A stretch of DNA of 63,579 nt, filler included, from Polymyxa betae A26-41 (taxonomy: Eukaryota; Protista; Endomyxa: Phytomyxea), in the NCBI GenBank assembly GCA_003693705.1. It is 7 parts of 7 records of this genome, joined end to end, with 100 filler letters (N's around TTAATTAATTAA, not from the genome) between each part and the next. Parts side by side here need not be neighbours in the genome. Positions count along the whole stretch, not along the records: positions 13,690 to 40,363 come from RBZT01000386.1; 6 more parts are not named here. One strand, 5' to 3'. This document shows positions 1 through 63,579 of this stretch, one piece after another (position 1 is the stretch's first letter; each line of letters opens with the position of its first letter). The position numbers were made by a program, and so were the translations under genes. The notes beneath the pieces were generated by a model. It saw nothing but the letters and a program-made list of their open reading frames with translations, had not been told where the DNA came from and did not search any database.

Positions 1-79
1 AGTCATAAACTCAAACTCAACGATTGCTGAGAAAGCGCAACCTGTTGCTCAACAGAAGATTTTCGTTGAGTTTGCCCGT

Positions 80-250
80 CTCAGAGTCACAAACCCTAAC
101 AAATATCTCCAGCTGTTACTAATCTCTCCACCAAATACAAGGTAGTCGCTACATTGAGTTAGCTCATTTCAGAGCCACAAACCCTAATAAATATCTCCAG
201 CTGTAACGATTCCCTAGCCTCGACCAAATCCAAGGTAGTCATTTACTCAT
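80..250 (+). repeat. Diverged ~88-bp tandem duplication inside the Harbinger 5' region
   Basis: CAGAG(T/C)CACAAACCCTAA(C/T)AAATATCTCCAGCTGT...CCAAAT.CAAGGTAGTC occurs twice. Confidence 0.75.
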
Positions 251-267
251 AAACCAAATTAGCTCCA

Positions 268-1113
268 ATGGATGCATGCAATCTTGCTAATGAAAGCACT
301 GAAGTCGTCGTATTGGACTCTGGACTTGTTGGAACATTTTTTCCAACAGGCAAACGATTTCCAAGGAAACAGTTCAGCTGCGGCGATGATATCCTCCTGC
401 TACAAGCCTGTAACCACAGCGCCCCGTGGGAGTCGCCTCGTGGCAACGTTATGGCTGTGTGGAAATCAATTGCGTCTACATTGGCAGCAACGGACGCTTT
501 CGGCGTTGAAAAGGATGGACCGGCATGCAAAACCCGGTTTGAAAGAATACTTGGTTTATTTCAAGAAAAAAACAAAGAGGATCTAAGAAAGTCAGGAACA
601 GATGAGGAATTTGATCAAAGGGACGTTCTACTGGCCGATATCGAAGAGCGGATGCGCGACTTCAAAGAGGACGCAGCAAGAAAGTCAAAAATTGAACAGG
701 ATAAGATCAAAGGACTGGAATCGTCAGGACTAATCCTGCGACGCAATGCAATGGGACAATGCGACAGCACCGATGAAGAATCGTCTAATAACAGTAACTC
801 AGATTCTGATGAAGAAAATGCGCAGTCGTTGATCTCTAAAAAAAACATGCGTGCTGCTGGCAAAAGGACACCAGTATCAACCAAATCAAGACGAAAACGC
901 AAACTCACCAGCAAAGACAAGCTGGATGGTTTGCTGTCAGCAATTAAGGACGGCGTCAGCCAGAAGACAGAAACCGAAAAGAATAAGATGGCTTTGATGG
1001 AACGCCGGCTAGCGTTTGAAGAAAAGCAGGCAGCTCGACGTGATGAGGAATCGCAACGTCGCGATTCTCAGTTCCAGTTGTTACTGGAACGTTTATTGGG
1101 ACGTGACTTATAA
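268..1113 (+). CDS. Harbinger ORF1, Myb/SANT-like DNA-binding protein
   Basis: Intact 281-aa ORF: F..DDILLL...PW...W..IA..L...C..RF pattern, acidic/basic linker, C-terminal coiled coil; paired with a transposase. Confidence 0.8.
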   Translation: MDACNLANESTEVVVLDSGLVGTFFPTGKRFPRKQFSCGDDILLLQACNHSAPWESPRGNVMAVWKSIASTLAATDAFGVEKDGPACKTRFERILGLFQEKNKEDLRKSGTDEEFDQRDVLLADIEERMRDFKEDAARKSKIEQDKIKGLESSGLILRRNAMGQCDSTDEESSNNSNSDSDEENAQSLISKKNMRAAGKRTPVSTKSRRKRKLTSKDKLDGLLSAIKDGVSQKTETEKNKMALMERRLAFEEKQAARRDEESQRRDSQFQLLLERLLGRDL

Positions 1114-1189
1114 ATAATTAATAATAGTCAGAGAAATCTGCTAACCAACCACAAACCATCAAATTGGTTTAATAAATTTTTGTAAATTA

Positions 1190-2322
1190 CTACTCAAGAT
1201 TAAGGTATTGGCTCAAACTTGGTGGAGGGGTTTGGAAATACATGCTAATCTGATTGCCCTGTGGCTGTAGGCAGCAATGACAGTTTGTCAATAATGTCGC
1301 CACCAGCCACATCTTAGCAACTGGAATTTGGCAGAACGACCATAAATTTTTCAAACGTCCAAAACTCCACTCAACGCTCTCACGAACTGAGCTCATGGCA
1401 GAGTTAAATGATGCCTCGGGTGATCCAGGCTCAGCCATCGTAAATGGACAGCATATGCAGTCCGAACAGCTATAGGCAGGATCTCCATAGATTAGCTTGC
1501 CGTCGAAAATTGCGGAAGGATGACTCCGTAACTTCGGGACAATGCCACTCATCGCTAACAGCGTCGAATCATGCCGTCTGCCCTCGATGGGACCGAACAT
1601 ACTGATGATGATGCCATCGGGGGTGGTGATACCCTGCCAGTTTAAACAGTGTCGGCGAGTATGCCCACTGAAAACTGATCGCTGAGATTTTCATAAGGTC
1701 CTGAATATCGTCTCGCAGAAGGCCGTGCGATATTCTGCTTGGTACCGTCTATGAAAGCCCAGCAACTGCGGAGTGGAGCGCCCTGCCTGAAAATGGCATT
1801 GCAGTACTCATCAATCCTTTGCGTCGCTAAATACTCATTGAAGAATAGGAGATCGCGATGCGTTTCGTATAAAATGTTGACGGTAGCATCGATGTCTCTT
1901 GAACATGCCCAGGGAGACCTACCGAACTCGTTTGCGACAGTAAACAGACGGCTAGGCTCCGCCAGACGGCGGCATACCAATGCTAAAGATTCTAATGCAG
2001 GGACAGCGTCCTGTGCGCTAGTAATAATGACGTTCGGCAACCGCAGAACGACTGTCAACTGTCGAAGTTCTGGAATAGTGATCCTGAACATGTGCCTAGC
2101 GGTAACATCGTCTAAATCTTCGTTGAAATAGTTTCTGTAGTTAATCATAGTTGGATTACGATGACGTAATCGCAAGTAGCCGTGCTGCAAAATGTAGTTC
2201 ATGATGTCGAGGAACTCGGATATATCGGAACCGGTAGCAGCGAATATTGAGATAATAAATAGGATTGCCTCCTTTTCCGACATCGCTGGCAACATGAAAT
2301 CGTACGAGGATAGAGGTACCAA
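1190..2322 (-). pseudogene. Harbinger (HARBI1-like) transposase, frameshifted
   Basis: Motifs CWAFIDGT, GPIEGRRHDS, IYGDPAY, FNSAMSSVRESVEWSFG are split over two frames near 1640-1690. Confidence 0.88.
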
Positions 2323-5157
2323 TAGCGAAACTGAAACTCAAAACCATCCAGTCACCGAATTCTCGTTTTAAAACCGTTGAGTTTCAGTCATTGTGACGGG
2401 GTGAAAACTCAAACTCAAATTTGAAACAAGTCGTTCCGAATTGTCTCTAATGACTAATTGTTCAGTTTGTTGACAATTTGTTCAATCATTTCTGCGGAAA
2501 TATTTCCCACAGAAAGTGTCTCTCTGCTTGACTGCTTCTGACTTCGCCTAATGATTGGTGGACTTCTCCTAATGTGACAATACAGAATCGACTTTTTTTT
2601 GCAGATCCAAACCTTTGATCATCAAAGTTATGGATTTGAGGAGTTGATCTCTGCCAGCATCATGTAATGTTACCTTTAGTACTTCTAATCAGTCAGAAAC
2701 AGGTCAATCTATTTCACTGACGTCGATGCCTGTGAATCTGTCACTATCACCTGTGTCCATACGAGCGCGCGCCCTCCAATACGGCCGGATGCAATGTTGC
2801 AGCAAAATCGTCAGTGAAAGCCGAAGTTACGCTATCTGTGAAATCTCTGTTATACATTCCGAAACTCTGTCCAGTCCTCAACCATGTTAGTAAAACCAGT
2901 GATGATAGCGTAAATGAAATATATCTTATATTTTAACTACTCGAAGCTGAATTTCTACAGATACTTTCGTGCTGGTGTCTGACTGTCTGCAGACATGTTT
3001 CCTATCTCATCCGCTGCCCTATCTATATACTAACAGACTATCGATAACGCTTCCAGCGCTGACAATGGTCACCAACGTGGGCTAGAAAGTGTTTCAATTC
3101 TTCATTGAAAACAATGACGCTGATATCGGCTCGGTTTCGAATGGATTAGCCTGATCTGAGATCTTATTTACATTTTTTTTGTCGCTCAATCAATAGCCAT
3201 TATTTAACACTTTAAAATTCCATTTTGTGAAGATGCATTTTCATAACATGCAGGGGTTAGGGTTTAGGGTTTTTGATTCACTTAGGGGTCTCAGATTATA
3301 GGGGCTGCTGTAATATATTCGCAATTTTCCAAGTCCGTGACGCAGCCTTGTCGACCTCCTCGGCTCTCGTGGCCATTGTCGTTCTACATCTCGTTGTCTT
3401 CCATCGTCATTATGGAGGTCATGCTTGGTTTGGTGAAGCGATTGTGCTATGATCATTCGGTCACCAAACCGACGCCCTCCTCTTTAGGATGGAGTTCGAG
3501 GTTGTTGCCTCCGCGCATAAAACTTTGAGTTCAACGATCAGTTTCTCAACGTCGTTGAATTCACGCTATTATGCTATAGCAAATGCCTATCTATTGACTG
3601 TCGGAGTTCTTTGATAGCTCGACAATATGATGATAGGCGATATTCATATATTGGGCATTCCCTCCTCTATAAGGCTCTTTTATCGTGATTCCGTGATCGT
3701 TATTCTCTATTCATTACGGAATTGCTCTATTGTGCCAACATTACAGATCCGCTCGATAGCTGCTTCACGTCCCATATCGTCCTGCATGCTTGCTTCGTGG
3801 GCAACATTGCACTAGTCGTACTCCTCCCTGGCGATCTCAAGCTGTCACACAGCTCTGTAATTGTTGAAATAAAAATAGTAGTTGACCAGTTAATATTTTT
3901 CTGGATTTCGCATCACACTCCCATTGCATGCGATCGTCATGGAATGGGATCTTTCCCGCCGAATGGCTTCCTCTTCGACTTTTTCAATAATGAAGGATTA
4001 CAGAAAAAGGTTTTTATGAAATCTCGGCATCAGAATTCACGATTCGTCCACGATCCTGAGTTTAAATTGTCATTCTCTGTTGTTGCCGAAATGGTGTCGG
4101 CGCGCTTTGCTGCCGTTTTCCTCTTAATTGGCGTCGTCCTGGGCTCGCTATTAATCAGTGTCCCCTGCATAACCTGATCGTGTCCCTCTAGGGTGTCTCT
4201 GCGATATAGATATTGAAAATGATACTTTAGGAATTCTTGTAGGCCATTTTGTTCAATTTTGTTTGCTCGCTGTTTTACCCACGAATGACCATTTAGTTCA
4301 AAAAAAGTTTTGGCTTTGCTTCCAAACCTAGACTTTTTCAGTTTTTAATCATCATTTGTATACATTTCTTCTCAAGGCAGCAATTTTTTGGGTCTTTTTT
4401 TAAGTGGCGGCGTTTCAAGAAAGACTTTGGAAGGCGGTGGCCAAACGTCATGATTTTCTATGGGTCATGATCACGCTATTGACACACCTCACCTTGTCTG
4501 GTCTCGGAAACGCCCAGACTCGAACCTCCTTGAACAGAATCCTCCAATTCTTTCAATACGAAATTCTGAACAGATGGTCGCCTTCTGCTCTATTCACGAT
4601 CACTTTCATCCTATCAACAATGTACCAATTGTTCAGCTCTTCTGTATAGAGAGTATTTTTAGCGGTTCAACATCCATCACGGTCATGCTGGCCTTCACGG
4701 TCTGGAAACGCGGCCCCCTACCTGGGCCGAGTCGATTGCCTCCATCAAACACTTAGATCGTAATGCATTGTCATTGTAATGTACTCAGAATAATAAACAG
4801 CTACATAAGCGCTCATGAACTTCATAATTAATGCTATGCCCAAATATGTTCACGAAATATTGGTTTTTTAGGTCAGAGTTTCGCAGCAACCTCATTGAAG
4901 CCGATATGGTTATATTAGTTTTATTGACCCATCCGATCGATAGAATTTTGTTGCGAAAATAGCGCGCGGAGCATCCACGCAACTTATCTGAATTTTTCTC
5001 CTTTTTGATCTCCATTATTGCGATGAATATTTTCGGAATGCTTGAAAAAAAAACGCACTTTTTCTGTGTTCAATCATACCTAAATGCCAGCTTGAAACAG
5101 CCTCAATGCTATATTCCAGTTGCTGATGATGGAAGCATTCCGATTTGGCAAAAAGCA

Positions 5158-5229
5158 TTCCGATACGGGGACTCGAACCCCGGTCTCCTATGTGAAAGAC
5201 AGGTATAATTACCCCTGTACTATATCGGA
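5158..5229 (-). tRNA. tRNA-Glu(TTC)
   Basis: 72-nt cloverleaf; anticodon arm CCTGT-CTTTCAC-ATAGG; T-arm GGTTCGAGTCC; TTTTT terminator just downstream. Confidence 0.95.
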
Positions 5230-5665
5230 AGTTGTTGAGATTATGAATTGGTAGAAGACAGCAGATGATGTTACACATTGTGTGGACAATATCTGTATTA
5301 TCTGCAGATATGGATTCTCTCTACATCTTTCAAGTTTTATCGCCGCCATTTGATGCTTTGCATCAACTCATATTGAGACTATTTTAATGCTTTTATTCAT
5401 GCAGAAATGAATTCGCTCTCACTTCCTTCAAGGCTCCATCGCTTTTCATTCAGACTGCTTCAGAAGCGCCCCAAAAACTGAATCGAAAACAGCCCAATCT
5501 ACAGGTGAAAGTGAACTGATATTATGTTACAGCCCTACATTTTTACTGTTTAGATTAAGATCTATAGTAACACTCGTCATAATTCTATAGAATGTATTGA
5601 AGATAAAAACAAATTCAGTGATAAATGGTGAAACAGCAAACAGAACATTGAAGTATTTTTGTTTG

Positions 5666-6627
5666 CTATTTAATCAAGCCTGGGCATGAGCTTTGACAAT
5701 CCTCGTGATGTTCTTTCCCAACCCGATACTTTCGGCATTCACAATGGCGATTGTAGCTCTGGAACTGCTGCGTGATCGCGCCCAGAAACAGGCTCAGCTC
5801 CAGGTGTTGCTCGCGCCCGCAGATCGCCAAATGCCGCGGATTATCCCAGGACTTGGGCAGAATGCGGGCCAGCTCGACGCCGTCGCCATTCAGGATCTTG
5901 TTCGGGTTGACGTTGACCGGAAACCAGGTCCGTAGCTGAGCCCGCTCCGACCCCATCTGCAGATCAAAATACGCCGGGCGGCGTTTTCGAAACTGCACCG
6001 TCCCGATCTGCAGCAGGCCGGAGCCGTACTGGCCCGCGATCGACGTGTTCAGGCCGTCAAGGCTGAGACGGACTTGGATCTGAGTGAGGCCTGCTGGACC
6101 AATGGGACGTTCCACTGTGAATGCCATGAACGGGACGTTGAACTGATCAGGTGCGTAGGTGCGTCCGGCACGTAACGAGACGCCGCTGTTGTAGAAATGC
6201 AGTTCGGACTGTAACGTTTTGCTGTTGACGGTCATTCGAGTATCGTATCCCAACTGACGGCACTGATAATTGTAGTTGTTCTCCATGAGCACTCTTTGAA
6301 CACCGAAGGAGGCCGCACCCCAGATTCGTCCGGCAAGAATCGCATTCCGAACTCCATATGCGGAGAAACAATATCCTATGATACCACTCAGGACCAGGGT
6401 GGAAGAAATCCGAACACCTCGATCATGACGTACTGATCCTCGGAATGAAAGCCATTGTTCAACGCATCCGGAGGAAGAAAGATCAGCAGGAAAGCGCTGA
6501 CGATGGAGAACGCGCAGAGCAATACGATCAGGGTGAGGACAGCGTAGACACGGAAGGCGGCTTCGACATCGGCGGGTAGCAGGGCCAGGACCAGTACGAC
6601 CAGGAGCAGAAGAAGCCAGAACGTCAT
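5666..6627 (-). pseudogene. Signal-peptide membrane protein with probable tubby-C/scramblase (LURP-one)-like C-terminal domain; 1-nt frameshift near 6405
   Basis: MTFWLLLLLVVLVLALLPADVEA signal peptide and a TM helix lie in one frame, continuing as STLVLSGIIGYCF... in the 5666..6850 frame. The C-terminus ILNGDGVELARILPKSW...LELSLFLGAI resembles the scramblase/LOR beta-barrel plus terminal helix. The introns I tried did not restore the frame. Confidence 0.55.
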
Positions 6628-7081
6628 GGAAACGGTTGGATTGCCGAATGACACCGGGAGCCGGGAGCGAACTGTCCCCCAAGTCCGCCACGGCATCAAA
6701 TCGAGAATGATTCATGATATTATGTGCGGTGGCAAATATTATTAGCGCGATCTCCATATATTGCTTGAATTTGGATGATTCGAGTCGAAAAATACCGCCG
6801 AAACCACATTTCCAGTCTTGATATTTTTGCAAAAATGTTTTGACAGACAAATTTCCAGAAAAACAAACAGATTAGTCGTTTATTTCAAACTTTTGGGGTG
6901 TCGCTTGCTGATCGACAGCGCGTCGATCCTGCTTGGTGCGATTTTAAGGACTCAGACAAGGCGTGTAGTGTTCGCCATGCTACGGATGTGAATGAAGCGA
7001 CAAGGATGGGGCGGGACACCCAACAATCGGATATGAGAGGCCATGGGCAAGGTGTAACGATCTGTGGTGAGTAGGCCAGTA

Positions 7082-7185
7082 GGGTAGCAAGGAGGCCGCG
7101 CCCCATCTGGGGGGTATGGGGTAGCAAGGGGGGCCGCGCCTCATCAGAGGGGTGTTGGGGTAGCAAGGGGGGCCGCGCCTCATCT
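7082..7185 (+). repeat. G-rich ~38-bp tandem repeat, 3 copies
   Basis: GGGTAGCAAGG(A/G)GGCCGCGCC(C/T)CATC core repeated three times. Confidence 0.85.
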
Positions 7186-8784
7186 TGAAGTGCAATCGAC
7201 TGTTCGTGAACAACACTAGTCTCATCTCAAGGGGGCTGCAGTCGCGCATTTTCCGGCCGCACTGGCCCATCTCGTACGGTATACTGTACATTAGACGCAC
7301 CTGTTCTCGTTCAATCTGCGTTCACATCGATTTCGTAGGTTCGACTCCCTCGAAGGAGATGGAATCGAGCCATGACTGTGGGAGGCCGGGCCGTGGACGA
7401 CGAAGGAGTCATCGAAGACGTCCTTGGAGATGCTCTTCGATGGAATCGGAAAATCCATCAATTCCGTTCGAATTCTATCAATGACATTATCACGAATCCG
7501 TACGGAGCAGGATTCTGTTTTCGAACTGTTTTTGTATCCAGTATGACCGCCCAGTCAGATAGTCAGGATTCTATTGAGCAGTTAAAGGCTCACCCAGATC
7601 CTGTATCATGGATAAGAGCTACTGCTATCTGCGATCAACAACCAAATCATCCACTTCTGTAAGCACCCTGAACAGCTGAAAATCGCAAGGATAATATCGC
7701 TGATGAATCTGTGAATATCAACCCATCATCAGTATGATGCCAAGTTTCATAGAGCTCCCGATCTGATTGTTGTAAATAACAGTCGCAATTTGAAGGATTC
7801 CCAGATCGACCCAGCTTTCGTTTGCATCGGATTTCGCCTCGTTTTCGAGCCTTTATCGCTGTTTTAGGCTCCTCAATTCGACTTCCAGCCAAAGTGACGT
7901 TTCCTACTAAACTTGTAGGTCGCTCTTCGTGCAGTCTCTCTCTATATTCGCCAAACAATGGTACAAAGTAACAATCCAGTTATTAATCGTTAATGAGAGA
8001 TCATTGATTCTATGAAACCGACTACATCAATCGTTTCAAAATTCGCATTAGATTAGCACAGAGTGAAACTGCGCCAAATTTCTATCGTCGTTGTAACGAA
8101 CCTCACAACCGATGGTGGATCATCAAATTCAATCTGTCACACGAGAGCAACCTAAACTCTGTTCAAACCCTAACCCTCGCAGGTCGCAAGTCAGGGATTT
8201 TCAGCACCCATATAATGTGAACAAAAGTTCCCGAAACTGCAGAAAATCGTCGTTGTGCTGGACCTGACAGTAACGTATACCTGATGAATATTTGAATCAG
8301 ACATATTGAATATGATGAAATTCGATGCTTGAAAGGGATCGCAAAGGATGGCGATTTCGAAGAGCAAAAATCCGATCCGACACACCAACATATCGTCACG
8401 TAAGCGAGCTGTCATCACGAACAATCTTCCGTTACAGTTGCATTGTAACGTTTGCCGCTGATGCGGCTCTGGGGCGGCAACTCTTCAATGGACAATTGCC
8501 ACTATGGAGCAGCCTCCATTCTGCTGAATAACACATCTCGAAGCTTTGAGATGCCTAACGGCCCAATATCTGGCCGCACAATCTCATAGAAATCGGATAT
8601 TGCGCGGACAGCAACAAAACGAACATGTCGAACGATCAACACCGCCGATCAATTCTGTTACAAAAATCGAAGATTCGATAGAGGACCGAAAACCCGTGGA
8701 TCAGTACCGATTCGATCATGAGTACAGGAGAGCTATGACTCGTGGACCTTCAATCGATCGTATCAACTCAATATCACGATCTGT

Positions 8785-10554
8785 ATGGCGATGGCTGCGC
8801 TCATCATAGTGTTCGTTCTGTTTCTGGCGCGGATAACGGCCGAGATCATAATCCCAACGAACACGACCGAGGTGAGACTGACGGCGTTTGCGTGGAATGA
8901 ATATCTGGGCGTGTCGACGAGGAATTACGGACCGGATGCGGCCAATGTCAAAGTCCGTGGCACCATCTATCGATATGCAGAGGATCCGTGCGATACGAAC
9001 CTGCGGATTGATGATGATTTCACGGGCAGGATCGTGCTGGTCACTCATCCAATGCAATGTCCGTATTTTACGGTCTATGATAGATTCGCAGATAGGAACG
9101 CCACCGCTATCATCAGTGCGTAAAATCACAGTTGAAAACCTTTTTCAACTTTTCCAAACACATTTTCGCAAAAATTTCTGAACAACCCTTTTCGATATTT
9201 TTTTTTAGCAAATTTTGCCTTTACAAATAACATTTCGCCTTCTTAAACCAAATCAGCATCTTATTTCCAGGTTTTGTTTTCTTTTTTTGCTAAAAAAGTT
9301 TTAAAAGATTAATTTTCCAGAAAAAAAAACAAAAATGAATAACGAAAGTCTTCCATCACTTTCAATCCATTTGAGTTAGGGTTTTAGGGTTTCGCAACTG
9401 ATCGTGCATATCTAGTCGGATATCTGACCGATACACGGGATTTCTACTTCCTGAAGAGCATGTACGACCAGCGTGCCGCGACCCGCAACAACCACGCCGT
9501 CGCCGTCGAACGCATCTTCCCGGACGCCACCAAGGACGCCGCCACGCTCGCCGACGGCACCGTCGTCCAGGTCCGTGCCGACATCGACCCGGGCGTACTG
9601 GTCCGCCGCTCTTTGTGGATTCAGGCCTTGCTCCGATGGATTCCGTTTTGCATCTACGCCGTGGTCTCGACCATGTCCATTCGGTTTCTGTATTCGCATA
9701 TCGTACTTGTCCGTCAGGAGCGGCGCGGTCGCTCGTGGCTGCGCTCACTGACGCTGATCCATGTGGCGCTGGTCATCGCTGTCGTGAAGAATACGACGAT
9801 GACGCTGGCGCTGGCGGTGGGCGGGTACTTCACGGACTCCGTGATGCCGTACGAGTTCCAGTACATGTTCGCCACGCACTTGATCAGCTGGGAGAACGCC
9901 ATCGCGATCATTTCGGCGCGGTTCTGGCATCAAGTCATCTCGAAATCCGACGCCGGACACCGCAGCTATCTATTCAGTACGATCGGGTCATGCGTGTTTA
10001 TGATCTTCGCCCTAATATTAGATATGATCGGGGTCTACATGGCTGTAACGTATCGGGCCCAGTTAGCTGGAATCCACTACAAACAAATCATCAGCGCGGC
10101 CGCCCTACTGGCCACGATCGGGGTTGCGCTCTACTTCACCATCAGTGTGTTCATGTTTCACGTCCGCCTGCGTCAAGGCATTGGCTTGGCCTCCCGTCCG
10201 ACTCCGCTCATTCAACGTCTGCAGCGTCTGGTCGTACTGTTCTCGGCGGTCACCTTCGTGAACGTCTGCGATCTGTTATATTTCGCGACGCATCCGATGA
10301 AGGACGCCGATCAGTTTCGCGTGATTTTCGTCTTCATCGTGATTAACGTTACGGTGCCGTTACGGTCGCTGTGCTCGGTGTTGATGCTGAAGCCGCGGGA
10401 TAGCGCTCGCTATGTTACGAAGATGCCGGTCACGGCATCACCCGCTAATAATATCTATGTGAGGAGGTCGGATAAGAAGAAGCTGTTTACTGGGGATACA
10501 ACCGATCCGCTGACGACCGTCACATCGCCATTCCCGCAATCCGTGTCGGACTAA
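8785..10554 (+). CDS. PA-domain-like 7-transmembrane receptor (GPCR-like), ~489 aa; exons 8785-9115 and 9416-10554
   Basis: Signal peptide MAMAALIIVFVLFLARITA; PA-like GRIVLVTHPMQCPYFTVYDRFADRNATAIIIG. The GTGCGT...CTAG intron joins the two ORFs in frame. Seven hydrophobic segments and an S/T-rich cytoplasmic tail follow. Confidence 0.8.
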
Positions 10555-10808
10555 GTGCGCTAAATCATGGTCACAACAATACACTGCTGTTCACTCGCTT
10601 GTCTGATTGTTGGGTTCTCTTCCGAAACAAAGGAAAATTAAAGTAGCGGCTTCACATCAAAACCCGCAGAGAAAGGTATCTGTTTTTACGTTTGTATAAT
10701 GGCTTCGAAAAAACCAAATTCGGCTCATCGAAACGATCTTCGTGCTAGGCAAACGAATAATGTAAACATTATGAATTGTTGGCGGGTTAATAGAGATGAG
10801 ACTTTAAA

Positions 10809-11277
10809 CTGCAGATGGGTCCGGAGCGGTCTCAACTACGGACCTGGTTTGCGGTCAATATGAACCCGAACAAGATTCTGGATGGCGACGGCGTCGAGCT
10901 GGCCCGTGTTCTGCCCAAGTCCTGGAATAATCCGTGGCATTTGGCGATCTGCGGGCGCGAGAAGCACCTGAAGCTGAGCCTGTTTCTGGGCGCGATCACG
11001 CAGCAGTTCCAGAGCTACAATCGCCGTTGTAATTGCAAAACGTATAAGGTTCGGAAAGGACGTCACGTGAAGTGCAAGAAGTCGTGCCCAGGCTTGATCA
11101 CACTTTAATAAACGTTCTGTTTGTTGTTTCACCAGGTATCACGGACAGCTTATATTATATGTTAGGGTTTATCTTTAAAATATTCTATAAAATTATGAAC
11201 AATGTTACTCTAGATCTCCATCTACACAGAACACATGCGGGATTGTAACATGAACTCAGCTCATTTTCACCAGTAGA
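10809..11277 (+). pseudogene. Inverted partial copy of the 3' end and 3' flank of the 5666-6627 gene
   Basis: MGPERSQLRTWFAVNMNPNKILDGDGVELARVLPKSW... aligns to the 5666 ORF C-terminus; flank similarity extends to ~5499. Confidence 0.85.
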
Positions 11278-11575
11278 ATACCTCTCAATAACGACAATGA
11301 CGGAGTATTCTTTATTACGACAATGTCGCTATAAAGTATATGAGGTTCCTAACGGGCTATTGACCATTTCTATGTATTAACTCTCAGCAGTTATTGCCAT
11401 CGTTTTTAAGGTCGATTTCTCGAAAAAAATACAAAATTAAAGCTTTACAATAAGAAGTTCCTCTGGCAGTCCTGGGGGGTCTTTCCCGAATCACAGAGCC
11501 CCATACAAATCTCATCTGACAGACATGGGCCGCGCCGCCATATCATTGATGTCGTTGTAGAGAATCCATTTCGTT

Positions 11576-12292
11576 GTGATCTGGGCCGTTATCCGCGCCA
11601 GAAACAGAACTGACAATGTGATGAGCGCAGCCATCGCCATCAAGATCGTGATATCGAGTCTGAAAAAAAGAGGCTCCGCGGCCAAAATAGGGGGCCGTTT
11701 TGCATCGCAAACTTTAAGAATTTTTTATCCAGCTGCAGGGAGGCTGCTCCAGAGTGGCAACTGTCCAGTGAAGCTGTGCTGCCCCCGAGCCGCATCAGCG
11801 TCAAACGTTACAAAGGTAACGGAAGATTGTCCGTGATGACAGCTCGCTTACTTGACGATGTCTTGGTGTGTTGGATCTGAGTCGTGAAATGAGTCGCGAC
11901 GATCTCTGCTTTCTGGATCTGCTTTCCAACGATCACAATTTTACGCTCCGAAATGGCCATCTTTTGCGATTTCTTTCAACCATCAAATTTCATCATACTG
12001 AATCTGTTTGTTACAGGTATTCATCAGGTATACGTTACTGTCAGGTCCAGCACACAATTTTCTGCAGTTTCCGGAATTCCTGCTCCGTGCGGAGTCGTGA
12101 TTATGTCATTGATAGAACTGGAACGAAATTGATCGATTTTCCGATTCCGTCGAAGAGCATCTCCAATGCCGAGCTTCGGTGAACTCATCGTCGTCATGGC
12201 CCGCCTCCATCAATCATGGCTCGTTTCCATCTCCTTCGAGGGAGTCGAACCTACGAATCGATGTGAACGCTGATTGAATGAGAACAGGTGCG
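11576..12292 (-). repeat. Inverted copy of the receptor upstream region and signal-peptide start (matches 7277-7500 plus 8225-8850)
   Basis: Reverse complement matches GCACCTGTTCTC..., GGACCTGACAGTAACGTATACCTGATGAATA and ATGGCGATGGCTGCGCTCATCA. Confidence 0.85.
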
Positions 12293-12492
12293 TGGTATAA
12301 GGGCCCGTGCGGCAACACCCATTATTCCTCAGCATCCGCTACGTCTAGAAACTGAAGTATCCAACTCTCTGGAAATCCAACCAGATTATGAGCTCGGTCC
12401 ATTCTCGCGGTCCCTGCCGCTGTTTGGAACAAAACCTTAACTTTCTCAGTGTTTGATTTTATCCGTCTAAAATACCGGCTTGAAACAGCCTC

Positions 12493-12876
12493 TTATTTGA
12501 CGGGTTCTAAATGGTCGCGAGCCAGGGCGATAAACTTGAATCTCGGAACAGGAGCGGCCTCCAGAGAGGGGAAACACTCCTCGCGGACCCCGAGAATCCG
12601 GAGCGCCTGCCTGGCGTCTTCGGGGCGTACCTGCCCCTGATTCAGCGGGTCCATGCTGCTGAACATGGCGGCCAGATCGTCGTCGGTGTAGAGTTGGAGC
12701 GAGCGCAGATCGCCGCCATGATCGCGGACGTGTTCGAGCTGCGCGATGAGGAAGGCGTGAGGAGATTCGGGCGCGTGATAGACCAGCTGGGCGCAGAGAC
12801 GCTCGAACAGCGCTCCGATCTGGTAACGTTGGAAGTATTCGTTACAGGACTCAACACCGACGTTGTTCACTTCCAT
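12493..12876 (-). CDS. EFCAB10: EF-hand calcium-binding domain protein 10-like (Dpy-30/RIIa-type docking helix plus EF-hand)
   Basis: YFQRYQIGALFERLCAQLVYHAPESPHAFLIAQLE and DLAAMFSSMDPLNQGQV...ALRILGV; 127 aa, typical size. Confidence 0.75.
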   Translation of the reverse strand: MEVNNVGVESCNEYFQRYQIGALFERLCAQLVYHAPESPHAFLIAQLEHVRDHGGDLRSLQLYTDDDLAAMFSSMDPLNQGQVRPEDARQALRILGVREECFPSLEAAPVPRFKFIALARDHLEPVK

Positions 12877-13589
12877 CGATGATTAAGATGTGGTACCCCA
12901 AATCGGTCCTCACCGATCCGATACTTTGTGAGAAATGACATCAATTTTTTCATTTTTTTTAATTTTCTTTTCAAACTCTGCATAAAATCTAAACTTGGCA
13001 AATTTCAGAAGCTGATTACGGTTTGGCTCAAGCTCTGAATAGATTCAATTTGTTGTTTGGATTAAGATTGGATTTTTGCAAATGTCGAAAAACCCAATTT
13101 GGAGTCAGATATTCCAATCCGCCTAAGTGCAATTTGCAGTTCAAAGAGAGGCGCTGCGAAGTCATCGATCTGCGAATTCAACCTCAACCTGTTGGTATCT
13201 TCGACTCTCATGATCAAACATTTGAATCCGGGTAAAGGAGTACCAAATAGAGAGCAGCTAAACCCTAACATGAAACCGTTTTCAATTCCCAGATACAGGG
13301 TCCGTGGCGAAGTACTTCACCGTCAGTATTGTTATGTTTCAGGTGCGGTATTTGGCATGGAGTTACTGCCGGGACGGCACCGCAAACACCCATTTCCGCA
13401 GCCTGGCGTACTGTCCTTCATCGTCACCTACGCCACTATTTACTATATACGCACTATTGTGGTTCGCGGCTAATATCATCAGCAGAGAGCGATCTGTTAC
13501 TGTTGACAGTCATGGTAAAGACACCAAGTCTGCTCGATACGAGCTCCTACGCATCTATCTAATCCATCACATCTGTCAAATTACATCAT

Positions 13590-13689
13590 NNNNNNNNNNN
13601 NNNNNNNNNNNNNNNNNNNNNNNNNNNNNNNNNTTAATTAATTAANNNNNNNNNNNNNNNNNNNNNNNNNNNNNNNNNNNNNNNNNNNN
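13590..13689. other. Artificial assembly spacer N44-TTAATTAATTAA-N44 (12-mer also at 40408, 48473, 52470, 55353 and 61502)
   Basis: Identical 12-mer giving stops in all six frames, centred in six 100-nt N blocks. Confidence 0.97.
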
Positions 13690-13914
13690 ATATTCACGGC
13701 CAGTTCTACGATCTATTAAACATCTGGACGATGAATGGATATCCGGGCCCTGAACGTCCCTACATCTTCAATGGCGATTTCGTCGGTACGAAAATTCCGA
13801 TTTTCTGTCCCTATCGTTTTCGAGTTTTTGACAACTTCTTATTCATGGATTTTCTGTTTTGGATTTCCATCGCTGAACATGTTTTATCTACCAGATCGTG
13901 GCGGAAGCGGCTTG
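13690..13914 (+). pseudogene. PPP-family (PP5-like) Ser/Thr phosphatase catalytic fragment; intron 13786-13894
   Basis: (D)[31 protein letters not shown]|DRGGSGL: the GDxHG and GDxVDRG motifs, spliced in frame. Confidence 0.88.
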
Positions 13915-13933
13915 TTTGAAAAAAGATTGAAAG

Positions 13934-14452
13934 AGTGGAAACGTTTGGCAGCGGGAATTGAAAAAACGGTTTCGGACTTTGCGAGGATTGCGGCCGTCTG
14001 CAGCACAATTTTCTCAACAAGGTCCAATGCGATCCGACGCCCATCTCGGAGCCATTCCAGCATCAGCAGCACAAACTCGCGGGAGATCTCGCCCTCGGTC
14101 CATACCGGCTCTGTAACATAAACAGTCCGCATGACCGAGCCGCCCCCATCCATCGCCGGTCGTACTGACCTTCGGCCGGACCGGGATCAGACACGGATTG
14201 TTCGACGACGTGAATGCAGGGCGGGACATGGTCCAGGGAGACAGTACGACAGCATAGGTTCCCGATCATGGCGCGCAAGCCGTACTGGCCCGGGCAGGAC
14301 TCACACGGCAGCAGGCGGTCCTTGATAACGGCGCGAGGAAGGTTGCGAACAGCAGCGGGCTGCGGCGAGTGGTCCGGCGAACCGCCGGCCGCCGCCAGGG
14401 CCAGCACGCCGACCAACGCCGCCGTCAGAGCGACGATTGCCGGGGGGGTCAT
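13934..14452 (-). CDS. 5' part of a signal-peptide PP5-like phosphatase; exons 14452-14170 and 14110-~13934
   Basis: MTPPAIVALTAALVGVLALAAAG signal peptide and Cys-rich linker. A 59-nt GTCAGT...TTACAG intron puts it in frame with PVWTEGEISREFVLLMLEWLRDGRRIALDLVEKIVLQTAAIL, which resembles the PP5 pre-catalytic (PPP5) region. Confidence 0.7.
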
Positions 14453-15512
14453 GAATAGAATGAGGAATGCGTGACGGGCAGGTCTCTCCGGGCTACGGAC
14501 TTCGAGAGCTCCGTAACCTGTTCTGAGAGTGGCCCTGACTGCGACTCGATTCAAGTTGCAAATTTTTTTTCAAATTTCAACGTTCTGCGTTTGACATCCG
14601 ATGGATTTTCTTGCGTGAACCCAGCACCGGGGACCAGTACGATCGATTGCGATCACATTCTCGCAACCTATCTGATGCCAAATCTCCGAAATTGCTTCAA
14701 TCGAGCATCCCTTCCGAATTGTATTGGCAGAATCAGGCTGCGCGTTTCGAGCGAAAAATTGTCGACGGATAAAGAATCGCATTGAAATCGTGTCTCAAAC
14801 GCTTGAAGTTGCTCTTAGACGGATTCTACACGGTCTCATACAGCCAATTCTAACAGCAGAGTTTTAGACAGAGCTGATTCTATTGCATCGAATTAAAATG
14901 TTTCAAATTCATGCTATTTGCGATTGTGAAAAACTGAAACCATCCGATAGAATGGCAAAATCTCATCATGGATACGAAATGCACAAGAATCATCGAGTAT
15001 ATCAGGCATCCGTATCATTATCACAATGTGGAAGTGACCCAGCATTAAGCAGGTCTCGAATGAATCTTTTCCTATCAATGGAATCAGAATGCTCATGGCA
15101 GTCGATCAGAAGCCGTTTTCGAGCAGATGCAAGATCTCTTACGCTGGATGAAATCCGATCTGCAAGCGGAGCCTTTTATGGCAACACGTTCAAATGATGC
15201 ATTGAGATGGATATGGTGCGAATCCGTTCGTTCACTCAGCAACGGTCGTGAATCGGGATCACGTTTCCATAAAGACGATGATGAGAGATCGGAATTTATT
15301 TTTTCAAACAGAGGCAAACTTTTGTCAATTTTTTTAGTAAGCTCGCTTCCAAACAGCTGTTTACTCTCTTCTAGCTTGCAAATTCTCGCCCTACAAATGA
15401 TAATTCATGATGATGGTATTCAACAGGAGTCTCAAAGCAGCTTCAAACAATTCGAAAGACACGAACCCAACCCGGAATGCGCTTCAATGTTGAAATTGAT
15501 GTATTGCGAAAA

Positions 15513-16064
15513 TTATGGGGCGAATCCGAGATTTTCCCCGAATTTGGACCATTTGAATTCGGAAATCTCATCGGATATAAGATTAACAATAGCGATATTA
15601 GCGAGCAGTAACATGATGGCATAGAAGATGATTAATGGTGCAGGCATTAAAGCCAGCTGCATACGATTCTTATAGAGCGTATGAGAGACATGTTTCCCTA
15701 ATAGGAAGAACGCCAATGCGAATACAATCGGATAGCCTTGCGGGTGTCGAATAATGAGAGCGAGTGCCGACCCGATCACCACAAGGGCCGCCAATCCTTG
15801 CATCAGATCCGGAGTCAAATCTTTAACAATGAGAGGCCACGCGAGGCGGGCTCGATCGCGGTAGCTCAACGTCGATTTCGGTGTCACAAACAGACGCTTG
15901 AAGGCGGCACGGAGTTTGTCTTTGGAAGTCGGGCTGCTGGGGCAGGGCTCGATCGGGTCCGGTACGACCACGATCGTCACCGAGCCATCGACGGGGTCGC
16001 GGGGCGTCTCGGTGGCGATGCCGGCGGCCACGAGTACGAGCAGGAATGCGACCAGCGTGATCAT
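15513..16064 (-). CDS. Hypothetical signal-peptide protein with ~3 C-terminal TM helices (183 aa)
   Basis: MITLVAFLLVLVAAGIA signal peptide; hydrophobic segments GLAALVVIGSALALII, PIVFALAFFLLG and LIIFYAIMLLLANIAIV. Confidence 0.65.
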   Translation of the reverse strand: MITLVAFLLVLVAAGIATETPRDPVDGSVTIVVVPDPIEPCPSSPTSKDKLRAAFKRLFVTPKSTLSYRDRARLAWPLIVKDLTPDLMQGLAALVVIGSALALIIRHPQGYPIVFALAFFLLGKHVSHTLYKNRMQLALMPAPLIIFYAIMLLLANIAIVNLISDEISEFKWSKFGENLGFAP

Positions 16065-18228
16065 GACGAATGAACGAATGACGCGACAAGGCGGCGGAGT
16101 GATGCGGTCGACACCATCGATCCAAGTCCGCCACGCATTTTGAAACATATGGAACCGAAGTCGACATACCGACCCGAAAGTCTCAGTTCATTTGACAATG
16201 TGCGTACGCACTTTTTAACTTTTTTAACTTTTTTAGGTCAACGCGAATTTCCTCAAGTGTCGCAATTCCGCGGGCTCTCTGTAAGCTCGCGCACTTCCAT
16301 GCTCCGTCTTTTTCCAATAGCGACTACAATCACTACCATAGCTAAACTGTCATAATCGCCGAGCAGCGGGCTGCGCCCTGGCAGGCTCACGGAGTTTCGT
16401 CGGGACTTGGAAATGTTTGGAAGTCAGGAATTCAATCCTTTGAAAAATGAAGCACGTGGCAGCTTTTTTGGGGAGTTGGGGTGGCGAGCTCGACACCACC
16501 CCTAAAAGCGCGCGACGCACTCGAATTATTCTCTTCTGTATTTTGAGCTCGTAGATTCATTGCAGGGAGCCGCCGTCTGAGCCCTCTGGTCAGACTCCGT
16601 CTAGGTAGCCCCAGGGCCGGCCTGTCTCCGAAGACCGCAGATACTCAATAACTATTTTATAAGCTCCTAACCGTAGGACGAGGGTTGAAGGTCGAGAAAG
16701 TCTGCTGGACCACAGATCAAGTATCAGGCAGGCTCTCGTAATCTCCAATGGTGACCATTTTTTGGTTTTGTGAATTTTCTTGCATTTTCTATTAAACAAA
16801 TAGCACGGACTTTTAGAATCAATTCTGTATATGGCTGTGACGAAGCACAAAGTTCAAATATCGAACTGTAGAATGAGAAAATAAAGTGCGACAAAAAGTC
16901 CGAACTATGGAGAGGATGGGACGATTTTGTTACCGTGAGCGCGGCCTCCCAGTCATTTCATGATGATTAGATCGTCGGCCTGAACGGTATGTCGTCTCTC
17001 ATTTGTTTTAATCGGCATCACAATCGCGTCCATTGATGAATCCGGATCCAGCCATACTACAACAGGTTCCCGGCCACAAGTTTCTCTCTCACCAGTGAAC
17101 ATCAACCAGGGTTCGCCGATTCTCTTTCTTTCCCGAATCTCAAATCTTTTGCTTTGCGCTGCTCTTAACAGATTTCTGCAATTGCTGCTGCAACGAACTC
17201 TTTTGCAAATTTTAAAACTTTTTCGATTATTTTTCGGTTTTCAACCAGTTATTAGATTTATGGTTTTGCCATTTATTAACAAATTCTGCCTCTGCTGTGT
17301 CAAAACAATCTGGTCTTACTGTTTTCAACATTTTTTTCTTAAATTTCTGTTTGGCTTTAAGTCAATTTCTGCATGTGCTGTTTCCGAAAAGCTCAGGTTT
17401 GCTGTTCAATAGAACCATTAAATCTCTTCATCCGAATTTGTGTTTTACGATGGCATTGATATCGTTATAGAATGTATCATAGAGCGAGACTTATCATTAT
17501 GGGGTTATGGCCAGATGCAGCATTACCAGCAAAGAGATCACCGGGAGCAGTCAACTGTTCGGACACCAGTGTGGCCGATGAAACCGATTGAAAGTGCCAT
17601 CATCGCTTTAGCTTGCAAAAAGGAACCAGAGTCAGTCATTTTGATTATTGGAAGATAAGAAGCTCAGACCTCAGAAGTATTGTTACACAAAATCCCACCA
17701 GATTTGCGCTAAAATTCGCTGAGTTTACAAAATCGATCAGAGTCGGTCCGATTTTTATCCACAGAAATATGTGAAGTTCAGATGATATGTTCTGAGCCAA
17801 CTGTAATGTTACACATCTGATATCAGATTTTTGCTAATTCGTCGATAGCAGGATTTGCCATAATACAGATGGGTCTGTCCTATATAAATTCATTCACTGA
17901 AAGAAGTCCACTCAGCACTATGCAGAGCTTTTCTGGCCCAGCTGTAATGTTACACATCAGAAAACAGATTCAGGTGGCTGAAATCGTTACGTTTAATGAG
18001 GCTGTCATCATAGGTACAGCCATTGATGATCCAGGTACTGGCCCCAGGACTTTGCTCCATTCGAGCTGCATCCATGTCCGTTACTGATTCAGTATAGGCT
18101 GAAGGTCTAAACTGTGACGGGGTGATGGGGTCTGGACCGGGGGGGGGGGCGGGTACGGTCTGGAATCATCCCTCGAAATAATTTATGAAACGGTCGCCGA
18201 GCACCCTCACCTTCTCAACGTTCACCCA

Positions 18229-19197
18229 ATGACAACCCGGCTGGTCGTACTGGCCGCCACCATGGTCGGCGTACTGGCCGACATCTCGCCGTTCCAGGAC
18301 TACTGCAGCGAGCGGACCGAGCGCGACTGCGCTGGGAACGACCCGCTCTACGGGTTCCCGTTATGCGCGTGGGACAGTACGACCAGCGCGTGCGATTTCC
18401 GAGCGCAGTCGTGCCCGCCGGATCTCGGGGCGGCGCTGCAGGCGGTGGCGGGCTGCGGCCCGAGACGCGGGAATCTGTGCCCCCCCGGCTGTACAGCGGC
18501 CGTCGTCCATCTCGAGGCCGTCATCAATGTCCGAGCCGGTTTCAACGCGTCCGTCAGTGACGACGAATTCTGGCGGCGGGTGCGAGCGGATCGGAACGCG
18601 TCGCAGGCTGTTGTCGATCTGATGTATTGCGAATGGAGTCTCGGCATGATCGGACTCCAGATCGATTGCAGCGGCAATTTCACCGCCAATGATGTGACGG
18701 CTGCCATGAACGCTTACCGACATAAGACGCCGTCGTCGTTACCATCGAATAGCTCTCCTCAGACGATCTCTACAAAAGCCATGACGCAGTCGCTACCATC
18801 GAATAGTTCTCCTCAGACGATCTCTACAAAAGCCATGACGCAGTCGCTACCATCGAATAGTTCTCCTCAGACGATCTCTTCAAAAGCCAGTTCTGCTCGT
18901 TCAAAAATCTCTTCCAACACTCCAATTCAAACTTCTGCAAGTGTGATCAATTCAACATCAACGACGACGGCTTCGACCCGATCTATAAGAACTCAAATCG
19001 CCAAGCGCACAACACAGCAGAGCCGAACGAAAACTGCAACAAATAACAGCACAAGATCCTCCTCGAAACCTGTCTCACAAGGCTTCAGGAGAACGTCTTC
19101 GAATGATGTTCCAGCTAGTCGTCAACCTACTATCGGGCAGCATTCGATTATATTACAGTGTTTCATAAACATAAAAATACAAAAGAAATACCACTAA
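18229..19197 (+). CDS. Secreted Cys-rich protein with Ser/Thr-rich mucin-like tail (322 aa)
   Basis: MTTRLVVLAATMVGVLA signal peptide; ten Cys in the N-terminal ~150 aa; S/T-rich repeat tail. Confidence 0.75.
   Translation: MTTRLVVLAATMVGVLADISPFQDYCSERTERDCAGNDPLYGFPLCAWDSTTSACDFRAQSCPPDLGAALQAVAGCGPRRGNLCPPGCTAAVVHLEAVINVRAGFNASVSDDEFWRRVRADRNASQAVVDLMYCEWSLGMIGLQIDCSGNFTANDVTAAMNAYRHKTPSSLPSNSSPQTISTKAMTQSLPSNSSPQTISTKAMTQSLPSNSSPQTISSKASSARSKISSNTPIQTSASVINSTSTTTASTRSIRTQIAKRTTQQSRTKTATNNSTRSSSKPVSQGFRRTSSNDVPASRQPTIGQHSIILQCFINIKIQKKYH
18736..18888 (+). repeat. 54-bp coding tandem repeat (SLPSNSSPQTISTKAMTQ), ~2.8 copies
   Basis: Units start at 18736, 18790 and 18844. Confidence 0.95.
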
Positions 19198-20939
19198 ATG
19201 TGATATTTTGCACACAATAGGAATGGAAATAGAAACTTCTAAGACAAAATGCAGATCACGGCAGAATAGAAGATTAATCACAAAGCTGTCAAGTTTGAAA
19301 TTTACGCCGCCAGAAACAAGCCGGCTTTGTCACAGCTTCGGGGTATCCGCCCCGGAGGATTAATCTGAGAAGGCGCCGCCAAAGATCTTTTGATGATCTG
19401 GCTTCTTCACCACAATTGTCAGCAGAGATCGCTCTTCAATCGAAAATCATCGAAGAACAAAAAATGAAAAACCTTGTTGGCTTGCAGCCTATACCGACTT
19501 TGATTTCGTTATTCTGAGCCAGAAGAGATGTGTTCTGCATTGATCGGAATTCCAAAGAAACCAATCATACCGCAGGGTTTGCTGCAGACAGGATGCAGCA
19601 GATTCTTAGGGCTAGGGTTTACTCATTACAGGATGACCTGAGCTGTATCTTGCTGCTCGAATCTCTTCTCATTTTAGCATGACGAGGCCTAAGTACTTTT
19701 AAAGGCGTCAAGTCAGGTATCCCGACGCCGTATTTCTTAGCTCCATCGAGCCGCAAGTTTAGGCTGATTGATTCATTCGACTTCATGTCTGTTCGCAGCA
19801 GATGTGGCCATTCATGACACAGCCTAAAACCCTAAAACGCGAAATTTCACAGGCCAACAAATTGACAAACTCGTGACTATTTGTGCAAACTTTTGGACGG
19901 CAAAATAAGTGACCCTCGGTGTTGTATTTGGCAATATATCGCATCTCTTCAGATAGCAGATCTGCCGTCTCACTCGCGTCTCTCATTGCAATACAAATTG
20001 AACTGTATCTTCCCGCACGTTACCGGAAAATGCTGAAGAGTCCGCCCGGATATGGATTCAGGAGATTCAATCATTAATCGCGAAGGACAAAATCCAACCG
20101 AGAAATATAATCGATATTCTGGCTCTACGATACTTTGAATCTGAACCAACAGCAACAATTTCAAGAAGAGGAAGTGATAACATACTGTAACGTAAGGGAA
20201 GAACCTCCCATAAAAGATTCACTGTAACGTCTCCCTTCTCAGCAGCTGGAAAATGCCGAACCGCCTTTTTTGTTTTCCAATTTGATGATCGTTCCAGATG
20301 TAGCTCGCGGAGTTTTTAAGAAAGTCGGAGTGATGAGGGCGGACATCTTGACGCCCTTGTCGAAGAATACGGCTATTGATCCTGCTCGGTTTATAAAGAG
20401 CCGGTCCTGTACCTTTTTATCGATTTCTTATGTACGTTAATTCCGCCGAAAACAGAGCTTTGGGAAATTTAACATCTTCGCGAGGCTGGTCGCCTAGCGA
20501 GTGATTAACCTATTGCAGACTTTGGATATTGGTACTTACCGGAGCTTTCAAAAATTTATCCGGGAATATTCGATGAATATCTTTAAAAAGCCATCTCAGA
20601 TCCTTCTATGCAAAACTAAGCAGGCAAAACAATGTCCGAGATATCAGATGGTGCCAGCTTAGGTCAAATAGGCTGCGATAGCTTTCCATCCGATATGATC
20701 CGGAAGTCGTTCCGTCTTAGTAGAATATGCCCTATTAGAATGAAGTGACAATTCGTAATCACCCTCTTCAGGCATCGTCTGATGATTTCGATGCGCGAAA
20801 ATGGGAACAACAATATGGAGATGTCTTGCACAAAAATGCAACTTTCGCGATGAAATGAAACCATTAAAAGATGATCAACCACAAAAATGGCTAAATGCTG
20901 GACTCGCATACTTTCCAAATCTCCAAACAGATTGGTCTG

Positions 20940-23900
20940 AAACAGGATAGAGAGCCTTTGTCATCAAGTCTGCGACGTTGTCGCCGCTTGGGCAGTATTT
21001 GATCTCAATGACGCCCGACTGGACCAGATCGCGGATGAAGTGGTGCCGAACATCTATATGTTTGCATCGTGCGGTGACGCTCTCAGACAGAGCCACATGG
21101 ATCGCCGCCTGATTGTCCTCGTAGACGACGGTTTTATCTTGTTTGAAACCAATCTCCTCCAGAAGTTTTCGACACCAGATTAACTCCTTACTGAAAGTGA
21201 AACACAGGTTTGGCGTCGCGAAGACCAGAAAACTGGACCATTAATAACTCCGATAATACCAGATACGGATTTTCGGCCGTCCTTGTCGCCTGCCCAATCG
21301 GCGTCAACGAAAACCTTCAGTTGCATGTTATCGCCAGCGCCAATGTATTGGATGCCAATATCTAAGCTGCCCTTGAGGTAATGTAAAATCTGCTTAATAG
21401 CTTGAACATGTTGTGCTGTGGGTTTCTGAACAAATCTCGCACAGATGTTCACCGCTGTTGCAATATCCGGTCGAGTAGCAATTGCTGCGTACAGAAGACT
21501 TCCAACGCATTCTCGATATGGAAAGTTAGCTTGCTGTTCATTATCAGAAGCCGTAAAGAGCTGAGTTGAAGGCGATATAGGTGTAGAAACTGGCTTACAG
21601 TCTGCCATACCAAAGCGGTTAAGAACTTGTTCAATATAAGCACGTTGTGAAAGCTTGATCGCTCCTGTCGTCTGATTGTGCTCCACTCTCATTCCCAGTA
21701 TGAAACTTATCTCGCCCAGGTCCTTAATTTGATATTCAGCGGCTAGTTTAACTTTAACTTTCTTGAGCAGGTCTGGCTTCTTGGCAGCTATTCCTAAGTC
21801 GTCAACGTACAGTGCGATCATAACAAGATCATCATCTTGACCGCTTACGAAAAGACATGGTTCGACTTGTGTGTTTTGAAAGCCCATTTCTCGTAAGGTT
21901 GCAGAAACAGTTTTCCACCATTGCCTTCCCGATTGTTTTAGACCATAGACGGCCTTCTGGAGTCGACAAACAACACGTTCACCATTCGGGCCGTGTTTCT
22001 CGAAACCCTGAGGCTGCTGCATGTAAATAGTCTCCGTCAATGGCGAATTCAGAAAAGCCGTGACCACATCCAGATGATGTGGAACCATACCCATGGAGGC
22101 TGCTGCTGAGAAGAAAATTCGAAGACCAGTCATCGATATAACCGGTGCAAACGTATCAACATAATCGACACCATAGACTTGAGAGAAGCCGCGCGACCAA
22201 TCTTGCTTTAAACTTTTCAGGTAGTCCATTTGGGTCAGTCTTTATCTTGTAAACCCATTTTGAGCTGATCACTTTTGCATCTGTAGGTGGTGGCACTAAA
22301 TCCCACGTACTGTTGGTGGCCATGCTGCTGAGCACAGTCTTCATGGCTGCAATCCACTCTTCCTTATCATCAGAACTTACGGCTTGATGGTACGTGGCTG
22401 GCTGGTCAATTAGCTGTGAATTCTGATCCATCATGAAGCAGGCTCCAATGTAGCCATATTCTTGGGCGAACGTTAACGGGGGTGCTGACTTGCGGGTAGA
22501 ACGTCGTGGCGCTGATCGAACGTCAGAACTTTCTTGTAAGTCGATTGGTTCATCGTCATAGTGATTCTCTAAAGCTGTATGGAATGTATCTTCGTCGTCA
22601 CTAACTTGAGTATCAGCATCAGGAATAAATGTTTCTTCGATCACCGCTCGGGTTTGCGTGTCAGGTTCGTCGTCTCGGGCTGGTAATCCCTCCTGGCGAC
22701 GGACTGATGGTGCAACTGTCCCATGATCTTCAATCAAATCGAATCCTGCGACCTCTCGCGACGATGTTAATTTCCCAGTTTTCAATCGAATCAGGTAACC
22801 TTGCTCTTCTGAGGCAATACCAACGAATCGTGCTTCCTGTGCTTTAGGGTCCAAAGCACTTCTTGAATTGTCAAGGGTCTTCACAAAAACCTTCTTGCCA
22901 AAGGTTTGGACCATCTTCAAGCACGGGGCCTTGTCGAAACGGCGCTCATATGGAGTGATACCTTTTAATGAAGCATGTGGCGACCGGTTCCTTACAAAAG
23001 CAGCATATGTGATAGCTTCAGTCCACCAAGATGGCGGAGCGTCGGTTTCAGCCATCATACTTCTCATCGAATCTTTCAGGGTCCGGTTCGCTCTTTCAGC
23101 CACGCCGTTTTGCTGTGGTGTATATGGGCAGCTCATTATCTGCTTGATGCCCCTCCTGGCACAGAACTGCTTGAACTCGTTGCTACCATATTCACCGCCG
23201 TTATCGCTGATGAGAGCCTTAACACGTCTCGGGTCAAATTCAGTTTCGATTCTGTAAACTAGCAGCTTGAACTTCGAAAACACGTCTGACTTCTTCTCTA
23301 AAGGATAAAGTGAGATATGACGCGAGTAATCATCAATGAAAGTCACGAAGAAGCGAGCTCCACCAGAACCGCGCGTTTCAAAAGGTCCACAGACATTAGA
23401 ATGAAATATTTCGGCTGGGCGGTTGGCTCGGATACTGGTTGGCCTACTGTGAAAGGGGCGACGACTCATCTTCCCTTTGAGGCACGATTCGCACGTCAAA
23501 TTTGTAATCTTACCATTGATCTTGATGATTCCTGCTTTTGCTAATTGTTCGATAGCATCATAATGCAGGTGACCAAGTCGCAAATGCCAGTTTTGGATCT
23601 GATCAGCTGGCTGTGATAATGGAGATGCCGGCCGCATATCAACCTTCTCGGACGCCGAAAAATTAGCCGAATTTGACGTCGTATCGTCCGTTGAATCATT
23701 CAAAACAAATAGGTCGCCTGTTCGAGACCCTGTGGCGATGATTTTCCCGTTCTTGTTAATTTCGACTCCCATCGTCTTGCGCTTAAACGTGATTTCGTCA
23801 ACGCCGTTATCCAAAGCTTTCGTAATGGAGACCAAATTTGCTGTAAGACCTGGAACAACCATACGTTTTGAAGTCTGATCTGTCCATTTACAGAATCACC

Positions 23901-25007
23901 GATAGCTGCGACACCTAATGCAGTTCCATCTCCAACTGTTACTGAGGTCTTTGTCGGTGCTGGTCGAGAGCTCTGGAGACACTCCGAACTTCCTGTCATA
24001 TGGGTTGTTGCTCCGGAATCGATTATCCATGGCTTCGATTGCAGAGGCTTGTCATAACCATTGAAGGAGGCCATAGTTTTATTGTCTTTCTTTGGAGCAG
24101 GGGCAGGGCAGTCCTTGGCGAAGTGTCCCTTGTCTTGGCATCGATGACAGGTAATTTCATCACTTTTCTTCGCCTTTGTTTTCGATCGATTTTGGCGATT
24201 ATTGTGATGATTTTTGGAATTTCGTACAACAAATGCTGGTTCTTGAGAGCTCCCGGTTCCTTTGCTGTTTTTGAATTTTCCATCTCGAGCCTTTTGGTTT
24301 TTGGCGGCAGCCTCTGATGCAAGATATGATACAGCTGTGTCAAGATTCAGATTTTGCTGACGGATATAAGAACTCGCATAGTCATAGTTTTCTGGCAGTC
24401 CAGCCAGAATAACGTATAATACATCCTCATCCGTGCAACTACCTTGAATCTCTTTTATCTCGCGTTGCTTTTGCCTTACCGCATCCAAAAATGCTGCCAT
24501 CGACTTGAAACTTGAAAATCGCATCTGAAAGAGCTCCTGTCGGCGACGAAACCGCTCGTGGCCGGATTTTGCCATAAAATGCGCCTCTAATATATCCCAC
24601 GCTTGCTTGGCGGTATTCAACCCCATTATTTTCATTTTCATCTCTGTGTTAATACATTTTGCTAGCTGGTGCAAAGCTAGTGCATGTCGATGACTCCAAT
24701 CGTTAATAGTATTAGCATTTGATTCGCTCGGAACTGGCTGAAGGTCGGCTCCGGCAATGATGCCCCAACAATTAGCCTCTTGAGCTCCTAACTTAAACTC
24801 CCATGACCATAACGACCAATTGCTTCCATTAAGCAAATCGGACGTGAACTTGTTGCTCGCAGTGCTGGTCGATCCTGACATCGAGTATGCACGTAAACTG
24901 GGCCCATAACCTCCCATAACCTGTTAGATTCGGACGTTAGTTAGGTCAGAGTTTTAGGAAGAAAATTCTCTCTGGATTGTTATAGTAAATTAGGTTGATT
25001 ACTAACA
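20940..25007 (-). mobile_element. Ty1/Copia LTR retrotransposon, degenerate, 3' LTR not found
   Basis: Gag with CHRCQDKGHFAKDC, protease WIIDSGATTHM, WHLRLGHL, integrase, RT (LYVDD), RNase H (DADWAG...KHIDVRHHFIRD...ADLMTK). Frameshifts near 23860, 22190 and 21180. PBS GGTTATGGGCCCAG lies next to a TGTTAG...CTAACA LTR. Confidence 0.95.
24922..25007 (-). repeat. Candidate 86-bp 5' LTR of the Copia element
   Basis: Bounded by inverted TGTTAG/CTAACA and abutting the PBS. Confidence 0.6.
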
Positions 25008-25476
25008 TAAGGCACGCGCCTGATAGTGCACGCGTCTGTTAACAACGATAACCTGTTTCCTGATTTTAAAGTTGAATTCTGTACACACCGCAGTAATCAA
25101 TACTTGAAGCAAGTTAGAGAATCCATTGTCAGCCCTTGTATTGCGCGTAAGAGCAGCATACGTTGTTTTCGAGGAATTGTGCAAAAAAAGTTGAAAAAAG
25201 TTCCACTGGCATAATTCGATTACTGCGTCCATACTGTACGCAGTTTGCGAGGTAAGACCTCTGTAGAACAGCGCCTGGATTTGAGGATTTCACAGCAACA
25301 AACTGACCAAAAGGTATGGTGCCGCCAGCCCTATGACTGAAATATGCGTAAACAAAAGGTAAAAATCATATTTCCAAAACTTGTTGCGAACTGAGTTAGT
25401 TTGCGAGTTTTGCGGAAGTTTTGCGGTTTGTTGTTAGGTTCCTCCTATCTCTTTGTCTAGACATCACTTTCATGGC

Positions 25477-26585
25477 TCAGACGTGGACAAATTCGATCAA
25501 GTCGCCCTTGTGAGAAGCTGTCCGAAAGGCATTTGGGTCGTCCGAATTCAAACCTTCTTTATATTGGTCGACGAGTGCGCTGCTACTCCAGTCAACATCC
25601 CGGGCGAGTAGGCGGAACTGAGTTTCATTTTCGGCAAACGTCGCACAGTTTTTTTGCTTCAAAGCCCGGATAGATCTAACAGAAGAACGGCGACGGTGAG
25701 GATCGTCGAAAGACCCTTTAAGAGTCGAAAGAAATAGTTCTAGATTGTGAAGTACAGGTGAATTTTCCAAAATTCTCGGCACTAACCAATCGGCCGCCAG
25801 GCCGGTCATTAAACTCGTATAAAGACCAATTCGGACTGTATCTGTAGTGAAAAGTTGCTGGTAGATTCTGAGATAATGCTCCACCTGGGCAGACAAGGTT
25901 CGAAACTTCGAAATATCGCCATCAAACGTAGGCGGCCGGGGCAGATCTGGATGTCGAGCCGGCGCCGATTGAGCTAACTTGGGTCGTGAATCTGATGTTG
26001 CAACTGGAGTAATTGTCGGTGAATTGATTCCAACGTTATAGAATCGTCATCGCTACTAGTGAACGTGCGCTGTTGAATCGAGCTAGTTATCGGTGAAGTT
26101 TATTGTCGTGAAATGAGATGTTGTAACTGTTGTAACTGCTGGTGCAGCGAATTTAAGGTTATAGTATTTTCGACAGCGTCGGTATTAGAATTGACAGCAT
26201 TCAGCTCCCGATTAGCTGTTTCTGACGAGACGAAGGGCTCTGAAGGGTCAAGAGTCTGCCCTGATCCAATATCATCCAGATCGTCTCGATCAAACTGTTA
26301 TGAGCCAACTACTACAAGAGTCGAGAAATGGTGGAAAAGAGGAAGGAAAGAGGAAGAAGAGAAGAGAAGAGAAGAAGAGAAGAAGAATATCTAAGAAGAA
26401 GAAGGCGGGAGCGACACAGCAAGTGATGTTGGTACAAACGTTCGTTGATCGGACTGAGGCCTAAGGCTCAGCCCGTCAGAAGCAGTAGTTTATTTTGTAG
26501 TGATGTAATAAATCACAGTAACACGAGATATTTGTGTTACTGAAAAGTTCGAGAACTACTAATTTGTCTTGACGAAGTCATGACA
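25477..26585 (-). mobile_element. Ty3/Gypsy remnant: 5' LTR (26296-26585) plus broken gag
   Basis: Retrotrans_gag-like PPTFDGD...LMTGLAADW...FDDPH...LKQ...FRLLA...W...L..Y..GL; 290-bp LTR bounded by TGTTATGA/TCATGACA. Confidence 0.8.
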
Positions 26586-26679
26586 GCGTGGGCCAAAGAA
26601 CGTGGGCCATAAAAAATTAGACGGCGCATCTTCCAAATACATCTGAATAAAAAGCGTGCAAAAATTAAACAAATGTCAA

Positions 26680-26873
26680 AAACCTCGAATAATAGGCACA
26701 CGCACTTTCGCCAACAAAGGAATTTTAGAACCCTTGAATAGAAGGCATACTTTACGTTACATTAAAGAGCATATGCCTTATCTTCGAGGGATAGACTACC
26801 GTAGGCGAATATGGCAAAAAAATATCCACCCATGAATATAAGGCATATGCCTTATGTGCGGGGGAAAACGGTA
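26680..26873. mobile_element. Probable terminus of a Tc1/pogo-type TIR element
   Basis: Ends ...GGGGGAAAACGG-TA; repeated AAGGCATATGCCTT palindromic subterminal motif; no partner end identified. Confidence 0.4.
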
Positions 26874-29449
26874 GAATCCTTAGATTTTAACCTTTGACCA
26901 ATTCGAAATAAAGCAAAAATCCTGGGCATTTGCAATTCTCCGAAAAACTGCGTACGGACTTTTGGATCCTGAATTGAGCTTTCCATCAAAGTTGGCGGAT
27001 TAAGACAGTGGACACCATAACAACAATAACAGCTCCGCAGCTGTTAGTCCAGGGCTTACTTAAACTGTATTGCACAGAGGGTGGTGTCCTCATCGTTTCT
27101 ACATTATGCTGTCGACGAAAGAGCACGAAGATCGCAGAGGTGAAAGCGAGGCTGAAGGAGTCAATCTCTCAGCATCGATCTTTGCTTGGTTCTTGCCGTC
27201 TTTGCATACCCAGACATGGCCGGATTTATCGATTACGATGCGATGCGTTCTAAGCCGTTCGGCAACATCGATATCCCGGACTGGGAAGACCTGCTCGACC
27301 TGGTCCAGCGCGATGAGACTCGGTTCGCGCACGCCCCACGCTGGTCTGCGGAAGCGGCCGTTCAGGCTAACTGCTGCCTGATCATTCGGGTAATTACGAC
27401 TTTTTTCGAAATGTTGGTTGCCCAGCTCACTCTTGAAGGTATCGTCAGTTGCGTTGCTAATGATGGGGGTGCTCAAATATGCCGGCAGTTTCTTTGTTTT
27501 TTTTTTACAAACTCAACAGCACTGGAAGGGTGGTCGCCTTGTTTAGGCGCACGACAAAAATGCTGAGCATCCTGGTCTGGAGAACAAACACTGGGTATGT
27601 TTTTGAAAACAATAATTTTACCAAATTTTGACTCTATGTTTCTAGTTTTCGCCACCTCTCAACAGCGAATATCGCAAGGAAGTCTCTGGGCGATCTGACG
27701 TGACCAAATTAATTCGTGTTGCCAATCACGCTCTTCCATTTGTTGGAGTGGTGGATCACATTCTCCGTCCAGGTAACCACGTTCATCAAAGAATCATAAT
27801 TAATTCATTAATCAGTACAGGAATGTCTTCACTCCACTCCATACAGATCCAGGTCGTTTTTGGGCGTGTCTGTTTCCAATCCAACTTCCATCTCTGGACC
27901 CGCCACGCTGTTTCAAGATCTGACCGACCCAGTCACTAATGAGGTATCAGAATAATCAGATGAATCCAATTTCAAACGAGCACATTGAGTTCCAAGCTCC
28001 GATCATACTATAACGTCAAAACCAAACTGACCGAACTAGCTCTCTGGTCTGTCGCGAGCAAGGGATGAACCTCAAGGCCCGGGTCTGGCGGCACAATCCG
28101 ATGGGATCCATCACCAAGCTGGTCGAAGAAGCCAAGAAATACCGGGAGATTTGCAAAATCCTTTATAACATTCGGAGCAGTATTTTGAGTCAATTTCCCA
28201 TAATCCACCTCACGCAACAGATCCGTGGTTTCCCGAACTAGTATCTACGAGATCGCATTTCGCTTGTGATCGATTTTATGATGGCAGACAGATCCCAGCT
28301 GGCCCGCATCATTCGTTCTTTAAAGCGCCGATGTCGCTGGAACGCAGAAGTTCCTGTTTACCATTACAAACCTGCAGCCACCCCTGGAGCCTGATGGTTT
28401 TGCAAGTGAGCGTTCATGAATTTTATTCGTAAATTCATCTAAATGATAATTTCACAAGCGAAGGTCTTGGCGGTCCTGACCGGGATTGTAGCTATGCCTA
28501 CGATCGAGAGTTCGCTTCGAGCACGTAAAGAGGCGAAATTCAATCGGGATCTTGCCCTCTACCAGGCAAATATCATCGATAAGGAAGGGTTTATTCGTCG
28601 TACCAGCAAGTGAATTTGCCACATCATATTATCTTCCCTACAAATACAGATTCAATGTTGATACCATCTTCATTTAGAATCTCTAGTTGGTCTTCCATCC
28701 TTTGCAATGTCACTTGTCAAATGGACACATTTAGTGCTCGCATCGCGATGTCGTCGTCGCCGTAGATGATCGCAACGTCGTCCGCCTTCTCGATTAACCT
28801 TGATTCGGCAAGGCCGTCAGTCCTATTTTTTGGGTGCTCCTCGCTGTGTTGACATTGTTGTATCATTTGATGAATGAAATGATTATCCGTGCCTCTAGGG
28901 TTTCCCATTAGGGTTTCATACCCGGACGAAATTGGTTACGCAACACATTCACCGGTCATCGTATTCGCTCGCCTTGTTTATCGTCATATTTGCCCATGTC
29001 GTTTTTTCGCATCGTACTCGATACTTCTCAACGGGTAGTGATATAGTCTTATCTATGTTATATCACCACTGATACTAACTATTCTAATATCATTCCTAAC
29101 AGATACAGGGCAAGATATGTTCTGTTTTCGATTGGCATTAATCAAGATTAGGTAAATTTCTATTCAAATGTAAGTACAGTTTTCAATTCACCGAATTTCG
29201 CTAATATACGTGCTTAGATGATATCCTGAGAGAGATATGCTACAATCTAAACCCCCACCCCATTGCTAATGCCAGCGAAAAAATCCCCCGAACGTCTTTA
29301 TCGCTTCGGCGGTTTCCTCATTGACATCCCTTCATCGCTTCGGCGATCATTCCAAAAAAGGTCTTTGATGACATGGTGCTTCACCTATTATTCCTTCAAA
29401 ACAATATATAATTAAAATTCTCAACTCCCTATCATTGTTCATATTTAGT

Positions 29450-29520
29450 AGTAATGCATAAGCATTAATCAGAGGAGTAATGCATAAGCATTAATCAGAG
29501 TAATAATGCATAAAGCATTA
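29450..29520 (+). repeat. ~26-bp tandem repeat with palindromic TAATGC-ATAA-GCATTA core, 3 copies
   Basis: AGTAATGCATAAGCATTAATCAGAG twice, plus a diverged third copy. Confidence 0.85.
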
Positions 29521-29796
29521 TCCATAGTTCCGGTATCAACCAGCAAAAGGTGAGCCGATAATATATCCCAATATACCAAACCTTTTCTTGGACGGAGCCT
29601 AACATTCCACAATATGGCTAACAGATATCTCTGTCTAAAAAGTGATTAAAAAGCTCCAACTGAAAACCCTTTTAGCATCAGAAAAATTATTCCGCTGTCG
29701 CTGTTCTTACGGTTTGAAATACTTGAAGTCCCGGTATCTGACGACTCTATGGTCTAAATTCAATGTTTTGTTTATATCTTGATCTTATGAACAACG

Positions 29797-31360
29797 ATGT
29801 CGGATGCCCGATCTGAATCGGCCGATGATCAATACATCCGCCTGCAGCTGACGGCGGCGAATATATGCCATCCTGAGAAGACGAATTGTGCTGGGGAAGA
29901 TGCATATGCTATTCGAGATTACGGTGATCGCCAACTATTTGCTGTTGCAGATGGCGGTATGTAAAACTTGATGAAAATTTCTTTGGTTTTTTGGTATTCG
30001 TTTCGAATGTTCTAAAAAGTGCTTTTCTTATGCTATTGCTCAGTTTTCATCAATATATTAAGATGTCTTTATCAGCAATTTCCTGAATCATTAATATTGT
30101 TGCCATGGTTCGCCCTTTTATTGTTTTATTGTTGCTTTGAGTATTGCTTAGTAAGATTGCTGTTTTCCAGAACCGTTTCTTATTGTCCTAATCTTTGATA
30201 GTTTCTGGCTCCAGAAAATTTGGAGATCCAGCTGAATTCTCTCGTTCCTTGCTGCTATACACATTGCACAATCTAGAGTTAGGCATGGCCATTCCCACGG
30301 CCGTTGCTGCTGCTGTGGACCATGCACGTGGGAAGGGAAAGAAAGGTTCCACAACTTTTTTAAGTAAGCCATTTTTTGGTTCGACTTTTTTTTTCTGTTT
30401 TGTCGTCTAAAGCAGTCTATATTTGGCTCAAGCTCGTTTCTAATGCATTCACTCTAATTTATTGGTATCTTGTAGTTGGGCTTCTGGATTCGAATCCGCA
30501 TGAATGTTCTCGCTGCTCGGTGAAGCTGTATAATTTGGGCGATTCAATAGCCATGCTATTCCGTGCCCATAACAATGAGCGATATAAAGTTCTCGCTCAG
30601 ACATTGCCACAAAGTGAAACAAGGTTCGTCCATTTTCTCTTTAAATTTGCTTGTCGAATTCCCGATTAAGTTTTCGCATTCGTTTTGAATCGGATTTACG
30701 ACTTCACTTGGTTCTCAGTTCAATTGGTCAATGGTCCTTCAATTGCAGTAAAGTATGTTCTGTTTCATACTGATGCCTAATTGTTAGAGGTTACTTCCAT
30801 ACACCTTTCCAGTTTCATCACGACTGTGATCATTCTCGTGGTGTTTCCGACATGCAATCGTACGATTGGACCTTAGAGCCTGGGGATGTGCTTGTTGCTG
30901 GCACTGATGGGTTATTCGACTTTCTTGACGTCGAGGTATCTGCCATCGGTTTTGTTTGCGTTTTGTGCTGCTAAGATTATTTTCGATTTCCAGAAAGTCA
31001 TCGCTTCGATTGAACGTTATCGGGATAATTTCGAGAACCTCGCTGATCATCTCGCCAAGCAGGTGCTTCCAGGAACTTTTTCGAGATTGATGCTTTTCGC
31101 AATTAATAATCCTTTGTTCAATTTCGGCTGTCATGCGTTTTTTTCTGCATCTTAGGTCTTAGTTTATTTGAGGGGCCTTTGCTGATATGCTCGGCACTTT
31201 TTTTCTCTCAGTTATTGGTAATTTTTCAATATAGGCTCGATGTGCCCAAAGATGTGAATATCATTTCGACGATATCAGCGTCGTCGTTGCTGTGGCTCAA
31301 AGCTCAGAAAAGGGGGGTTCACCTGGTTTGGCCATCGATAACTTTGGCTCTGTTTCTTAA
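29797..31360 (+). CDS. PTC7/PPTC7-like PP2C protein phosphatase, multi-exon (internal exon boundaries approximate)
   Basis: Motifs in order: HPEK...GEDAY, FAVADG|GT intron, GSTT, NLGDS, GDVLVAGTDGLFD, DDISVVV. Confidence 0.82.
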
Positions 31361-31953
31361 GAAATATATCCCACCGCATTGCTCAGGTCTGCTATTTATA
31401 AACTCGAAACCCAACTGAAACTGGATGCTTTTAAAATTATAACTTTTGTCGTTTCCTCGTATAAAATGTTCCCAGAATTAGCAGATTATAAATTCGTAAG
31501 AACGAGCATCTTGGAATTCTCAGTCGTGAGATTTTGGCGCGCAACCCGACTGAAGCGGCGCAGCCTCCTTCGACAGCTGTGCCCGTGACATCGTTCTGTT
31601 GCCGTTTTCTGTCTCGTCTTCACGAATATCGGTCGACATTGACCAAATAGCCGGCATTGAGCTCGGCCTGTGTCGAAGGCTGTGTCATCAAAAAGCTTTC
31701 GGACGTCGCAGCGATCAAGAACATTTTAATATAAGCATCGCAGCTCTCGCATTTAGATAAAAAATCGCGCCTCCATTATAGAGTAAGGTACATTGTTGGG
31801 CAGATTCTGTGGATCATTCCTACTGTTATCCTTATCGATTGTCATATTATTTTAGTTATTTCTTGTTGTTATACTTTTTTCGTTTCAAAAAGCTTCTATA
31901 GAAGTTGAAATTCTAGTTTAGGAGTTGGCGTGATCTGCCGAACTGAAAAGTAA

Positions 31954-34900
31954 ATGTCAAATAACACTTTCCAAAATATGGATCCGAATTCCGCATCGGT
32001 TGTGGATGACGATCACACTAAATTTCGTGCACGATTCGAGCGCCTTGCAACTTTGAGCTTGCGTTATGACCCGGATTTGCTGCAAGCTTCCCCGGCGTCG
32101 TCGACCACGTCTCGGTCTCCATTCCAGCCAGTTAAGATTCGAACTGATTGGTCCAGGCCCGATCTTGATGAGGAAGGGGATAGCGAATTGAATTCCTCTG
32201 TAAGCTGTAAACAACTTTCTTTGTCACGAAATTCAACCTTGCTTTGTTTGCAATTTCTACCAACTCTTTGATTTACTATCGGTCTGTAATGACCATTTTC
32301 GACTTCCGGAGCCTAGTTTTCTCGGTTCTGTTATCATATCGTCCCTATGCTAATCTCTAATTAATCATGATGACAGGGAATTTACAAGTTCTCTCTGGAA
32401 AATCTAAATGATTCGCAAATTTTGGATACTGGTAGTCTAAAACCAAATTTAGAGCATTTCGAGTCATCACCAGTTCTTAACCCTGTGAATATCGATGTAA
32501 AGCCTTCTCCACCATCTCCGACTGCCTTTGTCTCCTGTAGCAGCGATCATTTGCAAAAATCAAGCGGGTCGAGATTTTCTGATATTCTCAGCTCGTCGAG
32601 TGAGAATGAGTCGGACATGGAGCTGAGCTCAACTTGTGGAGCCATTTTGCTGGAAAGGCTTGAGGGCGAATCTGACCAAACCCAGAATTCTTCTGACACT
32701 GACACGGTTTTTGGCGAGTCTGGCCAATTCGCAAGTACCGAAAGCGAGGAATCTTCAAATTTAGGTTTGCTCCATTTTGCTTTTTTGTAATTGTGCAGTT
32801 TCCGTCATGCTTTCGCTTACTCCAGATTGTTTTTCACCCTATTTGCTAACGTTTTTTGTTAGAATCGAAGCCAGTTGCTATTGATTTCGAACATTGTTCA
32901 GAGATTAATGCAACCTCGTCACATCTCGAATCGGATGTCATTAATACCGCCATGTCGGTTGCTATGGCTGAACCTGAAGTACCAGAAGATGCTATTTTGC
33001 ATTCTTCGCGTCATGACAGCTTGAAGGAATCTGATTCAACTTTTCAACCTGATGAGCAAACGGCCATATTAGAACCTGAGAATGCTATCGATTATGTCAA
33101 TGCAACTCCTACCCAGCGTATTCATATTCGGTCAGCTGAAGGGACTCCTGCGCGTGCTCTCTTCCCAGACAAGACCCGTTCAGCTGAAGGTACTCCCATA
33201 AAAGTACATCCTTTAATCGCCAGTGGGGCTCCGGTTTCCGCTTCGCTGCATATCGAGGGAACTCCTAGCAGGCGTCATCGTGCTATCGACCAAGTACAGT
33301 CTGAGGTAATCTTCCGCATTAGACAATTTTTTATCGTCTCTGCTTTTGCTTATATACGTTTTAGGTCCCAGAACTCGTATTGCGTCTCAACTCTAAGCAT
33401 GATGATTGGACCCGTCGAATAGATGCTTTGAAACGCATCAGTCGATTCACGACATTTAACATGTCCCCTTCTGCATTGGCTGAAGCCTGTCTTCCGCTTC
33501 TTGATCCTATAGCACTTCAGCTTCAAGATCTTCGCTCTCAGGTACGAAATTATTCTTATTGTGATTGATTTACTTTAACAAATTTCTACTGTAGATTGTT
33601 AAACAAGCTTGCATTACCATTGGAGATTTGTCGGAATGTCTTGGCTTCCAATTTCACCTCTATGCAAGGCGCTTATTCCCACGACTTCTTGACTTGCTTC
33701 GCATTGCTAAAAAGGTCAGCTATGTGTTTGTCAATGTTCTTCAGGTGTTTTGATCAATATTATTTCGTTCATTATCGCTTATCGTTGCTCAGATTCTTTG
33801 CCTTAGGTTATGTCTTCCGCAGGTGATGAGTGCATGCGCCGAATTATCACTCACTCTCACGTTGATGCTATTGAAATTATCATCCAAGAATCAGCTAGCA
33901 ACAAATCGCCTATTGTTCGATGCCGCTGTGTTGAACTTATTATTTTGGCATTGCAAACGTGGAATGTCATTCAGCTTGCATCTTATGAGACATCAATCGG
34001 ATTGCTGTTCAGTAAGGTAACCGCCTAAAGCGATGCCTTTATTTCTATCGTGTTTGACCTCTGCCAAGATTTGCAGCGATTCTACCAAAGATGTTAGAAC
34101 AGCTGGAAAACGCATGTTTGCTGAATTCGCTCGAATATGGCGTGATGACTCTCAAGATCTGTTCAAAGCATTAGACCAAAAGTTGCAAAAAGCTATTCTA
34201 ACAGATCACCCTCAGCTACAGGAGGTAGTCGCATTTTGTGATGAACAATTCGTTAGAAGCGATTTCGACAAAAGCGAAGTAAGATCATAATTTTTTTACT
34301 CGCTTCGTTTGGGCCTTTGACCTTTCCATCTTGTGAGCATACTTTCTAGTTGTACTGCTGTATTTTGCTTTCGCTGTGTAATTGATTTATCTTTAGCCGA
34401 GCACGCCAGTGCGTTTAAGTCTGTCTGAGGTAAAAGCCAAGATACGGCGAGAAAGTATTGCTCGCTGTCCAAATGCTAACGAAGTCGTTATTGTTCAAAA
34501 AGCACAAACCCCTGTTGCTGATTCCTCGCTTCCCATAAGTAGCTCCTCAGCGCCTTATGCAGAACCTCCCAAAACGCCAGTTCGGTCCAATGGTAGTCAA
34601 GCGGATAGCTCTTTGGCTCCGGAGTCTCAAAATCGTTTTGTGCATCCACCTAGGTCGGTTTGTAGCTGACTCTGCTTCTTTCGTCAATATTTTTTTCTCT
34701 AGGTCTCCGTCGTTGAGCTTCAAATTTGATCAATCGCTCCCATCCATTCAACATGAACGCGGTCTTCTTGCTCCCGCCTTATCGCCCATTCCCCCGGAAT
34801 TCCTCGAAGGGTTCCCTGTACCTGTCCCCTTGCGAGACTTGATCGCGCCTGAGCGGCGGCCGATAATGCCTGAGCCTAGTCCTCTTGTCAAACATTCCTC

Positions 34901-37143
34901 TCGTCGGTAATTGACCGTATTATCTACTTAAATATCGATCTGACCTCGTTTAGGTTCACCAGTCGTGTTGTCGATACTCCTGTAAACGGAAGATTCGATG
35001 AAGGCGATAATGACGATGATTCTTCTTCGAGTACATCGAGCTGCTCTACTGTTGATCAGTCTCTCGATGAGGCTGATGACAACGGCGAAGTTTCTGTGTC
35101 TTCTTCTATAGCAGCCGAATCAGTAGATGTACTTGCTAGAGAAACTGCCCCATGTTTGTCTTCGGATTCGGATCTTGACAGAAGTATAATTTTCTGTTCG
35201 CCTTTCCCATCTATTAACTGTTTTTTCTTTCAGAAAAAGAGGAAATGCTGATCTTGGAGAACAAGCTTCAGTATTTAAGGACGATGGCTACCTCTGTGTT
35301 CGACGAAGGTGATTCTCCAGTTCGCACTATCGAAATTCATCACGACCTGACATCGTCCTCCAAGTTCGTATTTTTTAAATCGGTCTCAATTAATTGACTT
35401 GCTAATTTTGTGAAATGCTTTAGGGTCGCCGCTTTTTGTCCCAATCAGATGAAGGAAATGTAGGATCCCAGATCCTCGTCTTGTATTTTTTATTGACTTC
35501 TTTCAGCGACTCGCCCGTTGATATGCCGACCACCCCAGCCACTCAAGTTCTTTCCTCTGAGAGGTACCTTGCCTTCTTTTTGTTTTTCATCTCAACTCTT
35601 GCACAGAAGCGAATTAAACTGCGATTCCATTTTAAAAGTCGGGAGCTATTCTTTTGAAGCGTCCAAGTCGCCGAAAGATGTTTTGAGTGCTGTTCTCTCA
35701 ACGCCTCCTTCCGAGCGTGTATTCAGATCGCCCGATAAGACTCCATTACCTCCTCCGTCTGATCTGAGAATGCATTCTGCTCCTAGCCATCGTGATAATG
35801 ATGAACAGGAAAATAATTCGATTCTGCGATCCATTTTTTTCACTCTATTGTCTTTGATCGTCTTCGCTCTTTTGTTCCATGGGCTTCCCGCTTTCCTTAA
35901 ACCTGGCTCGGATGATTTGGTATCACGGACGAGGCTTCATTTCCCGATCATCCATCCGCAATCCGGACCGCCGTCTGAAACTCATCAGAAAATTGACATT
36001 CCTGTTCGCGACTCTGCTCAGCGTTCACAAAAATTTGCGGAATCTGTGGAGTAACTGCTACATTTTTATTCCCATTTTCCAGATTACTGACTTTCTTCAT
36101 TATTAGATCCAGTGATGTCCCTAAACAAGTGAATTCTGTAAACGACCTCATCTCCAGCGGCATCGTTGAATCAGAAGATACCGAAAAGATTCTTCAGGAC
36201 CAGCCCACTTTGGATCCACAGTCAAATGTCAATATTCAGGTCGCTCCAACAGAGCAATCTGAAACTAGTTATTCTGAGGACTCTGGCTCTGTCGTTTTCA
36301 TTAATTCGGATATTCCAAGTGCTTCTATTTCTGAGCCTTATGATTCTGCTGAATCACCTCCGTCGTTTGAAGAAGTGGCTGCTTTTGTTGAAGAGCCACT
36401 TATCTCCGAAGATGCCTCGATCATTTCCGACGATGCTGAACTCGGTCGGGCGTTTAAGGTCGAATTTGTTGACTTCGTCGACTTCGAAAGCAACTCCACG
36501 GTTGCAATGGTGTCCACTCCAGTTAATACTGATGTCGCTCTCGGCAATTCCACCGAGACTGATTCTCTTAATGATTTGACATTGCTCGATCATGAACAAT
36601 CTGACAGTTTCGGCTCGCAATCTGACAGTAAGTTTTCCTATCTAATTTTATTGTTTACTCTGGTTCTGGGTTTGTATAATATTTCTTCTTCCTTATTTAT
36701 TCTCTGTAGGATCCTCTGATAGTGGCATTCCATTAACACCGAAACTTGCTTGGCTCTACTCTCTAATCGTCGCTGCTGTCTGTTGGCTCACTTACAGAAT
36801 TCGAACTGTTCCGGTTCGCGCTCATACTTTCGAACGTGATCCAGACTTCGACCTAACTGGTGTTACTACCACACCCGAATGGGATATCAATCTCGATTCT
36901 GTGCTACCCTCGGGGCCGTCTCCGTTACCCCAGCCTGGTGGTACTGATTTCCAGAAATGGACTCACATAAAAAAGGTAAATCGATTTCTTACTATTTCCT
37001 CGCCACTGCTGCTGTTATTTTATCTCTTCAATACGACAGTATTCGTCTAAACAGTATCATAGGATGGGACCAGCATGACTCTGTTCTCGCCTCTTCGGCG
37101 AACTCTTCGTATCAGGCGGCCTCGGCGTCCAACTCAGTTTTGA
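31954..37143 (+). CDS. Large multi-exon protein: low-complexity N-terminus, CLASP_N/TOG HEAT domain, two predicted TM helices
   Basis: DDWTRRIDALKRI...QDLRSQ|IVKQAC...AKK|VMSSAGDECMR...SPIVRCRC...DSTKDVRTAGK is CLASP_N-like. Splice phases checked by hand from 33306 to 36975 are all compatible. TM segments SIFFTLLSLIVFALLFHGL and LAWLYSLIVAAVCWLTY. First exons and last acceptor are less certain. Confidence 0.78.
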
Positions 37144-37516
37144 ATTTTCCACATAACTAATGCATCAATCTCTCTATTTTACAGATTGTTTAATGGTCAT
37201 TATTTTTCTCGATAATGTAATAAATTCCACATATATTGTATAGTTTAATATATCGTATTGTGCTGCTGTTTTGATTCCAATCATGATGATTACAAAAGAA
37301 AAATGACTTCTGATTCTCTATCTGCTTTAAAGTGCAAATAACTGCATCGCTTCATTTTGGAATCCCTTCATTTTCCAATTAGTTGTCAGACGATACAGAC
37401 TGCCTAGCTGTCAATATAACTGAACCTTCATTGAGTGTCTGGTCAAAACTCAAAAGAGCTTATGCTCGTGATCCGAATCAGAAAAGACAATTTCTGAAGC
37501 CATCTTTGAAAAAAGA

Positions 37517-37598
37517 AGCCGTCGACGAGATTTGAACTCGCGCGGGCAGAACCCAGTAGATTTCGAATCTACCACCTTGACCACTCGGTCACAACGGC
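37517..37598 (-). tRNA. tRNA-Ser(CGA)
   Basis: 82-nt cloverleaf; anticodon arm GTAGA-TTCGAAA-TCTAC; long variable arm; T-arm GAGTTCAAATCTC; TTTTTT terminator. Confidence 0.93.
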
Positions 37599-37805
37599 AC
37601 TTCTCTGTTGTCGGACAGGATGGCTAAAGCAGGTAATGTTCCGGTCGTCATCAACATGAATCTTTAGGAAGTTTTGTTTTATGCAAAAGTTGTTATGTAA
37701 GTGACTGTTGAATTACTATACTTGATAGGAGTAATCATCTCTGGGGCGCATTTTATCATCTGTAATTTTGTGTCGCAGGAGGATGTCCGAATGATATTCA
37801 AATTT

Positions 37806-39017
37806 CGGTAAACTCTTTTTTCAGTCGACGGAAAACAGGCTGCGCTTCAGTCGACGGAGGCGCAGCCTGTTTTCCGTCACAAAGCACTCTATTCCTTCTC
37901 TTTTCTCTTTCTCTCCTCTATGACTAGATTCTGCCTGTTAGGTTCTCTCAGATTCTGTCTGTTAGGTTTTCTTTTTCTCATCTACGAATAGATTCTGTCT
38001 GTAAGCCTCGTTCTTACTTGCCAATGTGAAATCGAATGCGGAATTGGATCAACCGGCCGCAAGGCGACTCCCAGGTTGGAGATTTCCCAGTTTTAGAAGG
38101 GTCGAACGCGCGCTTGAAAAACAAGGGCCGAAAGAAGGCAGAGTTATAAAAATTTAATTTATTCCAGTTCTCTAAACGACCGATGGCTGTTGAAAAACCA
38201 CCCCCCTTTATCGTTTAGTGGTCAAAGATTTTTCCTTTTCATACATTCCACGTATCACTCAAGATACAGAAATGGACGTTGAGCAAACCCATCACGATTC
38301 AAGACTGAAAGCCTATCACCAAATCACGGTTCCTCATAGCCATGCTAACCGTTATACTCTGTTGTTAGGAGATTGCAAAGAACTCATCAATTTAGCAGTC
38401 AACGATACTCATTTTTTCCAGATTTGTCGCATGGCCATTGCAGATCTAATGGCCAAGCGTGGGATAGAATCATCCGACAAGGGTGTCTCTGTGATGGAAC
38501 CAGGTTTCGGGATAACACCATAAGAACTGCCAGAAAACTTCATGAAGTTTGTACAGCTTAAGAAAACTCCGCCAGTTAATGGCCAAGCGTGGGATAGAAT
38601 CATCCGACAACGATATCTCTGTGATGGAACCAGCGGCAGAAGGGGGAGGAATCAAAGCCCCGGAAAGGCGAAAACGTCAAGCGGGACGGCTGCCGATGAG
38701 TGAGCTTCAGAACATGTCAACAATCTCCATGCGAAACAAGAAACGATTACCAACATCATGCAAGGTTTGCGTTGCTAAGAACGCTGTCCCAACAGATAAT
38801 CACAGAGCAGGAAGCTCTCGGTGCCCCTTCACTGTAAACGGATAATAAAACAGAGGCGTCGCAAGAAGGGTACGAAAGGGAACGAGATAGATAGAGACCT
38901 CAGTACAGAGGAGCGAAAGGGATAGATGGCATATAGTGCTTTGTGACGGAAAACAGGCTGCGCCTCCGTCGACTGAAGCGCAGCCTGTTTTCCGTCTACT
39001 GAAAAAAAAGTTTACCG
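37806..39017. mobile_element. Non-autonomous Mutator-like element (MULE), 1212 bp
   Basis: ~85-bp TIRs (CGGTAAAC...GTTTACCG); perfect 9-bp TSD TTCAAATTT at 37797-37805 and 39018-39026. Internal ORF pieces resemble a MULE transposase C-terminus (KRQAGR...CKVC...NHRAGSSRCP). Confidence 0.9.
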
Positions 39018-39269
39018 TTCAAATTTAACATTGCTGTTTGCAAATTTTTCAAGAAACAACCGCATTTCAGAAAGCAGTCTGTGATTATATACGTTTTCGA
39101 TCGGTAAGCGTATTCTAACCGACTACCGCCGTTCGGGTTATGCTTCGGTCGGATACCGAGTGACCAAAAATCAGCTCAAAATTGCATCTTGAGAACACAA
39201 GCAATGAGTGCAATCGGATCATAATTGAAGGTGGAATTTTTAGTGATAGAGTTAAGGTCGCTGGTCTTG

Positions 39270-40112
39270 TTAGGCCTGGGGTTGATGGCTTCTGCGGCAT
39301 CGGTTGCCGTACTTACATCGCTTGCGGATGTGATCTCTACAAAGCTCTCGGCCTGCATCATCGTAGCAAATGCGGCGGCGTTTCGCATCGAGTTCGGCCG
39401 TGCGTTTCAGGCGTTCTTCTTCCTCAAAGTTGTATTCCAGAAGGACCTCATACTTACGAGGAGAACGTTCAACAGTCCCGCGCTTGCGCTTATCATACTC
39501 GTAAACCGCTCGCCATGGGTACCATTGGGAGCGGTTCAGAATAATAAGTTGATGGTTTAGCATGCCTCGAATATAGCTACGAGGCGCGCCATTCGAGAGG
39601 AGGATTTCGGTGACCGATGCGTGAATTTGAATCCAGATGAACAGGTCGGGGATCTTTGCGGTCTTGAGGACCAATCGTTCACCGCTTTTCAAGACGATGG
39701 TTTCGTCTGCAAAGGATGCGTCCGTTGCGGCGTAGAGCTCACCGTAATCGATGAGCTTCCAGTCTAGAATCTTGGCCTTAAAGTCAGCGGGAATAAACAA
39801 GAAAGCGTTGCTGACGAGGGTTGCGTTCTTGGCTAAGGCGAGCTCTTTCTTCAGAGCGTCGACTTGAGCCTGAAGTTCCTTCTCTTTTTCCAGAAAAGGC
39901 TCGATGATCGCCTCCATTTGGTTGTAGGAAGTCGGTAGAGGAAGAGAGTCGGACTCGGATTCATGATCCTGGTGAGAGGCGGAATCAGAATCGGAGGAGT
40001 CGTTAGGGGAGGAGGAGTCGTTGCTGTCCAATGCCTGTCTGTTGGCATTCCCCTTGGCCGAAGCTTTCGCCTTGGTACGAGGGTTCTTAGAACGAGCAGA
40101 GGCGGGAGCCAT
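39270..40112 (-). CDS. Ngaro/DIRS-type tyrosine-recombinase retrotransposon gag-like ORF1
   Basis: Intact 280 aa: KI...K.ID..EL, W..., YPWRAVYEYD..R and a terminal CCCH finger CRDHIRKRCKYGNRCRRSH. Confidence 0.65.
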   Translation of the reverse strand: MAPASARSKNPRTKAKASAKGNANRQALDSNDSSSPNDSSDSDSASHQDHESESDSLPLPTSYNQMEAIIEPFLEKEKELQAQVDALKKELALAKNATLVSNAFLFIPADFKAKILDWKLIDYGELYAATDASFADETIVLKSGERLVLKTAKIPDLFIWIQIHASVTEILLSNGAPRSYIRGMLNHQLIILNRSQWYPWRAVYEYDKRKRGTVERSPRKYEVLLEYNFEEEERLKRTAELDAKRRRICYDDAGRELCRDHIRKRCKYGNRCRRSHQPQA

Positions 40113-40463
40113 GCAATCGAGCGTACGAGATCAGACTAAATTTTTCTTTGAAAATAGTCCGGTCTCGGCTTTTACAGCAACGATACAATATACGAGGGAG
40201 ATCAAAACCAGGGATTGGAAACTAATAATTTCGCCTGATGAATAATTCTTATTCCCTCTGTAGAATTATTTATTGGCGGCTCAGGAATCAGAGAATGATT
40301 CAGTGTAGATGGATGGGTTTATTGAATTATTCTTTGCCAATGTAAAGGGGCGGGTACGCTATTNNNNNNNNNNNNNNNNNNNNNNNNNNNNNNNNNNNNN
40401 NNNNNNNTTAATTAATTAANNNNNNNNNNNNNNNNNNNNNNNNNNNNNNNNNNNNNNNNNNNN

Positions 40464-43400
40464 TGATCAAAGCCTCGGCTGACGACGGAATCTTGGATAT
40501 TGAGGAGTTGTTCAAAAATGGATTAGTCATGGACCTAGGGATCGCCGATCCTAAAGCTCGTGTTTTCAAGCTATTCCAGGATTTTGATGATCTGGTCGAT
40601 ACACACGGGTTGGACAAGGTGTTCAGCGGAGATGGCGAGAAACTAGCTGTCAAACAGTTGTTGGCTGCGATTCGACCAACATCTCTGCGTGACTTCATTG
40701 AGAAGGAGATCAAGTTTACGAGCCGTGATTCGAAGACGAATGTGTCGTCGTTTTACAAGCTTGTCCAGAAGCATGCTCTCAATCAAGAACAATTTCATGT
40801 CGCTAGGAAGAAAACCACCGCTATGGGCAAGAACGACCCAAAGCCGAACCGTCCTTCTACGGGAAAGAGCGGATCAGGTTTTTCCCAGGTTTTACGTTCT
40901 CCTTCGGGAACGGCTAACCAGAATCAACGCTCCAATAGACAATCGAGTAATGCCACAGCTGAGGTGTCAAAAGAGTCGAAGGAGCGCAAGCCACCCAAAT
41001 CGGGATGTCTGAAGTGCAAGGGCGACCATTGGCTCAAGGATTGCCCTCAGAAACCGACTGCCACCGAACAAGCGGAGCTGATTGCAGCGCTGTCCGAGCG
41101 GAAGTTCCGTTCTGGAAAAACAACCGATAAATCTGGTGATGTCAACGCGATGAAGGGACAATTGCAAAAAGTCGAAGTCTGCGTCGGAGATCTTACGACA
41201 TCAGCAGTGTTTGATAGTGGAGCTGATCGAACAATCGTTCCGCGATCTTTGATGAATTCTCTGAAAGCTTTGGGATGGAAGGAGACGCTGCTTGAAGAAC
41301 CTGTCAGGATCAAGTCGGCGATCGTAACGCCTACGAATCCCATGGCTGGAGGCATTGTGAGGTCAACTGTAACGTTACCTATTGAGATCAGGTCTGTCGC
41401 TGGCCAAGTTCGAATCCCCAAGGCAGTGTGCTGGATTATTGACAGCTCTATGGATTACATTCTGATAGGATTACCGGTGCTCGACGTGTTAGGAATTGAT
41501 CCGAATTCGAGTCTGGAGAAGCTGTTGAGAGAACAAGATAATATAGGGGACGAAATTGAGGATCTGAACGTTGAGCAGAATGAGGATCTAACACAGATTA
41601 TTGGACGGCAGGATGATGAGGAATTGGAATCGGCCCTGCAGAACGTGTTGCTGTTAGCGGAAAGGGAAAACGCTACAGAATTGATGATTTCGAAACTGAG
41701 AGAGTTAATTTCAGAGTTTAAGGATATTTTCCGGACGAAGCTGGGGAAAGACCCGCCAGCTCGGATTACGCCAATGAAGATTCGCATCAAACAGATGCTG
41801 AGCTGCCGAGGGCGCGAGCGAGACGTTATCCGCCCCACCACAGGGCGTTTCTTTCTGAATTGTGTCGGAGCTGGAACGGAACGGGTTCGTGCGACGGAAC
41901 CCGAATGCATGCTGTTCCTCTCCCGCGCTGGTTGTCGCGAAGCCAGGCAAACGGGGCTACCGCATGACCGTGGATTTGCGTGCTGTGAGCGCGATCACGA
42001 TCCCGTCTTCGTGGCCGATGCCTATATTCGAGGTGGTTATGGCTCATCTATCTGGAGCCGCCAGGTTCGCGGTTCTGGATGCTTTCAAAGGTTACTGGCA
42101 GTTCCCAGTGGACCCTGATTGCCAGGAGTACCTCTCGTTTATGACGCATGATGGTGTTTTCACATCGGATCGTGTTATTCAAGGAAGTACTGACGCAGTG
42201 GGACATTTTCAGGCCGGAATGCAGGAAGCTATTGGGGATGAGTTACTCTATAGTTCGGTTCTGATATGGATTGACGACCTGCTGGTTAAAGCGAAATCTG
42301 ACGAAGATTTAGTGCAGGCCCTACGAAAGGTCTTCGAACGCTTTACGCTTATTTGGGATTAAGCTGAATGCGACGCGGTGCGTGTTGTACACGACCGAGG
42401 CAAAGTGGTGTGGCCGTACGATATCGGAACGTGGAGTGGCTTATGACAAGGCCATGATCGATGGTTTGGTGGCCTTACCGCCGCCGGCGACCGCAGCGGA
42501 TCTGCAGAAGTTCGTCTGTGGATTGAGCTGGATGCGAACGTCGATCCCGAAGTTCTCGACAATCGTCGCGCCGCTGCAGGATCTACTAAAGCATTGTATG
42601 CAGTTAGCGAATTCGAGCACACGAAAAGCTCTATCGACCATACCGTTAACTCCCGCTGGATTTTCCGAGAAGCATGCTTGTTGTTTCGAGGATTGTAAGG
42701 ATGTGATCGCGAAGGCTGTGACCTTGGCGCATCCTAAAGATGACACGATGTTTTGTTTGTTTGTTGACGCCAGCAAAGATCACTGGGGTATCATGCTGAC
42801 ACAAACAGATCCGGAGATGCTGAAGAAGAGGGATATCGCCGACCAGGGGCACGAACCTTTGGCCTTTCTTAGTGGTACGTTTTGAGGCGCTCAGCAGAGA
42901 TGGGCCATCATTGAGAAAGAAGCCTTTCCCTTTATGGAGGCTACGATTCGCCTGAAGCCTTTCTTATTAAGGGACAAAGGGTTCACGATTTTCACTGACC
43001 ATAGGAATTTGGTCTATATATTCGACCCGGAACGCTGAGCTGTGAATGAAGCGAAGCACACCAGCGATCGGCTGGAGAGGTGGACCTGGAGATTAAGTCC
43101 TTTTCGGTACATGATTTACCATATTTCTGGAGAGACTAACATTTGGGCTGATATTCTGAGCCGTTGGAAGTCGCCTGTTGTCTCTGTGAATTCTTTTCAG
43201 GCCGGAGAGAAGCCTGGAATGACGTTTCGGCCAGGCCTAGTCTGGAAGGACTGGAAGAATGCGGTCTGGCCAACGCTGGAATCTATTCGAGCGTCTCAGC
43301 TGGAGATGTTAGATAGTCTGGAAGAGGCGACCAAGTCTCGTCTGTCGGTTGATGAAGATTCGGGTCTCTATACGGATGAAGAAGGCCGCGCATGGGTGCC

Positions 43401-44889
43401 GACTGAGCATCTGAGGGTTCGTTTAAGTAGTGTAGCCCACTGTGCTAGCGCTGGACATCGTGGTGTCGATGCCACGTTGATGGAGATCGGAAACCGTTTC
43501 TGGTGGCCAACAATGTCGCGGGACGTCGAGCTGTTCCAATGTTTGAACTGTCTGGTTATCAAGGATAAGGTTATCGCGAGACCGCATGGACATGCCATTC
43601 ATGCTGCGAAACCTAACCAGGTCATTCATTATGATTTTCTGTTCATTTCGAAGCCACCGAAATCAGCTACACATTCTTTCAAGTATGTCTTAGTTTTGAT
43701 GGATGATTTCTCCGGGTTTAAGGAGCTTGTTCCTGCTGTCGAAGCAGAACATTCTGTGGTTGTGAAGGCGCTGCTTCAATGGTTTATGCGCTTTGGAGTT
43801 GTGCCTATTCATGTATCTGATCGTGGATCACATTTCAAGAATAAGGTGATTGAGGATTTGGAACGAATCCTTGAGACCAAGCATCATTTCTGTCTGCCAA
43901 ATTTGCATTGGCCAATGGCACGATTGAAAGCCAGAATCGAGAAGTCCTCTTTGTGCTGCGAGCGTTAACATCTGAATTCCTGTTGAGCTTTTCGGATTGG
44001 CCCCACGTCTTGCCGATGGCTAATTGGGCTTTGAACCATGCGTTTCAGGGTATTCATGGCTATGCACCTGTTACTATCTTTACGGGTTTGCCGCCAAGTA
44101 GACCTCTGGATTGTGTCTACAATTCAGGAGCCAAAGTCGTGTCTACGTTGGCGAAGTCTTCTATTTCTGCAGATGCTTTGGAGTCAATGATGAAGCGACT
44201 TGATAGTGAGCTATCTTCTATGCCGGAGAAAGTCGCGAAGGTCAAAGACGAGCGTCGTGAGAAGGACTCTCGCCGTAAGCAAGGTGTCTTACCGAATTTC
44301 AATATCGGTGATTTCGTTCTGGTCGCACGCGAACCAACTCGGTCGCACGACAAGTTGAGTGTTTGGTGGAGAGGACCTTACCGCGTTGTGGGGTTTATCT
44401 CTGATTGGATCTACATGGTTGAGGATTTGATCGATGGGACTCGGCTGGAAGTCCATGTTACACGTCTTAAGTTGTATTCTGACAGTTCTTTGAATGTCAG
44501 TTCTGTTCTCGTTGAAGCGATACTTCATCAGAAAGGAGCATATGAAATCGATCGTATTGTCGATGTTCGTTGCAATGAGTTTGAATCTCGTTTCGAGATT
44601 CATGTTGAATGGCGAGGATTCGCCAAGGAAGAGTCTACTGGGAACCGCTATCTGTTATCTACGCGGACGCACCTCAAGTTGTTCTTGCGTTCTTCTCTGA
44701 ACGTAAAGATGCTGTTAGCCGCAAGGCATTTGCCTCTCTTCAGGCGGACTGGGGAATGTAGAATTTTTATGAAATCTCTTTCTTATTTTTGCTGTGACTA
44801 TCTTTATTTTTTCTTGGGTCGATCACCAGTACCCTAATAAATAAAATGACTTCTGCTTTTACATATCTAGCTAGTGTGAGCCTGCTACA
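40464..44889 (+). mobile_element. Ty3/Gypsy chromodomain retrotransposon, family A copy 1; 3' LTR 44757-44889
   Basis: Gag CLKCKGDHWLKDC, protease FDSGAD, RT WIDD, RNase H FVDAS, integrase zinc finger and core, GPY motif, chromodomain VEWRGF. Purine tract then TGTAG...CTACA LTR with AATAAA. Multiple frameshifts and stops. Confidence 0.95.
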
Positions 44890-45369
44890 ATGTGTTCATC
44901 TAATTCCCAATTCGCGATGTAGCATAAATTGTCTGGATGAAACAGTGCGCGAAGAGGGATTGCATTCCCTGAAGCGATCATCCGAAGATAGTAATCATTC
45001 GCTTAGACGTACCATGCGGCATGTTCAGCACGGGAATTGCCGTTNNNNNNNNNNNNNNNNNNNNNNNNNNNNNNNNNCGATCATGTTGACCGTTATCAGC
45101 GGCTGAATTACCAGGCTGTTGTTCACCTCCGTTATCGGCCGAATTTTGCGCCGACTGGTTCTCCACACTGTCTGTCATATTCACCATGTCCACCAGAGTA
45201 TATCAGTTCTTGAAATGGCAAATAAATGCAGCTAAAGATATCTTTGTAGCAAGTCTACTAAATTGATGTTACAGTTGTAATGAAAAATGCAGAATGAATA
45301 TATTAGATGGATTTCAAGCCCTTATATATCACTAAGATCGGAGGTTAGTCAAATATTGCGTATATATTG

Positions 45370-46140
45370 ACACAAATACACAACAGGTCAGAATCCAGTC
45401 ACACGCCTTGTTGACATGGATGGGCTTGTTGATCGAAACTGGAAGCCCTCGAAGGGACTGTCAGCGAGCTTTTAAGATGCCGTTACCGTGTTCTAAGACA
45501 GCACGCCCGCTAGACAAACGTCTATTAAACTCCTGATTTTCAGAAATTGAGGCAGCGGGCTGCCGGTACGGCAGCACAATGAAACTCGTCATGCGAAAGC
45601 CGGAATTTTTAAATTGATATTGACCTGTTGAGAAAACCGCTTCTTATGAACGTTTGTCGATTCCCATAAATGTTGAATCATGCGCTGATCCAGGCCAACC
45701 AGCTATCGCATTCGCATACCGGATACGACGATTATGATCGAACGTCAACAGTACGTTCATTGAATAGCGGCATTTGCGGTTGTAATACACTTCGCCATCT
45801 AAGCCGGGTTTTTGGTGGAGAACAACATGTGTCCCATCAATCGATAGAATGCACCCTTTGAACCCGTAAAGGCGGTGATTGTAAGAGCTTAAAGATTTAC
45901 GCTCCATATCATCTGGCCATAAAATGTAGGAATGCTGGAGAGAGAGAGCAAGGCTACCAGAATGCGGTCAGTATACTTGACAACACTGCCATATCCAACT
46001 CCTTTGGAACGAGCCAGCATTCCAATTGCGGAGCCGTTTCCGTAATGTCCCAAACGATGAACGCACACGCCAACTGAATCCAAACCGCTCGCTGGGGATG
46101 GGCAGATTCATTTTGGAATATAGGATGTCGTTTGAATTTG
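45370..46140 (-). pseudogene. Degenerate Harbinger transposase fragment
   Basis: GFKGCILSIDGTHV...YYNRKCRYSMNV...GWPGSAHDS; HRLGHYGNG. Confidence 0.85.
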
Positions 46141-46524
46141 CTCGTTGAATAATCTATCTTGCTAACGTAGTCGCTTTCTTGCGGATTTTACCTGCAATTT
46201 GCTTCAATATGTACATGCACTGATTTCTTCTGTTGACCAGATAAAAGAATTCTGTTTGCTTTCTCTTATTTTACCCATTTTTATAGGCACGAGTCGAGTG
46301 TCACGATTGCGTGCAGGCGCAACCGCTTCCTTCAGGAACTGCATTCTTGTGACTACATGATAATACAGAGCCGGTGCAACACGACCGAACTGGGGCCAGC
46401 TCAGTTCGGTCAGCGCCGTTCTTGAATCAACTTTCTCGTCTCGTTTCGTCTTAGTCTCGCCTCTCGCCGCCACTCATCCTGTTCTTCTTTCCCTCTTATC
46501 TTATTATTCTTACACCTTATTTTA

Positions 46525-48428
46525 GAGTGCGTTTGGTAACACTTCAAAACGGCCGTTTTTCCTCCGAACGAAACGGCCGTTTTGTTCCGGAACGGCCGTT
46601 TTGCGCAATTTTGACGTTTGGTAACCAAATGGAGCTCCGTTTTCGGAAAACGGGACAAAACGGCCGTTTTGAAAACGGAGGTCTGACCTCCGTTTTGGCT
46701 CCGTTTTCAAAATTTGGCGCAAATAAATATCCAATTTTCTGCATTTTTTCTATGGATTGATCTGTTATCGTAGCTTTAGCTGCTGTTATCTGGTATGCAG
46801 CCGCTTTCATATTGAAGGAGCCATGTCGCACGTCTTCTTTGACTGGGCAAGCGGGGGTCGAAGAGCTGATCAAAGGGAACCCTCGACGTTTTCGAGAGAA
46901 CCTTCGGATGACGAAATCTACCTATTTCTCAATCCGAGAAGTATTGCTGACCAAGGAGCTTCTCCAAGACAGCCGATATGTTTCTGTTGATGAGAAACTC
47001 TGTATATTTCTGTACATTATTGGACAGAACGCCACGAATCGAAACTGTCAAGAGCGTTTTCAACGTAGCGGCTGGACGATAAATAAGTAATAAATCTATG
47101 CAATTCATTAATATGGTCTTTTAATGAAATTCAGGTACTTTTACGAGGTTCTCAATGCCACTGTCGCATTGGGACCCGATGCGATTCATCTTCCTGGCAT
47201 TGGCATTGTGCCAGATAAAATCCAGGATGATCCCCGGTTCTTTCCTTATTTCAAAGACTGTGTTGGAGCCTTGGACGGAACACATATTCCAGCAAAGCCC
47301 CAGAAGGGATGTGCCCATCCTTTTCGGAATCGCAAAGGGCATTACAACCAGAATGTTCTGGCTGAATGCTCATTCGATTTGAAATTTGTTTTTTTCTTGG
47401 CTGGATGGGAAGGATCGGCTTCCGATGCTGATGTTCTTGTCGACGCGCTGTCCAAGGGATTTGTTATTCCTCAAGGAAAAAAGCTGGGTATGGCTTGGAT
47501 CACAATTGCCTAATTAACGCCCTATCGTGGTGTGCGATACCACCTACGTGAATGGGCGCTATGCAATCAAGAGCCTCAAAATGCCAAGGAATTGTTCAAC
47601 CTGAGGTACGCCAGCCTTAGGAACGCGATCGGGAGAATATTTGGCGTTTTGAAAAAGCGGTTCCCGATTCTGACAGCAGCTCCTGAATATCCATTTGACG
47701 CTCAGGTAGTGTTGGAATGGGTCTGCGTTCTGCTGTACATATGTAATTGTAATTATGGATAGGTTAAACTGGCTCCACAGCCTGATTCTGAATCGCGAAC
47801 AAGATGTTTATTTTTGGAACCGAGCTGCTCGTGAGCGTGCACAGCGCATGATTCGATTTGGTCGAGCTCGCCGACAGGAACGTGCTGCAAGATCCGTAAT
47901 AGTAGACGGAAACATAAAGAGAAAGAGAGATGCTATTGCCAAACAGATGTGGGAGGACTACATCGGTTACAAGCAAAATCAATAAAATCTCAAGGAAAAT
48001 GTATTGAAATCAAGTAGTTGACAGCACCGAAATCTTCTCTACTAAAACAAGTTGCCCGGCCCTGGATTATCTACAATTTCTATAAGCCTGATCTGTCGAC
48101 GGATCCAAGCATCTCGGGCAGGACCGGCGCCAATACCAACAAAGATAAAAGCTTTGTTCGGTGCAGAGAGCACATCGTAGCCGATGGCAAGCTCTTCAGG
48201 ATCGAGGACATCTCCGTAGCTGGAGTTTAGAAGATCAATCGCCTTCGAGATGTGGGAGAGATCAGGGTTGGTCTTGTTCGTTTGCGCCTCTACTAGTCGG
48301 TCCAAGGATTGTGCAAGTAGAAGTCCAGCACTTCGTGGAATAGATGTGGAGCGCGGGGGTTTTCCTCCAGCTGATGCACGTTTTCGCTTCTTCGGTCGAG
48401 GAGATTCCGATGATGAGTCATCATCGGA
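46525..48428. mobile_element. PIF/Harbinger element (right end lost in gap)
   Basis: TTA followed by TIR GAGTGCGTTTGGTAAC. Plus-strand transposase 46812-47985 (FKDCVGALDGTHI, AGWEGSASD, FNLRYASLRN). Convergent ORF1 C-terminus at 48042-48428. Confidence 0.9.
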
Positions 48429-48528
48429 NNNNNNNNNNNNNNNNNNNNNNNNNNNNNNNNNNNNNNNNNNNNTTAATTAATTAANNNNNNNNNNNNNNNN
48501 NNNNNNNNNNNNNNNNNNNNNNNNNNNN

Positions 48529-50423
48529 AACCGCCATATTGCGACACGCATGAAATTTTTTTTGCGTGTCACTTAATTCTTTTTCGTCTCTTGATCTCGT
48601 CGTCGTTCGGGTGATTTCGTCGTCGTAGTAGACCCTAAAGTTGGCTATTTTGTTCGCGCCGAGCTTTTCCCCGCACCATATCTCATCTTATCGTTTCGGT
48701 GTTGACATTGCAATGTACTGTCCACGATCTGGGAAGCCGGACGGGCAGTGTGTGACCGATTGCCCCTCCAGCCAACCTTTGATCCAGCAGACGATCAAAG
48801 AACAGCTGATACAACTGGCTGGTTCCAAGATCGGTCCAGAAAAACGCCGACGTTTCTGACGCCCTGCTACGACGATCAATCCAGTTCTGTCACGTCACAA
48901 GAATTGCTGTTCCCATACCCAAAATATAAGATTGCTTATTATTTGCTTGCAACTGCTGACGGTGCCTTAATCGTCGAAGGGATACCTTTTGCCGAGTTTC
49001 CTTTTAACCTTGGCAAGGGCGGCAAGAAACGTTTATGGCTTATCGGGCAAGAGAGAGACGAATCTGCATCAGATAATCATTATTTATCAGAAAATGACTT
49101 TAACGATGTCTCAAGAACTGACGTCGACGCTGATACTACAGAGGGAATCACTATCACCAACCTTCTTCCAATTACGCAATCAAATAACTGGAACGAATTC
49201 TCATTTTCGCGTTTATCATGCCCAGCATTCGGTGATACGACTTCTCTAAAATTAGAGGAAATTTATGATCTTCATCGATTACGAAAATCTTTCAACAGCA
49301 TCAATGCAATCTGATCTTCCAACTGCTGAGTATCTCATAAAACCGGCCATTAGTGCCACATATCACTTTTTTCGGATCAAAACCCTAACCCTAACGATTG
49401 TGGCAACGAAGATTTACGCGATTTGCCAGCGTCACGCTCAATATTATCCCAACCCCGACAATGTTCTGAGGAGGAGGACTCACTCTCAAAGGGCAATGAA
49501 TCTGAGAACGATGAAATTGACGCCGCAAACGTTATTTTGAAAATAGGGGGCCAGACGGACCGGTGTCACAGTTGACATTGCTGCCAGTTTGAAACCCATT
49601 ATTCAGGATCAGTCATCCTCAGTTAAACGCAAACGTTAACGCTGTGAGACACTCGTTACGACAAAACGCAAAGACCACACACTTAACAATCAATTATCGA
49701 CGCGCCGTAAACCTGCGATGGCTAGAGACGCACGCAAGGATCAAATAGAAAAACAAAGTTTAATGTAACAAAAAACCTTAACAATATCAATAAACGTCAA
49801 TTTGAATCTTTAAATTCTCAAGATTGCAAGCATAACAATATTTACAGGTCGATCATGAGTGGCAGCAAGGCATCACGATGTTCACGTAAATGTAATATGC
49901 ATGAGCCATATTTTCCATTGTTGGTGGAAACAGACCGACGACTGTGAGAGCAGCTGTGAAAACCGGACGGTCGCGATCCGTATTCAAAAGATTGCCAAGA
50001 TCAATAATTGCAGATGATAAACAATGTCCGTTAAAGGAACGTTGCGCTTGATAAGATTTCTAACATCGCTGATCCATTCAGAGCTTCTCTCAAAAGCCGA
50101 ACAATTGGTCGATCAAATCCATGGGTTTTATCCATCGCTGTAGGGTTCAGATAGAGATATCTGTGTTATAGTGTAGTCTAAGGCTTTCCACAATCTCTTC
50201 GTTGTTCTGACCAGCTTCAAGTTGATGCTGGATGAAGCCAAGTAGCTGCTGTGTCGGCATTGAGAGCTAAGGGGCAGATGGCGTCTCCCGGGACGGCGAG
50301 ATATTCAGATGTAAGTGTATCGCTAAGCACAACGACGACGAGATAATCAGACGAAAAAAAATTAGGTGACACGCAAAAAGAAAATAATGAGTGTCGCAAT
50401 ATGGTGGTTCTCGCATTCCGTAG
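48529..50423. mobile_element. TIR DNA element without recognisable transposase
   Basis: 48529-48607 is an imperfect inverted repeat of 50331-50409 (CCATATTGCGACAC...TTTGCGTGTCAC...TCTCGTCGTCGTT). Left tip lost in gap; superfamily unresolved. Confidence 0.7.
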
Positions 50424-51372
50424 TATGGAAATCCTAAATCTTCAGTCATTTGTCAGCACTTTCATAAGATTTAGGTACTGCATTATTGCTGACCTATCAT
50501 TCTCTTTTCTGCAATATCGGAAGATGCTCGGTTCCTGCTAGGATCGGCCACAATCTTCAAGGTCACGTCCAGGTGCTAGATCCCAGATCGGACGCTGTTA
50601 ACTGCTTGCAACAGGCTTAATTAAAAGAGAGTAATAGAAGATTAGTTTATTTGCTAGTGATAGTCGGCAAGACAATGAGACCCCTTTATGATGATGATTC
50701 AGACTGAAGCTGGCTGCATGCGCCGCCATCTCAGTCAAGTCGTTATTGAGAGTCCTAACGATAACATTAGAAGGCTTGTATGAAGATGTCGTTATAAAGA
50801 GTGTCGTTATAAAAAGGGACTACTGTACTAATAATGAGTAGGTACCTACTCTCAATTGCGAAGAAAGCGAAGGATTTTTGACCACTTTTTCTTCCAAGAC
50901 CCCAGAATTTTTTTTTTTGAATGAACGGATTACTGGATAGTCGGTAGGTACTCTATTCTATTTCAGTCCATTATAAAAAAATATTAAACTTTGAAACGAA
51001 AAAAATCACCCCAAAATCCTTCGCAAATCTGCTTTTCCTTCGCTCTTGGTGATGTTTGTAGATTAATTAAAAACGAATTTATGTTTTCGTCATTCATGGA
51101 GATTTTGATGCTGTAACAGTTTATACTAGTGTATTGAATGTATTTACTTCTTTCGCTTCTTGCCTTTATGATCTTGGCAACGTTTGCAACCCTCAAGGGC
51201 AAAGTTAGGACATTCACGGTTGCCATCAACAAAACCACAACGTGGTCGTTTGGGGTTCTGCAAAATTTGAAGTCTGCGAATTCCACCTTCAAAGTTCTTT
51301 ACAGAAAGATATTTCTTTATCTGTTGCCAAATTGCTGTATCCAAAGCCGATTCAAGAGGATAGTCACTGTGC

Positions 51373-51890
51373 TGTAACGGCATGCACAAAGAACAGGAGC
51401 TGCAATCTTAGGGCGTGGCCTTAGAAGAGGCGCGGCGTTCCTTTAGCTGGGGCACGACATTATCTCCCCCCCCAAAAGAGATATGGGTTTGTGGGTCTGG
51501 AGATGAGTCCAATAATCTGCGATAATTTGGACATCGTTGAAGTGGTGTGCAGGTTCCCAAGAGTCTTCATCTGGGCCTAGATTTTTCCAGCGGACTAAAT
51601 ACTGTCGACGACTGGGCGGGCCGCGATGTGACAAAATCCTGTCGACTACAAATGATAGAGGATCGTGTTGCGGGTCGCACGACACGAGTTGCAAATGTGA
51701 TGGAGCTCACTGGCGATGAAAAAGCGTCTGGTCGTGATCTAGCAACTGATAGCTACCACCTTTTGCGCGACGTAATACCTTAAAAGGTCCTTCATAGTAC
51801 GGGCGGTTCTTACTAGAGCTTGTGGGGTCGATGGCCATAACATAAGAACCTGCGGGAAACGGTACTTTCCGCTCGTCTTCGCGTCCGTCA
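51373..51890 (-). mobile_element. 3' end of a chromovirus-type Gypsy element (GPF motif, chromodomain, PPT, short LTR 51373-51459)
   Basis: YEGPFKV...FVVDRILSHRG...YLVRWKNLGPDEDSWEP; purine tract GGGGGGGAGA followed by TAA-TGTCGTG. Confidence 0.85.
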
Positions 51891-52525
51891 TCATTTTACA
51901 ATGGCAGGAATGCATTTTCCTAACGGAACCGTTGAGCGTATGAATCGTTCTTGTACTTTCAATGAAATATATGTTTCAGGATCAACTCTTAATTCAGGTT
52001 CTCGACTTTGAGAACCGGTAAAAAGCAGGGCTGGAACTACTGTTTCAAAACCACAATCGTTAAGATGTTTGACCCAAGAAACTGGCTGTAATAGATTTAG
52101 AGTGCTTTTGTGGATTGACCAGAGATATTGCGTTTCCAATTAAAACAGCTGTCGAATTCTTGGTATAAAGCTGAATGTGATCGATGTCATGCCCATTGAG
52201 CATGACAGTACTCGCAGCCGCCCAGCCGACCACCAGGCAGTCGTACTGGCCCTTCCTGAGGGGCTGCGCAGAGGGCTGCGCCCCTGCTGACGATTCCTAT
52301 AGGGGAAGAGCCCTAACTGTCACGGACTGCGCGGGTCCCCTCGTCTCCCTACTATGAATGGCGAGGAGCGGCCTCCACGCAACCATTCCGATCAACTCCA
52401 AAATTCATACGTTTCTCATCTCGTCNNNNNNNNNNNNNNNNNNNNNNNNNNNNNNNNNNNNNNNNNNNNTTAATTAATTAANNNNNNNNNNNNNNNNNNN
52501 NNNNNNNNNNNNNNNNNNNNNNNNN

Positions 52526-55308
52526 CGATTCTGGCGTTCAATCGTGCCGTTTGGCCAATGCAAATTTGGCAGACAGAAATGATGCTTGATCTCAAGGATT
52601 CGTTCCAAATCCTCCATCACCTTATTCTTGAAATGTTATCCGCGATCAGATACATGAATAGGCACAACTCCAAAGCGCATAAACCATTGAAGCAGCGCCT
52701 TCACAACCACAGAATGTTCTGCTTCGACAGCAGGAACAAGCTCCTTAAACCCGGAGAAATCATCCATAAAAAACTAAGACATACTTGAAAGAATGTGTAC
52801 CTGATTTCGGTGGCTTCGAAATGAACAGAAAATCATAATGAATGACCTGGTTAGGTTTCGCAGCATGAATGGCATGTCCAAGCGGTCTCGCGATAACCTT
52901 ATCCTTGATAACCAGACAGTTCAAACATTGTCTAACGAACAGCTCGACGTCCCGCGACATTGTTGGCCACCAGAAACGCTTTCCGATCTCCATCAACGTG
53001 GCATCGACACCACGATGTCCAGCGCTAGCACAGTGGGCTATAATACTTAAACGAACCCTCAGATGCTCAGTCGGCACCCACGCGCGGCCTTCTTCATCCG
53101 TATAGAGACCAGAATCTTCATCAACCGACAGACCAGACTTGGTCGCCTCTTCCAGACTATCTAACATCTCCAGCTGAGACGCTCGAATAAATTCCAGCGT
53201 TGGCCAGACCGCATCCTTCCAGTCCTTCCAGACAGGCCTGACCGAAACGTCATTCCAGGCTTCTCTCCGGCCTGAAAAGAATTCACAGAGACAACAGCAG
53301 ACTTCCAACGGCTCAGAATATCAGCCCAAATGTTAGTCTCTCCAGAAATATGGTTAAATCATGTACCGAAAAGGACTTAATCTCCAGGTCCACCTCTCCA
53401 GCCGATCGCTGGTGTGCTACGCTTCATTCCCAGCTCGGCGTTCCGGGTCGAATATATAGACCGAATTCTTATGGTCAGTGAAAATCGTGAACCCTTTGTC
53501 CCTTAATAAGAAATGCTTCAGGCGAATCGTAGCCTCCATAATGGGAAAGGCTTCTTTCTCAATGATGGCCATCTCTGCTGAGCTCCTCGAAATATCCCTC
53601 TTCTTCAGCATCTCCGGATCTGTTTGTGTCAGCATGATACCCCAGTGATCTTTGCTGGCGTCAACAAACAAACAAAACATCGTGTCATCTTTAGGATGCG
53701 CCAAGGTCGCATTTCGCGATCACATCCTTACAATCCTCGAAACAACAAGCATGCTTCTCGGAAAATCCAGCTGTAGTTAACGGTATGGTCGATAGAGCTT
53801 TTCGTGTGCTCGAATTCGCTAACTGCATACAATGCTTTAGTAGATCCTGCAGCGGCGGGACCATTGTCGAGAACTTCGGGATCGACGTTCGCATCCAGCT
53901 CAATCCACAGACGAACTTCTGCAGATCCGCTACGGTCGCCGGCGGCGGTAAGGCCACCAAACCATCGATCATGGCCTTGTCATAAGCCACTCCACGTTCC
54001 GATATCGTACTGCCACACCACTTTCCCTCGGCCGTGTACAACACGCACCGCGTGGCATTCAGCTTAATCAAAAATAAGCGTAAGCGTTCGAGGACCTTTC
54101 GTAGGGCCTGCACAAAATCTTCGTCAGATTTCGCTTTAACCAGCACGTCGTCTATCCATATCAGAACCGAACTATAGAGTAACTCCTCCCCAATAGCTTC
54201 CTGCATTCTGTCCTGAAAATGTCCCACTGCGTCAGTACTTCCTTGAATAACACGATCCGATGTGAGAACACCATCATGCGTCATAAACGAGAGGTACTCC
54301 TGGCAATCAGGGTCCACTGGGAACTGCCAGTTACCTTTGAAAGCATCCAGAACCGCGAACCTGGCGGCTCCAGATAGATGAGCCATAACCACCTCGAATA
54401 TAGGCATCGTCCACGAAGACGGGATCGTGATCGCGTTCACAGCACGCAAATCCACGGTCATGCGGTAGCCCCGTTTGCCTGGCTTCGCGACAACCAGCGC
54501 GGGAGAGGAACAGCATGCATTCGGGTTCCGTCGCTCGAACCCGTTCCGTTCCAGCTCCGACACAATTTCAGAAAGAAATGCCCTGTGATGGGGCAGATAA
54601 CGTCTCGCTCGCGCCCTCGGCAGCTCAGCATCCTGTTTGATTCGAATCTTCATTGGCGTAATCCGAGCTGGCGGGTCTTTCACCAGCTTCGTCCGGAAAA
54701 TATCCTTAATCTCTGAAACTAACTCTCTCAGTTTCGAAATCTTCAATTCTGTAGCGTTTTCCCTTTCCGCTAACAGCAACATGTTCTGCAGGGCCGATTC
54801 CAATTCCTCATCGTCCTGCCGTCCAATAATCTGTGCTAGATCCTCATTCTGCTCAACGTTCAGATCCTCAATTTCGTCCCCTATATTATCTTGTTCTCTC
54901 AACAGCTTCTCCAGACTGGAATTCGGATCAATTCCTAACTCGTCAAACTCCGGTAATCCTATCAGAATGTAGTCCATAGAGCTGTCGATAATCCAGCACA
55001 CTGCCTTGGGGATTCGAACTTGGCCAGCGACAGACCAGATCTCAATAGGTAACGTTACAGTTGACCTCACAATGCCTCCAGCCATGGGATTCGTAGGCGT
55101 TCCGATCGCCGACTTGATCCTGACAGGTTCTTCAAGCAGCGTCTCCTTCCATCCCAAAGCTTTCAGAGAATTCATCAAAGATCGCGGAACGATTGTTCGA
55201 TCAGCTCCACTATCAAACACTGCTGATGTCGTAATATCTCCGACGCAGACTTCGACTTTTTGCAATTGTCCCTTCATCGCGTTGACGTCACCAGATTTAT
55301 CGGTTGTT
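52526..55308 (-). mobile_element. Ty3/Gypsy family A copy 2 (protease-RT-RNase H-integrase; both ends in gaps)
   Basis: Near-identical translation to 41130-43930 in the opposite orientation. Confidence 0.95.
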
Positions 55309-56094
55309 NNNNNNNNNNNNNNNNNNNNNNNNNNNNNNNNNNNNNNNNNNNNTTAATTAATTAANNNNNNNNNNNNNNNNNNNNNNNNNNNNNNNNNNNN
55401 NNNNNNNNAAGTCCCAAAAAAAACAGCGTACGCAGTTTGACGAACTGCGCACGCAATGGCTCCTGATAACGGACGCATAAATCTGATGCATAACAAAGAT
55501 GCGAACCTGATGGAAGTATGACGACGTACCTTAATATTAATAGGCTCGACCCCCGAGAGGTCCGTACGGCATCCGTACGGACCGAGCTGGATTTGGGTCC
55601 TGGGATTCGAGCTGGAATAAATCAGAGTTGATAACGAGCTGTAATTCGTGTGTGTCAATTTAGTAGCGTATCGCGATTGGAGGATCCGCTCCAGGCGCAC
55701 CGCAATTTCTCTGGCTATCGTCTGGGGGATGTCATTATCAAACGAAGCTATTGCTGCAATTGTCGGTAGTCTTAATGCTCTAATTAATGCCATTGCTCAT
55801 TTGAGTTCCGGGGCTGCCCAAATGGTAACTGAGGTCGCTTCCAATTGTGATGTCGGGCCTATCGAGCAGCAATTTCTCGTAGAGATTCTATCAGATATCC
55901 ACAATTTCCGGTAGCAAAATGTTTCAGCAATTTTAGATGGTCGCCCTCTTGCCCGCTTGTTCGTCCCATGGCTAGACAAGGTGGAAGGAGCTAGTTTCGG
56001 GACCGATTCAGTCGACATGGCTGACGCCCAGAACCGGAGAAATTGCAGAGAATGCAACTCCCAGTGGGCGCAACCCTGGCGCAGCCCTTAAAAA

Positions 56095-56191
56095 AATCTG
56101 CTGCCGCATTTTCCGCCCGCTGCACTTTTCAACCGCATTTTCCTTTATTGCGCATTTATTCCCCGCATTTTTTCACACTTGAACCAGCCTC
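56095..56191. mobile_element. Harbinger-type terminus
   Basis: ...CTTGAACCAGCCTC followed by TTA; four CGCATTT subterminal repeats. Confidence 0.45.
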
Positions 56192-57249
56192 TTAGGATAG
56201 TGACATCCTCACTTTAGTGACAAATTCGGCCAGACAATTAGTTTCCCATACCAATAGTGACAAAGTTGTCACTACCTTAGTTTACTGACATCTGTGGATA
56301 TTTAAGTGGATGTCACTAATTCGAGGGATAGCAAGCACAGTGAACCCAATAAATGTAATAATCTTATAGAATTTTTTTTAAACGTTCTTAATTCGTTATG
56401 CATTGAGGCGATCTGAATTCCCGTGGCTCCAGGCTTTAAATGATTCACCTAAGCATGCAAGTGCTGAAGACATTTTTCTAACGATTGTTTCGTTCTGGGG
56501 GCTCCTTTGCCATGTCCTTCACAGATATAACTAAGGTAAATCCGATCCATTTCCTCCCATGATTGCGGCAATAGGAAGTTTTGTTGAGGCTACATCGTCT
56601 TCTCTTGAAGATGCTGATATGATACCGGATGGTCGGTGCAGAGAAAACGAGTCGGAATCTGTAGTCTTGGACAAAAAAGGAGGTACCGGTAATCGTAGAA
56701 GCTGGAGGAGACTGTCGAGCTCCTTTAATTCGCTTCTGTTACTTCTGCAGAAGTTCCTGGATTTGTTATCAAATTCGAACACAAAATATAGCAAACTTGC
56801 TCCTGGACAAATGGAGGACTGCTCATTACAGGACAAAGCCAATCGAGATCTAGTTTATGTCTTTATGGGACTTTTATTCCAACTAATATAAGGGTCTAGG
56901 GTTTAGGGTTTCAAAGTTTAGTGACACCCTAAAGATAGTGACAGAAGGTGACAGACAATTCGGTGACACTAAACCGCGGGGTAACTCTGTATTGGGGTAT
57001 ATGGAGTGCTTGTTATCCACTTTTGGTAATGACTATATTACAGATTGTGTTAATACCTAAGTAATATATTAATAGGTTTAAATAAAATAACTTCCGGTCC
57101 CTGCTCCCGACGGTGTCTTCGGACCGACTCGAGACGCAAGGTGTTTATCCGCAGATAAAACGCCTTCGGTCTCGATTGCGACTTGCGAGAGTTGTTTATG
57201 CGTCTCTTGGCGTCTCAATATCTCTCGTGGCCGCTCATTGTGGTCGTAA

Positions 57250-57620
57250 TGGATCCTATCACTTCAGCTGCGAAAGAAGCTGAACAAATTCAGGCGAATG
57301 TTGAAAGCCTGTCCGATCGTAAGCTCTGCCAATGCCATATAGCTGGCATGCCTATTATTAAGTTGTACCAGAGCGAAATTCTGGCACGCTAAAAACGCGT
57401 ACGCACAAGGGGCTCAAAAAGAGTTTTTCAGCTGGTGTGAAGATAGATATGAAAATGAGATGAGCTCTCATTGTCACTGAATCAAAGCTGCAGCTCTTTC
57501 TTTAAGAAAGAGTGGTTGGTAGAGAATCACGAAAACGTGGCTGTGACACGTCATTGGAGTAAAATGATTCTGAATACTGTCAGCGCAATTGTTGATTTAT
57601 GGAAACGACAGAGCTCTTTA
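57250..57620 (+). pseudogene. Crypton (tyrosine-recombinase DNA transposon) N-terminal fragment, degenerate
   Basis: Across frames: QKEFFSWC...VTESKLQLFL*ERVVGRESRKRG...VSAIVDLWKRQ, resembling NDC10/GCR1-family Crypton proteins. Confidence 0.6.
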
Positions 57621-58238
57621 AACGAAGCTCCTTTTTTGACCAATTTTTGATCAATGAATAATGATCGATAAAATGATCAAGTCCGTACCGGCGCAATTTT
57701 CATTATAATCCTGCAATAAATGTTATTTTATGATCAAACTTTCTGGGGTTCAGCTTCCGCCAGTATAGCCTTGATAGGCCAGGGTAAAAATATCGGAACA
57801 TGCTTGTCAGACCAATCATAGAATCCTGAGTTTGGAAACCACGCGCTCCATTTCGGCATGAACGCAATGGCGTCATAATCGTGCTCGATGGCGGCGATCT
57901 CATCATCTACCGCATTGATTTCATTATCTTATCTTCCAAGTCTAAAACTATAGATAAATTAATGTGGATATTATCGATCCGAAAGGGTGTGTTAGCTTTC
58001 GTTCGTCAGAGTCGCCACTGCAGATACTGCTCGATGCAATTTCCGGTTAACTGGGGATTTCGTCAATTTCTTGAAGCAATCAACAAGCAGCAGAACTTGA
58101 CATAATCCGTAGTTTCAACGATATACACTTTTTTATCTAACGATAGTAACAATTCAAAGAATATTACTCCTATCAGACAACATCCTACTGTACGAAATTA
58201 CGGAATCTATAGCACTTTCTACTAAAGAGACAGACTTT

Positions 58239-61200
58239 TGTAACAGTGCTGTAAATGGAATCTGTATTTCGACAGCTAGTCAGGGCCAGGGTAGTCTCGG
58301 TATCTCGCAGTCCGTGACGCAGCTTCCGTCGGAACGTGAATCTGGCCTTTCCAGCTTGTAGTCCAGGGCTTTTGACAATGGAGACATTCTTCTAGATACT
58401 GCGCGAGTTGCGCACTTCCTTCTATTAGCGCACTTTTTATTTCTACTTAGAGAGAAAATATATATTGATACAAATCAACCCAAAGTTTTTGCTCAAACAT
58501 GCATAAAATAATACAAGACTTCCCGATTAGATCTGCAATCCAAGCTACCGTGCCTACTCTGATAACCGATACTGCCTAGAATCACCCTTCGAATCGGATA
58601 TCAGGATATGTCGGATATCACCAATTTTCTGCGTACGCAAAAAAAATCCGCGTGACTGAGGGTTTGTCAGATAGTTACGTAACGAATGTTGTAGGCAGAT
58701 TAGTAGAATGAATGTATTCATCAGATAATAAATCACCAGGGCCCAATCTTTGGTCGGACCGATCATCTCCGTTCCGATCGCCGATATCCGTGACCATAAA
58801 CTTTAGCATGGTCTGCTATCCAACACACCGCCTTCTCCAAGAACAAGTTCCATGAGTGACGAGAATGAACTTGGGTTATAATAAAGAAATTATTGAGTTA
58901 TGAAGCACCAGTCAAACCTACAGGACTATCCGCTGCCATCGGTATAAATACAAGTAGGAAAAAAGGTCTACTTCCTCAATTCCGCACTGTCGATTGAGGT
59001 AAAATATCCGTGCGGATAAATGGAATTACAGGGTGATTTGGGTTATTTTTCATAAATTCCAGTATGACCCTTGAGTTTTCAGTACGAACACTGAATCCTG
59101 GGCACCATGAATTCTCAACATTATCAAATCCCCGCCATTTTATAAGAAATTCTAAGTCAGTCTTAGAAGGATTATTTTTAGCATCAATGATCTTCTCAAT
59201 ATCGCGAGATGCAGTATCGTAAGCGAACTGATTCAAAATTTCCTCAGTAAGATTGAGAGAATTATCAGAGTAAAACTGAATGCGGTCCCCATGTGTTTTT
59301 TTATCTCTTTCGTGAGTAAATTCTCAACTGAGAAAACATAGCCCTTATGAGTGTCAATTATTCTAAATGGACCTTGCCATAATAATGATAATTTATTGAT
59401 TTGCTTCCTCTCAGGAACTGCAACCAAGACATAATCACCAATTCCAAAGTTAGGAAAGAATCGATTGCGAGATGAGTTTTCTCTATGACGCAGCCTTTCC
59501 ATTTCAGTGATATGATAAATATCTTTATGCATATTAGTTAGGCTTTCAATCAATTTATTAGTAGCCTGTGATATGACATCAGATTCTACTTCAATTGGAC
59601 TAATAGTTCCAATTTCTGGATGAAGGAAGATCGAATCAAGTGGGTTGTCATCTGGTAAACCAGTCATGACTGTAATAGGTGCGCGACCCCCCAAGCGATG
59701 TTGCGGCCTATGATTTAGCGTGTGCTGAATTAAGTTAATCAGCCAAGGCCATTTCAATTTATTGAAACGTAACTCTGAGATTAAGGATCGCAGTAGATTT
59801 AAAATCTCTCTGTTCACAATTTCAATAGAGCCATTAGAGTAATGAGAATATGATGTAACAAAATGTTGATTTGTACCAATTCGTTTACTTAACTCTTTCA
59901 TGGTCTGTGATAGAAAATATGACGCTTGGTTAGAGACATAGATCTCTGAATTCCCAAATATAGCACGCCATTCCAGTAAAGATTCAACAGAAACTCTTGT
60001 ATTGGGTATTAAAAGTGGTCTTAATAGAACCATACCAGAGAAATCATCTCTTATGACAAATAACCATTGATAATCAATAGTATTGTCCTGTTTAGGAGAA
60101 ATATACATATAGTCAAAGTGTAGGACCTGATTAGGACGTACTCCATGACACGCAGTTCCCAACGGGCGCGGGATGCGAAAACCCTTTCTTGTTGGTAAAC
60201 AGTGTAAACATTCGGAGCAGATTTTTCGAATGTCTCGCTCCATTCCAATCCAATAGACCCATTGTTTTAATAAATTCAAAGTCACGTGGTAACCTAAATG
60301 TCCACTATGGCATCCAGCATGAGCGATTATACACAATCATAGTTTTAAACTTTCGCATTGTATTGGAATTATAATACGCCCATTAGAATCCACCAACAAT
60401 CCATCAGAATTCCTAGCCCCAAGGCTATTTGGAAAATATTGAGTTTGCATCCCAGCAATTTCTGAAGTCTCTGGCCAGAGGATATTTTTAAATGGTTGGA
60501 CTCTGAAATCGGAATCTACTGGAGGAATTTCATCAGAGTGATCAGAAATGCGTAACGCATTAATTTGTGCCACTGGCTGTTTGTCAATTTTGCCCGCTCC
60601 CCAGCGAGATAATAAGTCAGCCCAATGATTCTGTTCACCCGGAATATGATGGATTATATAAAAATAATCACGTAATTCTATACCCCATCTAATCAGACGT
60701 TCTGCTAATTGTTTCGAGCATTTACATGGATTATACATCGAAATCAGATTTCGATGATCTGTACAGAGCCTAAATGGTTGAGGCGTATGTAATAAATATG
60801 ACAACTTTCGAAATGTGTCTTTTATTGCAAACGCTTCTTTATCTACTGTAGCCCAATTGAGCTCAGATCCATTAAAGCGATGTCCAACAAATCCTAAAGG
60901 CTGATGTCTTTGTTCCTGAAATGGCTTATTGAGATCTTCCAGTGGAATTTGTGTAACAGTTCCTGAACTAGAATGATAGCTGGCATCACAAAATACACAC
61001 TGTATCATGTTCTCATTTGGATAGGCCAATTGGACACAATTAGCAATGGCCAATTTCAATTTATTAAAAGCATTAGTGTGAATGGAATTCCAGCCAAAAT
61101 CACATAGCTTAACACGATTAGCAACAGATTTTGTTCGCTTCTTCCGCGATTTCATTGAGGCTTCAATCAAATCCTGCAATGGAGTGATAATTCCATTATA

Positions 61201-61457
61201 ATTTAGGATAGATCTACTCATCCATTGAGAAGCCATCAAGATCTGCTGTAATTCACGAGCAGTCATTGGTAATGCCATATCAGTTAAAGCCTGAATCCGA
61301 GATGGATCATGAGAAACACCGTCTGACTTAAAGATTCTTCCACAAAATTTGACCTGTTGCAGAAAGAACTGGCATTTTTCAATGTTAAATTTCAGATTAA
61401 ATGTTTCAGCTAATTTTAATACTTTTCTTAACGCTTTTAACCATTTATCCTGAGTTT
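58239..61457 (-). mobile_element. Ty3/Gypsy chromodomain retrotransposon, family B; candidate 3' LTR 58239-58825
   Basis: RT end, RNase H (FCDAS...DKEAFAI...TDHRNL), integrase (GHLG...CLHC, HFDY), WQGPF, chromodomain FLIKWRGF. Purine tract GGAGAAGGCGGTG then TGTTGG. LTR far end uncertain. Confidence 0.9.
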
Positions 61458-61730
61458 NNNNNNNNNNNNNNNNNNNNNNNNNNNNNNNNNNNNNNNNNNN
61501 NTTAATTAATTAANNNNNNNNNNNNNNNNNNNNNNNNNNNNNNNNNNNNNNNNNNNNAGGTGAGTAAAAGGTGACCTCTCAAATCTGCGTATTTCTCTAT
61601 TTAGTATTGTTACCTGTACTTGGACCCGATTATGATGATGTCAATCTGGATCTGGTAGCAGACTGATTACAGCGCCAGGTTCGGGCTCGATTTAGACCAA
61701 ATCTGTAGGATAAACGTGCTGCCCTGATAT

Positions 61731-62302
61731 TCAATTGATTAAATACATTTCATATAATACATATTGATAAACCGTAACGAACTTGAATGCACCACGATAG
61801 ACTGCCAAAGTAACCATCTGATTAGATGCCTGTAGACCACGCCGACGATACTTATATTCGTGTTGATAGTTAGTGACGTTGCCTTCCATGTGCATTCGAA
61901 TCCGTTCCTCGATACATTCTCCCATCCAAGATATAAGTGGCTGCGCCAACCATTTCCCAGTAATGAAACTGACAGTGATCTGGGCCGCCCAACAGTTGCT
62001 AAAGCAACCAGATCGACTAGCTGCCTCAATTGCCATAGCACGAGCATCATCGACATATTCTTTATTTCAGAGTTGCTTTTAGCTGCTGATGTCAAGATAA
62101 GTAATTGCTTTGAATTCACTTGCACTTTACTGTTTGGGTTAAGAGCTCTTGATGTTTCGAAGCCAATATATGTACTGTTTCGCGTGTTTGATAAGGTATT
62201 AAGCTTTGCTGCTACAATAGCTTTATTGACGTTTGTTTTGTTATCAAAGTAAACTTCTCTGTTGCAAATGCTTGCAGTTTGCTGGATTGCTCGAATTCTC
62301 AT
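61731..62302 (-). pseudogene. Possible degenerate Tc1/IS630-like transposase N-terminal region
   Basis: GKWLAQPLISWMGECIEER...G resembles the G.W.AR.I..W...WI..R segment of large fungal/protist DDE_3-type transposases; broken frames. Confidence 0.35.
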
Positions 62303-63579
62303 TATGCCATTTAGTGTGAGCCGCCGAGATCGCTTTCAGCGTTGCTATCTTCAAGATACTAACAGCAGATGCCTTTGGCGAGGGAAGTGGTCCTGTCATA
62401 TTCTACCCAGAACCTCAATCTGCCCTTACTTGATGGCTGTCCTGGTACGTTTACCTTTTCTTGATTTTCATCATGGTTTTATTTCATCTCGCGGGTCTGT
62501 TCATCCTGTTTTAATTTATTTACTGCTTACAACATGTATTATTTACAATTGATGTAAAACTATATCGTGCATCTAAATCAATATTATCATGGGTCAAATT
62601 TTGAATATTTCTCTCAGTGAGAGTAGCTGGATATCATCTATTGAATGCATAGATATGGGGTATTCACCAAACCTGCTAACCGACTGTGGAAGGTTCTTTG
62701 AAANNNNNNNNNNNNNNNNNNNNNNNNNNNNNNNNNNNNNNNNNNNNNNNNNNNNNNNNNNNNNNNNNNNNNNNNNNNNNNNNNNNNNNNNNNNNNNNNN
62801 NNNNNNNNNNNNNNNNNNNNNNNNNNNNTATCTCAGGAGTGATAACGCTCTGGTACAAGACTACAGGGTGATAGGAAGTCGAATGATTACCCATTTAGGT
62901 TGGTGAAGAGATAGTCAGATCAAGTCCACAAATATCGGGTGTCTCTTTTTCTGAGATTTGTCCTGATTCGATTCTAATAGTTTGTTGAAATTAGTTGAAC
63001 ACAATTCAATCTCATTTATAGGATCGTAGTTGTGGGCATTTTCAATAATTATCTGACAACGTCTTTACACATCTCTCCATTATCTACTTTAATAATAAAA
63101 CTACCTTGCCATTAAAGCTATCATTAATAACACAGCTCTCGTTCAAGGAGACAGTTATCGACTGCAACGGTGAAATCAAAGAGCTAAAACCTGCAAAATT
63201 TGTCTCGTGATGGTAATCTCACTAGATAGATGATTTAAATGTCAAAAATCAACTGAGAGCAAGCTGGGTCTTGGTTTAACTGATTCTAAAAGTAATTTCT
63301 ATGGAGCATGAAAAGGATAACGACGACCTAAGCGGCAGTATAAAAAATTAAGCTTGTTAGAAAGCAGAATTTTAGAAATGGCCATTTTCAAGGTTCTTTA
63401 GAGAATATACCTGAGCTGCAGCAGATCGAATTTCTCACGACCAACGTCTGTGGAGGCAATAGGTTTATGCGACCGATCCCAATAGTTTCAAGATGCAATG
63501 AGATTTCTTTGGTGATCGCTCAAAGATCAATAGGACAGTGCGATCTAAACTTTCTAAACAATTTGTGAGCTTCTATTAT

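Follow-up and report, generated by a model that had tools for sequence, protein, structure and literature searches.

Organisation of the locus

The window analysed here is a 63,579-nucleotide stretch of DNA from Polymyxa betae A26-41, made of seven joined genome parts, and the locus described below lies in the part from RBZT01000386.1. We observed there a predicted intron-rich gene, whose features are collected in Table 1. The spliced model contains 16 GT-AG introns of 43-177 nt each with compatible phases and encodes 1339 aa. No stop codon was found in any exon or split codon, and the frame is open from a CLASP-type TOG2 domain through two uncharged hydrophobic helices. A preliminary description of this DNA had proposed a CLASP_N-like HEAT domain joined by phase-compatible GT-AG introns, without a stop, to two transmembrane (TM) segments; as a gene model, this is confirmed. 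There are two candidate start codons, ATG 31954 and ATG 31978. Mini-exon 35424-35459 is optional, since the frame is kept when it is skipped.

Table 1. Coordinates of the predicted gene and its features, counted along the window
Feature	Position	Strand	Basis or remark
Predicted gene	31954-37143	+	16 or 17 exons with GT-AG introns, about 1,330-1,340 aa
Exons 1-3	31954-32199, 32377-32764, 32863-33305	+	about 358-aa acidic low-complexity N-terminal region
CLASP-type TOG2 (CLASP_N) HEAT domain, exons 4-7	33365-33541, 33595-33714, 33807-34016, 34069-34278	+	Pfam PF12348; PDB 4K92, 3WOY
Trp, equivalent of CLASP1 W338 / Stu1 W339, HEAT A loop	33407-33409	+	alignment
Arg of DLRS loop, taken as the CLASP-specific Arg (Stu1 R386)	33533-33535	+	alignment; PMC5994897
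Arg, equivalent of CLASP1 R461, taken as CLASP2 R462, HEAT D	33918-33920	+	counted on alignment
Linker, exons 8-13 and 5' part of exon 14	34397-34653, 34703-34906, 34954-35183, 35234-35363, optional 35424-35459, 35507-35563, 35607-35829	+	about 380 aa, S/P-rich, net-acidic, four full CDK-type sites
Predicted TM1, Phe/Leu-rich uncharged helix (aa ~978), in exon 14 (35607-36050)	35830-35886	+	KD19 2.46
Acidic S/T-rich loop, about 240 aa, presumed lumenal	35890-36744	+	3' part of exon 14, exon 15, start of exon 16
Predicted TM2, 17-residue uncharged helix (aa ~1237), in exon 16 (36710-36975)	36745-36795	+	KD19 1.58, hydrophobic moment 0.18
Likely last exon, Arg-rich tail and stop	37063-37143	+	acceptor at 37062, parser's choice

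The exon 3-4 junction agrees with a deposited protein model, P0001, which is identical over exons 3-6. With a coding-versus-intron model, the held-out exons 8-11 and 13-16 scored as coding in the model frame and less well in the other two frames, and every intron, T-rich, scored as non-coding; frame support was ambiguous for exon 12. A gene parser trained on exons 1-7 only and run with four penalty settings returned one gene through both helices in 4/4 settings, and the same parser splits the upstream boundary, with a PP2C gene, by 57-78 bits.

The margin in favour of one gene is thin within the linker: 0.6-14 bits against a split leaving a gap of 59-210 nt, and 0.6-5 bits when the settings favour splitting. 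The near-tie splits fall mostly near exons 11-13, and the weakest stretch of the one-gene model is 35234-35523. The locus could instead hold two tightly packed genes, or give two transcripts. One product would be a soluble protein with the single TOG, its end lying near 35312 or 35463, or at 34290 should intron 7 be read through; the other would be a separate membrane protein with both helices and its start at ATG 35523 (or 34866). Besides the near-ties and the ambiguous exon 12, this arrangement would fit the very short intergenic spaces and overlapping UTRs of plasmodiophorid genomes (P. brassicae, PMC4815078), and soluble single-TOG proteins are known, namely TOD-1 and SPIRAL2 (10.64898/2026.02.23.707544). 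However, it won under 0/4 penalty settings, and the parser separates a real boundary by the far larger scores given above. Splits that leave at least 300 nt between the genes are 19-37 bits worse, and the largest non-coding gap between TOG and TM1 is at most 143 nt, compared with 593 nt for the true boundary upstream. The split with a 210-nt gap discards the better-scoring frame of exon 11 and requires AG 35241 as acceptor instead of AG 35233, the first AG past the pyrimidine tract and the second-best acceptor of 86 in a held-out scan. No AATAAA is present between 34279 and 35600; one occurs at 37219, 3' of the likely last exon. We consider two genes unlikely. A single transcript across the TOG and TM parts is predicted and, as a gene prediction from one genome, a fused TOG-plus-TM polypeptide is probable.

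The HEAT domain is of the CLASP TOG2 type

The preliminary description had placed a CLASP_N-like domain at 33366-34278; the domain is borne out by Pfam and PDB matches, and its start is corrected to 33365. P0001 matched CLASP_N over profile positions 19-162 (E 1.4e-12) and, in the PDB, the TOG2 domains of human CLASP1 (E 2e-23) and CLASP2 (E 4e-21). Exon 7 matched profile positions 186-226 of 227 (E 1.2e-5), so that the whole domain spans positions 19-226. The residues aligned with known contacts include the HEAT-A Trp, with a described role in TOG domains (PMC6035287, PMC6641166, PMC5994897), the DLRS Arg, replaced by Asn in the XMAP215-family TOG 2QK2, and the HEAT-D Arg, whose replacement in CLASP2 (R462E) abolishes activity (PMC6035287). 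The HEAT-D Ser (S457) is also kept in the alignment. Another Arg, at 34096 in a D-S-x-x-D-V-R motif where the Pfam match in exon 7 begins, is a candidate for the HEAT-E Arg (CLASP1 R503 / Stu1 R525). At the level of sequence, the Pfam and PDB matches and the conserved putative tubulin-contact residues of HEAT A, B and D assign the domain to the CLASP-type TOG2.

The predicted protein shares with CLASP/Stu1/Cls1 this domain, with its Trp, DLRS Arg and HEAT-D Ser and Arg, and a S/P-rich disordered region C-terminal to the TOG. It differs by having one TOG, with no TOG1, TOG3 or C-terminal CLIP-interacting domain detected. We found no match to a second HEAT/TOG domain in exons 1-3, 8-11 and 14-17, which are of low complexity, and no Pfam match to a C-terminal CLIP-interacting/dimerisation domain, exon 16 being modelled as one helix followed by coil. 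One TOG2 is enough for anti-catastrophe activity (PMC6035287; PMC5994897).

With XMAP215/Stu2/Msps the protein has the TOG fold in common; it gives a weak match to Msps TOG2 2QK2 (E 0.011), and the Pro found at Stu2 P471 is also present here. It departs from that family by the Arg, not Asn, in the HEAT-B loop, the single TOG, the lack of a basic region and the TM helices; an XMAP215 type was rejected on the Arg and the single TOG. TOD-1 of C. elegans and SPIRAL2 of Arabidopsis likewise have one TOG and a low-complexity tail, but TOD-1 belongs to the XMAP215 type, and SPIRAL2 is presented as cytosolic and hexameric in a paper that mentions no membrane or transmembrane segment (10.64898/2026.02.23.707544).

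Disordered flanks and CDK-type sites

A threefold EGTP repeat just before the TOG carries three full CDK-type sites. CDK regulation had first been suggested from the many SP/TP sites, whose count proved only marginally above composition (p 0.05-0.12). Full S/T-P-x-K/R sites, in contrast, are enriched, with 3, 3 and 1 in the three disordered stretches before TM1 (p 0.007, 0.018 and 0.20) and in total 7 observed versus about 1.2 expected in these regions; none lies in the TM1-TM2 loop.

CLASPs possess a basic S/R-rich SxIP region, whereas the linker found here is net-acidic (net charge -16 and -6). A convincing SxIP motif is missing too, the only candidate on the TOG side of the membrane being a chance-level SSLP. 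No basic S/R-rich lattice-binding region was found in the model.

Predicted membrane helices and topology

Only two TM-like segments are present in the whole model. We considered TM1 as a hidden intron and rejected this, because no acceptor of usable score was found and both flanks are coding in the same frame. The cores of TM1 and TM2 are both ambiguous in the coding-versus-intron model. Hydrophobicity alone is weak evidence for a TM helix in this gene, since its T-rich introns translate into hydrophobic segments (intron 15, in frame, gives a stretch with a KD19 of 2.33 and then a stop) and base-shuffled TM DNA equals the TM hydrophobicity in 4-5% of trials.

The loop, in which exon 15 runs from 36107 or 36113 to 36627, is without Cys, contains two N-x-T sequons and has no Pfam match. 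A basic tail, previously called likely, is predicted if the acceptor 37062 is used, as the parser chose; use of the AGs at 37039 or 37054 would give a short different tail. The proposal that both termini lie on one side with a lumenal loop was upheld as a suggestion: four K/R among the 15 aa that follow TM2, the confinement of CDK-type sites to regions outside the loop and the two loop sequons suggest that the N- and C-termini are on the same membrane side.

Searches for relatives

Searches were run exon by exon or with the deposited fragment P0001, and the only database match was P0001 itself, on an identical 734-bp contig within a sugar-beet assembly. Together with a GC content of 45.0%, this contig points to Polymyxa betae, a parasite of sugar-beet roots, in line with the plasmodiophorid host considered in the preliminary description; sugar beet itself was rejected as the source, judging by GC content and the short introns. 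In word searches, the queries exon 6, exon 14 and P0001 gave self only, among proteins of 0.55-1.75 times the query length, a size range that carries no information on full-length relatives. A large HMMER search with exon 6 gave identical P0001 only, which reflects a limit of sensitivity and not proof of absence, since human CLASP1 itself scores only 28.7 bits on this exon. Scans of metagenome, prokaryotic-genome and viral contigs, and an exact look-up of three neighbouring ORFs, gave no match. The supplements of three plasmodiophorid papers contain no CLASP entry, and no TM-bearing TOG or CLASP was found in the literature searched. AlphaFold, run on P0001 as a single sequence, gave a poor model (pLDDT 48), and the Foldseek result obtained from it is meaningless. 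The TOG-TM architecture may be unremarked in domain catalogues.

A proposed membrane-anchored single-TOG protein and its alternatives

In our best reading, the protein would be a CLASP derivative that has one TOG and is targeted by helices of its own in place of adaptors. The product of one intron-rich gene, about 1,330-1,340 aa long, would be an integral membrane protein whose only TOG is a CLASP-type TOG2. No signal peptide was found, so TM1 would serve as a signal-anchor within the chain; the acidic loop would lie in the lumen, and the N-terminal ~975 aa, like the short basic tail, would be exposed to the cytoplasm or nucleoplasm. Held on a flexible tether of ~380 residues, the TOG would bind microtubule ends reaching the membrane, suppress catastrophe and promote rescue, like an isolated CLASP TOG2 held near microtubules; an engineered single TOG2 tethered in this manner is active in vitro (PMC6035287). 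CLASPs reach membranes via adaptors bound by their C-terminal domain (PMC10443533), and the two predicted TM helices, present here instead of that targeting domain, would take over its role and that of adaptors such as GCC185 and LL5beta in animals. The most likely membrane would be the ER/nuclear-envelope continuum, nuclei or spindle poles being thereby held to microtubules in the multinucleate plasmodium, and the CDK-type sites flanking the TOG may form a cell-cycle switch. Taken as a whole, location included, this explanation is tentative, and we give it slightly less than an even chance. An analogue exists in Dictyostelium Kif9, which regulates microtubules and is anchored at the nuclear envelope of this protist by a TM segment of its own (PMC11816917), but Kif9 is a non-homologous kinesin-13 depolymeriser with one C-terminal TM, whereas the protein proposed here would stabilise microtubules. 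The narrower version, in which the protein sits in the nuclear envelope and stabilises plasmodiophorid spindle or centriolar microtubules under CDK control, is possible but somewhat unlikely.

The same fused protein could instead reside in another membrane, namely the plasma membrane, in plasmodium or zoospore, the membranes that cleave the plasmodium into spores, or the Rohr/Stachel membrane, its loop forming an external glycosylated stalk. We judge such a location to be improbable: the CDK-type sites point to cell-cycle control, and the short Phe-rich helices, commoner in ER/Golgi residents than in plasma-membrane proteins, would favour ER/Golgi residence. The evidence for the architecture nevertheless applies equally to both locations, and a loop rich in S/T, with two sequons and no fold, would suit a stalk. 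Moreover, animal CLASPs work at the cortex and Golgi (PMC10443533), and phytomyxids possess the Rohr/Stachel infection apparatus and plasmodial cleavage (PMC3040567).

A still less probable possibility concerns TM2, which is short and only moderately hydrophobic and has a better coding score in another frame; a weak acceptor is also present at 36797. TM1 might then span the membrane alone, with TM2 interfacial or skipped, or with intron 15 retained to give its hydrophobic end and stop, so that the TOG would still be tethered and the C-terminus would be lumenal or absent. Against this, exon 16 follows a strong acceptor (36709) and reaches +46.8 bits in the frame of the model, and TM2 combines a low hydrophobic moment with Trp/Tyr at both ends, basic residues after it and a confident AlphaFold helix at exon 16 residues 10-31 (pLDDT 88-92).

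The preliminary description had compared the topology with that of MAN1/Src1. A predicted lumenal region between two helices, both ends probably on the same side, an extended disordered linker and basic residues in the tail do recall the Src1-L layout (PMC11816917), but a member of this MAN1/Src1/Heh1 family of the inner nuclear membrane with its HeH domain swapped for a TOG is very improbable. We rejected membership, and kinship beyond the helix count is not supported, because the MSC domain (no Pfam match in exons 14-17), the loop cysteines and the folded C-terminal domain of that family are all missing, the tail being unstructured by AlphaFold. HeH/LEM also had no Pfam match in exons 1-3, which is not decisive alone, since Dictyostelium Src1 lacks it too (PMC11816917).

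For the integral-membrane CLASP derivative that we prefer, no precedent among TOG proteins appeared: the TOG-protein papers searched report no membrane anchor for CLASP, XMAP215, TOD-1 or SPIRAL2, and an integral-membrane TOG protein is of a kind not found in the literature searched. If this reading is true, microtubules would be attached to a membrane directly, with no need of the usual adaptors, and the tethered single TOG2 would be a stand-alone module used in nature. Electron microscopy has shown the cruciform mitosis and the infection apparatus of plasmodiophorids, but molecular detail on them is scarce. The protein would thus be a named, testable candidate for plasmodiophorid membrane-microtubule attachment and, if the nuclear-envelope reading holds, would open cruciform mitosis to a first molecular approach.

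Structure and surroundings of the TOG gene

By reading positions 30500-40363 and their stop-free frames, we predicted on the plus strand a gene of 17 exons, with a product of 1339 aa, which encodes a CLASP-type TOG2 domain and two transmembrane (TM) helices. All 16 introns are GT-AG (size range 43-177 nt), and nearly all have lower GC and higher T than the exons; the phases are compatible and no stop occurs in exons or split codons. The in-frame GT-AG splicing from the TOG domain to both helices, already claimed in the preliminary description, holds in this model, and the fused architecture is a well-supported gene prediction. The many short introns are consistent with plasmodiophorid gene structure (P. 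brassicae genes have a mean of 4 introns of 60 bp each; PMC4471660). The GC content of the sequence piece is 45.0%, that of the Polymyxa betae genome 45.1% (PMC6328671).

Coordinates of the TOG gene, its predicted helices and its downstream neighbour
Feature	Positions	Strand	Remark
Exons 1-3	31954-32199, 32377-32764, 32863-33305	+	
Exons 4-7	33365-33541, 33595-33714, 33807-34016, 34069-34278	+	
Exons 8-11	34397-34653, 34703-34906, 34954-35183, 35234-35363	+	
Exons 12-14	35424-35459, 35507-35563, 35607-36050	+	
Exons 15-17	36107-36627, 36710-36975, 37063-37143	+	
TM1	35830-35886	+	hydrophobicity score (KD19) 2.46
TM2	36745-36795	+	KD19 1.58
tRNA-Ser(CGA) gene	37517-37598	-	directly downstream of the TOG gene

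Upstream, 593 nt separate the gene from the stop (31360) of an intron-rich gene at 29797-31360 (+), in which PP2C-type phosphatase motifs were recognised by eye and whose first exon has no Pfam match; another intron-rich gene lies at 27000-28700 (+). On the 3' side an AATAAA is present at 37219. Further downstream, a 1.2-kb element (37806-39017) has 94-nt terminal inverted repeats (95%), each with an internal palindrome, and lies between the two perfectly matching 9-bp copies of a target-site duplication (37797-37805, 39018-39026); it gave no transposase match and is a non-autonomous Mutator-like element or MITE. The single ORF at 39270-40112 (-), of 280 aa with a C-terminal CCCH zinc finger, may encode the gag-like product of some mobile element. 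A Copia-type LTR retrotransposon (21180-24917, -) is apparently frameshifted, since its gag, protease, integrase and RVT_2 domains are split over three overlapping ORFs, and a Ty3/gypsy-type gag fragment lies at 25477-25896 (-). The ORF at 18229-19197 (+), without significant Pfam match, begins like a signal peptide, is rich in Cys over its N-terminal half and carries three 54-nt S/T-rich tandem repeats (18735-18896); its putative product looks like a secreted protein. Another ORF (15513-16148, -; 211 aa) contains several hydrophobic segments and has no significant family match.

An identical fragment in a sugar-beet assembly

With exon 6 as query, a large database search found a single protein, KMS93350.1 (BVRB_032370, partial), with 100% identity. 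It was called on AYZY01080568.1 (1-734), a contig of 734 bp that belongs to the Beta vulgaris assembly GCA_000510975.1; this contig is identical to 33282-34015. Such a match to a tiny contig fits a beet root parasite as contaminant, and the contig is probably a contaminant of the RefBeet assembly. P. betae is the likely host; another beet-associated eukaryote, or beet itself, is a less likely source. The deposited model joins exons 3, 4, 5 and 6 as ours does, and is an independent prediction of this splicing rather than transcript proof.

The TOG domain is of the CLASP type

Searches and comparisons used single exons or KMS93350.1 as query. The CLASP_N-like HEAT domain previously described is borne out: of the 227 positions in the Pfam CLASP_N profile, exon 7 covers 186-226 (E 1.2e-5) and KMS93350.1 covers 19-162 (E 1.4e-12), and exon 6 matches TOG2 of human CLASP1 and CLASP2 in the PDB. 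KMS93350.1 aligns with CLASP1 TOG2 at E 2e-23 versus 0.011 for TOG2 of Msps, of the XMAP215 family, and its DLRS loop carries Arg where Msps has Asn; an XMAP215 type was therefore rejected. In the CLASP1 TOG2 alignment W338, S457 and R461 are conserved and the V458 position is Pro, as in Stu2. CLASP2 TOG2 activity requires each of W339, R462 and R504 (PMC6035287), Stu1 requires the CLASP-specific Arg, and TOG2 in isolation suppresses catastrophe (PMC5994897). Since the presumed counterparts of W339, R462 and the Stu1 Arg are conserved and isolated TOG2 is active, the predicted domain looks functional. No second TOG was detected in exon-wise Pfam searches or in KMS93350.1, nor any C-terminal CLASP domain in the exon-wise searches. 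Immediately N-terminal of the TOG domain lies a threefold EGTP repeat (33130-33275), the copies of which are full CDK-type sites (aa 306, 322, 345).

One-gene and two-gene readings compared

A 3-periodic coding model was trained on exons 1-7 only and scored against intron background. In the frame of the gene model, the held-out exons 8-11 and 13-16 had coding scores of +9 to +93 bits, with lower values in the other frames; exon 12 (36 nt) was ambiguous and all introns scored as non-coding. We also built a small gene parser with arbitrary penalties, its training set restricted to exons 1-7 and introns 1-6. It recovered the model across both helices up to 37143, except that it skipped exon 12 and placed the exon 15 acceptor 6 nt later, both keeping the frame. 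Forced two-gene parses were inferior under 4/4 penalty sets: they lost 0.6-14 bits when the gap was 59-210 nt and 19-37 bits when it was at least 300 nt. At the true PP2C-like/TOG boundary the same parser favoured two genes by 57-78 bits; the linker between TOG and TM1 therefore does not resemble an intergenic region. The segment 35234-35523 is a real weak point, and the very short intergenic spaces and overlapping UTRs of P. brassicae (PMC4815078) call for caution in the one-gene reading. The TOG domain and both helices are nevertheless predicted, with fairly good confidence, to lie on one polypeptide.

Predicted transmembrane helices

On an approximate biological-hydrophobicity scale only TM1 (-3.1) and TM2 (-1.2) are favourable, the next segment scoring +2.4, and the most hydrophobic HEAT helix has a KD19 of 1.41. 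Both lack charged residues and have a low hydrophobic moment, and AlphaFold models TM2 as a confident helix followed by coil. These data uphold the two helices first proposed. However, T-rich introns of the gene translate into hydrophobic stretches of up to KD19 2.33 and shuffled TM DNA attains the observed hydrophobicity in 4-5% of trials, which weakens hydrophobicity alone as an argument. TM1 nevertheless counts as exonic, since the sequence on either side of it codes in its frame and none of the acceptors that follow has a usable score; a hidden intron was rejected on these grounds. A strong acceptor (36709) precedes TM2.

As a topology cue, 4 K/R lie within 15 residues C-terminal of TM2; the charge bias flanking TM1 is uninformative. 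The CDK regulation suggested earlier from SP/TP sites finds only marginal enrichment in plain counts, so the case rests on full S/T-P-x-K/R sites, with 7 before TM1 versus ~1.2 expected. The 237-aa loop between the helices contains none of these, two N-x-T sequons and no Cys; this distribution of CDK-type sites, sequons and Cys is a further topology cue.

A proposed membrane-anchored TOG2

The best supported mechanism is that of a membrane-anchored single TOG2: an integral membrane protein would display it on a long acidic tether, and the membrane-held domain would stabilise or capture microtubule ends there. The helices may stand in for the CLASP C-terminal domain that recruits adaptors and which, in animals, binds GCC185, GOLGA4 or LL5beta (PMC10443533). 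Scanning the protein model revealed no basic region and no credible SxIP, which fits membrane targeting over tip-tracking. The protein is thus predicted to work like CLASP TOG2 but has no TOG array, basic/SxIP region or C-terminal domain; by its sequence it is a CLASP-derived protein rather than a member of the CLASP family. Membership of the MAN1/Src1 family was rejected: exon-wise Pfam searches gave no MSC or HeH/LEM match, the loop has no Cys and the model shows only coil after TM2. In all, the original observation holds as a well-supported prediction and its interpretation in part.

No TM-bearing TOG protein was found in the literature searched, mostly open-access papers, and a 2026 preprint listing single-TOG proteins nowhere mentions a membrane. 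Beyond KMS93350.1, our searches, blind to diverged full-length proteins, found no relatives.

The protein may reside at the plasma membrane, cleavage membranes or Rohr, given the Rohr and plasmodial cleavage of phytomyxids (PMC3040567). The ER/nuclear envelope is favoured as its location, only on indirect grounds, namely the short helices, the cell-cycle sites and the nuclear-envelope precedent of Dictyostelium Kif9 (PMC11816917). We hypothesize that this protein is a candidate for a role in cruciform mitosis.
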